A stretch of 64,000 nt of DNA from Paraspadella gotoi (lineage: Eukaryota; Animalia; Chaetognatha). The notes beneath the pieces are model-generated. The model saw only the letters and a list, made by a program, of their open reading frames with translations, ran no database searches and was not told the DNA's origin. Location: assembly GCA_051294375.1 (NCBI GenBank), contig CM119264.1, forward strand, positions 20,933,636 through 20,997,635, read 5' to 3'. Below, in pieces: positions 1 to 64,000 of the stretch. The translations under genes and the position numbers were made by a program. Within the stretch, counting starts at the first letter, position 1, and the number at the start of each line of letters is the position of its first letter.

Positions 1-370
1 AAATCTAGTTCTTTATTTTTTAGCAGATATAAAATTATTGCATAAAACATAAATTTCTATTTGAGATCAAAAAATTACTGAGGACAGAATGTGCGTTCCA
101 TATACGGACTTAATGGTCGGATAGCTTAAAAGTTATTAAAATAGAACTGACGGAGAAAACAATTATAATGGCTAATTTAAAATTATTTAACCCCAATTTA
201 ACAGTAACAAAAATAAAATTAATGAGCAAAGCAATTAGAATGCGTTTATCGATGTTCCTCGTAGTGGAGTTGTTGCGCTCATTTCCCGATCTTCATCGTT
301 GTCCAACTTAAACGGCTCCTGCGAACCGCTTCATTCGCTCCATTTAACCAGAGACCCGTTCCTCCGCTCC

Positions 371-1841
371 TTAATATCCGGCCATCTCGTTGAAGGTCTG
401 CTCCAGCTCGACGCAGATTTCCTGGTACTTTTCCTTCCAGTCGTTGAGGTCGGCCAGGAGGAGCTCCAACTCCTGCTGCTGCTTTGCTGCTTCTCGCTCC
501 GCTGCGGCGGCTTGGATCTCGGTGAACTTGAGGTTGAGGGTCAGGTCTCTGCGATGGGTAGGGAAAAAGGTAAGAATCAGGGTGGGCGAGACAGTTAAAC
601 AATTGAAAGGTAAAAAAAATATTTAAGACTGACCTAATCTTTTCCTCGTACTCCTCGTGCCGCTTGAGGGCGTTGGTCTCCGACAACTCGAGCGTCTTCA
701 TGTTCTGTCCGACCACGTTGAGTTGTTCCTCCAACTCTTGGATCTTTGCTTCGGCCTCGGACGCCTTCTCGTTGGTTCTGTCCAACTCGACTTGGGTCAT
801 GGACAGTTTCCTGAAGGAATTGTAGATTATTATCATTCGGGTAATTTAATCTCGAATACGATTATGGCTGTGCCTTTGATAAATTGTGTACGATGTAAAA
901 ATTAACTACTAAACAATAACTTAGTTTTGAAATGATGTTAATTAACCCACTTTACCCCCTAAATCTTCCGCTCCTACCTGGAGGCTTCCTCTGCGTTTCT
1001 CTGGGAGACGAGGGCAACCTCTTGGGCAACGGCGATCTTCCTGTCCAGACTGTCGATGGCCTCGTCGTTAACGAAGCCTTTGGCCTCGAGGATCTTCCTC
1101 TGGACTTCGACTTCCTCGGCTGCTTTGGCGGCCTCGGCCAGTTTGGTCGTCTCGACTGTTTGATGGTTAAGTTACTTGAATGTAGCAAGGTTTTATTGTA
1201 GTATAGAGCTGAAGCTTTGAATTTTAACTGTTGAAGTGTAAACTAACTTACCAGTGAGTCTGCTGTCGGATCTTTGGATGTCGTCGTCGAGCAGAGAGCT
1301 GCGTCGCTGCAGCGCAGAGACCTCGTCCTCATTGACCAGCTGCTGCTTCTCTGCTTCCTCCAAGGAGACGCCGGCGGCGAGAAGTTTTTCTGTGGTGTCG
1401 TCGAGGTCGTTCTCAACCTGACAGCGAAGTTGACACCGTTTTTACTTGTTGTCTTGGCCTTCATGAGATTATCCGTTCATCCTAATATTGTTACACCACT
1501 CGACTTTAAATATTTCCTTGTTTAAAAGTATCCTACCTTCATGATTTTTTTGCCCAGCTGCAAGATTTCGTCATCGCGAGATTTGAGAATTTTGTTCAAC
1601 TCGACGACTCGATTCTAAAGGTTTAAAAAATCGTTTGTTTCATTATTTAATTAATACTTTTCGACATCTTAGAAAACTTTATTTATTTTTCAACGCCATA
1701 TCACATATATTTCTACATCCAAATAACCTGCAATGCCTTCTCCATGTCCGCCGACGCCTCCTTGGCGTTTTTCAAGCTGAGCATCTTCTTGCGGATGGCC
1801 TCCATGGTGTTGGAAGCGGTTTCCTTGGCCTTCGACGACAT
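371..1841 (-). CDS. TPM: Tropomyosin, long (284-aa) type with optional 12-aa N-terminal extension; exons 1841-1728, 1614-1537, 1417-1252, 1155-978, 810-634, 548-371
   Basis: Six GT-AG exons splice in frame (891 nt). The product reads (MSSKAKETASNT)MEAIRKKM...ASRKLSMTQVELDR...LEEQLNVVGQNMKTLE...ELEQTFNEMAGY*, exactly 284 aa from the second Met, with typical tropomyosin termini. Confidence 0.93.
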
Positions 1842-2575
1842 TTTGGACGGTGGGGTGGGTCGGGCGACTGGAGGAAGGGGCTGACGACTCGATTGGGGTT
1901 GAGATCTATGAAGAAGGAACTGAAATTAGTATTTCAAGAAAATTTTTCATTTAATTAATTAAATGAAAAATTGTAAAGATTCTTGTAAATTATATAAAAA
2001 TGAAATACATCAAGATACTACTATATGATTTAGTTGATTTACTTTGATAGAATAAAGAAGTGAAATTTATAAAAATTTAAAAAGAATTCATCAACAACTT
2101 TATATAAAATTGCGAGTTGATATTTTTTGGACGCACCTTCACGGAGGATCGTTGATGAGATGGACTGAAGGCTCGATCGTTGGGTCGCGAATCTCTGGCC
2201 GTGAAAGAGGAGGAGGAGGAAGAGGAGGATTAAAGAAGACAATTAATGTTGGCGACGATGGTGGAGAAAAGAGTCGAGGGGGGGAAGGGGAAAAGATGAT
2301 TACCCAATTTCAAGGTTCAAATTTCGGGGACAACGATGCATTAGGCAAAGAAAGACCTGAATCGAATCTGTTTTTCATAGAAAATGTACTACCCTGAAAT
2401 TTTTTTGTGAAATATTAAATACTTAATATGGTAATTTTTGCAATGTCGATAGATAGCTAACAATTGGAGTGCATAAAGGAAATGAAACATATTTATTTTG
2501 AGATAAAGAATGAGGAAACTGATTGGACGATATGAAAATGTATACAGCGTTGAAATATTCTATCATGAGCATGAG

Positions 2576-2972
2576 GTTTTTAAAAATTTTTACTCAGAAA
2601 ACGTAAGATTTTTAAAAGCTGTAATTATATTTCTTGTTTAACTTTTTATGCTCTATCAGAATCTATAAAAAAATTTAAGATTTAAAATTTTTTTTATTAC
2701 ATAGTAATATAATAATTTTAATTAGGCTAGTACTTATATTTTAATACTATATTCTATGCATAGATTATAGTATTAAAATATTTTTTGTCAAAAATTCTTT
2801 TTTCTGAGGGTACTGGCCTAATTAAAATTATTATATTACTATGTAATGAAAAAAAAATTTTAAATCTTAAAATTTTTTTATAGATTCTGATAGAGCAAAA
2901 AAAGTTAAACAAGAAATATAATTACAGCTTTTAAAAATTCTTACGTTTTCTCAGTAAAAATTTTTAAAAACC
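2576..2972. repeat. Long AT-rich foldback (arms ~2576-2733 and ~2809-2972), MITE-like; related sequence at ~26570-26920 and ~54940-55340
   Basis: The arms are near-perfect reverse complements (e.g. GCTGTAATTATATTTCTTGTTTAAC / GTTAAACAAGAAATATAATTACAGC). Confidence 0.75.
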
Positions 2973-3142
2973 GATAAAATCATCAAAAGATGATGATGAT
3001 GATGACGATTTTTTACGGTTTTTCTTATTTCTGACCTACTTATCATAAAAATATTTAAAAAAGAATTATACTTTGTGTAAAAAACTTTTTATGAGCTATC
3101 TGAATCTAGTCTTAAAATTTAAAATTTCTCATTGACGTCATT

Positions 3143-3185
3143 GACGCTGAAGAAGGCTTGCATCCAAAGCCGAAACATGTACGTT
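3143..3185 (+). ncRNA. Minimal type I hammerhead ribozyme (Penelope pLTR type)
   Basis: GACG-CTGAAGA-A-GGCTT..AAGCC-GAAA-CAT-GTA|CGTT: stem I, CUGANGA core, stem II, GAAA, palindromic CATG mini stem III and a GUA triplet. Confidence 0.8.
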
Positions 3186-3424
3186 TATATGATTAAATAA
3201 AATTCGTTGTGAAACAAAAATCATTTTGCCCAAATTTTATAAATTATAAATTAAAATTAGTTTCTAAAAAAAAAAAAATTTATTGTTAAAAAATAAACTA
3301 ATGAGCAGACGCAGCCCCTGAAAAAAAAAAAAGAAATAAAAACCCGATGTTGCGATAGCAAAATGATAACATGCACGAATGCGATGCCTAATTTTACGAG
3401 TTCAATCCTATTTCAATTTTTTTT

Positions 3425-4722
3425 AGTCGGATCTGCTTATCAGCAGATCCCGACTCTATAATTCACTTTGTCGGTCCGTCGGTCCGCCCCCTCAATATTG
3501 TCGGGCACTAACTTATATCATGTCAGAACATCGAATTATGATAAATTATGCCAAAAAAATGATGTCCGTCTGTCTGTCCGTCCGTCCGTCCGTCCGTCCG
3601 TCCGTCCGTCCGTCCGTCCGTCCGTCCGTCCGTCCGTCCGTTCGTCCCACCTTAGCAAAAAACACCAATTACTCATGATTGGCTGGATGGATTTGAATAA
3701 AATTTTGTGTGTGGATAGGAAAGTGTGTGATTAAGCTGGATATGAAGTTTCCGATGGAATCGTCAGAGTGGAAATGAGTTTAAATGGAAAAAAAAAAAAA
3801 AAATATTCACTATTTGAACACCAATTGCTCATGAGTGGATGGGCTGATTGACCTGGAATTTTGTATGTGGGGAGGAAAGTGTGTGTTTGAACAGGAAATC
3901 AAGTTTCGATGGAATAGTTTTGAGTGGAAATGAGTTTAAATGGAAAAAAAAAAAAAAAACCTGTTTTACCAATTGATTATGCTTTTTTTTCTTTTCATAT
4001 TAAATGTATATGCAGGATGTATTATTAAATCAAATAATTAATCAGTTAATTAATCAATTAGTCAATTAATTAATCAATAATTAATTAATCAGTCAATCAA
4101 TCCGTCCATCCGTTCCACCTTAGCAAAAAGCTCCAATAACTCGTGATTGGCTGGTTGGATTGGAATGAAATTTTGTGTGTGGGTAGGAAAGTGTGTGATG
4201 AAGCTGGATATAAAGTTTCGACGGAATAGTGTGAGTGGATATGAGTTTAAATGGAAAAAACATAAGTCGCATTTACTAAAATCTTTTTATTTATTTTAAC
4301 CAATAAGTACTCTAATTAATCATAATTGGATGGATAGATTGAGTTCAAATTTTTGTGTGTGGGTAGGAAAATGTGTGACGAAGCTTGATATAAAGTTTCG
4401 GTACGAAATGGAAATGAGTTTAAATGAAAAAAATATGAGTCATATTTATTTGACTCTTTTTACTTATTTTAACCCATAATATATTGAGATAAAATTTTGT
4501 TAGCAGGAAGGAAAGTTTGTGGAGAAGCTAGATATAAAGTTTTGACGGAATTGTGCCAGTGGAAATGATTTTAAATGGAAAAAATATAAGTCACATTTAT
4601 TTTATTTTAAGGACATTGATGATGATAAGCTGTATTTTAATTTATAATTAATTATTAAAATTAATTAATTAATTAATTAATTAATTTTCGTAGGCAGATC
4701 CGACATTGTTTGCTCAAACTTG
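3425..4722 (+). mobile_element. Helentron-associated non-autonomous element (HINE/DINE-1/pearl-like), family A
   Basis: Sits in a T-run with no TSD. 5' subTIR GTCGGATCTGC with adjacent inverted copy, (GTCC)n microsatellite, central ~130-bp tandem repeats, 3' subTIR GCAGATCCGAC and terminal hairpin GTTTGCTCAAAC. Confidence 0.8.
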
Positions 4723-5344
4723 TTTTCTTTTTTGCAGGTAAGCCAAAGGCCGCATGTTCTTTTTTCTTTTTTTCAACTTTGTTGTATTTTTTAAAACAAA
4801 CAAACAAAGATAATAACTATAACAAAAACGGAGAGAACCACAAAAACAGTCATGAATTCTTTTTACTATTATTCTTAAAAGCATCTGACGAATCCTTGCT
4901 ATTAAAGTATTTTGATATGATTCAATTAAACAGTACCAAAATGGTTATGAGAAAAACAAAAAAACTGATTGAACTGTATCTCTCTCTGTCTCAATAGCTT
5001 TTTGTCATTGCTTCACTGTCTTCCTATCTTTCAAGATTAAGTTACAAGAAACCTTCATTGCAATAGTATTTTCATGTGCTTTTTAGTACTTTATATTATT
5101 TTTTTTATCCTATCTGCTGATCAAACTTTATATACTAGCTTTTAAATTCGATTTTATTATATTTATTTAAATTTATATATAAGATTAATAAGTTTTTATT
5201 AAATTAAAATATTACTGTGAAACGTTAATCTCATTTGCATATTGGAGTAACCCGATTTTTATTAAAAAAAAAATCGTTCTATCTCAAATCTCTTATTTTA
5301 GTACCAAGGTAATATTCCCAAGGTTTTGTAAAGATATTCCAACC

Positions 5345-5689
5345 CGTCCCATAGGAAATTTGCCAGACTATCAGTGACAAGGGAAAAGAGAGAGGGAGAG
5401 AGACATGTAATTAAAAAAGAAAAGAGAGAGAGAAAGAAATATGAAAATAAAAGAGAGAAAATTTGTTTGTTTTGATAAAACGTAAACAAAACATATTTAA
5501 TAACTGTCCAGACTCAATTTTAAGCACATCGATGATGAGAAGCTGTATATAAATTTTCAGCTTCATACACCCAAATTTAATCATAAAAAAGGTGATCTAT
5601 AATTTGGAACGCCGACGACAACGACGACGACGCCACTTATGGGCAAAAGCGTTACACTATCGTCGCAAACGCTAAGCGATTGCGACGAT
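5345..5689 (-). mobile_element. HINE-like family B, 5' part (a middle fragment lies at ~3345-3415)
   Basis: Reverse-complement match to 55862-56160, including the ATCGTCGCAATCGC terminus. Confidence 0.6.
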
Positions 5690-6763
5690 AAAAATGTATA
5701 AATTTTCGTTTGAGCATGTATTCACTCTAAATTTTTGACTCACCCCATTGAGTGCGGCTACCCCGAGTTATGGAGGATCATAATTAAAGATTTTACCGGC
5801 TAATGCAAATTTGGGGGATGAAGACCGGGAAGAGGAGAATGATTTGGGGAGGAAGTTGAAAAGAGGTAAAAGCGCTCGAGGTTGAAGACCGGCTCGAAAG
5901 GTCGCAGATGTCGGTGACGAGGTGTTTGGTGGGGGATGAGGAATCAGATAAACGTGGATGTGGGATGAGGGAGATGGAGATCACGAGACGAGGGAGCCAA
6001 CAGATCAAGAGTACAGAAAAGAAATAAATTGAATGGCTAGGTACCTCGAATATGTAAATTCAGATGTGAGATAATTCAACTGTATCCAGGAAAACCATTT
6101 TATTTTTAGGGATAACAGATATTTACTTAAGTTTAAAAAATCAGCAAAGTCTGAGTTACTAGTAATTGCTCCAACATCCCTTTGCCGACCCGAGACATTA
6201 ACATATTCTTTTCCCCAAACATATAAATTTTCCTTGTCTCCGGTAAAATTTTCGAACTTTAGTAATCGATCTTGATCATTGTCCTTTTCATCGTCTCTCT
6301 GGTCGTCGTCGTCCGGTTTACTGAATAAAATTCCCGGTCGATCGCTGGGATGATAAAACTACATGATAAATGGATCGATCCCTGGTTAAATATTTAATAA
6401 ATTATATGGGTTATATACGATATTAAATAATAAAATGAGTCAAGTTATTTTCAATGTTTTTTGTCTAATTTATAAAATAGTGTTGACATGGTAAATTAAT
6501 AAATCTCTTAAGATTCAGTCTCAACTCTTAAAAACCTTTAAAAGAGGTTCTTTTTAATCGTCAAACTCATTCTACTTTTACTGTTCATCCCTCTCGCCGT
6601 CCCTTATCGAAAACCACACTCATTTCTCGAACGCATCTAGTCCGAGCCACAATTTGTCAGAGGAGAGATTTTGAAAACGACTTTTTTAATCACGATTTGT
6701 GTCGACGAAAGCCCAATTTTCAGATTTAAGAGGGGGGAAGCCGGGGAAGGAGATTGGGGGAGC

Positions 6764-6891
<128 letters not shown>

Positions 6892-8055
6892 ACGGATGAA
6901 CGGGGGGATCACGTTAGGGAGAAGGAAGGGAAAATTTTAAAGGGAAGAGTTGAACAGAAATGCGTTTTTTCGTTGGTGGACGGGTCATATATTGTTATTT
7001 AAAAAATATAGGCATTTATTTTGGCATATTATTTTAAACCAATCTATTAAAAAATATGTTGAATTATATGTAAATATCTAGTACCTGCGAAATGAAAGAT
7101 TATGTAAATTTTCAAGATTGTTCTTTAACACTTTTCCGTAAAATTACAGTGGAAATAAACCGGAACCTTAAAAAAAAGCTTAATTAACTTAGAGTTACTA
7201 CTGAGGTAATTTGTCGGTCATCAGTGTAATTAAAATTCAAAAAAAATATTGTTATTGGCGATGGGTTATGACTGCCCTCCGCGTTACTGTCAATTCGGTT
7301 ACGTCCTTTCACTCTTCGGTTTTCGTTTTGAGTCAAAATGAGTCAAATTTGAGCCGAAATTTGCGTCAATCTTTTGTTTCGAGTAAATCGTTAATACGAG
7401 GCCGTTGTCCTCATTAAGTCTCCGTTCAGGTGAAAGAGGGTAAAAAGAAAAAAAATCGGAGCGTTGTTTGTTAAGACGCTAGTTTAATAGTAATATAGTT
7501 CGCGTAATAGTATTTGTATTCATAATTGTGGCTGATCCTAAATATTAAAAAGTATTTTCTAAAGAGCAACCTAAAGCCCAGAATTCCGACAAAGCAAAAA
7601 ATTTTCGTAAGTCAGTTAACATTATCTGAAGTATTAACAATAACAGCGACATGGACAAGGATAATTTCGAGTTTTCTGTTTCGTTCAAGCGATATATTTT
7701 TTAATGGGGGCCCATTTTTATGATGCATTTTCTCTCAACTGAGCGATAGCTACGTAGAGCCTATAAATTTAGGCCCTGAAGTGTGGTCGAAATGTTTTTC
7801 CCAAATTATATAAAAGTAAACAAACTTTAACCCATATCTATCTCGCTTTTAAATTTTCAATAGAGAAAAATGCGTTTAATTTTTAAAAATATAATAAATA
7901 TTTTGTTCTAAAATATCAACATCTTTATTTTGAAATCCATCCCCAATCCGTTCTCCCTTCCTCCCCCTACCTCCACCGTTTCCTACTTCCTCCCTCCTTC
8001 ACCCCCTCCCTCCCCGTCCGAAGGCCCCAAGCTCGTGAGCGACATCTGCGAGGCC

Positions 8056-9781
8056 ATGTGTTCCTGCCCAAACGTCATCGACGGGGTGGAGAGATTCTCG
8101 GGGATTTTCCAAAAGTTCGTTAGTTTCGATCAACTGCGTCAAACGGACGAACACTTCGTGACCTTCATTGCGCTGGCCGCATGCGTCTTCACCTTGCAGT
8201 TGCTCTTCATCACTTCCTTCAGCAGATTCATTTCCATCATTGGACAGGCGTTGAAGGTTGTCTTGTTGTCTTTTCTTTATGATTATTTCCCTAGAGCTTT
8301 CCATCATTCTATATTTCCCTAGTTTCTCCTCTCACCTCTACATCTTTTATTGACTTCAGAATTCTGCTCCTGTGATCCTTCTTTACCTCTTCGTCTTCCT
8401 CGTCGTCTTTCTCTCCTTCGGCGGCCTCTTCCACGTTCAGTATGGCCAATTCCTTCCTGGGTTCAGGGATTTGCCAACGACATTTAAGACCTGCACGCTG
8501 GTCACTTTCGGATTTTTGGTGAGAAAACTTCTATCAATTTAAACGCTCAACTAGGTTTGGAGAGAATATTTTTTCTCGTTTATTTCTCAACAGAATTACG
8601 GTGACGTGGTCGAAGGTCCCCTTCAACGCCAACCGGGTCCTCAGCTCATCTTTTCCGTCTTTATAGTGATCAATCTTTTCGTAGTTTTCAATCTTTTCGT
8701 CTCCGTAGTGACAGAGGCTTTGCAGTACATTCGAGATCATCCGGAACGACAAACGCACGATCGAGTACTGGCAGAGTACTTGACTCGAATGGTCTCAGGA
8801 TGGTTCAGGTTCGAAAAAAAAGGAGAAAACGAAAACATGTAAATATCTTTAAAATTTTGTTAGACTATAATTTTAATAATTATCATTGTGGCCGTTGAAA
8901 GCAAAATAAACGATCGATGCTAATCTCAAGGTGTCGAGTTTATTTCTGCCAACCGTCAAAAAATTAAAAAAAGAGAACAAAAAAGTTTGATGATTTTATT
9001 GTTTTTCCCAAACGGTTTTATGGGCGCTCTCGACTAAAGATCGTCAACAAATCTCCGAACGAGTTTATAAATTAAAAACTTTTTTTCACTATTTCGAGAG
9101 AAAACATAATAAAAATATCAAAAAGGTTATAAACATTAAAAAATCAGTCAATCTTACGAAACTGTTCGGAAAGATAAGGTTATTTCTGTGATGTAAGTTT
9201 TCTAATGACTCTATAAACTTTGAAATTTAGAGTTAGGATCATTGTTACCTTTGGCATCTTTATCATTTTCTCTTGTATGAATTTTTATATCTCCAATATC
9301 TCTCTCTCATTTCTACAGTAAAGGTGGAGGAAACTCCATCTCTCCATCCGGGGACAAGGATAGCGACAGTGACAGCGACAGCGATAGCGACAATGACAAC
9401 GACAGCGTCAAAGAACGAGATACTGAACTCGGCGACGAAGACGATCTTGAGGACGAGAGCGTCCCATCGAGTCCGGCGCCCTCTAATGGCAGACTCACCA
9501 GTGGATACAATTCTGGTGAGAATTCTCTTCAAGTTTCTTTTCTTTTTTTTTTCCTTTCTTTTTTTTCTTTCTTTCTTTCTTTCATTGCTTACTGTGTCAC
9601 CGTGTATCACTTCTATCCAGGGCGCGACACCCCAGCCAGCAGCCGTTCCCCCCTCCCTGTAGCTATCACCCCCGCCCCGTCGGTGGACTTTACCCGTGTG
9701 GAGACTCTCTGCGATGAAGTGGAGAAGGAGATTTCGACGCTGATTCCCATTTCGACTTTGGCACTTAAGGTCTGGATTTAA
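8056..9781 (+). CDS. Polycystin (PKD/TRPP-like) S4-S5-pore-S6 region plus acidic linker and coiled coil; exons 8024/8056-8256, 8360-8518, 8594-8808, 9319-9515, 9621-9769 (or read-through to stop 9781)
   Basis: In-frame splicing gives FVSFDQL..FIALAACVFTLQLLFITSFSRFISIIGQALKNSAPVILLYLFVFLVVFLSFGGLFHVQYGQFLPGFRDL..GPQLIFSVFIVINLFVVFNLFVSVVTEA, which by eye matches the polycystin channel C-terminal half. Confidence 0.72.
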
Positions 9782-10889
9782 CCTACTATTTACAGGGAAG
9801 GGATTCAAAACTTAGAAAATCCGTATCACTTCTTTTTTTTTTACTTTATGACGTATTGTGTGCATTAAAATAAAAAAATTGAATTGAAGATGCTTAACCA
9901 GACCTTGTTCTAACTATTATTGCAATGCGATAAGTACTGTTGCAAAAACGACACCTGCCACAGCACCCAAAAGAATCACAGCTGCTCTTCATAAACGCTT
10001 TTGAAAGATTGAGCCATAGCTCAGAAACGGTTTAAAAGTAATATGGGTGCCCCAATTTCAAACGCCCTACTTAGCAAAGTTAAAAAGAATTTGATATGGA
10101 TAATATCAAGACGGAAAATCCTTCAGTCAAAAATTAAAATGTTGCTGCATCTGAAAACAATAAAGCCCTTTGTTACAGCCATACATATTAAACCCAAGGG
10201 TATTGCATCTTTATAAATGTCAAGAAATGGAATCTCAGTACTCTATAGTAGACTGCAGCAATGGTTTTTAACCCAGTAGCAAAAATACATTTTATTATTA
10301 TTTATTTCTAATAACCTTCTTAATTATATAACATACTACTAGAGAATGTTAACCTATTTTAGTAGTGGTTTTAAGCTCAAATCCGGCGCGGAGCAAATTC
10401 AATCAACGTTGCATTCTTCTCGGTACTGTTCGAGTATGAAAAAAATAAAAGCTTTATCAGAGAGAGAAAGCATCAGTGATTATTTTGATGTATTATAAAA
10501 TAAAATTCAATAATTTTTTGCCATTGAAATCTAATGGTAAAGTTTTGATTCACTACCCTGTACAATAGAGTGGAGCACTGGGGAACATAAATTTTATTTG
10601 AGTGATCAAACAAGGATATTTAGACGTAAGATAGTATGATTAAGGAGTACAAAAAATATTTTGCTTATATTGTTTGGGGAACAGTATCATTAATTACAAT
10701 ATATTTATAGTAATATTCTTTTAAAATCATAAATTTTCAAAATAATTTTTTTTTAAATTTTTATTAAAGATTCTGATTCTTCACAAAAAGTTAGATCAAA
10801 AATATAAAATATGTTATTAAAAATTTCAATGTCTTGAGCCTCAAAAATGGAAAAAAGAGGTCAAATTCTTGACTTTTTTACACTTTGTA

Positions 10890-11924
10890 TAGGGTAGTCT
10901 GGTGATTTTTTTATTTTTATTAAGAAAAATTTTTTTCACGTGCTGTCATGTAGCAGACATCGTTAGCTTTTGTATGATACCTCACATGATGCATTAAAAT
11001 TATTTTATGATAGCATTATGACATAAAATAAAAAAAATTGTGATAATTTTTTTCTGCCAGGCCTCGTAGACACAGCTAAAACTTAAAATTTTAAAATCTG
11101 ATAATACAGTCTTTTAGCCCTATGTCAGTAGTTTTTAAATCAGGGGAACAAAGTTTAAACTCCTAAATTATCATATTTAAATCATATGTTTTTTAAGGTT
11201 CCTACATGAATTTTTTTAATTTTTTTGTTTTTAAAAAAATGATAATCATTATCCTTAGTAATTATATAAACATTTGAGGAATAGAAAATTTTTGTTTATA
11301 TCAGAAACATAATTCAATATTTACTCTTTCAGAATCTATATTTATTTATTTTTTTAAATTTCAAAAGTTGTTATACTTTTCACTAAGATTCCGATCAAGA
11401 TTTTAAAAAAATCCTTTGAAACATTTTAAAAAAATTATATGGAAAAGATGCCCCATAATTATGGCTTTAATATGATACCAGTCTCATCGTTCTATCATTT
11501 TTGGTTCAAAAGATATCAAAGAAAATCATTTTTTTTATTACCAATTGATTTGGCCGAAGCTAAAAGTTTAGGTGGAACCAAACCAAACAACTTGCTTTAA
11601 AGGCATATCGCGTCTATGCGCGTCTCCATAGGTCAATTTTAAAAACAGATTTGGAATCCTCAAACGCATATTTACTAGTAACTTGACGACATCAAGTGAC
11701 AGAATGGTTCTATTATTATATCAAAATTAAAAATTAATTCTAATATATTTAGTTAATATCTATCGATTTCAATGAAAAAAAGGCACTAGGTATAATGCAT
11801 GTGATTGAACAATGTTTTCGCAATAATAATTTTATCAATTTTATGTATTTTTATTCAGTGAGTAAAATAACAACTTTTTTATTCGCTAATTTTTATCTTG
11901 GACGCTTAACGCCAGACTTCCCTA
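10890..11924. mobile_element. Nested TIR MITE
   Basis: Ends TAGGGTAGTCTGG / CCAGACTTCCCTA flanked by duplicated CTTTGTA. Confidence 0.65.
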
Positions 11925-11996
11925 CTTTGTAGTAGAAACTATTATATGATGAAACTTTTTAATCATTTTTCGCAGCTTTAACCTAAAAATATCATG

Positions 11997-12555
11997 TATG
12001 GTGGACTAAAATCCACCAACCGTTCATCAGCGGCCATTGGTGCCGGAGGCAAGTCATTCGCCTCCCAACCCAAAGGTCCGGGGTTCTAGCCCGGTGGCTG
12101 CCTAGCATTTAAGAGGGACGGGGCGCTTAACCCGCCTGTAACATGGTGTTACAGCCTGATCCGAAGCTCAGGGACTGCTTATATTGAATGGTTCTGTCAT
12201 TAACACATATCAATAATTACTGTCTCTTCATTGGTGAGCCCGACTTCCGAACACAACAGCAACAACAACCCTTTCAGGCGACATGCCTCAACCTGGCGAT
12301 GCACTTTCCGCCCACAATATATCAGGCGATAGGCCTCAACTTGATGACGAACTTTCCACCAACAACAACAATTCACTGAAGAGACGCAACAGACTTCTCC
12401 CTACGGGAGGGGGGATGTATGGTGGACTAAAATCTACCAACCGTTCATCAGCGGCCATTGGTGCCGGAGGCAAGTCATTCGCCTCCCAACCCAAAGGTCC
12501 GGGGTTCTAGCCCGGTGGCTGCCTAGCAGTTAAGAGGGACGGGGCGCTTAACCCG
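11997..12555 (+). mobile_element. Miniature LTR element (TRIM/retrozyme-like), family A; 5' LTR 11997-12230, 3' LTR 12418-12555 (truncated)
   Basis: Direct repeats; PBS TGGTGAGCCCGAC at 12232; PPT GGGAGGGGGGA at 12405-12415; twister-like motif at 12105-12178; homologous to 27837-28485. Confidence 0.85.
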
Positions 12556-12926
12556 GTGAATCCAAAACTGTTTTTAAAATTAAGAAAATATGATTTTATA
12601 AGGATATTACTATAAAGAAAATTCAATTAATGATAATGTTATGCATTTTTTTTGAAAAAGAGTTTAATTATTTTTTATTACATATACAAAGGCTGCAAAA
12701 AAATATTGTTTCATCGCTCAATCTTTTCATTACTCCACCCTACTGTACAATGTACAATGTACATGTACATAGACAATTAGTATTTTCGTAATTTGGTTTT
12801 ATAAAGGAGTAACGGTGTATATTACAATATTCAGTATGCTATATACTTTATTACAAAAATAGGTTCACTATTCTTTTCTAGATAATTCATGTATGTTACC
12901 TTGTAACACGAGAAATCTCTTCCCAG

Positions 12927-15900
12927 GTCAAAGACAAGTTGGATGGCTCGGTGAGAAAAGATTGGAGAGAGTTCCACGTCCCAAAGACGTCGATTGCAGC
13001 TTGGCTCTACATCGGGCGACGGGTGAGACAGTTCAGGGTTGAATGGTTGAGAAACCACAATGTTGAATATAACAATTCGTGGCAGTCTTTTTGACTCTTG
13101 AAAATAATCTAAAATTTAGCTTAGTTTAATGACACTGAACGGATAATGAAAATTATCAAAATCAACTAGTATTTTACGGTAGTAAAAGATCATTAAACAT
13201 TATGAAGCTTTATAAAAAAGCATAGTAGTAATGACAAACAAGTTCACTTATTTCACCCCCGATTCATTAATTCGACATTATCAACAGAACCGCATTCGAT
13301 TCAGCTGCTCCCCAGTAATCGTGGTGGATTCGGTGCCCGTGACACTGACGCGTGGCCCGGTGACCCTGCAGCAGCAGACGATGAGGTTCTGGTTACCGAA
13401 AGCCACGAAAGCTGTGGCCGACGATGCGGAGCAGTACGGGGAAGTTCTTGTCAGGGTCATGGTCGGAAAGATCGGGGGAGAGATGGAGCAAGTCATGGTG
13501 GTTAAACCCGGCAAAGTGAGTGACTCAAGAACTTAACCAAGCGAATCGATGCTTAACAACGATAGATACCGTGTTTTTAATCTCATTTAAATATTAAAAA
13601 TGTCCTGGTTTTTACCAAAAACCAAGTACCTAAGTAGGAATACTGTGAAAGACTAGTAATATGAGGTGAAAGTATTAGGATTAACGGAGTGTGCCTCTCT
13701 CAGAACGGCCCATGGAAAGTGGCTCCACGCCCACTGCTCGAAGATCCCATCCCGGCCTCGTCGTGGCAAACATCTCAAGCGCCATCATCATTGTCCTCCG
13801 CGTCGTCGTCGTTCGTCGAAGGCTTAGTCGCCATCAGTAGCGCCGGCGTGGAAATCGGCGTCGCCGCGATCCTCCAACGTCGTGAGTCGTCAATGGACAC
13901 TTCGGGCGGCGTCATTGGCGACGCCAATTTTCTTATTCACTTTCCAGAGGATACTGTGGACAGATCGGCGAAGGTGAGTTCTTGGATATAACAGAGTCAA
14001 ATTGATATAGATTTTTGGCTCGATTGATCTTTTCTATTTTCTTTCTTTGGCACCAGTTGGTGCTTCAAATTGAACGCGACGAGTTCGATCAGACTTCGAC
14101 GACTTTGCATCTGTCGTCGTCGCGTCCCCTCCGCGCTGAACATCTCGTCGTTGAGATGCCGGCTAAGGAAGGCGCGGAAGGAGGCGAAGTCATGTCCGTC
14201 TCCGTTCAAACAGGTGAAGGAAAACCATCTCACCTTATATTTCTCTAACGGTATGATTTATACCAGAGGAAAAGAAAAAAAATTATGAGAAGTTTTCATG
14301 TTCCTACTATAATTTTTTTTTTTTTTCAGATGGAATGAGACGCATTGAATGGCAATCTCTCATCACCGTCGACGTCACCGACGAGACTGACGTCGAAGAT
14401 CAACGAAAGAAAATTAAAGTTCAAAATCTTCCTCAAAATTGCACCGGATTTTCGTTGCTGTTGCAAGAAAACCCAAAAGCGTTGAAAGAAGCGGATATGG
14501 CAGAAGAAATTATGGAACCTGAGGGACCTGGTATGGATATATTTTCTTTTTTGTTGTTACACTCACGCATGATGTTAGACTTTTGCACGTTGTGTCTATT
14601 AGATGTATCAAAATAAGATTGACAGATCTTATTTTGCGTCCTTGTATGTTTATAAATATTTATGAAATTAGTCACTCGCACGTTTTGTATATTAAACGCC
14701 ATTTAACCGAATTCGAAACTCAAGACGCACGGCGACGAAATAAAAAAAAATTTACTCGAATTCCTCCATTTTTATTAACGCTGTCGCTAAATAAAAATTA
14801 CCGGCTCAAATTCGTCTGCAACACCTTTTCCGGCGACCACGAAAAATTATTAGTGAACAAGATTAACGAAGTAAAAGATTCGTCGCTGGATAAAGGTATC
14901 AAAGAGGAGAGACGCGAATCGACGCCTCGATCGCAGTCAATCGAAGACGATCGAGGGTTGATCGCGATCTATCATCCCGAAGTTGTTGACAGCGACGGTC
15001 CTCTGTCTGTCCTCTCGACGCCGACGAAGACTTCTCATCAGAGATCTCCGGATCTCTCAGAGTTCTCCCCTAATCCAACCATTGAGTGGCCGGACCGAGG
15101 CGTCCCCTCTCCCCACCCGGATGTCAAGACCCCCCCCAATCTAGTTCCACCGACGACAGTGTTCGACACTTTGAGTCATTTTTTCGGGTCTAAGTTGACG
15201 ACGCTGCGTCTTGACGATCGAAAGGATCGTCGATCGAAACCTCTTGTCTTTCGTCGTAAATCTGTGTCCAGGAAGATGCGAGCTCGACCCCCGCGTCGGA
15301 TAAATCGCGAGACGGAGACTAAGACGTTCTTGGTAAAGTCTTTTACCACTCAGACTTCTGCCGAACCAGGTGTCCTTGAGGCGTCCTCCGAATCGTCAAC
15401 CGTCGCTCCGCCCAACGACCTCGACAATGCGGCGACAGAAGCGACGCCTTTCGGCGCCGTTAATCGACGGGAAGGAGCGACGCCAGCTAACGACTTTTGG
15501 CATCCGGTGGAGGCGGGGTTTTTGGGTCACTTCTTTCGTATCAAGAGGAAAATGTACAAGCGGCAGAGGAGGACGAAGCTGCGGGAAGGGGGTCGGGACT
15601 ATGTGGATGCGATTCATGAAAAGAGGAGAGACAAAAGATGACTGCCAAGTCTATTTTACTGCATAGATGATAAAGACAACGTCAACAAATAGAAAGAATA
15701 AAAACTTTAACACGAAATGCAAAAAAACTCAATAAGATTTTTTTTTATGTATTGGCCCAATACTATTGGGGTTATTTTTATATTAATCTATCCATCATAT
15801 CAGGTAATTTTTACATACGTCTATTTCTTTGTGGTTATGTGTTTGTTAGTTGTGGTAACAAGATAATTTTGTTTATTAAGTTGTTATACATACAAAATCA

Positions 15901-17332
15901 ATAAACTAAAGTCAACAATAAAAATGAAAAGGACAAAATGGTTAAGAGAGAATAGTTTATGGAATATTGGATATTTGGGAAAATTTGAGATATTATGGCA
16001 ACAGCCGGGTTGCCTGTGATGCCCATTGAGATGGGGCATCTCACTGTTGGCTTTGGGGGCTTCCGACCCTCAGTGACTCTTGTCACTGGCGCGGTTACCC
16101 TAGGACGGTCTCACTTTGCCAACGCAGAGGGAAGTCATTAGGACTGTGGATGGAACACTAATCCTTGGATGGTGTGTTCCCCCTCTGAGCCAATGGATTT
16201 GGCTGAAGGATGGTGGACGTGAGGCAGTGTGAATATACCGCCACAATATTTTATTATTTGCATTGGTAATGATCAAAATCATAAATAGGAGACAAAAAAG
16301 GAAAAACAATAACATGGTTAATCAACACAGTAGAAAATATCAAGAATGGATACGAGTGGGGTCAGGCCTGGTCAAACACGACCGAACGTGTCGTCTTGGA
16401 AGTTGATTTTGATGTCGTTCTTTTTATCATTACTGTATACAGGAAAAGTTTCGTCGTCGTTGTCTTTTTATATTTCGCCATTGCGTTCATTTGAGTCATT
16501 TAAACCCCTGAATCGTTTCGCATAAAAAAGTCGAAGAAAAGAAAGTTTTCATTTATCTTTACCAAATAACGTAACCACCGGTCCACGCCCCCAATCAGTG
16601 CACCCCCTAACGAAGGCCTTCGTCTCGGTCGCACCCAACATCCCCGCGACGCACTGGCGCCTCCTGGCTGAGCGGATGCACGTAAAGAGCGTCGCCCACG
16701 ACGACGTGATGGCGCAGAAACCGGAAGTAAAGGCGAAGAGATTGATCGAATCTTGGATGAAATACAACCCCGGCACGACCGAGCGACAGGTGAGGTGTGG
16801 GGAAAACCAAAAAGGGACGGTTATGGGAACGGGGGACATGAGTGACGCCTGGCGTGTGAGGCATCTCCTAACAGCTGGCACTCAGGGTTTCAACCTGCAA
16901 TGACCACCCCATGTCACTGGCGTGTTTATGCCAACACCATCACACCTTAACCAGAGTGACCATGAGGGGATTGAACCCGGACCTCATGGTTGGCGAACGA
17001 GTACTTAGCAGTCCAAGCCAATGGGAAGAGCTGAGATTCACTAAGCTATGCGGGAGGCGAATTTAGGATTCGCCACACTCAACTATTTTTTTTTATGTCA
17101 AGAATACATTAAATAAACAAAAACCCATGATGCGTGTGTTAGTACATACCTTAACTTAACATAACTTATGTAAAATAGAAAACCCACGAGCGCCTTAACC
17201 GAACGATGCTCTTCCGATGTGACATTCGTTGTTCCAATCTTTGACTTTTTCCGTCACCTTCCGACTCGTTAATTTTCCAGCCCAACGGGTTTTTGAGTTG
17301 CGAGGTTATGCACCCCGCTCCGATTCGTTCCG

Positions 17333-17374
<42 letters not shown>

Positions 17375-17599
17375 CTCCCTTCTCACTCCCTCTATTTTTC
17401 TCTCGCGCCATCCGACTTGTTTATTCGGGTCACCGAAACTCTTTCACGTTCCATTGAACACGTGAATGAAATCAGTTACAAGTAATTATTTTCTTTCTTT
17501 TTTTCAAATGCGTTGTCGCTTCTCCATAAGGTGTAAGCATGAGGGTTAGTGGGTTTGCTCGTAGTATCACTTATTTATCCTTAACAAGTTTATTAAGTT

Positions 17600-17663
<64 letters not shown>

Positions 17664-17762
17664 CTCTCTCATCCACTCTTACAGATGATGAAGCTTCGAA
17701 GCATCATGTACGAGTGTCAACTCGGTCGAGCGGCTGAAAAAGTCCGGGCTCATCTAATGTAG
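12927..17762 (+). CDS. ZU5-like plus C-terminal death-domain exons: 12927-13022, 13288-13515, 13704-13973, 14057-14213, 14330-14530, 16599-16789, 17685-17762
   Basis: Exon phases are all compatible. GGVIG..FLIHFPEDTV and SP-V-V segments are ZU5-like. AFVSVAPNIPATHWRLLAERM..KAKRLIESWMK..KLRSIMYECQLGRAAEKV shows the death-fold pattern. No start exon was found, so these probably continue the 8056 gene. Confidence 0.65.
14854..15641 (+). CDS. Intronic Ser/Pro-rich then basic ORF; probable alternative last exon
   Basis: GC-rich open frame of ~260 codons, phase-1 AG at 14853 compatible with donor 14530, AATAAA at ~15697. Confidence 0.45.
15994..16245 (-). mobile_element. Solo LTR family C with twister-like ribozyme (16046-16123)
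   Basis: TGTGGC...GCCATA ends, 4-bp TSD ATAT, homolog at 48180-48430. Confidence 0.8.
16796..17053 (-). mobile_element. Degenerate solo LTR family D (tRNA-like head plus decayed twister)
   Basis: TSD GAGG; ends ...CCACA; B box GGTTCAATCCC; CTGG..GTGT-GA..T|AA-ACAC-GC-CAGTGAC..GTCATTG-CAGG..CCTG..CCAG. Confidence 0.65.
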
Positions 17763-18365
17763 CCCAATCATCTTATGACTTTACATTCTTGTCAAAACAT
17801 CATGGAAAAAGTTTTGCGTCGTGGGATATCTGTCGTATGACCGTATTTTGTGCTTTGGGTTACTCTTGTTTTTTAATATAATAATTTATATAGATAAAGT
17901 TAGTAAAATCAATATTCAACGACCATTTATAAAAAATAAATGATTCTTTATTGTCAAGACATTATCTTCGTGAAATTTTACTTTGAAGCTTTTTTCCTAA
18001 AGGAAATATTGAACTATCGCTAAGTAAAAAACAATCCTTCACTTTATATTGCGTGATATATCTCTTTGTTCCAAGTACTATCTATTTAACTTAAATTTAT
18101 GTTTCTAAATATATCAGTAGCCTTTTTTTATTGCATTCTAAAAATGATATTTTAGAAATTAGAATATTAGAAAGATGAGTCCAGCCAGAAATAGGTAAAT
18201 ATGAAATTAGACAACTAAAAAAAAACAACTGACTCAATGATTTGACGATAAAAAAATAAGCGGAAACTGGTTTGGGTTGAGAAGGAAATGATTCCGTTGC
18301 CTTTTGTTTGCCTTGGATTGATTGACGACGAAATGAAGAAGGAAAACACCGCCATGGGTACGCAC

Positions 18366-18898
18366 TAGACTAGTCTAGTGCGTAGTGAAAGTTACATCCA
18401 GACATTCTAAATGTCGATTATGAACAACATACAATCAGTGAACATTAATTTGTAAAAAAAATGTATGTTCTTCAATTTTTGCAGTAGACTATATTTATAT
18501 ATAGTAATATCCTTATAAAAAAATTAAAATAGGCTTTTCTTAATTTTGATTGAAGATTTGAATTCCTCGTCAAAAGTTAATAAAAGAAAATATAAATCAT
18601 TTTTAAAAATTCTTTTAATAAGTGGGTTAAAAATTAAAAAAACTATATTTAATATATAAAATATAAATTTTCAGCTCAAAATATAGGTTTTTTATATTTG
18701 ATCAACTTAATGAAAGAATTTTTAAAAAAGAGTTATATTTCTTTATATCAACTTTTCATGACGAATCGAATTGTGCAAAAAAAAACTTAAAAAAAATTTT
18801 TTTGAAATTTTAACATTTATTGGATTAGTACTAGTAAAAATATGGCCTACTGCGTAAATTGTAAAATTTATTTTAAATTTTTTTTATACTACGCTTTA
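18366..18898 (+). mobile_element. hAT MITE (same family as 37971-38374 and 61009-61620)
   Basis: 8-bp TSD GTACGCAC; termini and body shared with the other copies. Confidence 0.85.
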
Positions 18899-19620
18899 GT
18901 ACGCACGTCTTTTGTTTTTCTTGTCTACACACAGAAGAAGGTTGATATTACAGTGTGTCCCAATGGTACTGTCTGTTAAGAAAAGCATACTGTTCCTATA
19001 CCAGATCGAAAAACTTTAATTCATTATAATGAATATGCGCACAAGTATGGACCATTTTATAGGATACCTAAATTTTAAAAATTAAACAAAGCAAACTCCT
19101 GTAGTTATTACATGAAGCAATTGGTAAAAAAAAACTTTCAGTGATTTTTAAAACAAAGTTTTAAATAATATATTTTTTATTATTTATCAAATATTTTTTA
19201 TAATACTGTTTAAATAATGTTTTAAATATTTTCTTTAGAAAGGACAGTCAGAAACTACCTCATATTTTTAGCTCCAGAGCTTTTATAATGCTGTAATCCT
19301 TATTTTTAAAATTATAAACTTACCCTGTTCATATTAATTTTTTAATTGATTTAATAATAATTTATTGAATAAATAGCAACCATTTTGTTATGGCTTAATG
19401 ATTCAATAGCTCACAACTTCAAATAATAAAATTTAAATATCAAATTAATTAGCATATTTTTATAAATTTTTTTTGTTTATTTCTTTTTATTAATGCACTT
19501 ATTTTATACAAATTAAAAATTAAATAATTCATATCTATTTAAAATATTTTTTTACATAAATTTTGTAATGTGTAAAAGTTAACCGACAGTATTGTACTTC
19601 CTGCCAAGTTATCACGACGG

Positions 19621-19836
19621 TGAGGAGACAGTAATAATTGTTATATGTTAGTGACAGAACCGTTAAATATAAGCAGTCCCTGAACTTCGGATCAGGCTGT
19701 AACACCGTGTTACAGGCGGGTTAAGCGCCCCGTCCCTCTTAACTGCTAGGCGGCCACCGGGCTAGAACCCCGGACCTTTGGGTTGGGAGGCACCAATGGC
19801 CGCTGATGAACGGTTGGTGGATTTTAGTCCACCATA
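19621..19836 (-). mobile_element. Solo LTR family A with twister-like motif (19673-19746)
   Basis: Reverse complement of the family A LTR; 4-bp TSD ACGG at 19617-19620 and 19837-19840. Confidence 0.85.
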
Positions 19837-20065
19837 ACGGTAATATTTTGCAACGTTAACAGTTAACGGTTATTAACGGTTAAAAATAATTTTAACTTAA
19901 CCGTTAATATATTTATTTTAACGGTTAAATTTGGTTAATTTTCAAGTATGATTTTTGTTATTTTCTGTTATGAAAACTTTGATTTTTTAAGAGAAAAGTT
20001 TTTTTTTTCTGTCTTCTCTTATTCTCCTCTCCCTTTCTCACTATATTTTCCCCCTGTCTCTTCTA

Positions 20066-20743
20066 CAGAAGGCTTCATATTATAAAATGTGATACCCCTT
20101 TTTTGTGACCAGAATCTGTTCCCACCAAACTACCTGATAAAATTTAATGAAATTTTACATTTAGAGTGCTAATGATATATAAATGGAACTATCGAGGCGA
20201 ATTTTGATATTCAACCTTGACCAGAGATACAGGGCCCTGGGGGTGGACCCCTGGGGGGCCAAAAAAATGCTAAAAATGTTTTTTCCATTTTTCTTATTTT
20301 AAGTAGCATCAGGTGCATTGACGTTTTAAACATAAGAAAAAAAAACATTTTAGAAACTAAAATTGATAAATTTGCAATAATTAAGCATGGTTGAAGATGC
20401 ATGGTTCATCGTTTTACTTCCAATTATTCCAAATCTGACTTTAACTGCTGATGTTCATGAAGCTAAAAATTAAAGTAAATGAATATTTTTGAGGTAATAA
20501 ATACGTTTTTGTGGAAGAGTAAACGTCTGTGCAACTGTTCAAAAACAAAAAAAAAAAAAAAAAATTTGAAAACAATTTTTGACCATTTTTTGCCCCCATG
20601 GGTGACCCCCCGGGGGGCCCATATATCGGCTCAGCGGTCAAATATTGAAATTCGCCTTGATATTTTTATTAGTATTTACATAGGGATCGTTCATTCCAAA
20701 TTTCAATAAATTTGGTCCAGTAGTTTTCTCGGAACTAGTTCTG
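20066..20743. mobile_element. Nested foldback MITE with TA duplication
   Basis: Absent from the paralogous site at ~44594; ends CAGAA...TTCTG; long imperfect internal inverted repeat. Confidence 0.75.
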
Positions 20744-21395
20744 TACATTTTTCCCCTTTTTTTCCTTTGTTATTTTCAACCCTTTAAACTTTTTTCTATC
20801 CTAATCTCTTATCAATTTTTATTCCCCTTTCAGTATTTTTTTAACTTACTTTCTCCTAATTGTTTTCGTTTTTCCTTTCAGCTAATGTAATACATTTACA
20901 TCAAAGAATCTTTTGAAATATAATATGCATCTGCATATATTTTCTTGCAAATAAAATTCTTACATGCAATAATATTCTATTTTGCTAACAAAAAAAAAAT
21001 AATCTTTCTAATTTTATTTTTTCTCACTTTTTCTTTCCCTTTTTAAAATGAACAAAGAAGTAAATAAAATAAAACCGAATAAATTTAAAAAAACTAAAAT
21101 AAAAAATATTTATTATAAAACATTTAAAAAATGAACAATAGAAGGAATTGAATTGAATTGAAAAGGCATTAAGGCTAACTAAAACTATCTTTCAATGATG
21201 ATATATTTATTAATTAATAACTCTTTCATTCAACCATTCAATTAATAAATTGATATTCATAATTAAGAGAAAACAAGGTTTATTTGTTTACAAACAACGG
21301 GTTTTTATTCCAAAAAACTGATATGTTTCGACTCTAGTTTTTCCAAGTCTACATCAGCGCGTAAGAGTAGAAACATGTCCGTTTTTTTTTAATAA

Positions 21396-22654
21396 CAAGT
21401 TTGAGCAAACAATGTCGGATCTGCCTACGAAAATTAATTAATTAATTAATCGATTAATTAATCAATTAATTAATTATTTTAATAATTAATTATAAATTTA
21501 TATACAGCTTATCATCATCGATGTCCTTAAAATAAAGTAAATGTGACTTATATTTTTTCCATTTAAAATCATTTCCACTGGCACAACTCCGTCAAAACTT
21601 TATATCTAGCTTCTTCACAAACTTTCCTTCCTGCTCACAAAATTTCATCTCAATCTATTATGGGTTAAAATAAGTAAAAAGAGTCAAGTAAATGTGACTC
21701 ATATTTTTTTTATTTAAACTCATTTCCATTCGTACCGAAACTTTATATCAAGCTTCGTCACACATTTTCCTACCCACACACAAAATTTGAACTCAATCTA
21801 TCCATCCAATTATGATTAATTAGAGTATTTATTGGTGAAAATAAGTAAAAAGATTTTAGTAAATGCGACTTATGTTTTTTCCATTTAAACTCATATCCAC
21901 TCACACTATTCCGTCAAAACTTTATATCCAGCTTCATCACATATGTTCCTACCCATACACAAAATTTCACTCCGATCCAATCAGCCAATCACGAGTTATT
22001 GGGGCTTTTTGCTAAGGTGGAACGGATGGACGGATTGATTGACTGATTAATTAATTAGTGATTAATTAAATGACTAATTGATTAATTAACTGATTAATTA
22101 TTTGATTTATTAATACATCCTGCATATACATTTAATATAAAAGGAAAAAAAATCATAATCAATTAGTTAAACAGGTTTTTTGTTTTTTTTTATTTAAACT
22201 CATTTCCACTCAAACGATTCCACCGAAACTTGGTTTCCTGTTCAATCACACACTTTCCTACAAAATTCCAGGTCAATCGCCCCATCCACTCATGAGCAAT
22301 TGGTGTTTAAATAGTGAATTATATTTTTTTGTTTTTTCCATTTAAACTCATTTCCACTCGGACGATTCCATAGAAACTTTATATCCAGCTCAATCACACA
22401 ATTCCCTACCCATACACAAAATTTCACTCAAATCCATCCATCCATCCAATCACGAGTAATTGGTGTTTTTTGCTAAGGTGTGATGGACGGACGGACGGAC
22501 GGACGGACAGACGCACATCATTTTTTTGCATAATTTATCATAATTAGATGTTCTGACATGATATAAGTTAGTGCCCGACAATATTGAGGGGGCGGACCGA
22601 CGGACCAACAAATGGAATTATAGAGTCGGGATCTGCTGATAAGCAGATCCGACT
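21396..22654 (-). mobile_element. HINE family A copy
   Basis: Reverse complement of 3425-4722; absent from the paralogous site at ~45267; no TSD. Confidence 0.85.
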
Positions 22655-23046
22655 AAAAACCCGTTGTTTGTAAACAAATAAAATTTGCTTTCACTTATCT
22701 ATAAACGCAACAAAAAGAAAGTCTTAACACAATATTCAATGGTCATGGATTATAAAAGACTAACAAGAGAAAACATGCTTTCAAGAAACTAACAACTATA
22801 AAAATAATGAGGAAGAGAAATAGAAAAAGAAAAAGCAAAAGCGAAAGAAAGAAAGAGAAAGAGAAAACAAAATATACAGAATTAGAATTACATTGTGCTT
22901 TTTATTTTATTATCTTTTTTCATATTTTTATTATGCTATGAGCCAAAAGAAAGATTTATTATAATGCTTTATTTCATTAGCTGATGGGTAGATTCAAGAT
23001 AGATTTTTCAAACCAATTTTTTTAATTTATCAACTATAATGTGTAC

Positions 23047-23668
23047 TAGGGTGAAGTGAAAGTTTGGAATCAAAATTTAGCAGTTATATCTTGAAAAACT
23101 TCATATTAGTGAATACTAATCTGTAATTATTTTTCTTTTTTATAAATATAGTAGCCCAGTCAGCTTATTTTGTATATAGTACTACCCTTATATAAAGTCA
23201 AATTTTCAAAATAGTTTTTTTTTAATTCTGAGAACAGATTCAGATCCTCGTTAAAAGTTAATAAAAGAAAGTATAAATCTTTTTCAAAAATTATGTCATT
23301 AAGTAGGTTAAAATTATAAAAAACTATATTTTTAAGCTGGAAATTTAAAATCGGCGTCTTAAATATAGTTTTTTACATTTTTGACTAACTTAATGAAAGA
23401 ATTTTTAAAAAAGTATTGTACTTTCTTATAATAACTTTTTGCAAGGAATCCAAATTCGATCTTAAAATTTAAAAATTTTGTATTTTGAAATTTTAGCCTA
23501 TTATATACTTATTACTATATATAAATATAGCTCACTGGTGCCCACTAATGTATAAAATTTAAAAATAAATTTACCACAATATTTTTATTGGTTTTTATGT
23601 TCATGTTTTATATGCTAAAATTTTCAATTTTTAATTTTCTAAAATTTTATCATTTTCACATCACTCTA
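23047..23668. mobile_element. hAT MITE
   Basis: TIRs TAGGGTGAAGTGAAA / TTTCACATCACTCTA; TSD ATGTGTAC, single-copy at the empty site ~45669. Confidence 0.9.
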
Positions 23669-23879
23669 ATGTGTACCTCATCTATTTGAAATAGAAGATA
23701 AAGACGATTCAGTAGCCGGAGTTAAGGAGAAAATACCATTAAATAATTTAATTAGTTTTAAATATTAATATTTTGAATTTAAAGTTTTAGGCATCGCGAA
23801 TTTCTTTTCGTTTCGTTGTGTTTGAATTAGTAGAAGAAGTTTGAATTTGTTTACAGGATCGTTTTTATTGGTACATAGG

Positions 23880-23923
23880 GACGTACATGTTTCGGCTTTA
23901 AATTACAAGCCTTCTTCAGCGCC
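23880..23923 (-). ncRNA. Minimal type I hammerhead ribozyme
   Basis: Reverse complement reads GGCG-CTGAAGA-AGGCTT..AAGCC-GAAA-CATGTA|CGTC. Confidence 0.78.
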
Positions 23924-24791
23924 ATAGAAAAATTGTTTGTTAATTTTACAAATTATTTGTGCAAAGGAAAAGTAAGAGAGAGAGAGAGAGAGAGAGAAAA
24001 TTTAAAGTTAAATTATAAAATTAACCGATTTTAACGGTTAACCGTTAAAAAGTTAGTTTTAACGGTTAAGCGAAGTTCCTTAAAAATTAACGGCTAACTG
24101 AACCCTAAGTAGTATCAGACAAAATGCAAATACATGGAAAAACCAAAATCATGCGAGAAATTGAATCAATTTGACGGAGAGCATTGAAGCATTCTCGTGA
24201 AGAGTATTGAAAAAATTGGAGGAGAAGATTGAAACAATCTGATCCATAAAAATTGATCAATTTTTAAAAAAAGAAAATATGTTCGAATTTCGAATGTTCG
24301 AATTTCCTTGATAAATAAAACTCGCTCATCAGTTAACCTCTTTTTATTTATTGTTTTAGAAAGTTTTTTTCTTTCGCCTACTAAATTTTCGTGTCATCAA
24401 TCCCAAAAATTAACGTCGTCATTCTGGGTCGCCACTCCCGATTCTATAAATCGGCACCAATGTCGAAACTCTGATGCGGATGAGGAAAAGAAAACAACGT
24501 TCCGGGTCGACGCTTCTGGTTTTTTTTCTCCTTGACGTCGAATGACGGACGAGTTTTATTTTTCACTCAGATGGCGCGAAATGAAATCGCGGTCGCCCAC
24601 CCCCGCGTCATAACTGACGTTGAGTGGCGCGGGGTGGATGAGCGGCGTGGCCATATTGGGAGTAGAGGTCAAAAAACAGTGAAGCGTACCGATTATATAC
24701 AGCGAAAACCAATCCGTGCATACAATTTTATTACCATCCCAATAGGTAAATTTGTATTCTAAGTATTTCTTCACAAAGATATTAAAAAAAA

Positions 24792-25750
24792 CAAGTTTGA
24801 GCAAACAGTGTCGGATCTGCCTACAATAATTAAGCGGTAATCAGCTAATCAGATGATAAATGACAATATTTTTAAAAAAAAATTTTAACTCGCATCATTT
24901 TTTCAACTCACATCATTTTTTCAACTTGCATCATTTTTTCCACTCACATCATTTTTTCAACTCACATCATTTTTTCAACTCACATCATTATTTCAATTCG
25001 CTTCATTTTTTCTACTTGCATCATTTTTTTTTAACTCTGCATTCTTTTTTTACTTGCATTCATTTTTTTTAACTTGCATCTTTTATTTTTTTCACTTGCA
25101 TAATTTTTTCAACTTGCTTAATTTTTTGAATTGCATCATTTTTTACATTAATTAAATAATTAATTAATTAAACATTTATTAGTAATTATAAATATATAAA
25201 GATTCAATAAATGTGACTTATGTTTTCTGCATTTAAACTCATTTCCACTGCAGGATTCCGTCAAAACTTTGTATCTAGCTTCTTACACACTTCCTACCCG
25301 CACACAAAATTTCATTCTCAATCTATTAATTCAATTATGATTAATTCGAGCAATTATGGGTTAAAATAAGTAAAAAGATTCAAGTAAATGTGACGCATAT
25401 TTTTTTTATTTAAACTCATTTCCACTCGCACGTTTCCACCAAAACTTTATCTCAAGCTTCGTCACACCACTTTCCTACTCACACACCAAAATTTCAACTC
25501 AATATATCCATCCAATTATTGATTATTAGAGTATTATTGGTTAAAATAAGTAAAAATATTTTAGTAAATGCGACTTATGTTTTTTCCATTTAAACTCATT
25601 TGCACTCGCACGATTCCATCGAATCTTTTGTCCAGCTTTATCACACACTTTCCTACCCACACATAAATTTTATTCCAATCCACCACCAATCACGAGTTAT
25701 TGGAGCTTTTTCTAAGGTGAAACAGACGGATACGGACAGACGGACGGACC
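24792..25750 (-). mobile_element. HINE family A copy, 5'-truncated, with ~19-bp AACTCACATCATTTTTTC tandem array
   Basis: 3' hairpin and subTIR, ~130-bp repeats, remnant GACG microsatellite. Confidence 0.8.
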
Positions 25751-25979
25751 GTGAAAGAACCCCCTCCTCGACCTAGCGGAGAGGGAGAAGACGTCGGGAG
25801 AGAAACTGGACTAAAGACCGGACCGCTGGCGCCGTAAAGTTTTATAAGTTTCTTATCTACTTGGAGTCCTGTTTAATTTACTGGCTTATAACATTACTCA
25901 AAGATATAGATATTCATACAATACAATCAATGGAATACTAACTATTAATCAAAGAAGCAATAGTAAACAATAAACAAAA

Positions 25980-26570
25980 TCCATGAAAACACTAAGTGTC
26001 CATTAGGCATCCACAAACGTTATTATGAAAATTTGCAAATTACTTGTTTCACTTATTTCTATTTTTATTATTTATGAAGGATTTAGTATTTAATCTTATT
26101 ATTTATTCAAATATATATTGCTTTCTTTTCTTAAAAATGTTTTATTTATCTAATAATTCAATTTTGGGAAGGGGAAGTCAGTGTTGTCTTCTGGAAATAG
26201 AGGGAGCATCTATACAACACAAGGTTAGATTACACATCTGCTGTCCTAATGTTTTCTAATAGATACTCACACGATCATTCTCTGTTAGAAAGTCATTAAT
26301 GAAATCATAAAATATCTAAGAGGCTGAACAGAAAGGGTGGGAATGGATAATTTTTTGAGGGGTGACCAAAGTATATATGATTTTTTTTTACCAATAGGGA
26401 TAAGACTACCATGTAGAATTGTATGTTCTGATAGGATTACATCTAAGGCGGGCCAAAATGAACACTTTTTATAACTTCTAATTCTCTCTAAAAAAATTTC
26501 TTTTTCCTTCTTTCTAATATCGATTTTCAATGCAATCTTTTGAATTAGTTCATTAGGTTGTTGCACTGAG
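25980..26570 (-). pseudogene. Possible decayed Penelope-like RT C-terminal fragment
   Basis: PALDVIL...SYILWSPLKKLSIP..QPLRY loosely resembles the PLE RT thumb pattern (FLDV...YL...HP...K.SI...R). Confidence 0.3.
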
Positions 26571-27836
26571 CTTTTAAATATTTATTAATATATAACAAAT
26601 GACAAAAATTTTTTTTAAAAAAATTTATTTTAAGAACGGATTCTTATAGAGCTTGAAAAAGTTAAATGAAAGTAGTACTACATTTTTTTAAAATATTTGA
26701 CAAGAAATTTGGTTAAAATAAAAAAAAAACGTTAAAAAATCATCATCATCATCATCATTGTGCTGAATTTTATAGTTTTTTAAAATTTTACCAATAAAAC
26801 AAAAAAATTTTAAAAATTTGTATTAATAACCTTTATCTAACTTTTAAAGCTCTATCAGAATTTATCAAAAAAAATTGACAAATTCAAAAAAAAATTTTAA
26901 CTTTTATATAGTAATAAATTATCTTTAAAGGCTTCCGTGCGCTTATTATGAAATATTTTTTTAAAATATATTTTTATTTTCATATTCTCTAACAGTCACT
27001 TTACCATTATTTATTTTGAGAGAACTTCTAGTTTTCAACCTGTTCCGGCCTAATACATACCGGGAAAGTCTATAGGGCACCTTTATGTCATGAATATAAT
27101 TTTAAAGTTATATTTTTTCTTTATTCTACTTTTTAATTGTTTCTTTTTTGAATATTTTTTATCTTTTTTTTATACAATGAAGGTCATCAGTTGGGAACCT
27201 ATACCCTTCATGGATTTGGCTCTTTAATCCCAATATCCAGGTATAGGCGAGCCATCACCAATGGTGATCCTTCATTGTTGCTTATCTTATATTTTAAATG
27301 TATATCTTGAATGTTTATCTGAAACAGACCAAAGCCCTGGCTTCACAGCATCATTAATTTTAGAGAAATTTTATTAAGGTTTTGTAATAATTTGTAATTT
27401 GTAAATAAATAAAATAAGTTAAATAATTAGTTTAATAATAAGTTAATAATTAAGGGTATGTTAATGTAAAGTTAACATTAAGTTAATTGTAAAGTTAAAA
27501 AGTTTAAAAAATAAATTAAATCAGAGAGAGAAGAGTCCCGTTTCAGAGCAAAATCTGGAATCTGGAATCCGCAAAAGAGAGAAAGAGACGAACGTCGATA
27601 TCTCCTATATAAAAGAGCTTCTGAGTTACAGTCGTCTGGACTTTAAAGCTCCTCCCTTATCCACCGAGATCCTGTCCTCAGGATACGCTCCTGACGACGC
27701 CGGACTCGCGTCATACAAAATCTTAACCTCCGTCATCTTGTATTCTTCATTTACTGAGTCGCGCTACAAATAATCTCAAGTTGACTTTGAATGCTCCATC
27801 TCTGCCACGCGGGACTTCATCCGGTATAGTGAAATG

Positions 27837-28485
27837 TATGGTGGACTAAAATCCACCAACCGTTCATCAGTGGCCATTGGTGCCGGAGGCAAGTCATTCG
27901 CCTCCCAACCCAAAGGTCCGGGGTTCTAGCCCGGTGGTCGTCTGGCAGTTAAGAGAGACAGGGCGCTTAACCCGCCTGTAACATGGTGTTACAGCCTGAT
28001 CCGAAGCTCAGGGACTGCTAAATTGAACGGTTCTGTCATTAACACTTATCAATAATTACTGTCTCTTCATTGGTGAGCCCGACTTCCGAACACAACAGCA
28101 ACAACAACACTTTCAGGCGACATGCCTGAACCTGGCGATGCACTTTCCGCCCACAACACATCAGGCGACATGCCTCAACTTGGTGACGAACTTTCCACCA
28201 ACAACAATTCACTGAAGAGACGCAACAGACTTCCCCTATGGGAGGGGGGATGTATGGTGGACTAAAATCCACCAACCGTTCATCAGCAGCCATTGGTGCG
28301 GAGGCAAGTCATTCGACTCCCAACCCAAAGGTCCTTGGTTCTAGCCCGGTGGTCGTCTGGTAGTTAAGAGGGACGGGGTGCTTAACCCGCCTGTAACATG
28401 GTGTTACAGCCTGATCCGAAGCTCAGGGACTGCTTATATTGAACGGTTCTGTCTTTATCACATAACAATAATTACTGTCTCTTCA
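27837..28485 (+). mobile_element. Complete miniature LTR element (TRIM/retrozyme-like), family A: LTR 27837-28069, internal 28070-28252, LTR 28253-28485
   Basis: 233-bp direct repeats ending in TCA; PBS TGGTGAGCCCGAC (28071); PPT at 28240-28250; 4-bp TSD AATG; no coding capacity. Confidence 0.9.
28360..28433 (+). ncRNA. Twister ribozyme, type P5 permutation (predicted cleavage 28383|28384); mutated twin at 27945-28018
   Basis: P5 GTAGT/ACTGC; P2 CCC/G(A)GG; conserved GA and U|AA; T2 GC/GC; P3 CTGTAACA/TGTTACAG; P4 CTGA/TCAG with loop TCCG-AAGC; T1 TCCG/CGGG. Confidence 0.8.
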
Positions 28486-29340
28486 AATGTAATCAAACGT
28501 CATACAAAAAAAATATGTTTTCTTATTAGACCAAACATAATTGAGGGCCATAGCATAATAATATTATTGGGAACTCCCACGAAGTCCGTTCTGGTCAGCG
28601 GTGAAACCAGGGTGGTACAGAAGATAAAGATAAAAATAACACCACCGCTCCGAAGATCCTGTTCTCAGGACAAGCAGGGCAGCAGGGCTGCATTCATTCT
28701 TAACGGTAGCCATCTTGGATTCTTCATTCACTGACCATGCTGTCTTACGCATCAATGCTATTATGTGCCACGCGGGATTTTAATAGAATTTTCATAAAGT
28801 ACTCAACTAATTGTCAAAGGATAAACATTAGGATCTCCTTATAACTCCGTTTTCTTTACGGCAAAACCAGAGTGGTACAGGTCCCCAAGAAAAGATAAAG
28901 ATCATACTCCTAGTCCCAAGCAGAGGACAGGTTTTCAACAATTATTTTATATTCCAAGAGATCATTTATGCATCGAAAAGAAATTGTATATTGGATCCCA
29001 TGCTTCCCTAGAATCGCCGGGGACAACAAATTTATTAGAGTTCCGTAGTGTTCCTTCGCGATTTAGATTGAGTTTTTTTTCTTGTCTATTGCTTATTACA
29101 GATACTGAAGGAAAATGTAAACACATCGGCTATTTAAACAAAAGAAAAACAATCACTGAATCCTATGCAACATGTCAGTTTCTGCAGCCATATGATACAA
29201 CAAACGCGGGGAGATGTCAGACGAGTTGGCGAGGCGACAGGTTTTCATGGCGCTGCAATATGTCCTCTTCGTTTTCCTTTCAATACTTTTCCACGAACCT
29301 AACCGTCGCTCTTTTTTATTAAGTCCAGTTGGCTCCAGAA

Positions 29341-29466
29341 TTTTTTTGCATAATTTATTATAATTCGATGTTCTGACATGATGTAAGTGAATGCCCGACA
29401 AGATTGAGGGGGCGGACCGACGGACCGACAAAGTGAATTTTAGAGTCGGGATCTGCAGATCCGACT
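29341..29466 (-). mobile_element. HINE family A 5' fragment
   Basis: Matches the 5' ~125 bp of 3425, with a partly collapsed terminal hairpin. Confidence 0.75.
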
Positions 29467-29849
29467 AAAAAGAATACATACGTGAAGCTGAAGGCGAAAC
29501 TGTACTCTTCGTTTTTTTTATCTTCTTCCTTCCTTTTCATTCTTCCCACCTTCCTTTCTGCTTTACGACAACCTGTAGAGTTCGTAATTTCCGTTGTTAC
29601 ATCGGAAAGTGTCCGAATCGTTTCGGTGTTAACGAGGTTCCGATACGCGGAGTAAGGGGGAAAAGTAAGAATCCAATTTACGAGGAACACCCACCAATTC
29701 GGCAGACGTGGGATCTCCGTTTCAGGACGTTTTACTGCGTTATTGAAAATTATTGTTTTGTAACTAGTACCAATCTAAAAAAATATTTTCTATTCACATC
29801 GTTATTAAAGTTATGTTTAATTGGTTTTTCAACCGTCGGAAAATTAAGT

Positions 29850-29906
<57 letters not shown>

Positions 29907-30672
29907 ACTCTTTCTTCTTCTCACCTGTTTACTTTTTTGTAAAATACGACATTCAATCCTGCCTCTTTTCCGTCAAATTTCCGTTTTCATGAATTTTCTT
30001 TTTGTGATTTCGAAATTCGAAAAAAAAAAAACCTAACGGTTTAAAAAATCGAAAATCTTAAAAGTGGGGTGCACCGTTTTAAAAATGAGAAAAAGTAACA
30101 AAAGTGAATCGTTGAGAATTATGTAAATAGATGGCTTCTAACGAATTAACGTAAGTTTTGATTTATCATAAAAATTTATAAGCACATGGTATGGATGCAT
30201 AAAAAAAAATTAAATAACATATAATTTATGATCCAATGATCCGACAAGAAAAATGGTTTTACTTGACAGTCAGTTTTCCATCGGGCATTAGCAGGACTAC
30301 GAGCCAACTAAAAGTCAATGTTGTCATTGTGTTCTTGACGTTTAGTACGAGTTAAAATCATCTAGAAAAAAAAAGTCGATTCACTCGTCAGAATACAAAG
30401 GAAAAGTTAAACTAGGTAGAAAAGTGTTTATTATACTAGATAAGGAAAATTTCAGGTTGTTGTAATTTTTTGTAGCCCCATATTTTCGTATTGAAGGATA
30501 AAAATCAGAAAGATAAATAATGCTGAGCTAACTCTTTCAACCCAATCACCCTGAGCATTTCCACACCCCCTTTATCCATCTCTCGCGACGCCATTTCCAC
30601 GCGCACCATCGACGTCGTCTCTTGCTTCTCCTTCGAACGCGACGTCCGCGCGACTACGACTTCGCCTCCAAA

Positions 30673-30680
30673 GTATAAAA
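30673..30680 (+). promoter_or_regulatory. Candidate TATA box of the neuropeptide gene (non-coding exon to donor ~30756, acceptor ~31002)
   Basis: GTATAAAA after a GC/CpG-rich patch, followed by CAG|GTAAAA and TTTTTTTCAG. Confidence 0.45.
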
Positions 30681-31271
30681 CCACGGAATTTCTGTTGAGA
30701 TTTTGTGCAACCGAAACTCGCTCGAATCAAACCTGGAAACCCAATAACATTATCAGGTAAAAATAATTATAAGCGCACTGTACTTACTAATATTTGCGAA
30801 ATCGAAATTATGTTTGTTCAATAGATAACTGCTTAATGAAATTGTATAAAAAATTTGTAAAATTATGATTAGGACAAATAATAGATTATTATAATTAGTA
30901 CTATGTTCAGAACTACTGATTTGATTGTTGACGCTAAGTACAAGTTGAATGTCAAATAATATCACTTGGTAGAATGCTTATGTTTTTGTTTGTTTTTTTC
31001 AGATAAAAAAATTTCAATAAAGATTATTCGTTGGGAATTCATTTTTAAATCGTTCACAAATTAGAAATCCTTAAGGATAAAGCGAATTTTCGGGCTTGGA
31101 AGCGTATGATTTCTCTCTGGCATTTTGTCTGATGTGAGCGCGTGAGAATTTTAATCCGTCACACTTATTTTTCATAAGCACTAAATTTCACCTACACAAG
31201 CAGGGTCATTTGCTGATTCTTAAACTTGTTAATAAAATAATCGTGGTTTTTGGCAGTTAAAGAAGGCAACA

Positions 31272-32284
31272 ATGAGCGCAAATTCAGTCGGCAATAAAGA
31301 TTCGTCCACCCGTCTCATTTTAAGATGCCAACTCTTTCTTATCTTGTTTTGCACCCTCTTCACTGTTTGCATACATGCAGGACCAGGTATGTGCATTTTA
31401 CTTAATGATGTTTAGTTGAATTTATAAAAATACATTATACTGCAGAGGGCGAAAACCATCACTTCAAATCGGAGGTCATGGCGAACCCTCAACTAAAACT
31501 TCTTGTCAATAATCTCCTACAACAACGCTCACGACAAGCGGACAATTCGGACATTGACGAGGACGATAATCCAAAGAGCGAATCAGATCATGGGTCGCCC
31601 GAAGTCGTCGACGAAGCATTCCAGAACTCTAGTGAAGAAACAGATCTCACCCCGACAGCCAACTACAAGATGATAAACGCCAAAAAGATGATGAAAAAAT
31701 CTATTTCACCGGCGTCGAGCGGGGATTTCGACAAAAGACCGGATCCTTATGGATTTGCTGGCGGTCTGGGAAAGAGGGCGGATCTGTATGGGTTTGCTGG
31801 TGGACTTGGTAAGAGACCTGATTCCTATGGGTTTGCCGGAGGATTGGGGAAAAGGGCAGATCCTTATGGCTTTGAAGGGAGTCTTGGTAAAAGACCAGAT
31901 CCTTCCGGTTTTTCTGGAGGACTCGGAAAACGGCCAGATCCTTATGGATTTTCGGCAGGACTGGGGAAACGGCCAGATCCATATGGATTCGCTGGAGGAC
32001 TCGGGAAAAGGCCTGATCCATATGGGTTTGCTGGAGGACTGGGAAAAAGGCCTGATCCTTATGGGTTTGCTGGAGGACTAGGGAAAAGGCCTGATCCTTA
32101 TGGGTTTGCTGGAGGACTAGGGAAAAGGCCTGATCCTTATGGGTTTGCTGGAGGACTAGGGAAAAGGCCTGATCCTTATGGGTTTGCTGGTGGTTTGGGG
32201 AAACGAGCTGATCCCTACGCTTTTGCCGGAGGACTTGGAAAAAGAGTCGATCCTTATGGATTCTCAGGAGGATTAGGTAAATGA
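31272..32284 (+). CDS. Buccalin/allatostatin-A-type neuropeptide precursor, 317 aa; exons 31272-31386 and 31446-32284
   Basis: Hydrophobic signal segment LFLILFCTLFTVCIHA, acidic spacer, then 14 GK(R)-terminated 10-mers (PDPYGFAGGL x7 and variants), similar to Aplysia buccalin-type -FxGGL-amide peptides. Confidence 0.9.
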
Positions 32285-32922
32285 TTTTATAATAATGATC
32301 CGGTTGATGATCTTGAACAACATACGGATTGACCGTCAACAGAATTGATTTTACTTCTTTGACTAATGTAATGGTTTTAAATGAATCAGCGCAAAAACGT
32401 TCGAAACATGTTCATTCTACTAAAAAGTCACTTATTTTTGTTCCTAAATATGAAAATGTTTCTTTATAAAGTACCGGCGCTGTATATCATACATTGACAT
32501 TCTTAAACTAATTTTATCCGATTGCTCTAGCCGTCCCTAGCTAAAAAGTGCAAATCTATTGAATAAAATATTTCCTTAAAATTGTATTCAAACAAGTCTT
32601 ATAAATCACGATTTATATCATAAAAATGTCATTCATAGTTGAATTTCCTTGATCGAAATGTATGTATTGATATATGTGCACGAACAATTCATTATTGACA
32701 CGTCTTTGATTCGTCACATAATATGTGAAAAAAAATTGCTTTGAACAACGTTTATTGCATTTATCTCATTTGAAAATTAAATTTAAATCATTTCAAAATT
32801 TGACTATTTATATTTGACTTATAATTTTGGAAGGAGATTCATTCTATTTGACATTGAATATATAACTTTTATAAGGAAACCCTGGTTGCCACCCAGCCGC
32901 TACCCCTGGGTTCTCCTGAACG

Positions 32923-34464
32923 TTACGCAGGTGAGACGTTCAATCCTCGAACTAACTTCGCTCCTATCCGCTTGGCGTCAATCACACCAGTGTTGAACAA
33001 TAATCGAATGAAGAGGTCGACAGTGGCTGACTCCGGAGCGATGCGACACCTAACGTATTTAAACTCTTTATATGTCATGATATTTTCTTTTCTTTAAAAT
33101 TAATGCTTCCAATCTCAGTATTTTAACATAGTTTATCATAGTTAGAAAACCTGAAAGTTTGTATGTAAAAAAAATTAAAGCAGTCATTAATTCAGTCTTA
33201 TATCATGTATAAATGTTAGTTAAGGAAACTGTCATTGATAATCAAGAATCACTGTTTTCAATACCATTCGATTAGAACAAGATGTGCCGCGTTTTCTGTT
33301 TTCCACGTTTTCCACTTTTTCAATGTCTCCTCTGGAACGCCCAATTGTGCTCCTAAATAGAAATCTTGTCTATTAGACTCTACTATTATTAATTCCAAAA
33401 TGATTTAAAAAAATTCTATGAAAATAATCAATATTATTATTATGATGTAATCGAATATTGAACGAAATACCGACGAGCTCCCACATCATCGACCCGTGTC
33501 CCGGTTGATCCTTCTTTGCGTTGCATCTTTTGTTCATCTCCTCCTCGAGACATAAAGCGACCTCAAGCGGCAGATCCTTCAACAATATCTTTTCTGTGAT
33601 TGAATCGACCGGATCGAGAACGTCGGCGTGAGGGAGCGGAAGGCGCTGGAGAATCTTCGTCAAAGCGTCGGCCTCTATTTGGCGCGCTTTTCGGGGGCCT
33701 AAAAAATTGCGATGGAAAAGAAAAATAAAACTATTAGAACTATGTAAGAAAGAGAGACATAAAAGAGAAAGCCAGAGAGACGAAACCTTTTAAAAAGTAG
33801 GCGGTAAATTCCTCCATTTCCTCCATATCCTGCGTCCATCGAGATCTCTGCGAAGTTGCACCCAAAAATTAAAACAATTTTTAGACAGGCTCTCGCTTGT
33901 TATGGTCAGATATCAGATTGGAATATAGCTCACATAATTTGTTTCAGAGGCCTCTGTCGCTTTCGCGGGTACATCTGCGGAGCGAGAAGCACTGAATTAA
34001 ACATAGATTCTTAAATGCTATTAATGATTAACATCGTGTTCATAGTTAATGGGCAAAAACTGACTTTCTTAACCTTTCAAGAGACCCAGCGTTTCCTTCA
34101 ATCGGCCATTCTGTCGATGAAGGTGACAGCAGATGGCGTTGAGCTGCGTCACTCGCGTCTCCAGTTCCTCAAGGTGCAGAGTCATCTCTACCGTTTCGCG
34201 ACGGCTGATCGCGCTGCGTAAAAATAAAGTTAATACAAATAAAATTGATATATGAACGTTTTATTTATGTTTTCTAACGAAATTTGTAGACGGTCTCTCT
34301 TTCTCTCTCTCAACCGAGCATCACTCACTCGATCAAGCCATCCACCATTTTTCCCAAAGTGACGCCTATTCCCTCGTATTCCAACGCCGGGATTGGAGAG
34401 GGCGCCCTTGTCTGGGTCGACGCCGTATCGATCTGCGTGATTGACGGAGGTCGCAACGACCCCG

Positions 34465-34496
<32 letters not shown>

Positions 34497-36819
34497 GAAG
34501 ACGGAGTTTTTTTTAATTCCTTAGAGGGAAACATTGATAAATAATGAATATTAAAAAATTCAGAATGAAATTGTAATATAGTTATAATAATATAAACGCA
34601 ACAGTTGTACCTTTGATCCCGTAGGCGGTTCATCTTCTTCTTTAACAATTTTCTTCATCGACTTTGAAGCCAGACTCTCGTGCAAAGAGAGAGAATTCGG
34701 CAAATACCTGTTAACAAAAATCAAATGTTAAAGTTAGACAAAATGAACGTTTATATAGTAGGAAGAGACAAATCTCGGGTCAATCAGGAAGAAAAAAAAA
34801 TATATATATAATTATATATATATATTAAGATTTATCTTTGGGAAACAATAATAACACAAAATTAGCAGGATTGTTTTTTTTTTCAGTAAAGCAAAATGTT
34901 TTTAAACAAGTTTGAGCAAACAATGTCGGATCTGCTAATCGTTAATCAGCTAATAAGATGATAAATCACAATATTTAAAAAAAAAAATTTTAACTCGCAT
35001 CATTTTTTCAACTTGCATCATTTTTTTCACTTACATCATTTTTTCAACTCACATCATTTTTTCAATTTGTATCATTTTTACAATTTGCATCATTTTTCAA
35101 CTTGCATCATTTTTTTAACTTGCATCATTTTTTTTAACTTGCATCATTTTTTTTAACTTGCATAATATTTTTAACGCACATAATTTTTTTAAATTGCATC
35201 ATTTTTTCACATTAATTAATTCATTAATTAATTGAAACATTTATTAGTAATCATAAATAATAAAGATTCAAGTAAATGTGACATATGTTTTTTTCCATAT
35301 AAACTCATTTCCACTGGCTTGATTCCGTCAAAACTATATCTTGCTTCTTCACACACTTTCCTACCCATACACAAAATTTCATCTCAATCTATTAATTCAA
35401 TTATGATTAATTCGAGTAATTATGGGTTAAAATAAGTAAAAAGATTCAAGTAAATGTGACTCATATTTTTTTCATTTAAACCCATTTCCACTCGCACGTT
35501 TCCGTCGAAATTTTATATCAAGCTTCGTCACACACTTTCCTACCCACACACAAAATTTCAACTCAATCTATCCTTCCAATTATGATTAATTAGAGTAATT
35601 ATTGGTTAAAATAAGTAAAAAGATTTTAGTAAATGTGACTTATGTTTTTTCCATTTAAACTCAATTCCACTTGCACGATTCCATCAAAACTTTATATCCA
35701 GCTTCATGACACACTTTCCTACCCACACATAAAATTTCATTCTAATCCAACCACCCAATCACGAGTTAATGGAGTTTTTTGCTAAGGTGGGACGGACGGA
35801 CGACGGACGGACGGACGGACGGACGGACGGACGGACGGACATCATTTTTTAAAAATAATTTTTCATAATTCGATGTTCTGACATGATGTAAGTGAATGCC
35901 CGACAAGATTGAGGGGGCGGTCAGACGGACCGACAAAGTGAATTATAGAGTCGGGATCTGCTTTCAGCAGATCCGACTAAAAAGGTCATGGTCAAATATC
36001 ATTACCACTTTTCACCCGATTTGTCTCTACTTAAATTAACTTCTTCGCTACTTCCTACAATAACTGATACTCTACCAAAAAGCGGAACTTTCAGATTAAC
36101 CTGCATCCCCTCTTTAGCGCATTCCTCACGGTTCCCAATATCTTTTTCAGTCCTTCGTTTTCGAGTTTAAGGAGATCGTTTTCTCTTTTAACCGCTTCTA
36201 ACGATTTTGCTGAAATAAACAAAATAATTTTTAATTATTGTCACAGGCTAATTAGGTTTTGAAAATCCAGGCTTTTTACCATACTGATACTCCGATTGAA
36301 TTCCTGCCTCATTTCGTTTCTTATGTATATCTTACTTTTTATTTTTTATTTTCAGCCTAGACTGTTTTAGTGTACATACTTAGCCAAGAAAAACATTAGA
36401 AAAGCCCAGTTGATATCGAAATTCCTGCCCATCCTCTTATCCCTCCCAGGTCGCACCCTTGTTTTCCTTCTCCAATGCCTTCGTCGCCACGTTCGCCATC
36501 GTCGCCGCGAGACTTCCGCTTTGCTCCCTCCGTTTCTGGACCATCTGCTTGAAGCGGCTCTCTCGAACCGGGGACTCTTTCTGCGAGGAACGAAATAATA
36601 AAAATAATAAATAAATAAAAATAATAATAAAAAACGAAATAATAAAAACCATGGCAAGCTGTGGTTCGACTTTCAGCAAACAATATCTAAAACTATGTAA
36701 CTATAGATTAGTGATAAAGCGAAATATGGTTGTTTTAACAAAGATTCGACTTTATGACTCCTTGCCTTTGATTTTTGCTTGACCGTCTGAACGGACGGTA
36801 ATGTTTTTCTTGACGACAT
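32923..36819 (-). CDS. Coiled-coil protein with C-terminal death domain; exons include 36580-36457, 36209-36101, 34707-34611, 34519-34329, 34213-34074, 33974-33934, 33847-33787, 33698-33471, 33352-33265, 33049-32923 (5' exons tentative)
   Basis: Ten phase-compatible GT-AG exons; heptads LEAVKRENDLLKLENEGLK and LEELETRVTQL; death-fold pattern MWELVGAQLGV..AAHLVLIEW...ATVDLFIRLL. Confidence 0.7.
34907..35978 (-). mobile_element. HINE family A copy (intronic)
   Basis: Both termini, GACG microsatellite, and ~130-bp and ~19-bp internal arrays present. Confidence 0.85.
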
Positions 36820-36884
36820 AGTATCCAACTGAAGTTTAAGAGAATGCGAGATAATTTTCGTATTAATATATATATATATATATA

Positions 36885-36918
<34 letters not shown>

Positions 36919-37301
36919 GCAAAGCCGAGTATTTCTCCTTGGAAATGAAATTATACAACACGTAGTCCTTTAAGAATGATCTCAGCAGCCAGTTAATATT
37001 TTTGTTGTATAAAAAGTTTTTTTCATTGTTTATGATCAAAGTCATTTTTCACAAGACATCATTGCTCACAGCTCATCTTTGAAATTAAAATAATTAAATA
37101 CTTGTGAAAAATATTTTATTGTTCAATTCACATTTTTTAAAGGAATAAGCATGCAATCTGCCACCTGTTGGAATTTCTCATTAACAAGCATTAAAAAAAG
37201 AACAATCATATATGAAAAGCAATTTATTAATTTTAATTGCTGTCTGTCTCAATAAACCTTTACTGGTTCTTTAGGAACTGTACGTTTGAAGGTAGTAATT
37301 A

Positions 37302-37340
<39 letters not shown>

Positions 37341-37420
37341 GCTGTCCTGTCTGTCTTTCTAATTTTAAATTTTTTATTAGCCATTGTGTTAATCCTTTCG
37401 GCTTCGTTGAGTGTAGAGAT

Positions 37421-37566
37421 TTAAACAAAGTTTGGAAATATTTTCGTCAACGATTTTTCATTTAATAATATACGGACATGTTCGACTCTTCATTTCTAAC
37501 GCTGATGAAGACTCGAAATGAAGAAATGAAAAATCGTTGACGAAAATATTTCCAAACTTTGTTTAA
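37421..37566. repeat. Inverted repeat enclosing a rearranged hammerhead (Penelope-type relic)
   Basis: ~43-bp arms; CTGATGAAGACTC on + and GAGTCGAACATGTCCG on -. Confidence 0.6.
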
Positions 37567-37970
37567 TTTTTTTTATTTAACAATTAAGCAATTTTATAGT
37601 CATTTCTGACTTTCGCCGATAGGAACAGCTCATTATGATATTTTCCATTCGTGTTTTGTTACTAAGTAATAAGTATGTTCTCCTCTGAAACTAATTTTTA
37701 CAGGATCTGTAAGTTAGACCTTTACACTACTACTCTTCTTTCTGATTATATATAAAAATATTAATATTCAAGTAATTTAAAGTTTATTTAACAAAAAATA
37801 CAGGATTCTCATTATCGGTCACTCTTGGTAAATAGCTGTTTTCAAAAAGACTTTTAGATAATATTTATCCAACCCAAAATCTCTCCGTGAACGATTTGGA
37901 TCATTTTTACTTTATTTGAACATTTATACAAAATGTCGATTACATTGACTTTAAAATCTTCCGTGAGTAC

Positions 37971-38374
37971 TAAGGCGTAGTAAAATTTCTAAATTTAACT
38001 TTAAAAGTGAGGAACGAACAACATTATACTAATGAACATTTATGTAATAATAGCTGAAAATTAACTTTTTATATATTAAATATAGTTTTTTAAGTTTTTA
38101 ACCCACTTAATGAAAGAATTTTTAATGATTTATTAATTATTTATATTTTCTTTTATCAACTTTTGACGAGAAATTCAAATCTGCAATCAAAATTAAGAAA
38201 AGCCTATTTTGAAATTTTTCGATTTTATAAGTATAGTACTATAAATAAATATAGTCTACTGCGAAAATTAAAAAAAAACATAAAATTCATTTTTTTACAA
38301 ATTAATGTTCACTGATGGTATGTTGTTCATAATTGACTTTTAGAATTTCCGTACGTTACTTTCACTACGCTCTA
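37971..38374 (-). mobile_element. hAT MITE, internally deleted
   Basis: TSD GTGAGTAC; termini TAAGGCGTAGTAAA / TTTCACTACGCTCTA. Confidence 0.88.
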
Positions 38375-38791
38375 GTGAGTACACCAAAGCAACCAAAGAT
38401 AAAATCTCAAGTTACATTTTTTTTCTGAAGTGAAGGTGAGACGAGTAACGCAGTATTTACAATTAGTGCTTTTTATAACAAAGAAATTTGAAAGTAACCT
38501 ATTAGATTTAATCAAAGAACACACACACAAAAAAAAACCCCAAAAAACAAAGTATTCTTTCGTTTTTGGTTTGTCAAAATTTTTTAGCAAATTAAGAGAG
38601 TTTATCAAGTACAAAAGGTGTACGAAATATGGTAATTTGTTACTTTTTGAGGCTGAACTTTGTAACTACGACGTTTAGAGGCGATAAATTTGGATAAAAC
38701 AAATAAAACAAATCGCGGAAAATTAGTGGAATAAAAAATATGAATCGGGGAGAGAGGAGGAAAGACTGCAGTGAAAACAATTTGTCGCCAG

Positions 38792-38831
<40 letters not shown>

Positions 38832-39001
38832 AATGATGATGATGAAACTAATGATGATGATTATAATGAATATGATGATAATTTCTTTAAGAAGAAGATT
38901 TAAGAGATTTTTCATCATTTACTCATGGTGAGAGACATTGATATAACGAGGTGAGACATTTTTTTCAGTTTTCCTTTTCGCCCGGTTATTGCTCGTTCGC
39001 T

Positions 39002-49510
<10,509 letters not shown>

Positions 49511-49813
49511 TTATTTTAAAATTTTTAAAAGTCATATGTTAAATTTTATTTTAAAATTTTTAAAAGTCATACCCCCCAAAAATTTAAAATTTAGTAAATT
49601 AAGTTCAACAATATTTAATTTTTTCTTTGATGTACGACCATAATTTAAGTTTTGGACCGCACTGTACTGATTCGTCTGTGTTTTCGTTGTTTTTTTTTTT
49701 TTTCGATATTTCGACTCTACACTGTACTGATTTTTTCGTGACTATTTTTAAATGAAAAAAAATTGTACCACCATCATCTTTTCTTAACATCAGTTTATGT
49801 ATTAAGGGCAGTG

Positions 49814-49874
<61 letters not shown>

Positions 49875-50025
49875 TCGTGGGCTTGTAAAGTGACGTCCTT
49901 TCACCGTAAAACATCTCCGGTCAAAGTGAGTTACAATCGGTTAGGATTTTGGGGCAGAGGAGCCAAATTGGTGACGATTTCATAGCAGGTAAAAGAGAAT
50001 GATGATTTTAATGATTGACGATGAC

Positions 50026-50062
<37 letters not shown>

Positions 50063-51548
50063 ATGATAGAGATTTCTAAGGTCGATGATGGCTAATGATC
50101 AAAACCATGAGAGATGTACAATACGTAAATTGACTTCATTTTTCTTACGTTCAAGTAAGTAAAAGTCGAGTACTGAATGTCAAGAACAATCATTAATAGT
50201 TTATCCTCGACGGGTGGTCATTTGGGTTGGACAATGAGTATTTAACAAGAGAAGGAGATAACTAATAGTTAAGCGAGAATGCTTGAGAATTTAATATCGG
50301 TTGAAATTCATAACTCGTCCACATCGATCGTCCGCATCGATCGTCGACTGAAAATTTTCTTTCGATTTACGTCAGAGGGAGAGAAAATTATGAGGAAGAT
50401 TTTGACGATGATTTTTGTTTCGAAAACAAAATAAAAACTTGGTCAAAATACAGTCAAAATTACGAGGAAGACAAAAGATAATCCGACCCAGTTTTCGATA
50501 TTCTTCGAAAGAGATTAAAACTGTAAAAAAAACTATTTTCAAACTACTTTAAATTGTTTATAAAAATGTGCATTGTGACCTTGTTTTACCACGAATTTCT
50601 CCAACCGGTCGGGTGTCCCGCTCTTCCATCAGGTAAGATAAAATTTCTTTACTACTTCAGAATTCTTGAAAAATTACAATTGAAATTAAAATTAAAAAAA
50701 AAATATTAGAAAGATTTCATTTTTTTGCTGTGTTCCTATCCAGCTGAAAATAAGCCAACCCCAGCGAAATTATTCTTTTAGCCTAATTTTTTTATTTCTT
50801 TTTTTCTATTATGAAATTGGTACAACCAATATAAAAATTATCCATCCTTTTAATTAATTATATTCGAAATAAATAAATAAATAAAATAATTCTCTCTTCC
50901 CATTTCTGAAAAAAGAGGAAAATATTTTCCTATAAATGGGTTTCTGCTTCGCCTTCCTTACTTGATCCTCGCCCACACCGGGTCTTCAGTAACAATCCGC
51001 ATAACGATCGACTAAATTGCGTGTCTCAATCCAATATAAATTATATAACTCCCCCAAAATATACCTAAATTCATCTGAAGATTAGCTTTCATCGTTCCCA
51101 ATCCATGAAGTTTGGTCAAAACTTGGTCAAACCTGAATTGATTAACCAGTTTCAATCTTCTGCTTTACCCCCAAATTCCGTTTTCCGATCTCACTTCATC
51201 CACATATTCTTTCAATTCACCAAACTCCTCACATCATTTTCTCAGTCCTCCCAACGGCGCATTAATTAAGCTGAACTCTGGTCCCGCTTTTCTTGTTACC
51301 AACGCGTTTACCATTTCAGCTGAACACCCGGGCTAACCCATCCCATAATCCCCTTTCTCCTTTCCAATCTCAAGGTCGTGGACGACTGTTCGCTTGATGA
51401 TTTAACCCTCACCTCCCCCACCCATTCCCACTCCAGTTTTTCCCAACCTCCCGCCCCCGAACACCCATTAATTCGCCTTCCAGCTCCAGCTCCGCCCTCT
51501 ATAAAAATCGTTCCTCGATTCTGACCGAAGTCAGCCCCATTTTCATTT

Positions 51549-51650
<102 letters not shown>

Positions 51651-52948
51651 TCTAATTTCAAATTGAAAGCTCGAGGAAACTGAGACCGACAGTTCTTCGC
51701 TTCGTCGCAGGATTTTTTTTCCTGGTTTTTTTTATGGTTGAATCCTTCGCCTTTTAATTTCATTTATTTATTTATTATTTCGTTTTTACCCAAGCTGAAT
51801 GTTCTGTCTGTGTCTATAAAGTCGGCGTGGTCAGTCTTGTGTATTTTTCTGTAATTATTTTTTAGTTTTGAAGAATTTAAAACGAAAGAAGAAAACTTCC
51901 TCGTTTTTTATTAGAACCGTATTTCTTTCTATTTTGAGAACGACTTTGTTCCCTATCTTTAGCGCTGCGTCTGTCTCTGCCCTACACAATTTGGAACTTT
52001 TTAAAATAAGATTTTTCAAACTTAATTTGATATTTTATCTCTTTTAGATACATAATTTGAGACATGGTAACCACACACCAGAATAAGTCTTACTGCCTAC
52101 TTTTTATTTTTTTAAATTCTTTTTGCCACATTCAATTTTGCAAATCTTTTTCACACCTCATGACTTTAATTTTTGTTGGGCCTCAGAGAGGATAACGTCC
52201 GACTCTCCTGGGGCATGAGCTCATTCCCGCTTCAGCGACGCCGGTTACGTCGAGAGCGGCTCAGCAGCGGCTTTGGCTGCGTCTCCGTCCTTCATTCCAG
52301 CTTCATTTTAGGCTACATCAACTAGATGCGAGGAACTGCGCATTATCGCCTCCCCCAATTTAGTCGTCTGCTCGTTTAGCATCCTAATTGTTTTACTTTA
52401 ACTTTTACTTTAACCTGGAAATCTATGAGTTTTTCCTTAAATGCTACGATCAAGTAGAAAAATAGGGCTTGTGTTATGTTTAAATTAATTTTCAAAAAAC
52501 AAATGCTGTTCATTTATATATTTAAGTATGATTTGTACTTTCGCCGAATGCCGTTGCCATTTTGTTCTTTAATCTGCTTATATCTCTTTATATATATAAC
52601 TAAACGGGCGGACTTTGAATCTTCAGGCTCAGCTGATCTTTTGTTCGCATTCAGAATTTCGAAGGCCGAATGTCTGCCCGAAAAGAATAAAATAAAAAAC
52701 ACTGAGTTTATGCAGGAAAGAAAAAGAAATCCTTATCAAGATATCTGATTCGTTCTGGATAAACATTTTTCTTCGCGATCAACATTCAAGGACAAGGCTC
52801 GCTGAACAAACTTTTTAGTTTAAAATTTAACTATTTAACTTTTTACTTCATCGGTTTTTTTATTTTTTTTTGTTCTGAATTATTTTTCGTCATTGACTAC
52901 AAACCAACCGAACAAGTTTGAATAAAAAAAAATAAAAGAGAAAAAAAA

Positions 52949-53218
52949 ATGCTTAGAATAGTCCTCTCGGTTAACTTCGCGGGCATCATTCTTTTTGCCT
53001 CCATCATTCCATCCGGATCCGGTAACTATCGCATCATCGTCATAATCATCGTCCATTTCTTGTCATTTGTCTCTTCATTACGTTTTCTCACCGACGTCAC
53101 TCGGGCCATCGTATCACCCTTCTCATCAATCTCTCCATTTTACTTCTAATTCCTTTGTTCTCTCGTATCCTTTTTTTTTCATTTCCTTGTCAAGTGTCAA
53201 CGTCCCTTTCGCCTTGGG

Positions 53219-53293
<75 letters not shown>

Positions 53294-54604
53294 CTCTCTC
53301 TCGGTCATCGTGATTTGTGGAGAAAATGGGAAAAAAATTTTTCCGAGTTCAAAATCCCCCACAAACGAGGACTATAACGAACTCTTTTCTTTCTTTTTTT
53401 CTTTTTCATTTGATTTTTTTTTCATTTGTTTCCATTGATTCAATTTTCATATTTAGTAAAACGTTTTTAAACTAACGTTGACTTTTTATGTAATCAAGCT
53501 AATTTAATTAAATTGATTTCATCAGGCGACGACGGAATCGAATCAGGCCCTTGTCCTGAAATGCAGCACTTGACGGAATTTGACGCCCGGTCTTTCGCAG
53601 GCACCTGGCACATCCTTTCATTCAAGCCCAATATGTTTGAGTCAAACAGTCTCAAATGCCGGTAACTGATAAGGCACTGATGCCTATTACTAGTAGCCTT
53701 CATTAGGACTTGCTCAAAGTAGCAGTTATTGTACTGCGATATGCGATACAATTTTACTTTTTTTATCAGGAGAATCGAAGTTGCGATGAAGGAATCGGTC
53801 AAAGGCAATGTCGTCGCCATCACATCTTTCGACACGCAGGAAGGAGAAGAGACGAAGACGACGAGAGAAGCGAAGTGGGAGCCGAGCCAAGGGGGACTCT
53901 TGAAAACCTCTCAGGTGGGCGGGGGGCGGGTACCCAGGAACTCGTTGCAAGGGGGTTAGATGAATTAAAGAAACATTCAAGATAACGAATTTGGGATTAA
54001 AATCCACCAATCGTTCATCAGCGGCCATTGGTGCCGTAGGCAAGTCATTCGCCTCCCAACCCAAAGGTCCGGGGTTCTAGCCCGGTGGCCGCCTTGCAGT
54101 TAAGAAGGATGGGGCGCTTAACCCGGCTGTAACACGGTGTTACAGCCTGATCCGAAGCTCAGGGACTGCTTATATTGAACGGTTCTGTCACTAACACATA
54201 ACAATTATTACTGTCTCTTCCCTATGTTTATTTTCGACCGCAAGAAGACAGAAAAAAAATTGTGAAATTAATAATTAAGTTTTAATAGATTGTATTGTCA
54301 AATAATAATATTTAGTATAGTTGATATTGAGTGTAGCAAAAAACTGAGCATTGAAAATCAAAATTCCCACATCCACCAGGAAATCTTTGGCTTCTCTCTC
54401 GACGTACCCCTCAAGATCCTGTGGACGGACTATTCGAAATCGGGCGTCGGGTGGTGCTGTGTTGAGTCCTTCGGGTCTCACGCCGACGCCGCGTGGATCT
54501 GGAGTCGGACACCGACGCTTGACGACGAGACGATGGGGAAGATGAGGAAGATATTGGAGGATCGAGGGGTGCACGCTGAAGACATGGTGGACGGGGAGTG
54601 TTGA
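52949..54604 (+). CDS. Apolipoprotein D-like lipocalin; exons 52949-53021, 53526-53661, 53770-53914, 54380-54604
   Basis: Signal peptide, GPCP..FDARSFAGTWH (GxW motif), TDY motif, AWIWSRTPTL, terminal Cys; splice phases compatible. Confidence 0.88.
53993..54220 (+). mobile_element. Family A LTR copy (5' end degraded) in lipocalin intron
   Basis: Near-identical to the 27837-28069 body; perfect GCGGCCA/TGGCCGC acceptor-like stem. Confidence 0.8.
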
Positions 54605-55023
54605 AGACTAGCGAGTGTCGATTGAACAGGGAGTGTTGAACGGTGAAACGGTGGAAGTTTTGTTATTTGTTAATATCCTAAAATTGTGACTATTAAATTA
54701 TTAGATTTTATAATACCTAGCGAATTCTTTTAGAATAGTCCTTGTGGTAGGGGTAGCCTCACTCAATGGGGTGAATCAAAAATTTAGAATGAGTACATGC
54801 TCAAACGAAAATTTCATTTTTAAGTATACTTTAAATGGACAAAAAATTTCTTATATGGCTCGATACCCTAGTAATTAAATTTTAGTATTTATTTATAGAT
54901 AGGAAAGGCCAAAAATTTTTTTTAAAAATTTTAAATTTGAAGACCAGATTCAGATAGCTAATAAAAAGTTTTCCTCGCTAAGTATAATTCTATTTTAAAT
55001 ATTTTTATGATAAGTAGGTCAAA

Positions 55024-55057
<34 letters not shown>

Positions 55058-55688
55058 TTTCTTGTTTAAAGTTTATGCTCTATCAGAATCCATTAAAAAA
55101 TTTTAAGATTTTAAAAAATATATATAGTAATATAGTATAGTAATATATATATATATATATTAATATAGTATCTATATAATATTATATATATTTAATTAAA
55201 ATTTATTTAATTAAAATTTATTTAATTAAAATTATTATATTACTATATATTATATAGTAATATAATAATTTTAATTAGGCTAATACCCTCAGAAAAAAGC
55301 ATTTTTGACAAAAAATATTTTAATACTATACTCTATGCTCATGATAGATTATTATTATTACATTAGCATTTAAATTTCATCGGCTATTGCTACTTGTGGA
55401 TAGTAGATGAGCTATTTTTTGTTCCAACAAATTAAAACTTTCTTGACATTACGTCAGAATTCTAAGCATTGCTCCAAAGAGTTTATCAAAACCTCGCGTC
55501 TTGGCTCGTATAAAACGCATTACAAAATCCCCCTTCCACTTTAAATAAATGTTTTTAACCAATTTAAATAAATGTTTTTATCCATTAAAACTGAAATTCT
55601 TCTCCATTGCGACGAAATTCGCCGGAGTCGATTTTTTTCTCTCACGAATCATAAATTTCTGTCGCCTTCGATAATCACTTTTCAGGAT

Positions 55689-55740
<52 letters not shown>

Positions 55741-55861
55741 ACTTTTACTGTTTCTTTTTTCTCCAAGTTTTGTTTTAGGCTGTTATTATTAATTATTTCT
55801 TTATTTCTTTTTTTGTTTTCTTTCTTTTTTTCTTTTTTTCTTTTTTACTTTTTTTCTTTTT

Positions 55862-56645
55862 ATCGTCGCAATCGCTATGCGTTTACGACGATCTCATAAC
55901 GCTTTTGCGTATAAGTGGCGTCGTCGTCGGCGTTCCAACTTATCGATCGCTTTTTTGATGATTAAATTTGGGTGTATGAAGTTAAAATTTATATACAGCT
56001 TCTCATCATCGAGGTCCTTGAAATTTTGTTTACGTTTTATCAAAACAAACAAATTTTCTCTATTTTTATTTTTATGTCTCCTTCTCTTTTTCTTTTCTCT
56101 TTTAATCATATGTAGCTCTCTCTCTCTCTTTTCCCCAGTCGCTGATTCCTTGGGCTCTGCAGGGGCTATCTTTTTTTTTCTCTCTTTTCTCCTGCTGCTT
56201 CTGCTGATTCGTCCGCTGATTCGTGTGATTCGTCTGCTGATTCTCTCTCTCTCTCTCTCTCTCTCTGTGTTTTTTTTTTAAATAGAATTAGGATTGAACT
56301 CGTAAAATTAGGCATCGCATTCGTGCATGTTATCATTTTGGTATCGCAACATCAGATTTTTATTTCATTCTTTCTTCTCGTCACTCTCTCTTTATTTTTA
56401 TTTTTTTCTTTCCTTTCTATTCTTTCTATTCTTTCTTTCCTTTCTATTCTTTCTTTCCTTTCTATTCTTTCTTTCCTTTATATTCTTTCTTTCCTTTATA
56501 TTCTTCTTTATATTTATTATTTTCTTCTTTTTCTTTCTGTTTTTAAATTAATTTTCTTTTCTCAAATTTGATTTTTTTAGAATCAAAATTTGTCGTCAAT
56601 CCAGATTTTTCTTATGCGATTGCGACCACTTTATGCTTTTAAGAT
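55862..56645 (+). mobile_element. HINE-like family B
   Basis: After a T-run; 5' ATCGTCGCAATCGC with adjacent inverted copy; 3' subTIR GCGATTGCGAC; fragments at 5345-5689 and 59790-60080. Confidence 0.65.
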
Positions 56646-56688
56646 TTTATCTTTTTTTCTTTCTTTCTTTCTTTTTTATTTCTGTTTT

Positions 56689-56756
<68 letters not shown>

Positions 56757-57957
56757 TTTTTTCTTTCTTTCTTTCCATCACACAATCTGCTTTTGCCCTT
56801 GCCCTGCATCTCTTCCATTAGCCAACGACTAGAGATGAGATGGTTTTGAACCCTTCGTCGTCGTCCCCGCCCCCATAAGAAAATCCTCCCTCATCACCGC
56901 ACCATTGCTGCTTCGCTCTCAGGCTCGTAATCATCACATCTCACCCTTATTCCGCATTCCCTCACCCACTTCACAACTTTTCCAGTCTCTATCGTCACGA
57001 CGACCCCTCCATCTCCCCAGTAGCTCTTATAAAAAATAACATTCGATATCCAGCTGTGAATTTATCATCGATGCCATGGCATGCAAATGGGAATTTAAAG
57101 TAAACCGAGGCTCGTCGTGGCTTGGGGTTATTTCATCTTTCTCGTTCCCTTCTTTCTATCTTTTTATTTCGCCTTTCTTATCAAGAGTCGCCCTTTTTTT
57201 GGGTCAGTTGGTTTTTTACCAAGTTTTAAGTATTTTTTTTGTCTTTCGTTTTTTGTTGTTGTTTTTTTTTTTTTTTTGTTTTTTGTCTTTTGTGCTTCTT
57301 TTTCTTTTTTTTATTCACCATCGCAGTTTACGCTGTTAAACTGTTAACTATGTCTGTACACTGAAACTAAAAACGTTGCTAAAATAGATAGCTGGAAGGT
57401 AAAAAAAGAGTACCACCTGACCCTTACTTATCTCCTAAATGACCCCATCTCCACATCCTTTCAATCCTATCCCTCTTTCCCGTTATGATTGGCGTTTTTC
57501 CTGCAACGGCTTTGGAAAAGGTTTGAGCCCTTCCGAAAAAAATCTGGCGCAACTGAAAAACAAAAAAAGTTCATGAATTCATTGGGGTTCCCTTAACCTT
57601 TTAACAAGCGACAGAAAAGAGGTTTCCTTTTCTGTTTCTTCTCTTCTTAACGAAAAAATAACTTTTTCATACATATATATTTACATTATCTGTTCTCGTT
57701 AATAACCCGCGAAAATCCGTCTATGTTATTTCCTTTTTATTTCTTTCGTATCGGCTTTTAGGCGTCAGGAGCCGACAACGCCGATAGCGTCGGCCGCGCC
57801 GGCCGAGAAGAGCGCTCAGCGCGAATTCCTCGGGCGCCGAGTTAAAAATCACCATCGCGGATATTTTTATGGCGATGTTTTCCATCAACATTTTCGAGAG
57901 GGAATTTATCCCCGCCTTCTTTTTTTCTTCCCCTCTCGATCTGCTGCTCTCTCTCTC

Positions 57958-58016
<59 letters not shown>

Positions 58017-58188
58017 TTTTAAATCCCTCTCTCGACTTCTGCGTCCGACGTACCTCACCCCCTCCGACCGAGAGCCACCGAGGGATCGCCAAAATAGAAA
58101 ATTAATCATTCATGGAGGCCTTAAGAATCGAGAAGGGATATATATTCAAGCGTTCCCTGGGTAGGGGAGAGAAGTAAAGAGAGAGGAG

Positions 58189-58235
<47 letters not shown>

Positions 58236-58595
58236 TCGACTATTCCGTCTTCGCCCCGGGACAGGCAAGTGAAGCGTCCGATGAGAGAAAGAGTTTCGCG
58301 AAATTGAGAATCAGAAGGTGAGGATGATTGGGAAATGTATATTGGTGAGTTTGAGATCGCGTGCTTTGTGAAAGATGTCCATTCATAGTTAAAAAAAGAG
58401 GAACAAGAACGGTAATTCCAATGTGTTGCGCCGCAGTGACTTTATTTTCACGTGTATTCCCTTTTGATATGACATGACATGACTAAAAAACTTTCCTCGC
58501 CCTTTCCTTTCCTTGCACTGCATTCCGTCTTTTAATCCTTAAAGTTTTTGGAATTTCTGAAGGCGACGCAAGCAGTCCCTTAGATTTTAGTTTTT

Positions 58596-60302
58596 AGTCG
58601 ACTCTATAATTCACTTTGTCGGGCACTAACTTATATCATGTCAGAACATCGAATTATGATAAATTATGCAAAAAAAATGATGTCCGTCCGTCCGTCTGTC
58701 TGTCCGTCCGACCGTCCGTCCGTCCCACCTTAGCAAAAAATACCCATTACTCGTGATTGGAAGGATGGATTTGAATAAAATTTTGTGTGTGGGTAGGGAA
58801 GTGTGTGATTGAGCTGGATATGAAGTTTCGATGGAATCGTCAGAGTGGAAATGAGTTTAAATGGAAAAAACAAAAAAATATATTTCACTTTTTGAACACC
58901 AATTGCTCATGAGTGAATGCGGCGATTGACCTGGAATTTTGTATGTGGGTAGGAAAGTGTGTGATTGAACAGGAAATCAAGTTTCGATGGAATCGTTTGA
59001 GTGGAAATGAGTTTAAATGGAAAAAAACAAAAAACCTGTTTCACAAATTGATTATGCTTCTTTTTCTTTTTATATTATATTATATATATATATTATTATA
59101 TGTATTAATAAATTAAATAATTAATCAGTTAATTAATCAATTAGTCAATTAATTAATCAATAATTAATTAATCAGTCAATCAATCCGTCCATCCGTCCTA
59201 CCTTAGCCAAAAGCTCCAATAACTCGTGATTACCTGGTTGGATTGGAATGAAATTTTGTGTGTGGGTAGGAAAGTGTGCGATAAAGCTGGATATAAAGTT
59301 TCGATGGAATCGTGTGAGTGGAAATAAGTTTAAATGGAAAAAACATAAGTCGCATTTACTAAAATATTTTTACTTATTCTAACCAATAAATACTCTAAAT
59401 AATCATAATTGGATGGATAGATTGAGTACAAATTTTGTGTGTGGGTAGGAAAGTGTGTGATGAAGCTTGATATAAAGTTTCGTTACGAGTGGAAATGAGT
59501 TTAAATGAAAAAAATATGAGTCACATTTATTTGAATCTTTTTACTTATTTTAACCCATAATAGATTGAGATGAAATTTTGTGAGCGGGTAGGAAAGTGTG
59601 TGAAGAAGCTAGATATAAAGTTTTTACGGAATTGTACCAGTGGAAATGAGTTTAAATGGAAAAAACATAAGTCACATTTACTTGAATCTTTATTATTTAT
59701 GATTACTAATAAATGTTTTAAAAATAATGTGAAAAAATGATTCAATTTAAAAAAAATTATGCAAGTTGAAAAAATGATGCAAGGTGAAAAAATCTTAAAA
59801 GCATAAGGATCGTCGCAATTGCAGAGAGAGAAAGAGAGAGAGAGATAAAAACGAAATAAAAACATGATGTTGCGATAGCAAAATGATAACATGCACAAAT
59901 GCCATGCTTAAATTTATGAGTTCAATCCTAATTCACTTTTTTTTTTTAATAAAAACGCAGAGAGAGAGAGAGAGCGGCAGCAGCAGAGGCAGCCAGAAAA
60001 AAATTAAGAAATCAAAAGGCAGCAGTAGAAGCAGCAGGAGAAAAGAGCAGAGCCAGCTGCAGACTCGTTTTTTTTCCTAGCACTAAAAATGGCGCAAGTT
60101 AAAAAAATGATGCAAGTTGAAAAAATGATGCGAATTGTAAAAATTATGCAAATTGAAAAAATGATGTGAATTGAAAAAATGATGTGAGTGGAAAAAATGA
60201 TGCGAGTTGAAAAAATGATGTGAGTTAAAAAAAATTTTAATTTTAATCTTCTAAAACCGCTTAATTATTGTAGGCAGATCCGACATTGTTTGCTCAAACT
60301 TG
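58596..60302 (+). mobile_element. HINE family A copy with nested family B fragment (~59790-60080)
   Basis: Homologous to 3425-4722; 5' hairpin collapsed to AGTCGACT; 3' end intact. Confidence 0.8.
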
Positions 60303-60524
60303 TTTTTGTCTTAACAAACGAGCAACCAACTATAGGAAAATTATAATTTATATGCATTTTTAACGTAAGTGGTACAGACCGACGGACAGACATGCCGACC
60401 GACCGACCGACTAAAAACTAAAAACCAACTAAAAACCAGTAACTTATGAAATTATATTAGGAGACCACAGACAGGCATTAACATAAAGAGAGATTTTCGC
60501 GGTGGGTTAAAAAAAAGAGGATTC

Positions 60525-60761
60525 TGTGGAAGACGATGCCTCGAGCAGTTTACCGTCCGTTGCACACAAGGTTCCGAACTTCGGATCGGGCTGTAGTCCG
60601 ACACTACAGGTGGGTTAGACCACCCGTCCCGCTTTTACTTGTGTGAATCAGCATGGCCCGAACCCGAGTCCTTTGGGTTGGGAGGAGCTCGTGCTACCCC
60701 CGGCGCCATAGGTGCTGCGGATTCTCGGACGAGTAGCAGGGTATGAAATACTACCGCTACA
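60525..60761 (-). mobile_element. Solo LTR family B with tRNA-like head and twister ribozyme (60563-60645)
   Basis: TG...CA termini, 4-bp TSD ATTC, 237 bp; same fold as family A with compensatory changes. Confidence 0.85.
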
Positions 60762-61008
60762 ATTCAATCATTTTAAAACATGGGAGAAAAGATTTTTTTC
60801 CCTTTGCGCGCGTCGGTATAGTGAATGCACTAAATGTCGAAATGTCTAAAAGAATAAATTTCGGATTCCAATCAAATTTAATTGACATAATTTCTCTGTT
60901 TTTTAAGTAGTCAAGCAAACAGACTACAATTGCTAATAAACATTTCTTCAATCTGAATGATTTTATTACTCTTTTGTAAAACACGCTGGGCAATTCAACA
61001 GTCAACAC

Positions 61009-61620
61009 TAGAGCGTAGTGAAAGTTACGTACCGAAATTCTAAAAGTCAATAATGAACAACATACCATCAATGAACATTAATTTGTAAAGAAAATTAATT
61101 TTATATTTTTTAATTTTCGCAGTAGGCTATATTTATATTATTTATATTATTTATATATTTATATATATTTATAAAATAAAAAAAATTTAAATAGGCTTTT
61201 CTTAATTTTGATTGCAGATTTGAATTCCTTGTCAAAAGTTGATAAAAGAAAATATAAATCATTTTTAAAATTTCTTTCATTAAGTGGGTTAAAAATTAAA
61301 AAACTATATTTAATATATAAAAAGTTAATTTTCAGCTTAAAATATAGCTTTTTCTAATTTTTTAATTTTATAAAAAGAGTTATATTTCTTTTTATCAACT
61401 TTTTATGACAAATCCAAATCTGCAAAAAAATCTTAGAAAAAACTGTTTTGAAATTTTAACATTTATTGGATTAGTACTAGTATAAATATAGTCTACTGCA
61501 TAAATTGTAAAATTTATTATAAATTTTTTTATTACATAAATGTTCATTAGTATAATGTTGTTCGTTCCTCACTTTTAAAATTTTAATTAAAGTTAAATTT
61601 AGAAATTTTACTACGACTTA
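61009..61620 (+). mobile_element. hAT MITE, longest copy
   Basis: TSD GTCAACAC; termini TAGAGCGTAGTGAAA / TTTACTACGACTTA. Confidence 0.9.
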
Positions 61621-61855
61621 GTCAACACCCTATCTTCGACACAGTCTAAATTCCCCCTCCCCACCACCGGCCTCAGTTCTCAAACCTTCTTTCCCGCAAA
61701 GTCAAAAGATCCTCTCGCCGAGTTTTTCGTTCTCGACGAATTAAGATGTGATTATTGCCTGTGACCTCTTGACTCTGTCATTAGCCGAATGACATTAAAC
61801 AAGTTGCCTCTCTGCCGATTTCCTTTCTTCGTTTTGGCTGAATCCGATCTCTCTC

Positions 61856-61969
<114 letters not shown>

Positions 61970-62492
61970 AAAAAAATGTGAAATATGTATTGACTTCTGA
62001 CCGTGTGGCTATATTCACTGACCGCTTTTTTATCTTTTTATTTTTTTCCCATTAAATTTTTTTTGTTGGTCTCGTCCGATTACCAATCCCGTTGCTGCAA
62101 AAGCTGTCTCAACCAATAATCAATAAAGTGTTTAAATAAATATGTATTTCTCTCTTTTCCTCACATAACCTTTTCTCTCTTTTTATAATTAATAATCCAT
62201 TAATAGCACATCTTTTGTTTCTGTTTCTGACTCTATCCTTTCCTTTTTCATTCTTTATTTTGATAGAAAATATGTAATTCAAAACAGAACTATAATAATT
62301 TCGTTTCTGATTTTTTCGTCTCGATTCTTGCTTAATGACTAGGCTGCCCAAAAATAAATCGTTTTTTTTTCTTCTAACTGTTTCAGAAAAAATAACTATT
62401 GAAGGCTGACCAAGCTTTTGTCATGATATAATGATTTGATAGAAGCGAGAGAGAGAGAGTAAGAAGAGAAGGAGAGAAGAAAAAGAGAGAGA

Positions 62493-62590
<98 letters not shown>

Positions 62591-63389
62591 GAGAGAAACA
62601 TTTTAAGAAAACAAACAAAGAAAAAATAACGTTTATCACTATCAGTGGGAGTTCCCGGGCCTCGCAGTAAATAGATTTAGAATGAGGGCGTGATTGAAAA
62701 TTCGAGGTAGCGAAGTTGAAAATGAAGGTTGATCGGGGTCACGACGGTTGACCACGTTTTCGAGGCCGCCTGTCAGCTTGGGAAGCGAAACTTCGAAGAT
62801 TGGGGAAGGGGATTGGGGATTCGAAGATTGGGGAAGGGGATTGAAGATTCGAAGATTGGGGAAGGGGAGGCGGATGAGGAGATGGATTAGAAATTATAGT
62901 GTTTTTGCCAAATGTAAAAAAAAACAACAAAAAAAACTCAAATCTCTCCACAATTTTGACGTTGCTGACAACCATTTTTTTCACTTATTTTGGAATCGTT
63001 ATTGTTTTTCTTTTCCTCACTCGTCTTCTTCACTTTTGTTTTGACCAGATTGGAGAGATGACCTCGACGTGCCTTACTCCATGGCGGAGGAGAAGCAAAA
63101 CATTTCCGAGGCGGAAGGAGGAAGAGGAAGAGAGAAGAAGAGGAAAAAGTGGAGATGGCGCGTGAAGCGAAGGGTAGAGTTTCGCTTCTGTTGAGGTCAG
63201 TTTTTAGTCAATCCCAGCAGTTTTTTTTCCTTTTTTATGTAATGTCTAATGTTAAATGAATATTAGATTATTTTGTTACAGTGCACGTCTATAAGCAAAG
63301 GAAATTCGATTTGTCGTCGTTTTTTTTTTTACTTCATCTGTAATTTTTTTTAAAAAGGAAGAAAACTGATCAGTGATCACCAGGTTTTG

Positions 63390-63433
<44 letters not shown>

Positions 63434-63964
63434 AGTCGGAGTACAGAGAGCGGCCGGTCACACCAAAAAACCTTGAGTTGGCCATGAGCGGAGAATTCAA
63501 TTGAAAAGGTAAGGGAAAAGGGGGAACACTCAGAGCGAGAGAAAAGGAAGTTTATTGCATTAAAAAGAAAGAAGGGAAAAGGAAAGGGAAGAAAGCAAAT
63601 TTTTTTAAGGAATCGTTAAAAAAAAACAAAAAAAAAAAAAAACAATAAAACAAAGCCCCCTTTATAATAACCTATTTTCAAATTAATAAACTGAGTAGCG
63701 TCAGCGAGCTAGAGACGTTGATATTTTTTATTATGTTTTACATTCATATAAGTGACTGATTTTAAAAATTAAATGAATAAAATAAATAACTGGAAATTGA
63801 CGTAAAAATGACGTAAAATTGACGTAAAATTGACGTAAAACGTGGAGAGAAGAAAAAAAAAGAGGAGGAAACGAGAGATGAAAGTCTTCGACTGCGACGC
63901 GAGGCGGAAGAAACTAACGCGACGAGAAAAAGCAACGAAAGAAAGACAAATGAATATAAGATCG

Positions 63965-64000
<36 letters not shown>

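Follow-up and report, generated by a model that had tools for sequence, protein, structure and literature searches.

A Helenus-type miniature LTR element with a putative variant twister ribozyme in each LTR in the chaetognath Paraspadella gotoi

Described retrozymes fall into two lines: LTR elements with type III hammerheads, known mainly from plants, and non-LTR tandem elements with type I hammerheads, known mostly from animals (PMC7761336; PMC7229834). The window analyzed here, a stretch of 64,000 nucleotides of the Paraspadella gotoi genome to which all positions refer, contains a short element at 27837–28485 for which an initial annotation had proposed a twister ribozyme in each LTR. Is this locus a real LTR element, are the cores of its LTRs related to twisters, and what might a pair of such ribozymes do in its replication? 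The division that the annotation drew between plant LTR retrozymes with hammerheads and metazoan non-LTR tandems agrees with the available text of PMC4918200 and PMC7229834. Its remark that no twister LTR retrozyme had been described in an animal is likewise borne out by the literature searched (mostly at title and abstract level, with subscription journals and Repbase notes outside the search), in which neither a twister in LTRs nor an animal LTR retrozyme was found. Judging from its sequence, the element is a Helenus-type TRIM that exists in two families and carries a variant twister in each LTR.

The locus is a real LTR element. It spans 649 bp on the plus strand and is gene-less and non-coding, with two LTRs of 233 bp each (27837–28069 and 28253–28485, identified by BLAST against the window) on either side of a 183-bp non-coding internal region (28070–28252), in which 14 bp are directly repeated at 28114 and 28162. 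The two LTRs are 93% alike, with 14 substitutions and 2 gap columns between them. The 5' LTR starts with TA and ends with CA, and a short hairpin is located at its start (27840–27857; counterpart at 28256–28273 in the 3' LTR). The PBS (28071–28083) starts one base after the 5' LTR and agrees at 12 of 13 positions with the 3' end of tRNA-Trp given in Fig. S2 of PMC10886601, and the PPT (28240–28250) stops two bases before the 3' LTR. An internal stretch at 28213–28221 is complementary to the LTR end at 28061–28069 and adjoins the PBS in the predicted fold. The same letters, AATG, flank the element as TSD on the left (27833–27836, seen in window self-comparison) and on the right (28486–28489). 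With two LTRs, a PBS and a PPT in a short non-coding unit, the element is a TRIM.

The borders were also examined in contigs of sequencing run X1 of the same organism. Among the matches listed, which belong to a longer table so that all counts are lower bounds, loose contig ends were found in at least 111 contigs at 27837, at least 58 at 28069, at least 45 at 28253, and at least 59 and 58 at 28485 and 28486, respectively. Since these contigs leave the reference exactly at the LTR ends, the borders are correct and the family of this element (family A) is high-copy; this statement is the only use made here of summed contig depth, which does not measure copy number. Runs X10–X12, in which few contigs (1–6 per comparison) or none matched, were left out as evidence, and no run recorded as RNA was found to contain the element. 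The start of family A LTRs with TA instead of TG is concordantly indicated by two TSDs and the loose ends. Thus, the anatomy originally proposed (a 649-bp non-coding element, two 233-bp LTRs, PBS, PPT, and 4-bp TSD) is upheld by BLAST, the PBS match, and the loose contig ends. A 129-codon frame across the 3' LTR was considered as an ORF and rejected, as it has no Pfam match. Both flanks (27544–27720 and 28512–28800) are at raised depth in X1 and are thus repeated in the organism, suggesting that the element was probably inserted into another repeat.

The window contains several other features. The precursor of a neuropeptide, containing roughly twelve repeats, is encoded at 31409–32284 (plus strand; Pfam Allatostatin, E 3e-7, under the cut-off). 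We take its peptide ends to be buccalin-type, a hint of lophotrochozoan affinity; a homolog search with this ORF did not narrow down the phylum. A tropomyosin exon is present at 279–845 (minus strand; Pfam E 2e-14). A dispersed AT-rich repeat family occurs at 3420–4661, 21460–22659, 25223–25630, 35289–35962, and 58627–59691, with subrepeats of 150–180 bp that are 80–95% alike and lie in both orientations. Related 18-bp tandem arrays, also in both orientations, are located at 24813–25147, 34918–35245, and 60067–60246.

Four further insertions of the same kind were found in the window. Family A has a second two-LTR copy at 11997–12555 (plus strand), which breaks off 6 nt past the U at its 3' cut and whose predicted monomer is 12129–12549, and two solo LTRs: one at 19621–19836 (minus strand), with the TSD CCGT on both sides and an 18-nt deletion in its head, and one with frayed ends at 53994–54220 (plus strand), detected by BLAST against the window. 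Window comparison revealed a further solo LTR of 237 bp at 60525–60761 (minus strand), which has TG...CA ends and the TSD GAAT and represents another family (family B). It has a tRNA-like head at about 60651–60720 (detected by a tRNA HMM) and a twister at 60563–60645 with a predicted cut after U 60617, both on the minus strand. This second, divergent family, whose sequence indicates the same layout, had escaped the initial annotation. A 4-bp TSD is thus present in three of the five window insertions (AATG, CCGT, and GAAT), the other two being truncated or frayed. Family B is also high-copy, and its contig borders are the same as those of its window copy. In one MAFFT alignment, the two families share 63% identity in the head, 73% in the twister core (45 of 62 positions), and 36–42% elsewhere (U5, 21 of 58; 5' end, 14 of 33), the core being the best kept part.

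A stretch of 16 nt in the head (27901–27916, equivalent to 60671–60686 on the minus strand) is identical in the two families; it spans the anticodon loop to the variable loop and is not a promoter box. In run X9, depth was approximately ten times higher at 60651–60705, covering the family B head only, with differing letters at 60689 and 60692. Depth in this run tracks repeat content and carries no expression meaning, and the peak may come from a third repeat sharing the head or from the source tRNA.

The tRNA-like head itself is 73 nt long in the 5' LTR (27870–27942, plus strand), with an acceptor stem, a broken anticodon stem, a CCC loop, and a T-arm containing GGTTC at 27922–27926. The head of the 3' LTR (28286–28357, plus strand) is decayed, with a 1-nt deletion and changes in the T-stem. 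An HMM built from 19 archaeal tRNAs placed the seven LTR heads as its seven best matches in the window (E 0.016–0.57; the next match had E 6.2). In family A, a covariance model of the same tRNAs aligned over the whole 73 nt, including an acceptor stem of 7 bp and the T-arm. Five of its ten matches were family A heads (E 0.4 for the 27870 head and 5e-5 to 0.03 for four sisters); the ten included neither the decayed 3' head nor the head of family B. Neither Rfam tRNA nor ARAGORN called the head in the window or its sub-regions, and the broken anticodon stem implies that it is not a working tRNA. Taken together, these matches indicate that the head is very probably tRNA-derived.

By eye, the A box (TRGCY, YGG) is degenerate in family A and closer to consensus in family B, and the B box presumably has a single mismatch to its consensus. 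The head is a likely type 2 Pol III promoter. No sense-strand T4 is present in any window copy; because 23% of shuffles lack T4 as well, this is weak evidence for Pol III read-through. The first T4 run after the head, found by letter scan, lies outside the element at 28518–28521 (plus strand) and might serve as a Pol III stop. The head, which the initial annotation missed, likely ties the element to Helenus (TRIMp3) and supplies it with a candidate promoter.

Immediately relevant to the ribozyme question are the cores at 27945–28018 in the 5' LTR and 28360–28433 in the 3' LTR (both plus strand). The LTR contains all landmarks of the Rfam twister-P1 consensus line in permuted order: the cut-site UAA, the two-base T2 strand, a P3 near consensus, P4, an 8-base L4 with AA, the UAA linker, the P2 strand, GA, and the T1 strand; in T1, one pair has both of its bases swapped. 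Alignment to the twister consensus puts the predicted U|A cut at 27968|27969 in the 5' LTR and at 28383|28384 in the 3' LTR. These are the positions given previously, as are the resulting monomers of 415 nt and, for the 11997 copy, 421 nt; the landmarks lie where they should, and the cuts remain predictions. Neither length is divisible by three, which excludes an endless ORF in the circle. There are also departures from the consensus: P2 consists of 3 bp and a bulge, P4 of 5 bp, and P1 of one pair at most. Thus, the earlier description of a P5 twister in each LTR is supported by the landmarks and by covariation (see below), and its helices P1, P2, and P4 deviate from the standard form.

The 5' LTR core departs from the family at 27956 (P2) and 27960 (T1), where G makes up 90% and 83% of X1 depth, respectively, so that the letters of this LTR are private. 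All modeled pairs are kept in the 3' LTR. These findings agree with the view of two G>A changes in the 5' copy and an intact fold in the 3' copy, except that the 3' LTR also has private letters, at 28361 and 28379, both of which still pair (G-U).

Searches with Rfam twister models gave no match in the window at gathering level, nor in three sub-regions at E up to 10; the covariance-model check suggested with the original proposal hence went against it. Rfam hammerhead models also had no match in the window or the three sub-regions. As the Rfam models were silent, natural twisters were fetched and compared position by position. They came from genome contigs, four of the seven loci matching twister models at E up to 1, and a P5 match was present in 3 of 151 related genomes. 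One bacterial contig contains three P5 twisters within 1.1 kb (G001:C702:3772-4875, loci L010–L012), each just 5' of an ATG.

No variation occurs in the cut-site UAA, the G of GA, or the L4 core when four window copies are aligned with three natural P5 twisters. Across six window copies, pairing is found in 96% of 126 cells (94% for T1 and 92% for T2). Two-sided changes occur in 4 of 21 pairs (one in T2, two in P3, and one in P4), compared with none in slid controls and 1 of 500 shuffles, a figure which is not a probability; all four come from family B and therefore amount to a single comparison. P5 is kept with unrelated sequence, being 5 bp in family A and 8 bp in family B. A generic P5-twister descriptor, whose P2 length was relaxed after the sequence had been viewed, recognized four of six LTR copies, two of three natural P5 twisters, and 0–1 of 3000 dinucleotide shuffles per copy. 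A looser descriptor found seven matches in the whole window, four of which are LTRs, and 20 shuffles gave 0–3. Conversely, when a covariance model built from the six window copies only was run over 68,984 bases, its top match was L010, a natural P5 twister (E 0.002); its second match was a locus that had been fetched by the element's own pattern, and another natural P5 twister had E 4. On this evidence, the LTR core is very probably a twister homolog.

Whether the ribozyme is active may differ among copies. T1 is broken in the 5' LTR of the 27837 copy and T2 in the 53994 copy, and no window copy has two complete, intact ribozymes. A survey of approximately 2,600 natural twister candidates reported that faults in P1, P2, and P4 are well tolerated and that pseudoknot mismatches are harmful (PMC11662667), and P1 has been described as dispensable (PMC6154101; PMC11662667). 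This pattern suggests that intact copies are likely active and that the 5' LTR of the 27837 copy is likely impaired; given the T1 mismatch in its 5' ribozyme, this copy is probably inefficient at monomer release. Here, P1, P2, and P4 are off consensus all at once, a combination absent from the available text of PMC11662667. Nearest-neighbor folding favors a hairpin which traps T1', a preference that weighs little because the same program misfolds most of five natural twisters. A conserved "blocking hairpin" at the cut site was also considered and rejected, since its pairing in the family B window copy needs letters that most B copies lack. We consider it probable that the twister is active in the intact copies.

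In place of P1, there is a self-complementary hexamer at 27962–27967 (plus strand), which could form a 6-bp self-duplex of −8.3 kcal/mol and which the initial annotation had also overlooked. The distance from the T1 strand to the cut site is six bases in both families, and 216 of the 4096 hexamers are self-complementary. In family B, the hexamer of the window copy shows self-complementarity only in part. The prevailing letters at 60621 and 60622 (99% and 98% of depth), taken site by site, would make it complete, with different pairs. Hence P1 has at most one pair within a copy, and 6 bp are possible between copies. A dimer mode can be envisaged in which pairing between the hexamers of the two LTRs creates one common P1 of 6 bp. 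The LTRs would thereby exchange halves, every active site taking its 5' half from one and its 3' half from the other. With pseudoknots excluded, the swapped dimer of the 19836 copy is predicted to lie 12 kcal/mol below two P1-less monomers and 10 kcal/mol above two copies of the competing hairpin. A parallel exists in the axolotl, whose hammerheads have a helix of one pair with a palindromic tetraloop and cleave more efficiently when dimeric; their monomers are closed by RtcB in vitro (PMC7229834). We put the double twister, as modeled, at a little short of an even chance. No dimeric twister is described in the literature searched (mostly at title and abstract level); if true, a natural one would, as far as this search reached, be new to ribozyme biochemistry.

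These features can be combined into a replication cycle. Pol III would start near 27870 and read through the element into the flank. Both LTRs would be cut at U|A, releasing a 415-nt monomer (27969–28383), which is predicted to contain U5, the PBS, the PPT, and the head of the 3' LTR, without a terminal repeat. In the standard mechanism of LTR elements, strand transfer takes place (PMC10886601); a doubly cut RNA without terminal repeat would make ordinary strand transfer impossible unless the RNA were circular. An RtcB-type ligase would join the 5'-OH and cyclic-phosphate ends into such a circle, and tRNA-Trp would prime a Gypsy reverse transcriptase, whose passage over the junction would rebuild two LTRs, as in the model for plant retrozymes, where a circle is copied into two LTRs (PMC7761336). 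The integrase would leave the 4-bp TSD, and the promoter, lost with the 5' end, would be restored from the 3' LTR head that the monomer carries.

The 4-bp TSD and the Trp-type PBS make it reasonable to infer a Gypsy-type helper; a search for a Gypsy helper element in viral contigs gave no match. The predicted circles fold modestly better than their shuffles (z −2.4 and −2.1), with about 53% of bases paired, which is less than the over 70% reported for animal retrozymes (PMC7229834). For the explanation as a whole, from Pol III transcript and two cuts to the 415-nt monomer, the circle, and Gypsy-type reverse transcription, we see a slightly better than even chance of being right, and we lean to the same modest degree toward the circle as the replication intermediate.

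The main rival also assumes an active twister and would follow a linear TRIMp3 cycle, in which usually only one LTR is cut and a terminal repeat (e.g., 27870–27968) is kept; the single cut would trim a flank-derived tail or the 5' head, and circles would be by-products. Such a cycle has precedent in Cassandra, which replicates from a Pol III transcript bearing short duplications at its ends, and a similar route is assumed for Helenus (PMC10886601). Furthermore, a P1 of one pair may slow cleavage (PMC8501958), and an element that lacks a terminator of its own would already benefit from having its 3' end fixed. On the other hand, the same ribozyme is present in both LTRs, so that efficient cutting would destroy the repeat, the dimer mode would arm both sites together, and plant elements of similar layout accumulate circles (PMC7761336). 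We regard the linear cycle as rather unlikely, its chances being clearly lower than those of the cycle through a circle.

Another possibility is that the twister is a dead passenger, acquired a single time together with a tRNA-headed SINE or from a Penelope-like tail, and that the element is a plain Helenus TRIM. The lack of an Rfam twister match and the non-standard P1, P2, and P4 would suit this idea, as would the proposal that Helenus was born by insertion of a SINE into an LTR (PMC10886601). It is difficult to reconcile with two families that are 36–42% alike outside the head and core and yet share 73% of the core, with compensatory changes and all catalytic positions kept. Moreover, among the variant positions listed, each family has a single core site that is truly mixed among copies, and it is located in the loop of P3. 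A dead passenger is thus quite improbable.

The reading as a tandem SINE or Penelope-type pseudo-LTR pair, i.e., a non-LTR retrozyme with a twister, draws on the similar promoter-then-ribozyme logic of schistosome tRNA-plus-hammerhead repeats (PMC6765202) and on the TA start of family A, and is largely refuted and very improbable given the PBS and PPT adjoining the LTRs, the CA ends, the 4-bp TSDs in three of five insertions, borders fixed in more than 100 contigs, and the absence of PBS and PPT and the longer TSDs reported for animal non-LTR retrozymes (PMC7229834).

If the cycle through a circle is correct, the element would cross both lines of retrozymes, combining an animal host, LTRs, and a twister. 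It would also join in one element the TRIMp3 and the retrozymes, which have been described separately, and give natural twisters a role beyond the 5' trimming of LINEs. With the head, a retrozyme would have a promoter inside the element; a 2020 review had ascribed retrozyme transcription to read-through (PMC7761336). In addition, as this variant escapes Rfam, a ribozyme family can be present in many copies in an animal genome and still go unnoticed. Scans for relatives by pattern found none in viral contigs (four scans). In metagenome contigs, two pattern matches were judged to be due to chance, neither having P3/P4 or an LTR context.

Compared with known systems, the closest layout is that of plant LTR retrozymes, which are non-coding and have a ribozyme in each LTR, a PBS, a PPT, a 4-bp TSD, an inferred Ty3/Gypsy helper, and a monomer set by the two cut sites (PMC4918200). 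These elements have a type III hammerhead, a tRNA-Met PBS, LTRs of 300–400 bp, and monomers of about 700 nt (PMC4918200), whereas the present element has a twister, a tRNA-Trp-type PBS, LTRs of 233 bp, a predicted monomer of 415 nt, and an animal host. It further differs in its tRNA-like LTR head, and its circles are predictions. Having a twister-type core and no hammerhead, it is not an LTR retrozyme by the original definition, and it may work like one. The 2020 review also mentioned insect type III hammerheads as "in preparation" (PMC7761336), and that group may therefore already know of a hammerhead-bearing LTR retrozyme in an animal.

The second relative is Helenus (TRIMp3), with which the element shares a TRIM structure of less than 1.3 kb, a tRNA-like LTR sequence with GGTTC, a PBS, and a PPT, as well as the 4-bp TSD of the animal members, solo LTRs, and a Gypsy-type PBS, Helenus-2_SyJa likewise using tRNA-Trp (PMC10886601). 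In most of the animal Helenus LTRs compared, the tRNA sequence is close to the 3' end and frequently precedes a run of T (PMC10886601), whereas here it is in the 5' half, before the ribozyme and without T4. Motif look-ups found the head or PBS motif of the element in no Helenus consensus of DataS1, the available consensus file of PMC10886601, nor was a twister seen there (the fungal part by motif look-up only). In the available text of the same paper, the word "twister" is absent and "ribozyme" occurs only in one reference. Helenus is regarded as having been born several times (PMC10886601).

In the same DataS1 file, the LTRs of two wasp elements, Helenus-2_SyJa-LTR and Helenus-2_SyUm-LTR, contain what looks by eye like a type III hammerhead directly downstream of the head, with extended complementarity between its loops. 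The available parts of PMC10886601 mention no ribozyme in them. Both have a tRNA-Trp-type PBS, and a 4-bp TSD is given for SyJa in Table S1 of that paper. These two elements may be unrecognized animal LTR retrozymes.

The core resembles the type-P5 twister (RF02684) and twister-P1 (RF03160; clan CL00120) in its UAA cut site, GA, T1/T2, L4 AA, P3, and P4, with P3 near the P1-type consensus. It differs from both in falling below Rfam detection and in its P2 of 3 bp plus bulge, P4 of 5 bp, swapped T1 pair, and hexamer replacing P1. Animal non-LTR retrozymes and schistosome tRNA-hammerhead SINEs also have small ribozyme-cut monomers with a promoter upstream (PMC7229834; PMC6765202), and the weak helix with palindromic tetraloop of the former, which works as a dimer, is comparable to the hexamer (PMC7229834). 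In contrast to the present element, they are tandem, Penelope-linked, type I hammerhead elements reported without LTR, PBS, or PPT (PMC7229834; PMC6765202). Twister T-variants are known from another animal retroelement, Perere-3, but this element is autonomous and non-LTR, with one ribozyme at its 5' end (PMC8501958), and twisters have also been found in viroid-like circles (PMC12542633; PMC13725137).

The last comparison is with an engineered system, Tornado, in which the circle is reportedly closed by RtcB. In Tornado, a Pol III transcript is cut by twisters and becomes a circle, but the construct is synthetic (bioRxiv 2023.07.11.548538). As a tentative generalization, which is less likely than not, animals may have Pol III-driven LTR retrozymes of their own that are natural Tornado cassettes: a double twister would cut only a two-LTR precursor, the resulting one-twister circle would resist recutting and be copied by Gypsy, and the ribozyme slot would be interchangeable, holding a twister here and a hammerhead in the two wasp Helenus elements.

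Follow-up and report, generated by a model that had tools for sequence, protein, structure and literature searches.

Host genes and LTR copies around the focal segment

The window (the whole 64-kb stretch of DNA that was analysed) is AT-rich animal DNA with introns and carries tropomyosin, lipocalin and neuropeptide genes. Comparisons of the tropomyosin and neuropeptide proteins point to an animal of invertebrate type. The 72 bases at the centre of this study (54021-54092) lie inside a repeat of 236 nt, of which five further copies were found within the window. This repeat is a solo LTR of family A (53986..54221, + strand); about 8 nt of its 5' end are eroded, its terminal CA reads CC, and it lacks a TSD. 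As read from the sequence, the LTR would sit in sense orientation in a GT..AG intron (53915..54379, + strand) of the lipocalin gene. The next exon (54383-54601) matched the Pfam family Lipocalin with an E value of 1.5e-7.

Among the other genes, a divergent tropomyosin exon at 633-809 (- strand) is 83-97% identical to many environmental proteins among the 120 matches listed. A neuropeptide precursor at 31478-32284 carries about 15 copies of a DPYGFAGGL-GKR-like unit and gave Atlas matches of only 0.76-0.84; we take it to resemble the buccalin/allatostatin-A precursors. A large repeat family with subrepeats of 150-180 nt, 84-90% alike and present in both orientations, occupies 3420-4724, 21394-22659, 24789-25749, 34904-35983 and 58616-59792, and looks like a non-autonomous DNA transposon or a Helitron-type repeat. 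MITE-like, self-palindromic repeats are located at 2575-2972, 18375-18884, 23127-23568, 61008-61583, 45147-45300 and 37421-37566.

The focal LTR is 91-94% identical over 227 nt to the LTRs at 11995, 27835 and 28251. The best-preserved family A LTR (11995..12230, + strand) has TG..CA ends, a 5' hairpin, a tRNA-like segment (12030-12101) and a twister-like fold (12105-12178) with both pseudoknots, T1 and T2, intact. It is followed by an internal part of 185 nt (12231..12415, + strand), which starts with a tRNA-Trp-type PBS, ends with a PPT and is too short to hold gag or pol. The second LTR of this element (12416..12555, + strand) is identical to the first at 138 of 140 positions and breaks off inside the twister. 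A complete LTR-internal-LTR element of 651 bp was found at 27835..28485 (+ strand); it has no TSD, its cut-to-cut unit measures 415 nt, and its two LTRs are identical at 220 of 234 positions. The full anatomy is present in these two family A elements (11995-12555 and 27835-28485), with an internal part of 181-185 nt. At its start, the PBS agrees at 13 of 14 bases with the Trp PBS of Gypsy-32_NVi and Helenus-2_SyJa in Figure S2 of Kojima.

Further copies are solo LTRs. One belongs to family A (19621..19836, - strand) and has lost 18 nt through the A box and D arm; it shows a 4-bp TSD if 2 nt were lost at its 5' end. Two belong to family B: the copy at 48180..48430 (+ strand; TSD CTCC) combines a strong A box (48233) with a twister of swapped T1 and lacks a clear B box, and the other lies at 15994..16245 (- strand; TSD ATAT). 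The family C LTR (16822..17077, - strand) has no TSD, an A box at 17020, a strong B box at 16977 and a decayed twister loop L4. In the family D LTR (60525..60761, - strand; TSD GAAT) an A box at 60708 and a weak B box precede a twister with compensatory changes in T2, P3 and P4. An nhmmer search of the window returned no fifth LTR family. Inspection of the flanks of seven insertions gave a 4-bp TSD for four of them, clean in the two B copies and the D copy and conditional on the 2-nt loss in the A copy, and none for the focal copy, the family C LTR and the full 651-bp element. Families A and D have 15 nt of the anticodon/variable region in common. A hairpin of 7-8 bp with differing sequence lies just inside the TG end of all four LTR families (11999-12018, 48181-48203, 17077-17056 and 60760-60736), where the first 45 nt fold at -9 to -15 kcal/mol. 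The order LTR-PBS-internal-PPT-LTR, with 4-bp TSDs at sister copies, is that of a TRIM, and the element is non-coding.

RNA records were compared with 11500-14290, the region of the 11995 element, as unstranded contigs. Run X1 behaves as spliced RNA of the host organism and gave 1235 records in this region, mostly on the LTR; runs X2 and X3 gave no records. A spliced host gene adjoining the 11995 element (12910-14213, + strand) is matched by an X1 contig of 1934 nt with no differences and three GT..AG joints. The X1 contigs hold many LTR copies with differing flanks, with 27 and 35 loose ends at the LTR edges. Varied flanks are what passive co-transcription would give; neither a transcription start nor a strand nor a circle can be read from the contigs, and the X1 data are neutral on transcription of the element itself.

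The tRNA-shaped segment and its boxes

The proposal of the earlier note, a tRNA-derived Pol III promoter in the LTR upstream of a ribozyme, holds as far as the layout is concerned: the segment 54021..54092 (+ strand) is tRNA-shaped, lies inside the LTR and precedes a twister-like fold. The 7-bp acceptor-like stem and the letters of both boxes are present as described there, and their occurrence exceeds chance, if modestly. GCGGCCA at 54021-27 pairs at 7 of 7 positions with TGGCCGC at 54086-92, the D and anticodon stems are broken, the variable loop reads AGGTC, and the T arm has a loop of 6 nt. The A-box-like element TGGTGCCGTAGG (54029..54040, + strand) is degenerate and scored 2.6 bits. The B-box-like element GGTTCTAGCCC (54073..54083, + strand) starts 44 nt after the start of the A box and scored 8.9 bits. 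Between the boxes lies TCGCCTCCCA (54049-58).

Of 52 distinct tRNAs from phage T5 and E. coli, 41 were used to build a covariance model, the long-arm types and one doubtful call being omitted, and this model was run over the whole 64 kb with filters off. Its top match in the window was exactly 54021-54092 with 12.7 bits, weak at an E value of 0.26 for a model trained on prokaryote and phage tRNAs. The sister copies at 12030 and 12451 ranked second and third (10.8 bits, E 0.98), and the other three of the six matches were short AT-rich hairpins. The focal score is below that of every training tRNA. In the alignment to the model the acceptor stem, the GG of the D loop, the variable loop and the T arm are in register; one base is added ahead of the A box, the T loop is one base short, and the D and anticodon stems are broken. 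The LTRs of families B, C and D gave no whole-cloverleaf match to the model. ARAGORN found no tRNA in the window, and the intact cloverleaf of a functional tRNA gene is absent at the focal segment. Rfam scans, at gathering thresholds on the 64 kb and at E values up to 10 on five LTR stretches, returned no tRNA and no ribozyme at gathering level.

A weight matrix for the A and B boxes, on which real tRNAs score 14.9-35.1 bits (prokaryote and phage training), gave 11.5 bits for family A at a spacing of 44, rank 5 of 128,000 positions, with a shuffle P of 0.010-0.013. The earlier note had claimed equivalent boxes for families B, C and D. This was borne out for family C (13.7 bits, spacing 43, P 0.003) and weakly for family D (7.2 bits, spacing 44, P 0.051); in family B a strong A box (12.9 bits) is not followed by a B box at the spacing of a tRNA (P 0.07-0.12). 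Pooled by Fisher's method, the box scores reach p ~1e-4 over four families, of which A and D are related, and 2e-4 over A, C and B alone. At A14 and R57 the family A boxes do not follow the motifs of the tRNA type, and the B box of family D lacks A58. The box B motif GGTTC is present in A, C and D and missing in B, and the box A motif TRGCY is present in B and C and missing in A and D.

Boxes no better conserved than the rest of the LTR had been named beforehand as grounds for giving up the promoter. The boxes proved to be better conserved than their surroundings, both across families and within family A. In a comparison of the families that was itself anchored on the A box, identity was 35/138 upstream, 45/72 within the A box and 36/108 after it. 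With the TGG anchor removed, the A box still showed 27/54 identical positions (p 3e-4). For families A, C and D identity in the B box was 24/33 vs 13/45 downstream. Among the six family A copies, 4 of 311 cells differ in the region from A to B box, as against 45 of 982 in the remainder (Fisher p 0.006), a count in which gaps were not scored, though an 18-nt deletion removes part of the A box and D arm in one copy, and in which the copies are not independent. The B box itself (54073..54083) shows no difference in 66 cells of these six copies. None of the 12 LTR variants listed for RNA run X1 (40 of 68 rows) falls between the boxes. The retention of G-U wobbles in the acceptor stem of sister copies was discounted as a sign of selection, since C-to-T decay yields G-U pairs for free.

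The conserved letters at the A box might have other sources. If they formed a second PBS, the tRNA look would partly be coincidence: CA-TTGGTGCCG could pass for an LTR end with a tRNA-His PBS behind it, the focal TGGTGCCGT equals the start of the His PBS in Kojima's Figure S2, and TGGCGCC of family D equals the start of the Lys PBS listed there. The ninth base, however, matches in the focal copy only, and families B and C fit no PBS of that list. In addition, the TSDs flank whole LTRs of 237-252 nt, and variable loop, B box and acceptor stem follow at tRNA spacing, so that we regard a second PBS as very improbable. A Pol II promoter is equally hard to credit; its reverse CCAAT box would be the ATTGG overlapping the A box. 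Families A, B and C have this ATTGG (LTR position 40-56), family D does not, and neither TATA[AT]A nor AATAAA was found in any of the seven LTR copies scanned. Moreover, CATTGGC also opens the A boxes of several wasp LTRs of Helenus, the TRIMs with a tRNA-derived region in the LTR that are known from fungi, six animal phyla and a plant (Helenus/TRIMp3; Kojima 2024, PMC10886601).

The earlier note had likened part of the segment to the anticodon arm of tRNA-Gly(CCC). An origin from such a tRNA is not established; the comparisons were made with prokaryote and viral loci, not with eukaryote tRNAs. The 'Gly' motif lay within a tRNA at none of 120 viral loci. Of 99 prokaryote loci with a motif from the 3' half of the segment, 39 had it inside tRNA-Met and none inside another isotype. 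A Met origin was nevertheless rejected: the test is circular, the motif having been drawn from the segment itself, and confined to prokaryotes, and it therefore removes only the uniqueness of Gly. The nine 'Gly' bases, CGCCTCCCA, also occur in 7 of 14 fish Helenus LTR heads, as judged by eye from the published part consulted. A blastn search of the segment against phage records gave 37 matches at chance level, none annotated as tRNA among the 20 listed. A metagenome scan with the motif shared by A and D plus the B box hit two loci, neither of them an element. One of the two (L002, 901-960) holds the 3' half of a tRNA alone with the anticodon- and variable-loop letters of A and D, and is probably an attachment-site remnant.

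From these data we are confident that the segment derives from a tRNA, whichever its isotype. For family A this is well supported by the rank in the model search and by the box scores; for C and D it is the boxes that carry the argument, as families B, C and D gave no cloverleaf match.

The twister-like fold and the proposed route of replication

Immediately downstream of the segment, at 54096..54169 (+ strand), the LTR can be folded as a P5-permuted twister with a predicted cut at 54119/54120. All four families parse as P5, P2', GA, T1', P1, UAA, P2, T2, P3 and P4 with L4. Since MAFFT misaligned the twister cores, the pairs were parsed by script; the general features of the fold follow PMC8501958 and the Rfam consensus. 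T1 reads CCG/CGG in families A and D, with the two strands swapped (CGG/CCG) in B. T2 reads GC/GC except in D, where it is AC/GT. P3 has 7-8 bp and P4 has 4 bp, and pairing is kept across families with changed sequence. The distance from the A box to the predicted cut is 90, 90, 91, 95, 92 and 91 nt over the four families. In place of the P1 hairpin there is a self-complementary hexamer (54113..54118, + strand), which cannot form a hairpin and would form a self-duplex of -8.3 kcal/mol. P1 is self-complementary in A (12122-12127), in B (48316-48323) and, with wobbles, in C (16929-16936), but not in D (60618-60623).

Defects are also present. T2 and P2 are broken in the focal copy, L4 is decayed in C, and P2 of family A has only 2 of 3 pairs. 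In Rfam scans the twister-P1 model matched family B only, partially and below gathering (E 0.039), the P5 twister model had no match to the LTRs, and no hammerhead was found in the window or the LTR stretches. A scan of viral sequences with the twister core gave one locus of unrelated context. Taken together, the fold is very likely a twister. The focal copy itself, within a host intron, has probably lost the ability to cut and is a relic.

The earlier note had further stated that the family A element has no sense-strand T4 run despite an AT-rich genome. The run is indeed absent (0 in 651 bp), but the absence is not significant, the element having a GC content of 51%. Shuffling gave P 0.10-0.21 for the whole element and 0.22-0.50 for one LTR plus the internal part, and 3-9% of GC-matched windows are also free of T4. 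The family B copy at 48180 contains one T4 run. T4 depletion was dropped as evidence for Pol III on these values (P 0.10-0.50).

We consider it fairly probable that, in active members of the families, the boxes would function as a Pol III promoter. With somewhat more reserve we propose, as the best reading, a Pol III-driven LTR retrozyme: the decayed tRNA-shaped module would be the internal Pol III promoter of a non-coding TRIM and feed a predicted twister that would cut in both LTRs. TFIIIC would bind the A and B boxes and recruit Pol III, which would initiate in the 5' LTR, close to the acceptor-like 5' end, and read through the T4-free element to the first T run in the flanking DNA. Such a run lies 7-43 nt past seven of the eight LTR ends examined. 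The two twisters would then release a unit of 415-421 nt with a 5'-OH and a cyclic phosphate, and this unit would be circularised. tRNA-Trp would prime a borrowed Gypsy-type reverse transcriptase, which by running beyond one unit length could rebuild both LTRs. This circle route we favour by a small degree only. The predicted circle is only 53% paired.

The statement that the twister would cut off the tRNA head applies to the copy in the 5' LTR only, because the RNA from cut to cut still holds the copy in the 3' LTR; in the focal LTR the twister is damaged. The 5' head would be discarded and the unit would end with the promoter copy of the 3' LTR, so that daughter elements would inherit the promoter. 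As P1 is a palindrome without a hairpin in three of the four families, cutting may need two paired ribozymes. Such pairing would favour two-LTR transcripts over solo LTRs.

The boxes could also be the fossil of an ancestral SINE or tRNA insertion that is now silent, with the twisters alone freeing elements from Pol II read-through and the region being kept as RNA structure. The degeneracy of the boxes and the loss of the B box in family B agree with this, as do the many RNA contigs that run into varied flanks. Furthermore, the segment folds at z -2.4, best as a long stem of 11 bp and not as a cloverleaf, and read-through by Pol I, II or III has been proposed as a route for retrozymes (PMC7761336). 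Against a silent fossil, the boxes are more conserved than the neighbouring sequence across and within families, the spacing of 43-44 is kept in A, C and D, and B keeps a strong A box at the same distance from the cut. We consider the fossil unlikely for these reasons and retain the Pol III promoter as the preferred reading. The unit of about 420 nt is small enough for in vitro assays of each of promoter, cleavage, dimer dependence and circularisation.

Comparison with known systems

TRIMs with a tRNA-type promoter in the LTR have already been published as Helenus (PMC10886601); their Pol III activity is unvalidated according to that paper, and the animal members have a 4-bp TSD of the Helenus/Gypsy type. 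As far as that source describes them, our elements share with Helenus a non-coding TRIM of less than about 1-1.3 kb with two LTRs, PBS, PPT and, in animals, a 4-bp TSD, as well as the presence of several families per genome. The LTR segment recalls the non-functional, A- and B-box-bearing tRNA of Helenus and fits its box motifs only in part. The Trp PBS is that of Helenus-2_SyJa. Unlike Helenus as described, a twister-like ribozyme follows the tRNA segment, and the boxes are more degenerate: the A box of family A departs from the TRGCY of the Helenus box A (TRGCY, YGG), and a whole tRNA shape is seen in family A only (E 0.26).

The available main text of PMC10886601 mentions no ribozyme outside a reference. 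A search of its supplement with four twister L4 8-mers gave three matches, all in internal portions and none in an LTR. In DataS1, two gall-wasp sequences, Helenus-2_SyJa-LTR and Helenus-2_SyUm-LTR, show by eye a type III hammerhead downstream of a tRNA head, together with a Trp PBS and no T4 in the LTR. This hammerhead, on which the main text is silent as far as available, has by eye stems I-III, the conserved core and a 9-nt loop-loop complement, and is located after the B box. In the wasp LTRs consulted there, T4 follows the B box in 39 of 41, and the other two are those with the hammerhead (by eye). The bivalve block has T4 in 17 of 31 LTRs. That a ribozyme replaces the terminator was rejected as a general rule for Helenus: by eye and for the sequences consulted, wasps fit, vertebrates have neither T4 (0 of 18) nor a ribozyme, and bivalves fit partly.

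The vertebrate sequences bear on another reading, in which the elements are ordinary Helenus: the Pol III promoter is active, replication goes through a linear RNA bearing a short terminal repeat, and the twister is a passenger or does no more than trim the 3' end. With T4 after the B box in 0 of 18 LTRs and no ribozyme seen by eye, they suggest that an element lacking a terminator can do without a ribozyme. The X1 contigs give no evidence of circles, which contigs cannot show. On the other hand, a twister with compensatory changes is kept in four families, and cuts in both LTRs would leave no terminal repeat, which retrozymes solve by circularising (PMC4918200). We therefore judge the linear route improbable and keep to the promoter that feeds two cutting LTRs.

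The earlier note had taken the plant Cassandra TRIMs, with a 5S-based Pol III promoter inside the LTR (PMC7215508), for the closest parallel; the Helenus TRIMs are closer. Common to both Cassandra and our elements is a Pol III promoter, predicted here, inside a TRIM LTR. Cassandra differs in having a type 1 promoter from 5S instead of a type 2 promoter from a tRNA, its own terminators and, in the source as consulted, no reported ribozyme, and in being found in plants. Rfam scans of the LTRs gave no match to 5S rRNA.

The SINE-like hammerhead repeats of Schistosoma have a Pol III promoter followed by a self-cleaving ribozyme (as reviewed in PMC6765202), and there too the released RNA keeps the promoter at its 3' end. 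They are, however, non-LTR tandem repeats with a hammerhead and, as reviewed, have no PBS or PPT. With the type-P5 twisters and the twister variants of Perere-3 (PMC8501958) our fold shares the UAA cut site, GA, L4 and the pseudoknots T1 and T2. Unlike these it lies inside an LTR and not at a non-LTR 5' end, has a palindromic P1 and scores below the Rfam gathering threshold.

In the open-access literature we found no report of a tRNA promoter combined with a ribozyme in an animal LTR element. The added value is this coupling: if true, the element could switch itself on and trim its own RNA. The proposed reading explains how a Pol III LTR element that has no terminator could set the ends of its RNA and nevertheless hand its promoter down to new copies. 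A further prediction is that there are overlooked ribozymes in the Helenus families already published. Tentatively, and as something we rate below an even chance, Pol III-driven LTR retrozymes may be a recurring class in animals, with a tRNA promoter and a ribozyme, both captured, in place of the normal LTR start, the R region and the terminator. Such a class would have had two or more origins, one with the twister described here and one with the type III hammerhead of gall-wasp Helenus-2; tRNA-Trp is the predicted primer in both. The palindromic P1 would restrict cutting by the twister to paired ribozymes, so that transcripts with two LTRs would be processed and the many solo LTRs in host introns would be harmless.

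A 2020 review describes metazoan retrozymes as lacking LTR, PBS and PPT, does not commit itself on their polymerase and hints at insect elements, as yet unpublished, that have type III hammerheads (PMC7761336, as far as consulted); our reading would name a candidate polymerase. Plant LTR retrozymes have a ribozyme in each LTR and an abundant circular unit RNA, for which reverse transcription has been proposed (Cervera 2016, PMC4918200), and in one plant retrozyme LTR transcription starts upstream of the ribozyme (Lezzhov 2022, PMC9695139). Going by these sources, our elements share with them PBS, PPT, a 4-bp TSD and the lack of an ORF; a ribozyme in each LTR, a unit RNA between two cuts and a start upstream of the ribozyme are predicted here. 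They differ in having a twister-like motif instead of a type III hammerhead, an animal host, a tRNA-type promoter, a Trp instead of a Met primer and a shorter unit, of which the circular form is a prediction. With promoter and cleavage as predicted, the element resembles an LTR retrozyme but lacks the hammerhead that defines the class. LTR retrozymes, so far plant elements with hammerheads, would gain an animal member based on a twister.

Follow-up and report, generated by a model that had tools for sequence, protein, structure and literature searches.

The feature at positions 60525 to 60761 of the window (the whole 64-kb stretch of DNA that was analysed) is a 237-nt solo long terminal repeat (LTR) on the minus strand, which belongs to a family that we call B. 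Read from 60761 to 60525, the LTR opens with TG and closes with CA, and the letters ATTC flank it on either side. Its parts are listed here.

60525 to 60761, minus strand: family B solo LTR, 237 nt, TG...CA, delimited by its ends, by a step in contig depth and by contig pieces starting or ending at 60525 or 60761
60521 to 60524, no strand: left copy of the target-site duplication (TSD), ATTC, 4 bp, from comparison of the flanks
60762 to 60765, no strand: right copy of the TSD, ATTC, 4 bp, from comparison of the flanks
60650 to 60720, minus strand: tRNA-like stretch with an A-box-like motif (60708-60698) and a B-box-like motif (60664-60654), a predicted internal Pol III promoter
60563 to 60645, minus strand: type-P5 twister fold with P5, a bulged 3-bp P2, GA, T1, the predicted cut between U60617 and A60616, T2, P3, P4 and L4, from alignment, descriptor and parse
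60618 to 60623, minus strand: 6-nt segment in the place of helix P1, self-complementary at two of its six positions in this copy

The sequence-only reading of this DNA had recognized an LTR from the TG...CA ends and the TSD. Both were found, and the identification is reinforced by sharp edges in contig depth and by relatives that carry a primer-binding site (PBS), a polypurine tract (PPT) and paired LTRs. The region was found in nine public runs of one organism, in every case as contigs, and the depth analysis, in which the contigs were placed on the LTR, covers four of these runs. In run X1, the summed contig depth was 1.1-3.2 × 10^5 inside the LTR (60530 to 60745) and about 110 in the right flank; the corresponding values in run X2 were 3.2-6.2 × 10^5 and 178-220. 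The step at the LTR edges is thus about a thousandfold, and many contig pieces start or stop at 60525 or 60761. Because the depth inside the LTR is far above that of the flank and pieces end at the LTR edges, we conclude that family B is dispersed and comprises about a thousand copies or more; this number is rough, since summed contig depth is no true copy number. No contig joined the two flanks across an empty site at 60525-60761 in the four runs, two of which lacked coverage of the flank. Among the contig variants listed, the copy in the window departs from the family majority at no fewer than eight sites, three of them (60699, 60658 and 60654) in the tRNA-like stretch. The copy is therefore a drifted member of family B, the drift affecting the promoter boxes and the palindrome described below. 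The tRNA-like stretch, the palindrome that replaces a normal P1 and the drift of this copy are features beyond those of the sequence-only reading. Folding of the whole LTR was unremarkable (z −1.58).

The DNA around the element is AT-rich animal DNA with microsatellites. A second kind of dispersed repeat in the window is AT-rich and 1-2 kb long (3420-4660, 21460-22660, 24800-25630, 34900-35980 and 58600-60420); it has internal subrepeats of 18 nt and 150-180 nt, occurs in both orientations and is of very high copy number by contig depth. The window also contains an open frame at 31409-32284 in which a DPYGFAGGLGKR-type unit is repeated about 14 times, an allatostatin-A/buccalin-like neuropeptide precursor, and one or more divergent tropomyosin exons (279-845, minus strand; Pfam PF00261). 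Both genes point to an invertebrate as the source; the single close match with a name spans 33% of the query, too little for assignment to a phylum.

Ten LTR copies of this kind lie in the 64-kb window: six of family A, one of family B, two of family C and one of family D. The relatives of the family B copy are as follows.

27837 to 28485, plus strand: complete family A element with LTR 27837-28069, PBS 28071-28083, PPT 28240-28250 and LTR 28253-28485; ends TA...CA; TSD AATG
11997 to 12555, plus strand: family A element with 5′ LTR, PBS at 12232, PPT 12405-12415 and a partial 3′ LTR; predicted cut sites 421 nt apart
19621 to 19836, minus strand: family A solo LTR with TSD CCGT, a small deletion in the tRNA-like stretch and a G-U intermediate in T2
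53994 to 54220, plus strand: family A LTR that lacks its 5′ end; T2 broken
48180 to 48430, plus strand: family C solo LTR with TSD CTCC and a twister with an 8-nt palindromic P1 segment; predicted cut at U48324
15994 to 16245, minus strand: family C solo LTR with TSD ATAT and the same kind of twister; predicted cut at U16097
16796 to 17077, minus strand: family D LTR-like copy, TGTGG...CCACA, with a clear B box and a 4-bp P2

The complete family A element is 649 nt long and has a non-coding interior; its PBS begins one base past the 5′ LTR, its two LTRs are alike at 219 of 234 positions, and its predicted cut sites are 415 nt apart. In the second family A element, the 3′ LTR breaks off 6 nt past the predicted cut site, and beyond 12555-12556 it runs into an AT-rich repeat also present at 10680-10749. 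The PBS of family A agrees in 13 of 14 letters with the tRNA-Trp-type PBS of Gypsy-32_NVi and Helenus-2_SyJa. The PBS, PPT and paired LTRs were seen in family A only, family B being represented in the window by the solo LTR. TSDs of 4 bp flank five of the six insertions of which both ends were seen, namely the family B copy, the family A insertions at 27837-28485 and 19621-19836, and both family C copies; none was found for the family D copy at 16796-17077. That copy has an 8-nt self-complementary P1 segment (with four G-U pairs), decayed L4, T1 and T2, and a T-run near its 3′ end.

Several details of the LTR ends were noted. The TSDs of the two family A insertions (27833-27836 with 28486-28489, and 19837-19840 with 19617-19620) are perfect only if the element starts with TA, which suggests that family A has TA...CA ends that arise by trimming of two bases at integration. 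The family A 3′ LTR reads TG-TA after the PPT, although the integrated end would be the TA, two bases inside the TG. The family C LTRs end in CCAAA and CCATA, whereas CCACA would mirror the TGTGG start, and the observed ends are probably decayed forms of CCACA. Family C has an additional strong hairpin 3′ of the twister (48378-48410), and a hairpin lies at the very 5′ end of the LTR in all four families (60761-60736, 27837-27860, 48180-48203 and 17077-17055). Pattern scans for relatives gave no match in viral contigs. Thirteen pattern matches in metagenome contigs had neither the full fold nor BLAST similarity and were taken as chance.

The tRNA-like stretch sits 5′ of the ribozyme in all four families and has A-box-like and B-box-like motifs in each. 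The B box reads GGTTC in families A, B and D and is a variant in C; the A box matches TRGCY exactly in C and D and with one mismatch in A and B. With relaxed settings, ARAGORN called tRNA-Gly(CCC) at this stretch in four of the five family A LTRs tested and a tRNA in D; it made no call for C and gave spurious calls as well, and with default settings it found no tRNA in the window. The sequence CCATTGG directly precedes the A-box-like motif in A, C and D. About 140-150 nt, including the twister, come after the B box, and a T-run follows the ribozyme in D and in one C copy. We rejected the argument that a sense strand free of T4 runs points to Pol III transcription, for such a run was also lacking in 20% of shuffles of the full family A element and in 74% of shuffles of the family B LTR. 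Depth over the tRNA-like stretch (60651-60705) exceeds that of the rest of the LTR, most clearly in run X9, in which very deep contigs match this stretch alone and then continue into other sequence. The tRNA-like head of the family B LTR may also be part of a different abundant repeat.

A tRNA-like head followed by a ribozyme raises the question of whether the 237-nt unit could be a SINE that ends in a ribozyme and is mobilized by a LINE or a Penelope-like element. Family B was seen only as a single unit, and twisters are known in RTE-type LINEs (PMC8501958). We consider this interpretation very improbable. The unit has fixed ends, TG...CA termini, TSDs of a constant 4 bp and no tail; about 40 nt precede the tRNA-like part, and the unit ends elsewhere than at the cut site. 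Furthermore, the homologous family A has direct LTR pairs with PBS and PPT.

The closest known counterparts of the element itself are the Helenus TRIMs (TRIMp3; Kojima 2024, PMC10886601). Like the elements in the window, these are non-coding elements of less than 1 kb with two LTRs, a PBS of the Gypsy type and a PPT, with tRNA-like A and B boxes in the LTR, a 4-bp TSD in animals, many solo LTRs and several families per genome. Of these features, we found two LTRs, the short non-coding interior, the PBS and the PPT in family A, the A and B boxes, and the 4-bp TSD in five of six insertions. Pol III transcription from the Helenus LTR is likewise a prediction in PMC10886601. The arrangement of the LTR differs: most of the animal Helenus LTRs examined in the supplement have their tRNA-like part close to the 3′ end, usually with a T-run and CA after it, whereas here the twister follows the B box. 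The words 'twister' and 'self-cleav' do not occur in the main text of PMC10886601, and inspection by eye of the animal Helenus LTRs in parts 5 and 7 of the 11 parts of its supplement revealed no twister. A search of the whole Helenus sequence file with six L4 motifs gave no convincing twister either, with the reservation that line breaks in the file can hide matches.

On the minus strand, the strands of the ribozyme follow one another in the order P5 5′, linker, P2 3′, GA, T1 3′, the 6-nt segment, U60617/A60616-A (the slash marks the predicted cut), P2 5′, T2, P3, P4 with L4, and P5 3′, and this is the order of the type-P5 twister permutation (PMC5408937). In the family B copy, P5 is formed by 60645-60638 with 60570-60563, P3 by 60609-60603 with 60597-60591, P4 by 60589-60586 with 60577-60574 and T2 by 60611-60610 with 60579-60578; GA lies at 60628-60627. 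Every motif that the sequence-only reading quoted is present at its place on the minus strand. All 20 modelled pairs are intact in this copy, including all pairs of the two pseudoknots, and of the conserved core, U/AA, GA (with its G as the predicted general base) and the U...AA of L4 are present. T2 has two pairs. T1 had been described as a helix of TCCG with CGGG; the helix exists, but not with four pairs, since it consists of three Watson-Crick pairs and an A-A, and the U of TCCG pairs inside L4 in crystal structures (PMC5408937).

Type-P5 twisters (Roth et al. 2014, via PMC5408937) share with families A-D the strand order, T1, T2, P2, P3, P4, P5, U/AA, GA and L4. The families differ from them in having a 6-8-nt palindrome for the P1 hairpin and in scoring under the Rfam thresholds, and families A and B also differ in P2, which has three pairs and a bulge where four pairs are usual, and in the P4 pair adjoining L4. 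This pair is A-U in A and B and G-C in C and D; a G-C at this position has been described as essentially invariant (PMC5408937). A scan of the whole window with Rfam gave no match at the gathering score, and in E-value mode there was no twister match for family B or A. One family C copy gave a partial match to twister-P1 (20.8 bits, gathering score 67.2, E 0.045). Because the gathering score was not reached, we file the fold as a twister variant and not as a member of the Rfam twister family. No hammerhead was matched in the Rfam scans of the window and the LTRs.

To judge how often such a fold arises by chance, we used a strict type-P5 descriptor, a tightened version made after a looser one, since dropped, had given 1.5 chance matches per shuffle. 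The strict descriptor has six matches in the window, all within these LTRs. Local shuffling of the window, repeated 300 times, gave 11 matches (0.037 per window), and 5000 shuffles of the family B LTR gave none. Parsing of families A, B, C and D showed GA and U/AA to be identical in nine of nine copies. Minimum-energy folds of A and B contain a competing hairpin that ties up the strands of T1 and P2.

The sequence-only reading had also proposed compensatory covariation between families A and B in P5, P3, P4 and T2. In an alignment of five family A copies with the family B copy, 116 of 120 cells pair, and changes on both sides were seen in four of the 20 pairs (one in T2, two in P3 and one in P4). 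Four such changes were reached in one of 500 column shuffles, and the slid controls gave none. The proposal thus holds for T2, P3 and P4. It fails for P5, which has no base-for-base alignment between the two families and is a replaced helix rather than a covarying one. Because all four paired changes come from the single family B row, they represent one lineage split and not four independent samples. For the same reason, the weight that had been placed on T2 alone as strong evidence of selection is too great: the exchange of A-U for G-C between two families is one event.

The T2 change is nevertheless a trait of the family, since the four T2 sites (60611, 60610, 60579 and 60578) carry no other letter in the best 40 of the 62 rows of contig variants. 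The family A copy at 19.7 kb has a G-U intermediate in T2. Within the ribozyme, the variants listed for run X1 include a single common minority variant, at 60601 in the P3 loop (48%); listed minority variants at paired or core sites stay below 3%, and the sites 60573, 60621 and 60622, at which the majority differs from this copy, all lie outside P2, T1, T2, P3 and P4. By our own mapping, the T2 pair altered in family B corresponds to the G13-C31 pair of the rice twister, in which every single change of G13 reduced activity to less than 20% (PMC5113685); the A-U double mutant is absent from the available text of that paper.

Further paired changes came from the other families. The middle pair of T1 is C-G in A and B and G-C in C, and the second pair of P4 is U-A in A, C-G in B, G-C in C and A-U in D. 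A covariance model built from A and B only finds both C copies (E 5e-5 and 8.5e-4) and D (E 0.0035), the E-values being rough; the two C copies and the decayed D copy, at 16959-16867, are its best matches outside A and B. The case for covariation rests on the four families together and is stronger than that from A against B.

One might argue that the fold is an inactive relic or a structural RNA domain, and that common ancestry or selection on hairpins, rather than on catalysis, accounts for the paired changes. Activity is a prediction here, Rfam misses the fold, and P2 and the closing pair of P4 are atypical. Single copies also have broken pairs: one T1 pair in the family A element at 27837-28485 and one T2 pair in the family A copy at 53994-54220, with a ruined L4 in D; counted over copies, a pseudoknot pair is broken in two of the five complete family A copies and in D. 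Such decay is to be expected of single genomic copies. The stability of plain hairpins is insufficient as an explanation because the unpaired GA and U/AA are constant and pseudoknots of only 2-3 bp change in pairs between families. We therefore regard the relic interpretation as improbable. We are highly confident that 60525-60761 is an LTR with a twister fold kept across diverged families, and the twisters of these families are probably catalytically active.

In the interval from T1 to the cut site, which in a type-P5 twister has to accommodate the P1 hairpin, the LTRs have only 6 or 8 nt. As a monomer, the family B copy could form at most one P1 pair closed by a tetraloop, and a full P1 could form only in trans, between palindromic copies. 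The P1 segment is fully self-complementary in all six family A LTRs (one with additional G-U pairs), in both C copies and in the D copy (with four G-U pairs). With the majority letters at 60621 and 60622 (97-99% of the depth in run X1), the family B segment at 60618-60623 is likewise self-complementary at six of six positions, with two G-U pairs. The palindromes fall into three unrelated sequences, one in A and B, one in C and one in D. The chance that such a segment is self-complementary, with G-U allowed, is about 0.14 per independent family and about 0.003 for three; the figure was computed partly after the fact, and the idea of the palindrome was recorded before family D was found. The B and D palindromes would be incomplete without their G-U pairs; A is related to B, and the D copy has decayed. 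As a control, we examined 17 viral loci that match a P3/P5-type twister pattern, some of them not clearly twisters; their segment is 14-30 nt long and is fully self-complementary in none. Several of the viral contigs have apparent P3/P5-type twisters with ordinary P1 hairpins of 6-8 bp.

When the energies of nested helices were compared, a strand-swapped dimer was favored over two monomers by 7-13 kcal/mol in all four A and C copies tested, and was disfavored by 1.4 kcal/mol for the copy at 60525-60761; these values count nested helices only. Having lost its palindrome, the latter copy would cut only as a monomer without P1, if at all.

One alternative is that a twister cutting as a monomer takes over from a T-run terminator in forming the 3′ end of Pol III transcripts. 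The element would then replicate as an ordinary LTR element with a terminal repeat of roughly 90 nt, and the palindrome would be a kissing loop for pairing or packaging of the RNA, or would be incidental. Twisters without P1 are active, P1 defects are tolerated in 1,948 natural examples, and P1 belongs to the twister consensus although it is dispensable for cutting (PMC5408937, PMC11662667). The monomer may therefore cut well, and the palindrome need not serve catalysis. In most of the Helenus LTRs examined in the supplement of PMC10886601, a T-run lies just 3′ of the B box, which is the place of the ribozyme here. In folds of family A, the palindrome sits in a hairpin loop. It resembles there the dimer-initiation loops of retroviruses.

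Other observations weigh against a monomer that terminates the transcript. The two LTR copies are identical, so that a fast monomer would cut the 5′ LTR as well and remove the repeat; some delay would be needed. The T-run that follows the ribozyme in D and one C copy is present anyway. The palindrome occupies precisely the interval from T1 to the cut site, in which P1 would be restored by pairing in trans. On these grounds we think the monomer scheme rather unlikely. That pairing through the palindrome matters is slightly more probable than its opposite.

There is a precedent for this arrangement in another ribozyme. Minimal hammerheads of Penelope-like elements, in which stem III is a short palindrome, are considered to cleave in dimeric form (Lünse et al., via PMC6765202). 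As in families A-D, a core helix has shrunk to a palindrome, and terminal repeats provide two copies per transcript, as they would here. The ribozyme and the class of element are different, and dimer cleavage was tested there, whereas it is inferred from sequence here. The twister T-variants of Perere-3 (Liu et al. 2021, PMC8501958) also have a weak or missing P1 inside a retrotransposon, where they act in processing of the RNA end; those are type-P1 twisters that head a non-LTR element at its 5′ end and obtain P1 from the target site, unlike the type-P5 twister in an LTR described here. Neither 'dimer' nor 'type-P5' occurs in the available text of PMC8501958.

The combination of a ribozyme with LTRs recalls the plant LTR retrozymes (Cervera et al. 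2016, PMC4918200). Like family A, these are non-coding LTR elements with a 4-bp TSD, PBS and PPT, with one ribozyme per LTR, a cut-to-cut unit without the repeat, and solo LTRs; in family A the self-cleavage is predicted. The marks seen in family A are a predicted ribozyme in each LTR, the PBS, the PPT, the 4-bp TSD and the lack of an open reading frame. The plant elements are larger, have type III hammerheads and release units of about 700 nt, compared with a twister and 415-421 nt in family A, and their circles have been demonstrated, whereas ours are proposed. Because the ribozyme has a twister fold and is not a type III hammerhead, we regard A-D as elements that would work like retrozymes but do not file them as members. 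According to a 2020 review, no promoter was seen in plant LTR retrozymes, and animal retrozymes lack LTRs, PBS and PPT; a 2026 preprint places LTR retrozymes primarily in plants.

On balance, the interpretation that we favor, with moderate confidence, is that the feature at 60525-60761 is a solo LTR of a high-copy, non-coding TRIM of the Helenus kind that carries a twister with a palindrome, that is, an LTR retrozyme likely to cut best as paired copies. One could envision the following cycle. Pol III would start at the tRNA-like stretch of the 5′ LTR, and the transcript would cross the interior into the 3′ LTR, so that it would contain two identical ribozymes. The P1 segments of the two ribozymes would then pair and produce a strand-swapped double twister, in which the 5′ and 3′ halves of each core would come from different copies. 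Cutting at both U/A sites would release a unit of about 415-421 nt without a terminal repeat. Lacking that repeat, the unit would need to be circularized before reverse transcription from the PBS; it might be closed into a circle by ligation and serve as template for the reverse transcriptase of an autonomous Gypsy element, a partner that the PBS and the 4-bp TSD point to. If two copies are needed, cutting would wait for the 3′ LTR, and solo LTRs would be mostly quiet. A circular-template model has been proposed for the plant LTR retrozymes (PMC4918200), and we give a circular intermediate here a little less than an even chance. Folding of the family A unit in circular form gave a value some 2.7 standard deviations below 25 shuffles, a difference too weak to use.

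Helenus TRIMs, plant hammerhead LTR retrozymes (PMC4918200) and twisters heading RTE-type LINEs (PMC8501958) are known already. We found neither an animal TRIM whose LTR contains a twister nor a twister with a palindromic P1 in open PMC and bioRxiv full text, and the available portions of PMC8782182, PMC10085705 and PMC5680766 contain nothing on twister dimers or on twisters in LTRs. Ten LTR copies in a 64-kb stretch carry a motif that Rfam misses.

Helenus and the retrozymes, treated separately in the literature examined, are brought together by an animal TRIM with a twister in its LTR, and this placement would assign the ribozyme a definite role in LTR retrotransposition. The palindromic P1 leads to a sharp prediction, cleavage as a dimer that depends on concentration, and it bears on the so far unexplained fact that the P1 of twisters is conserved yet dispensable. 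More tentatively, and as something we hold somewhat less probable than a circular intermediate, animals may have true LTR retrozymes: an old and diversified group of Pol III-driven mini LTR elements, whose twister would have dispensed with a P1 of its own and would cut as a strand-swapped double twister between the two LTRs, so that transcripts with two LTRs would be excised and circularized while thousands of solo LTRs would be largely silent. If this is true, it would be the first natural twister that cleaves as a dimer, and the hammerhead and the twister would have reached the same palindrome solution independently.
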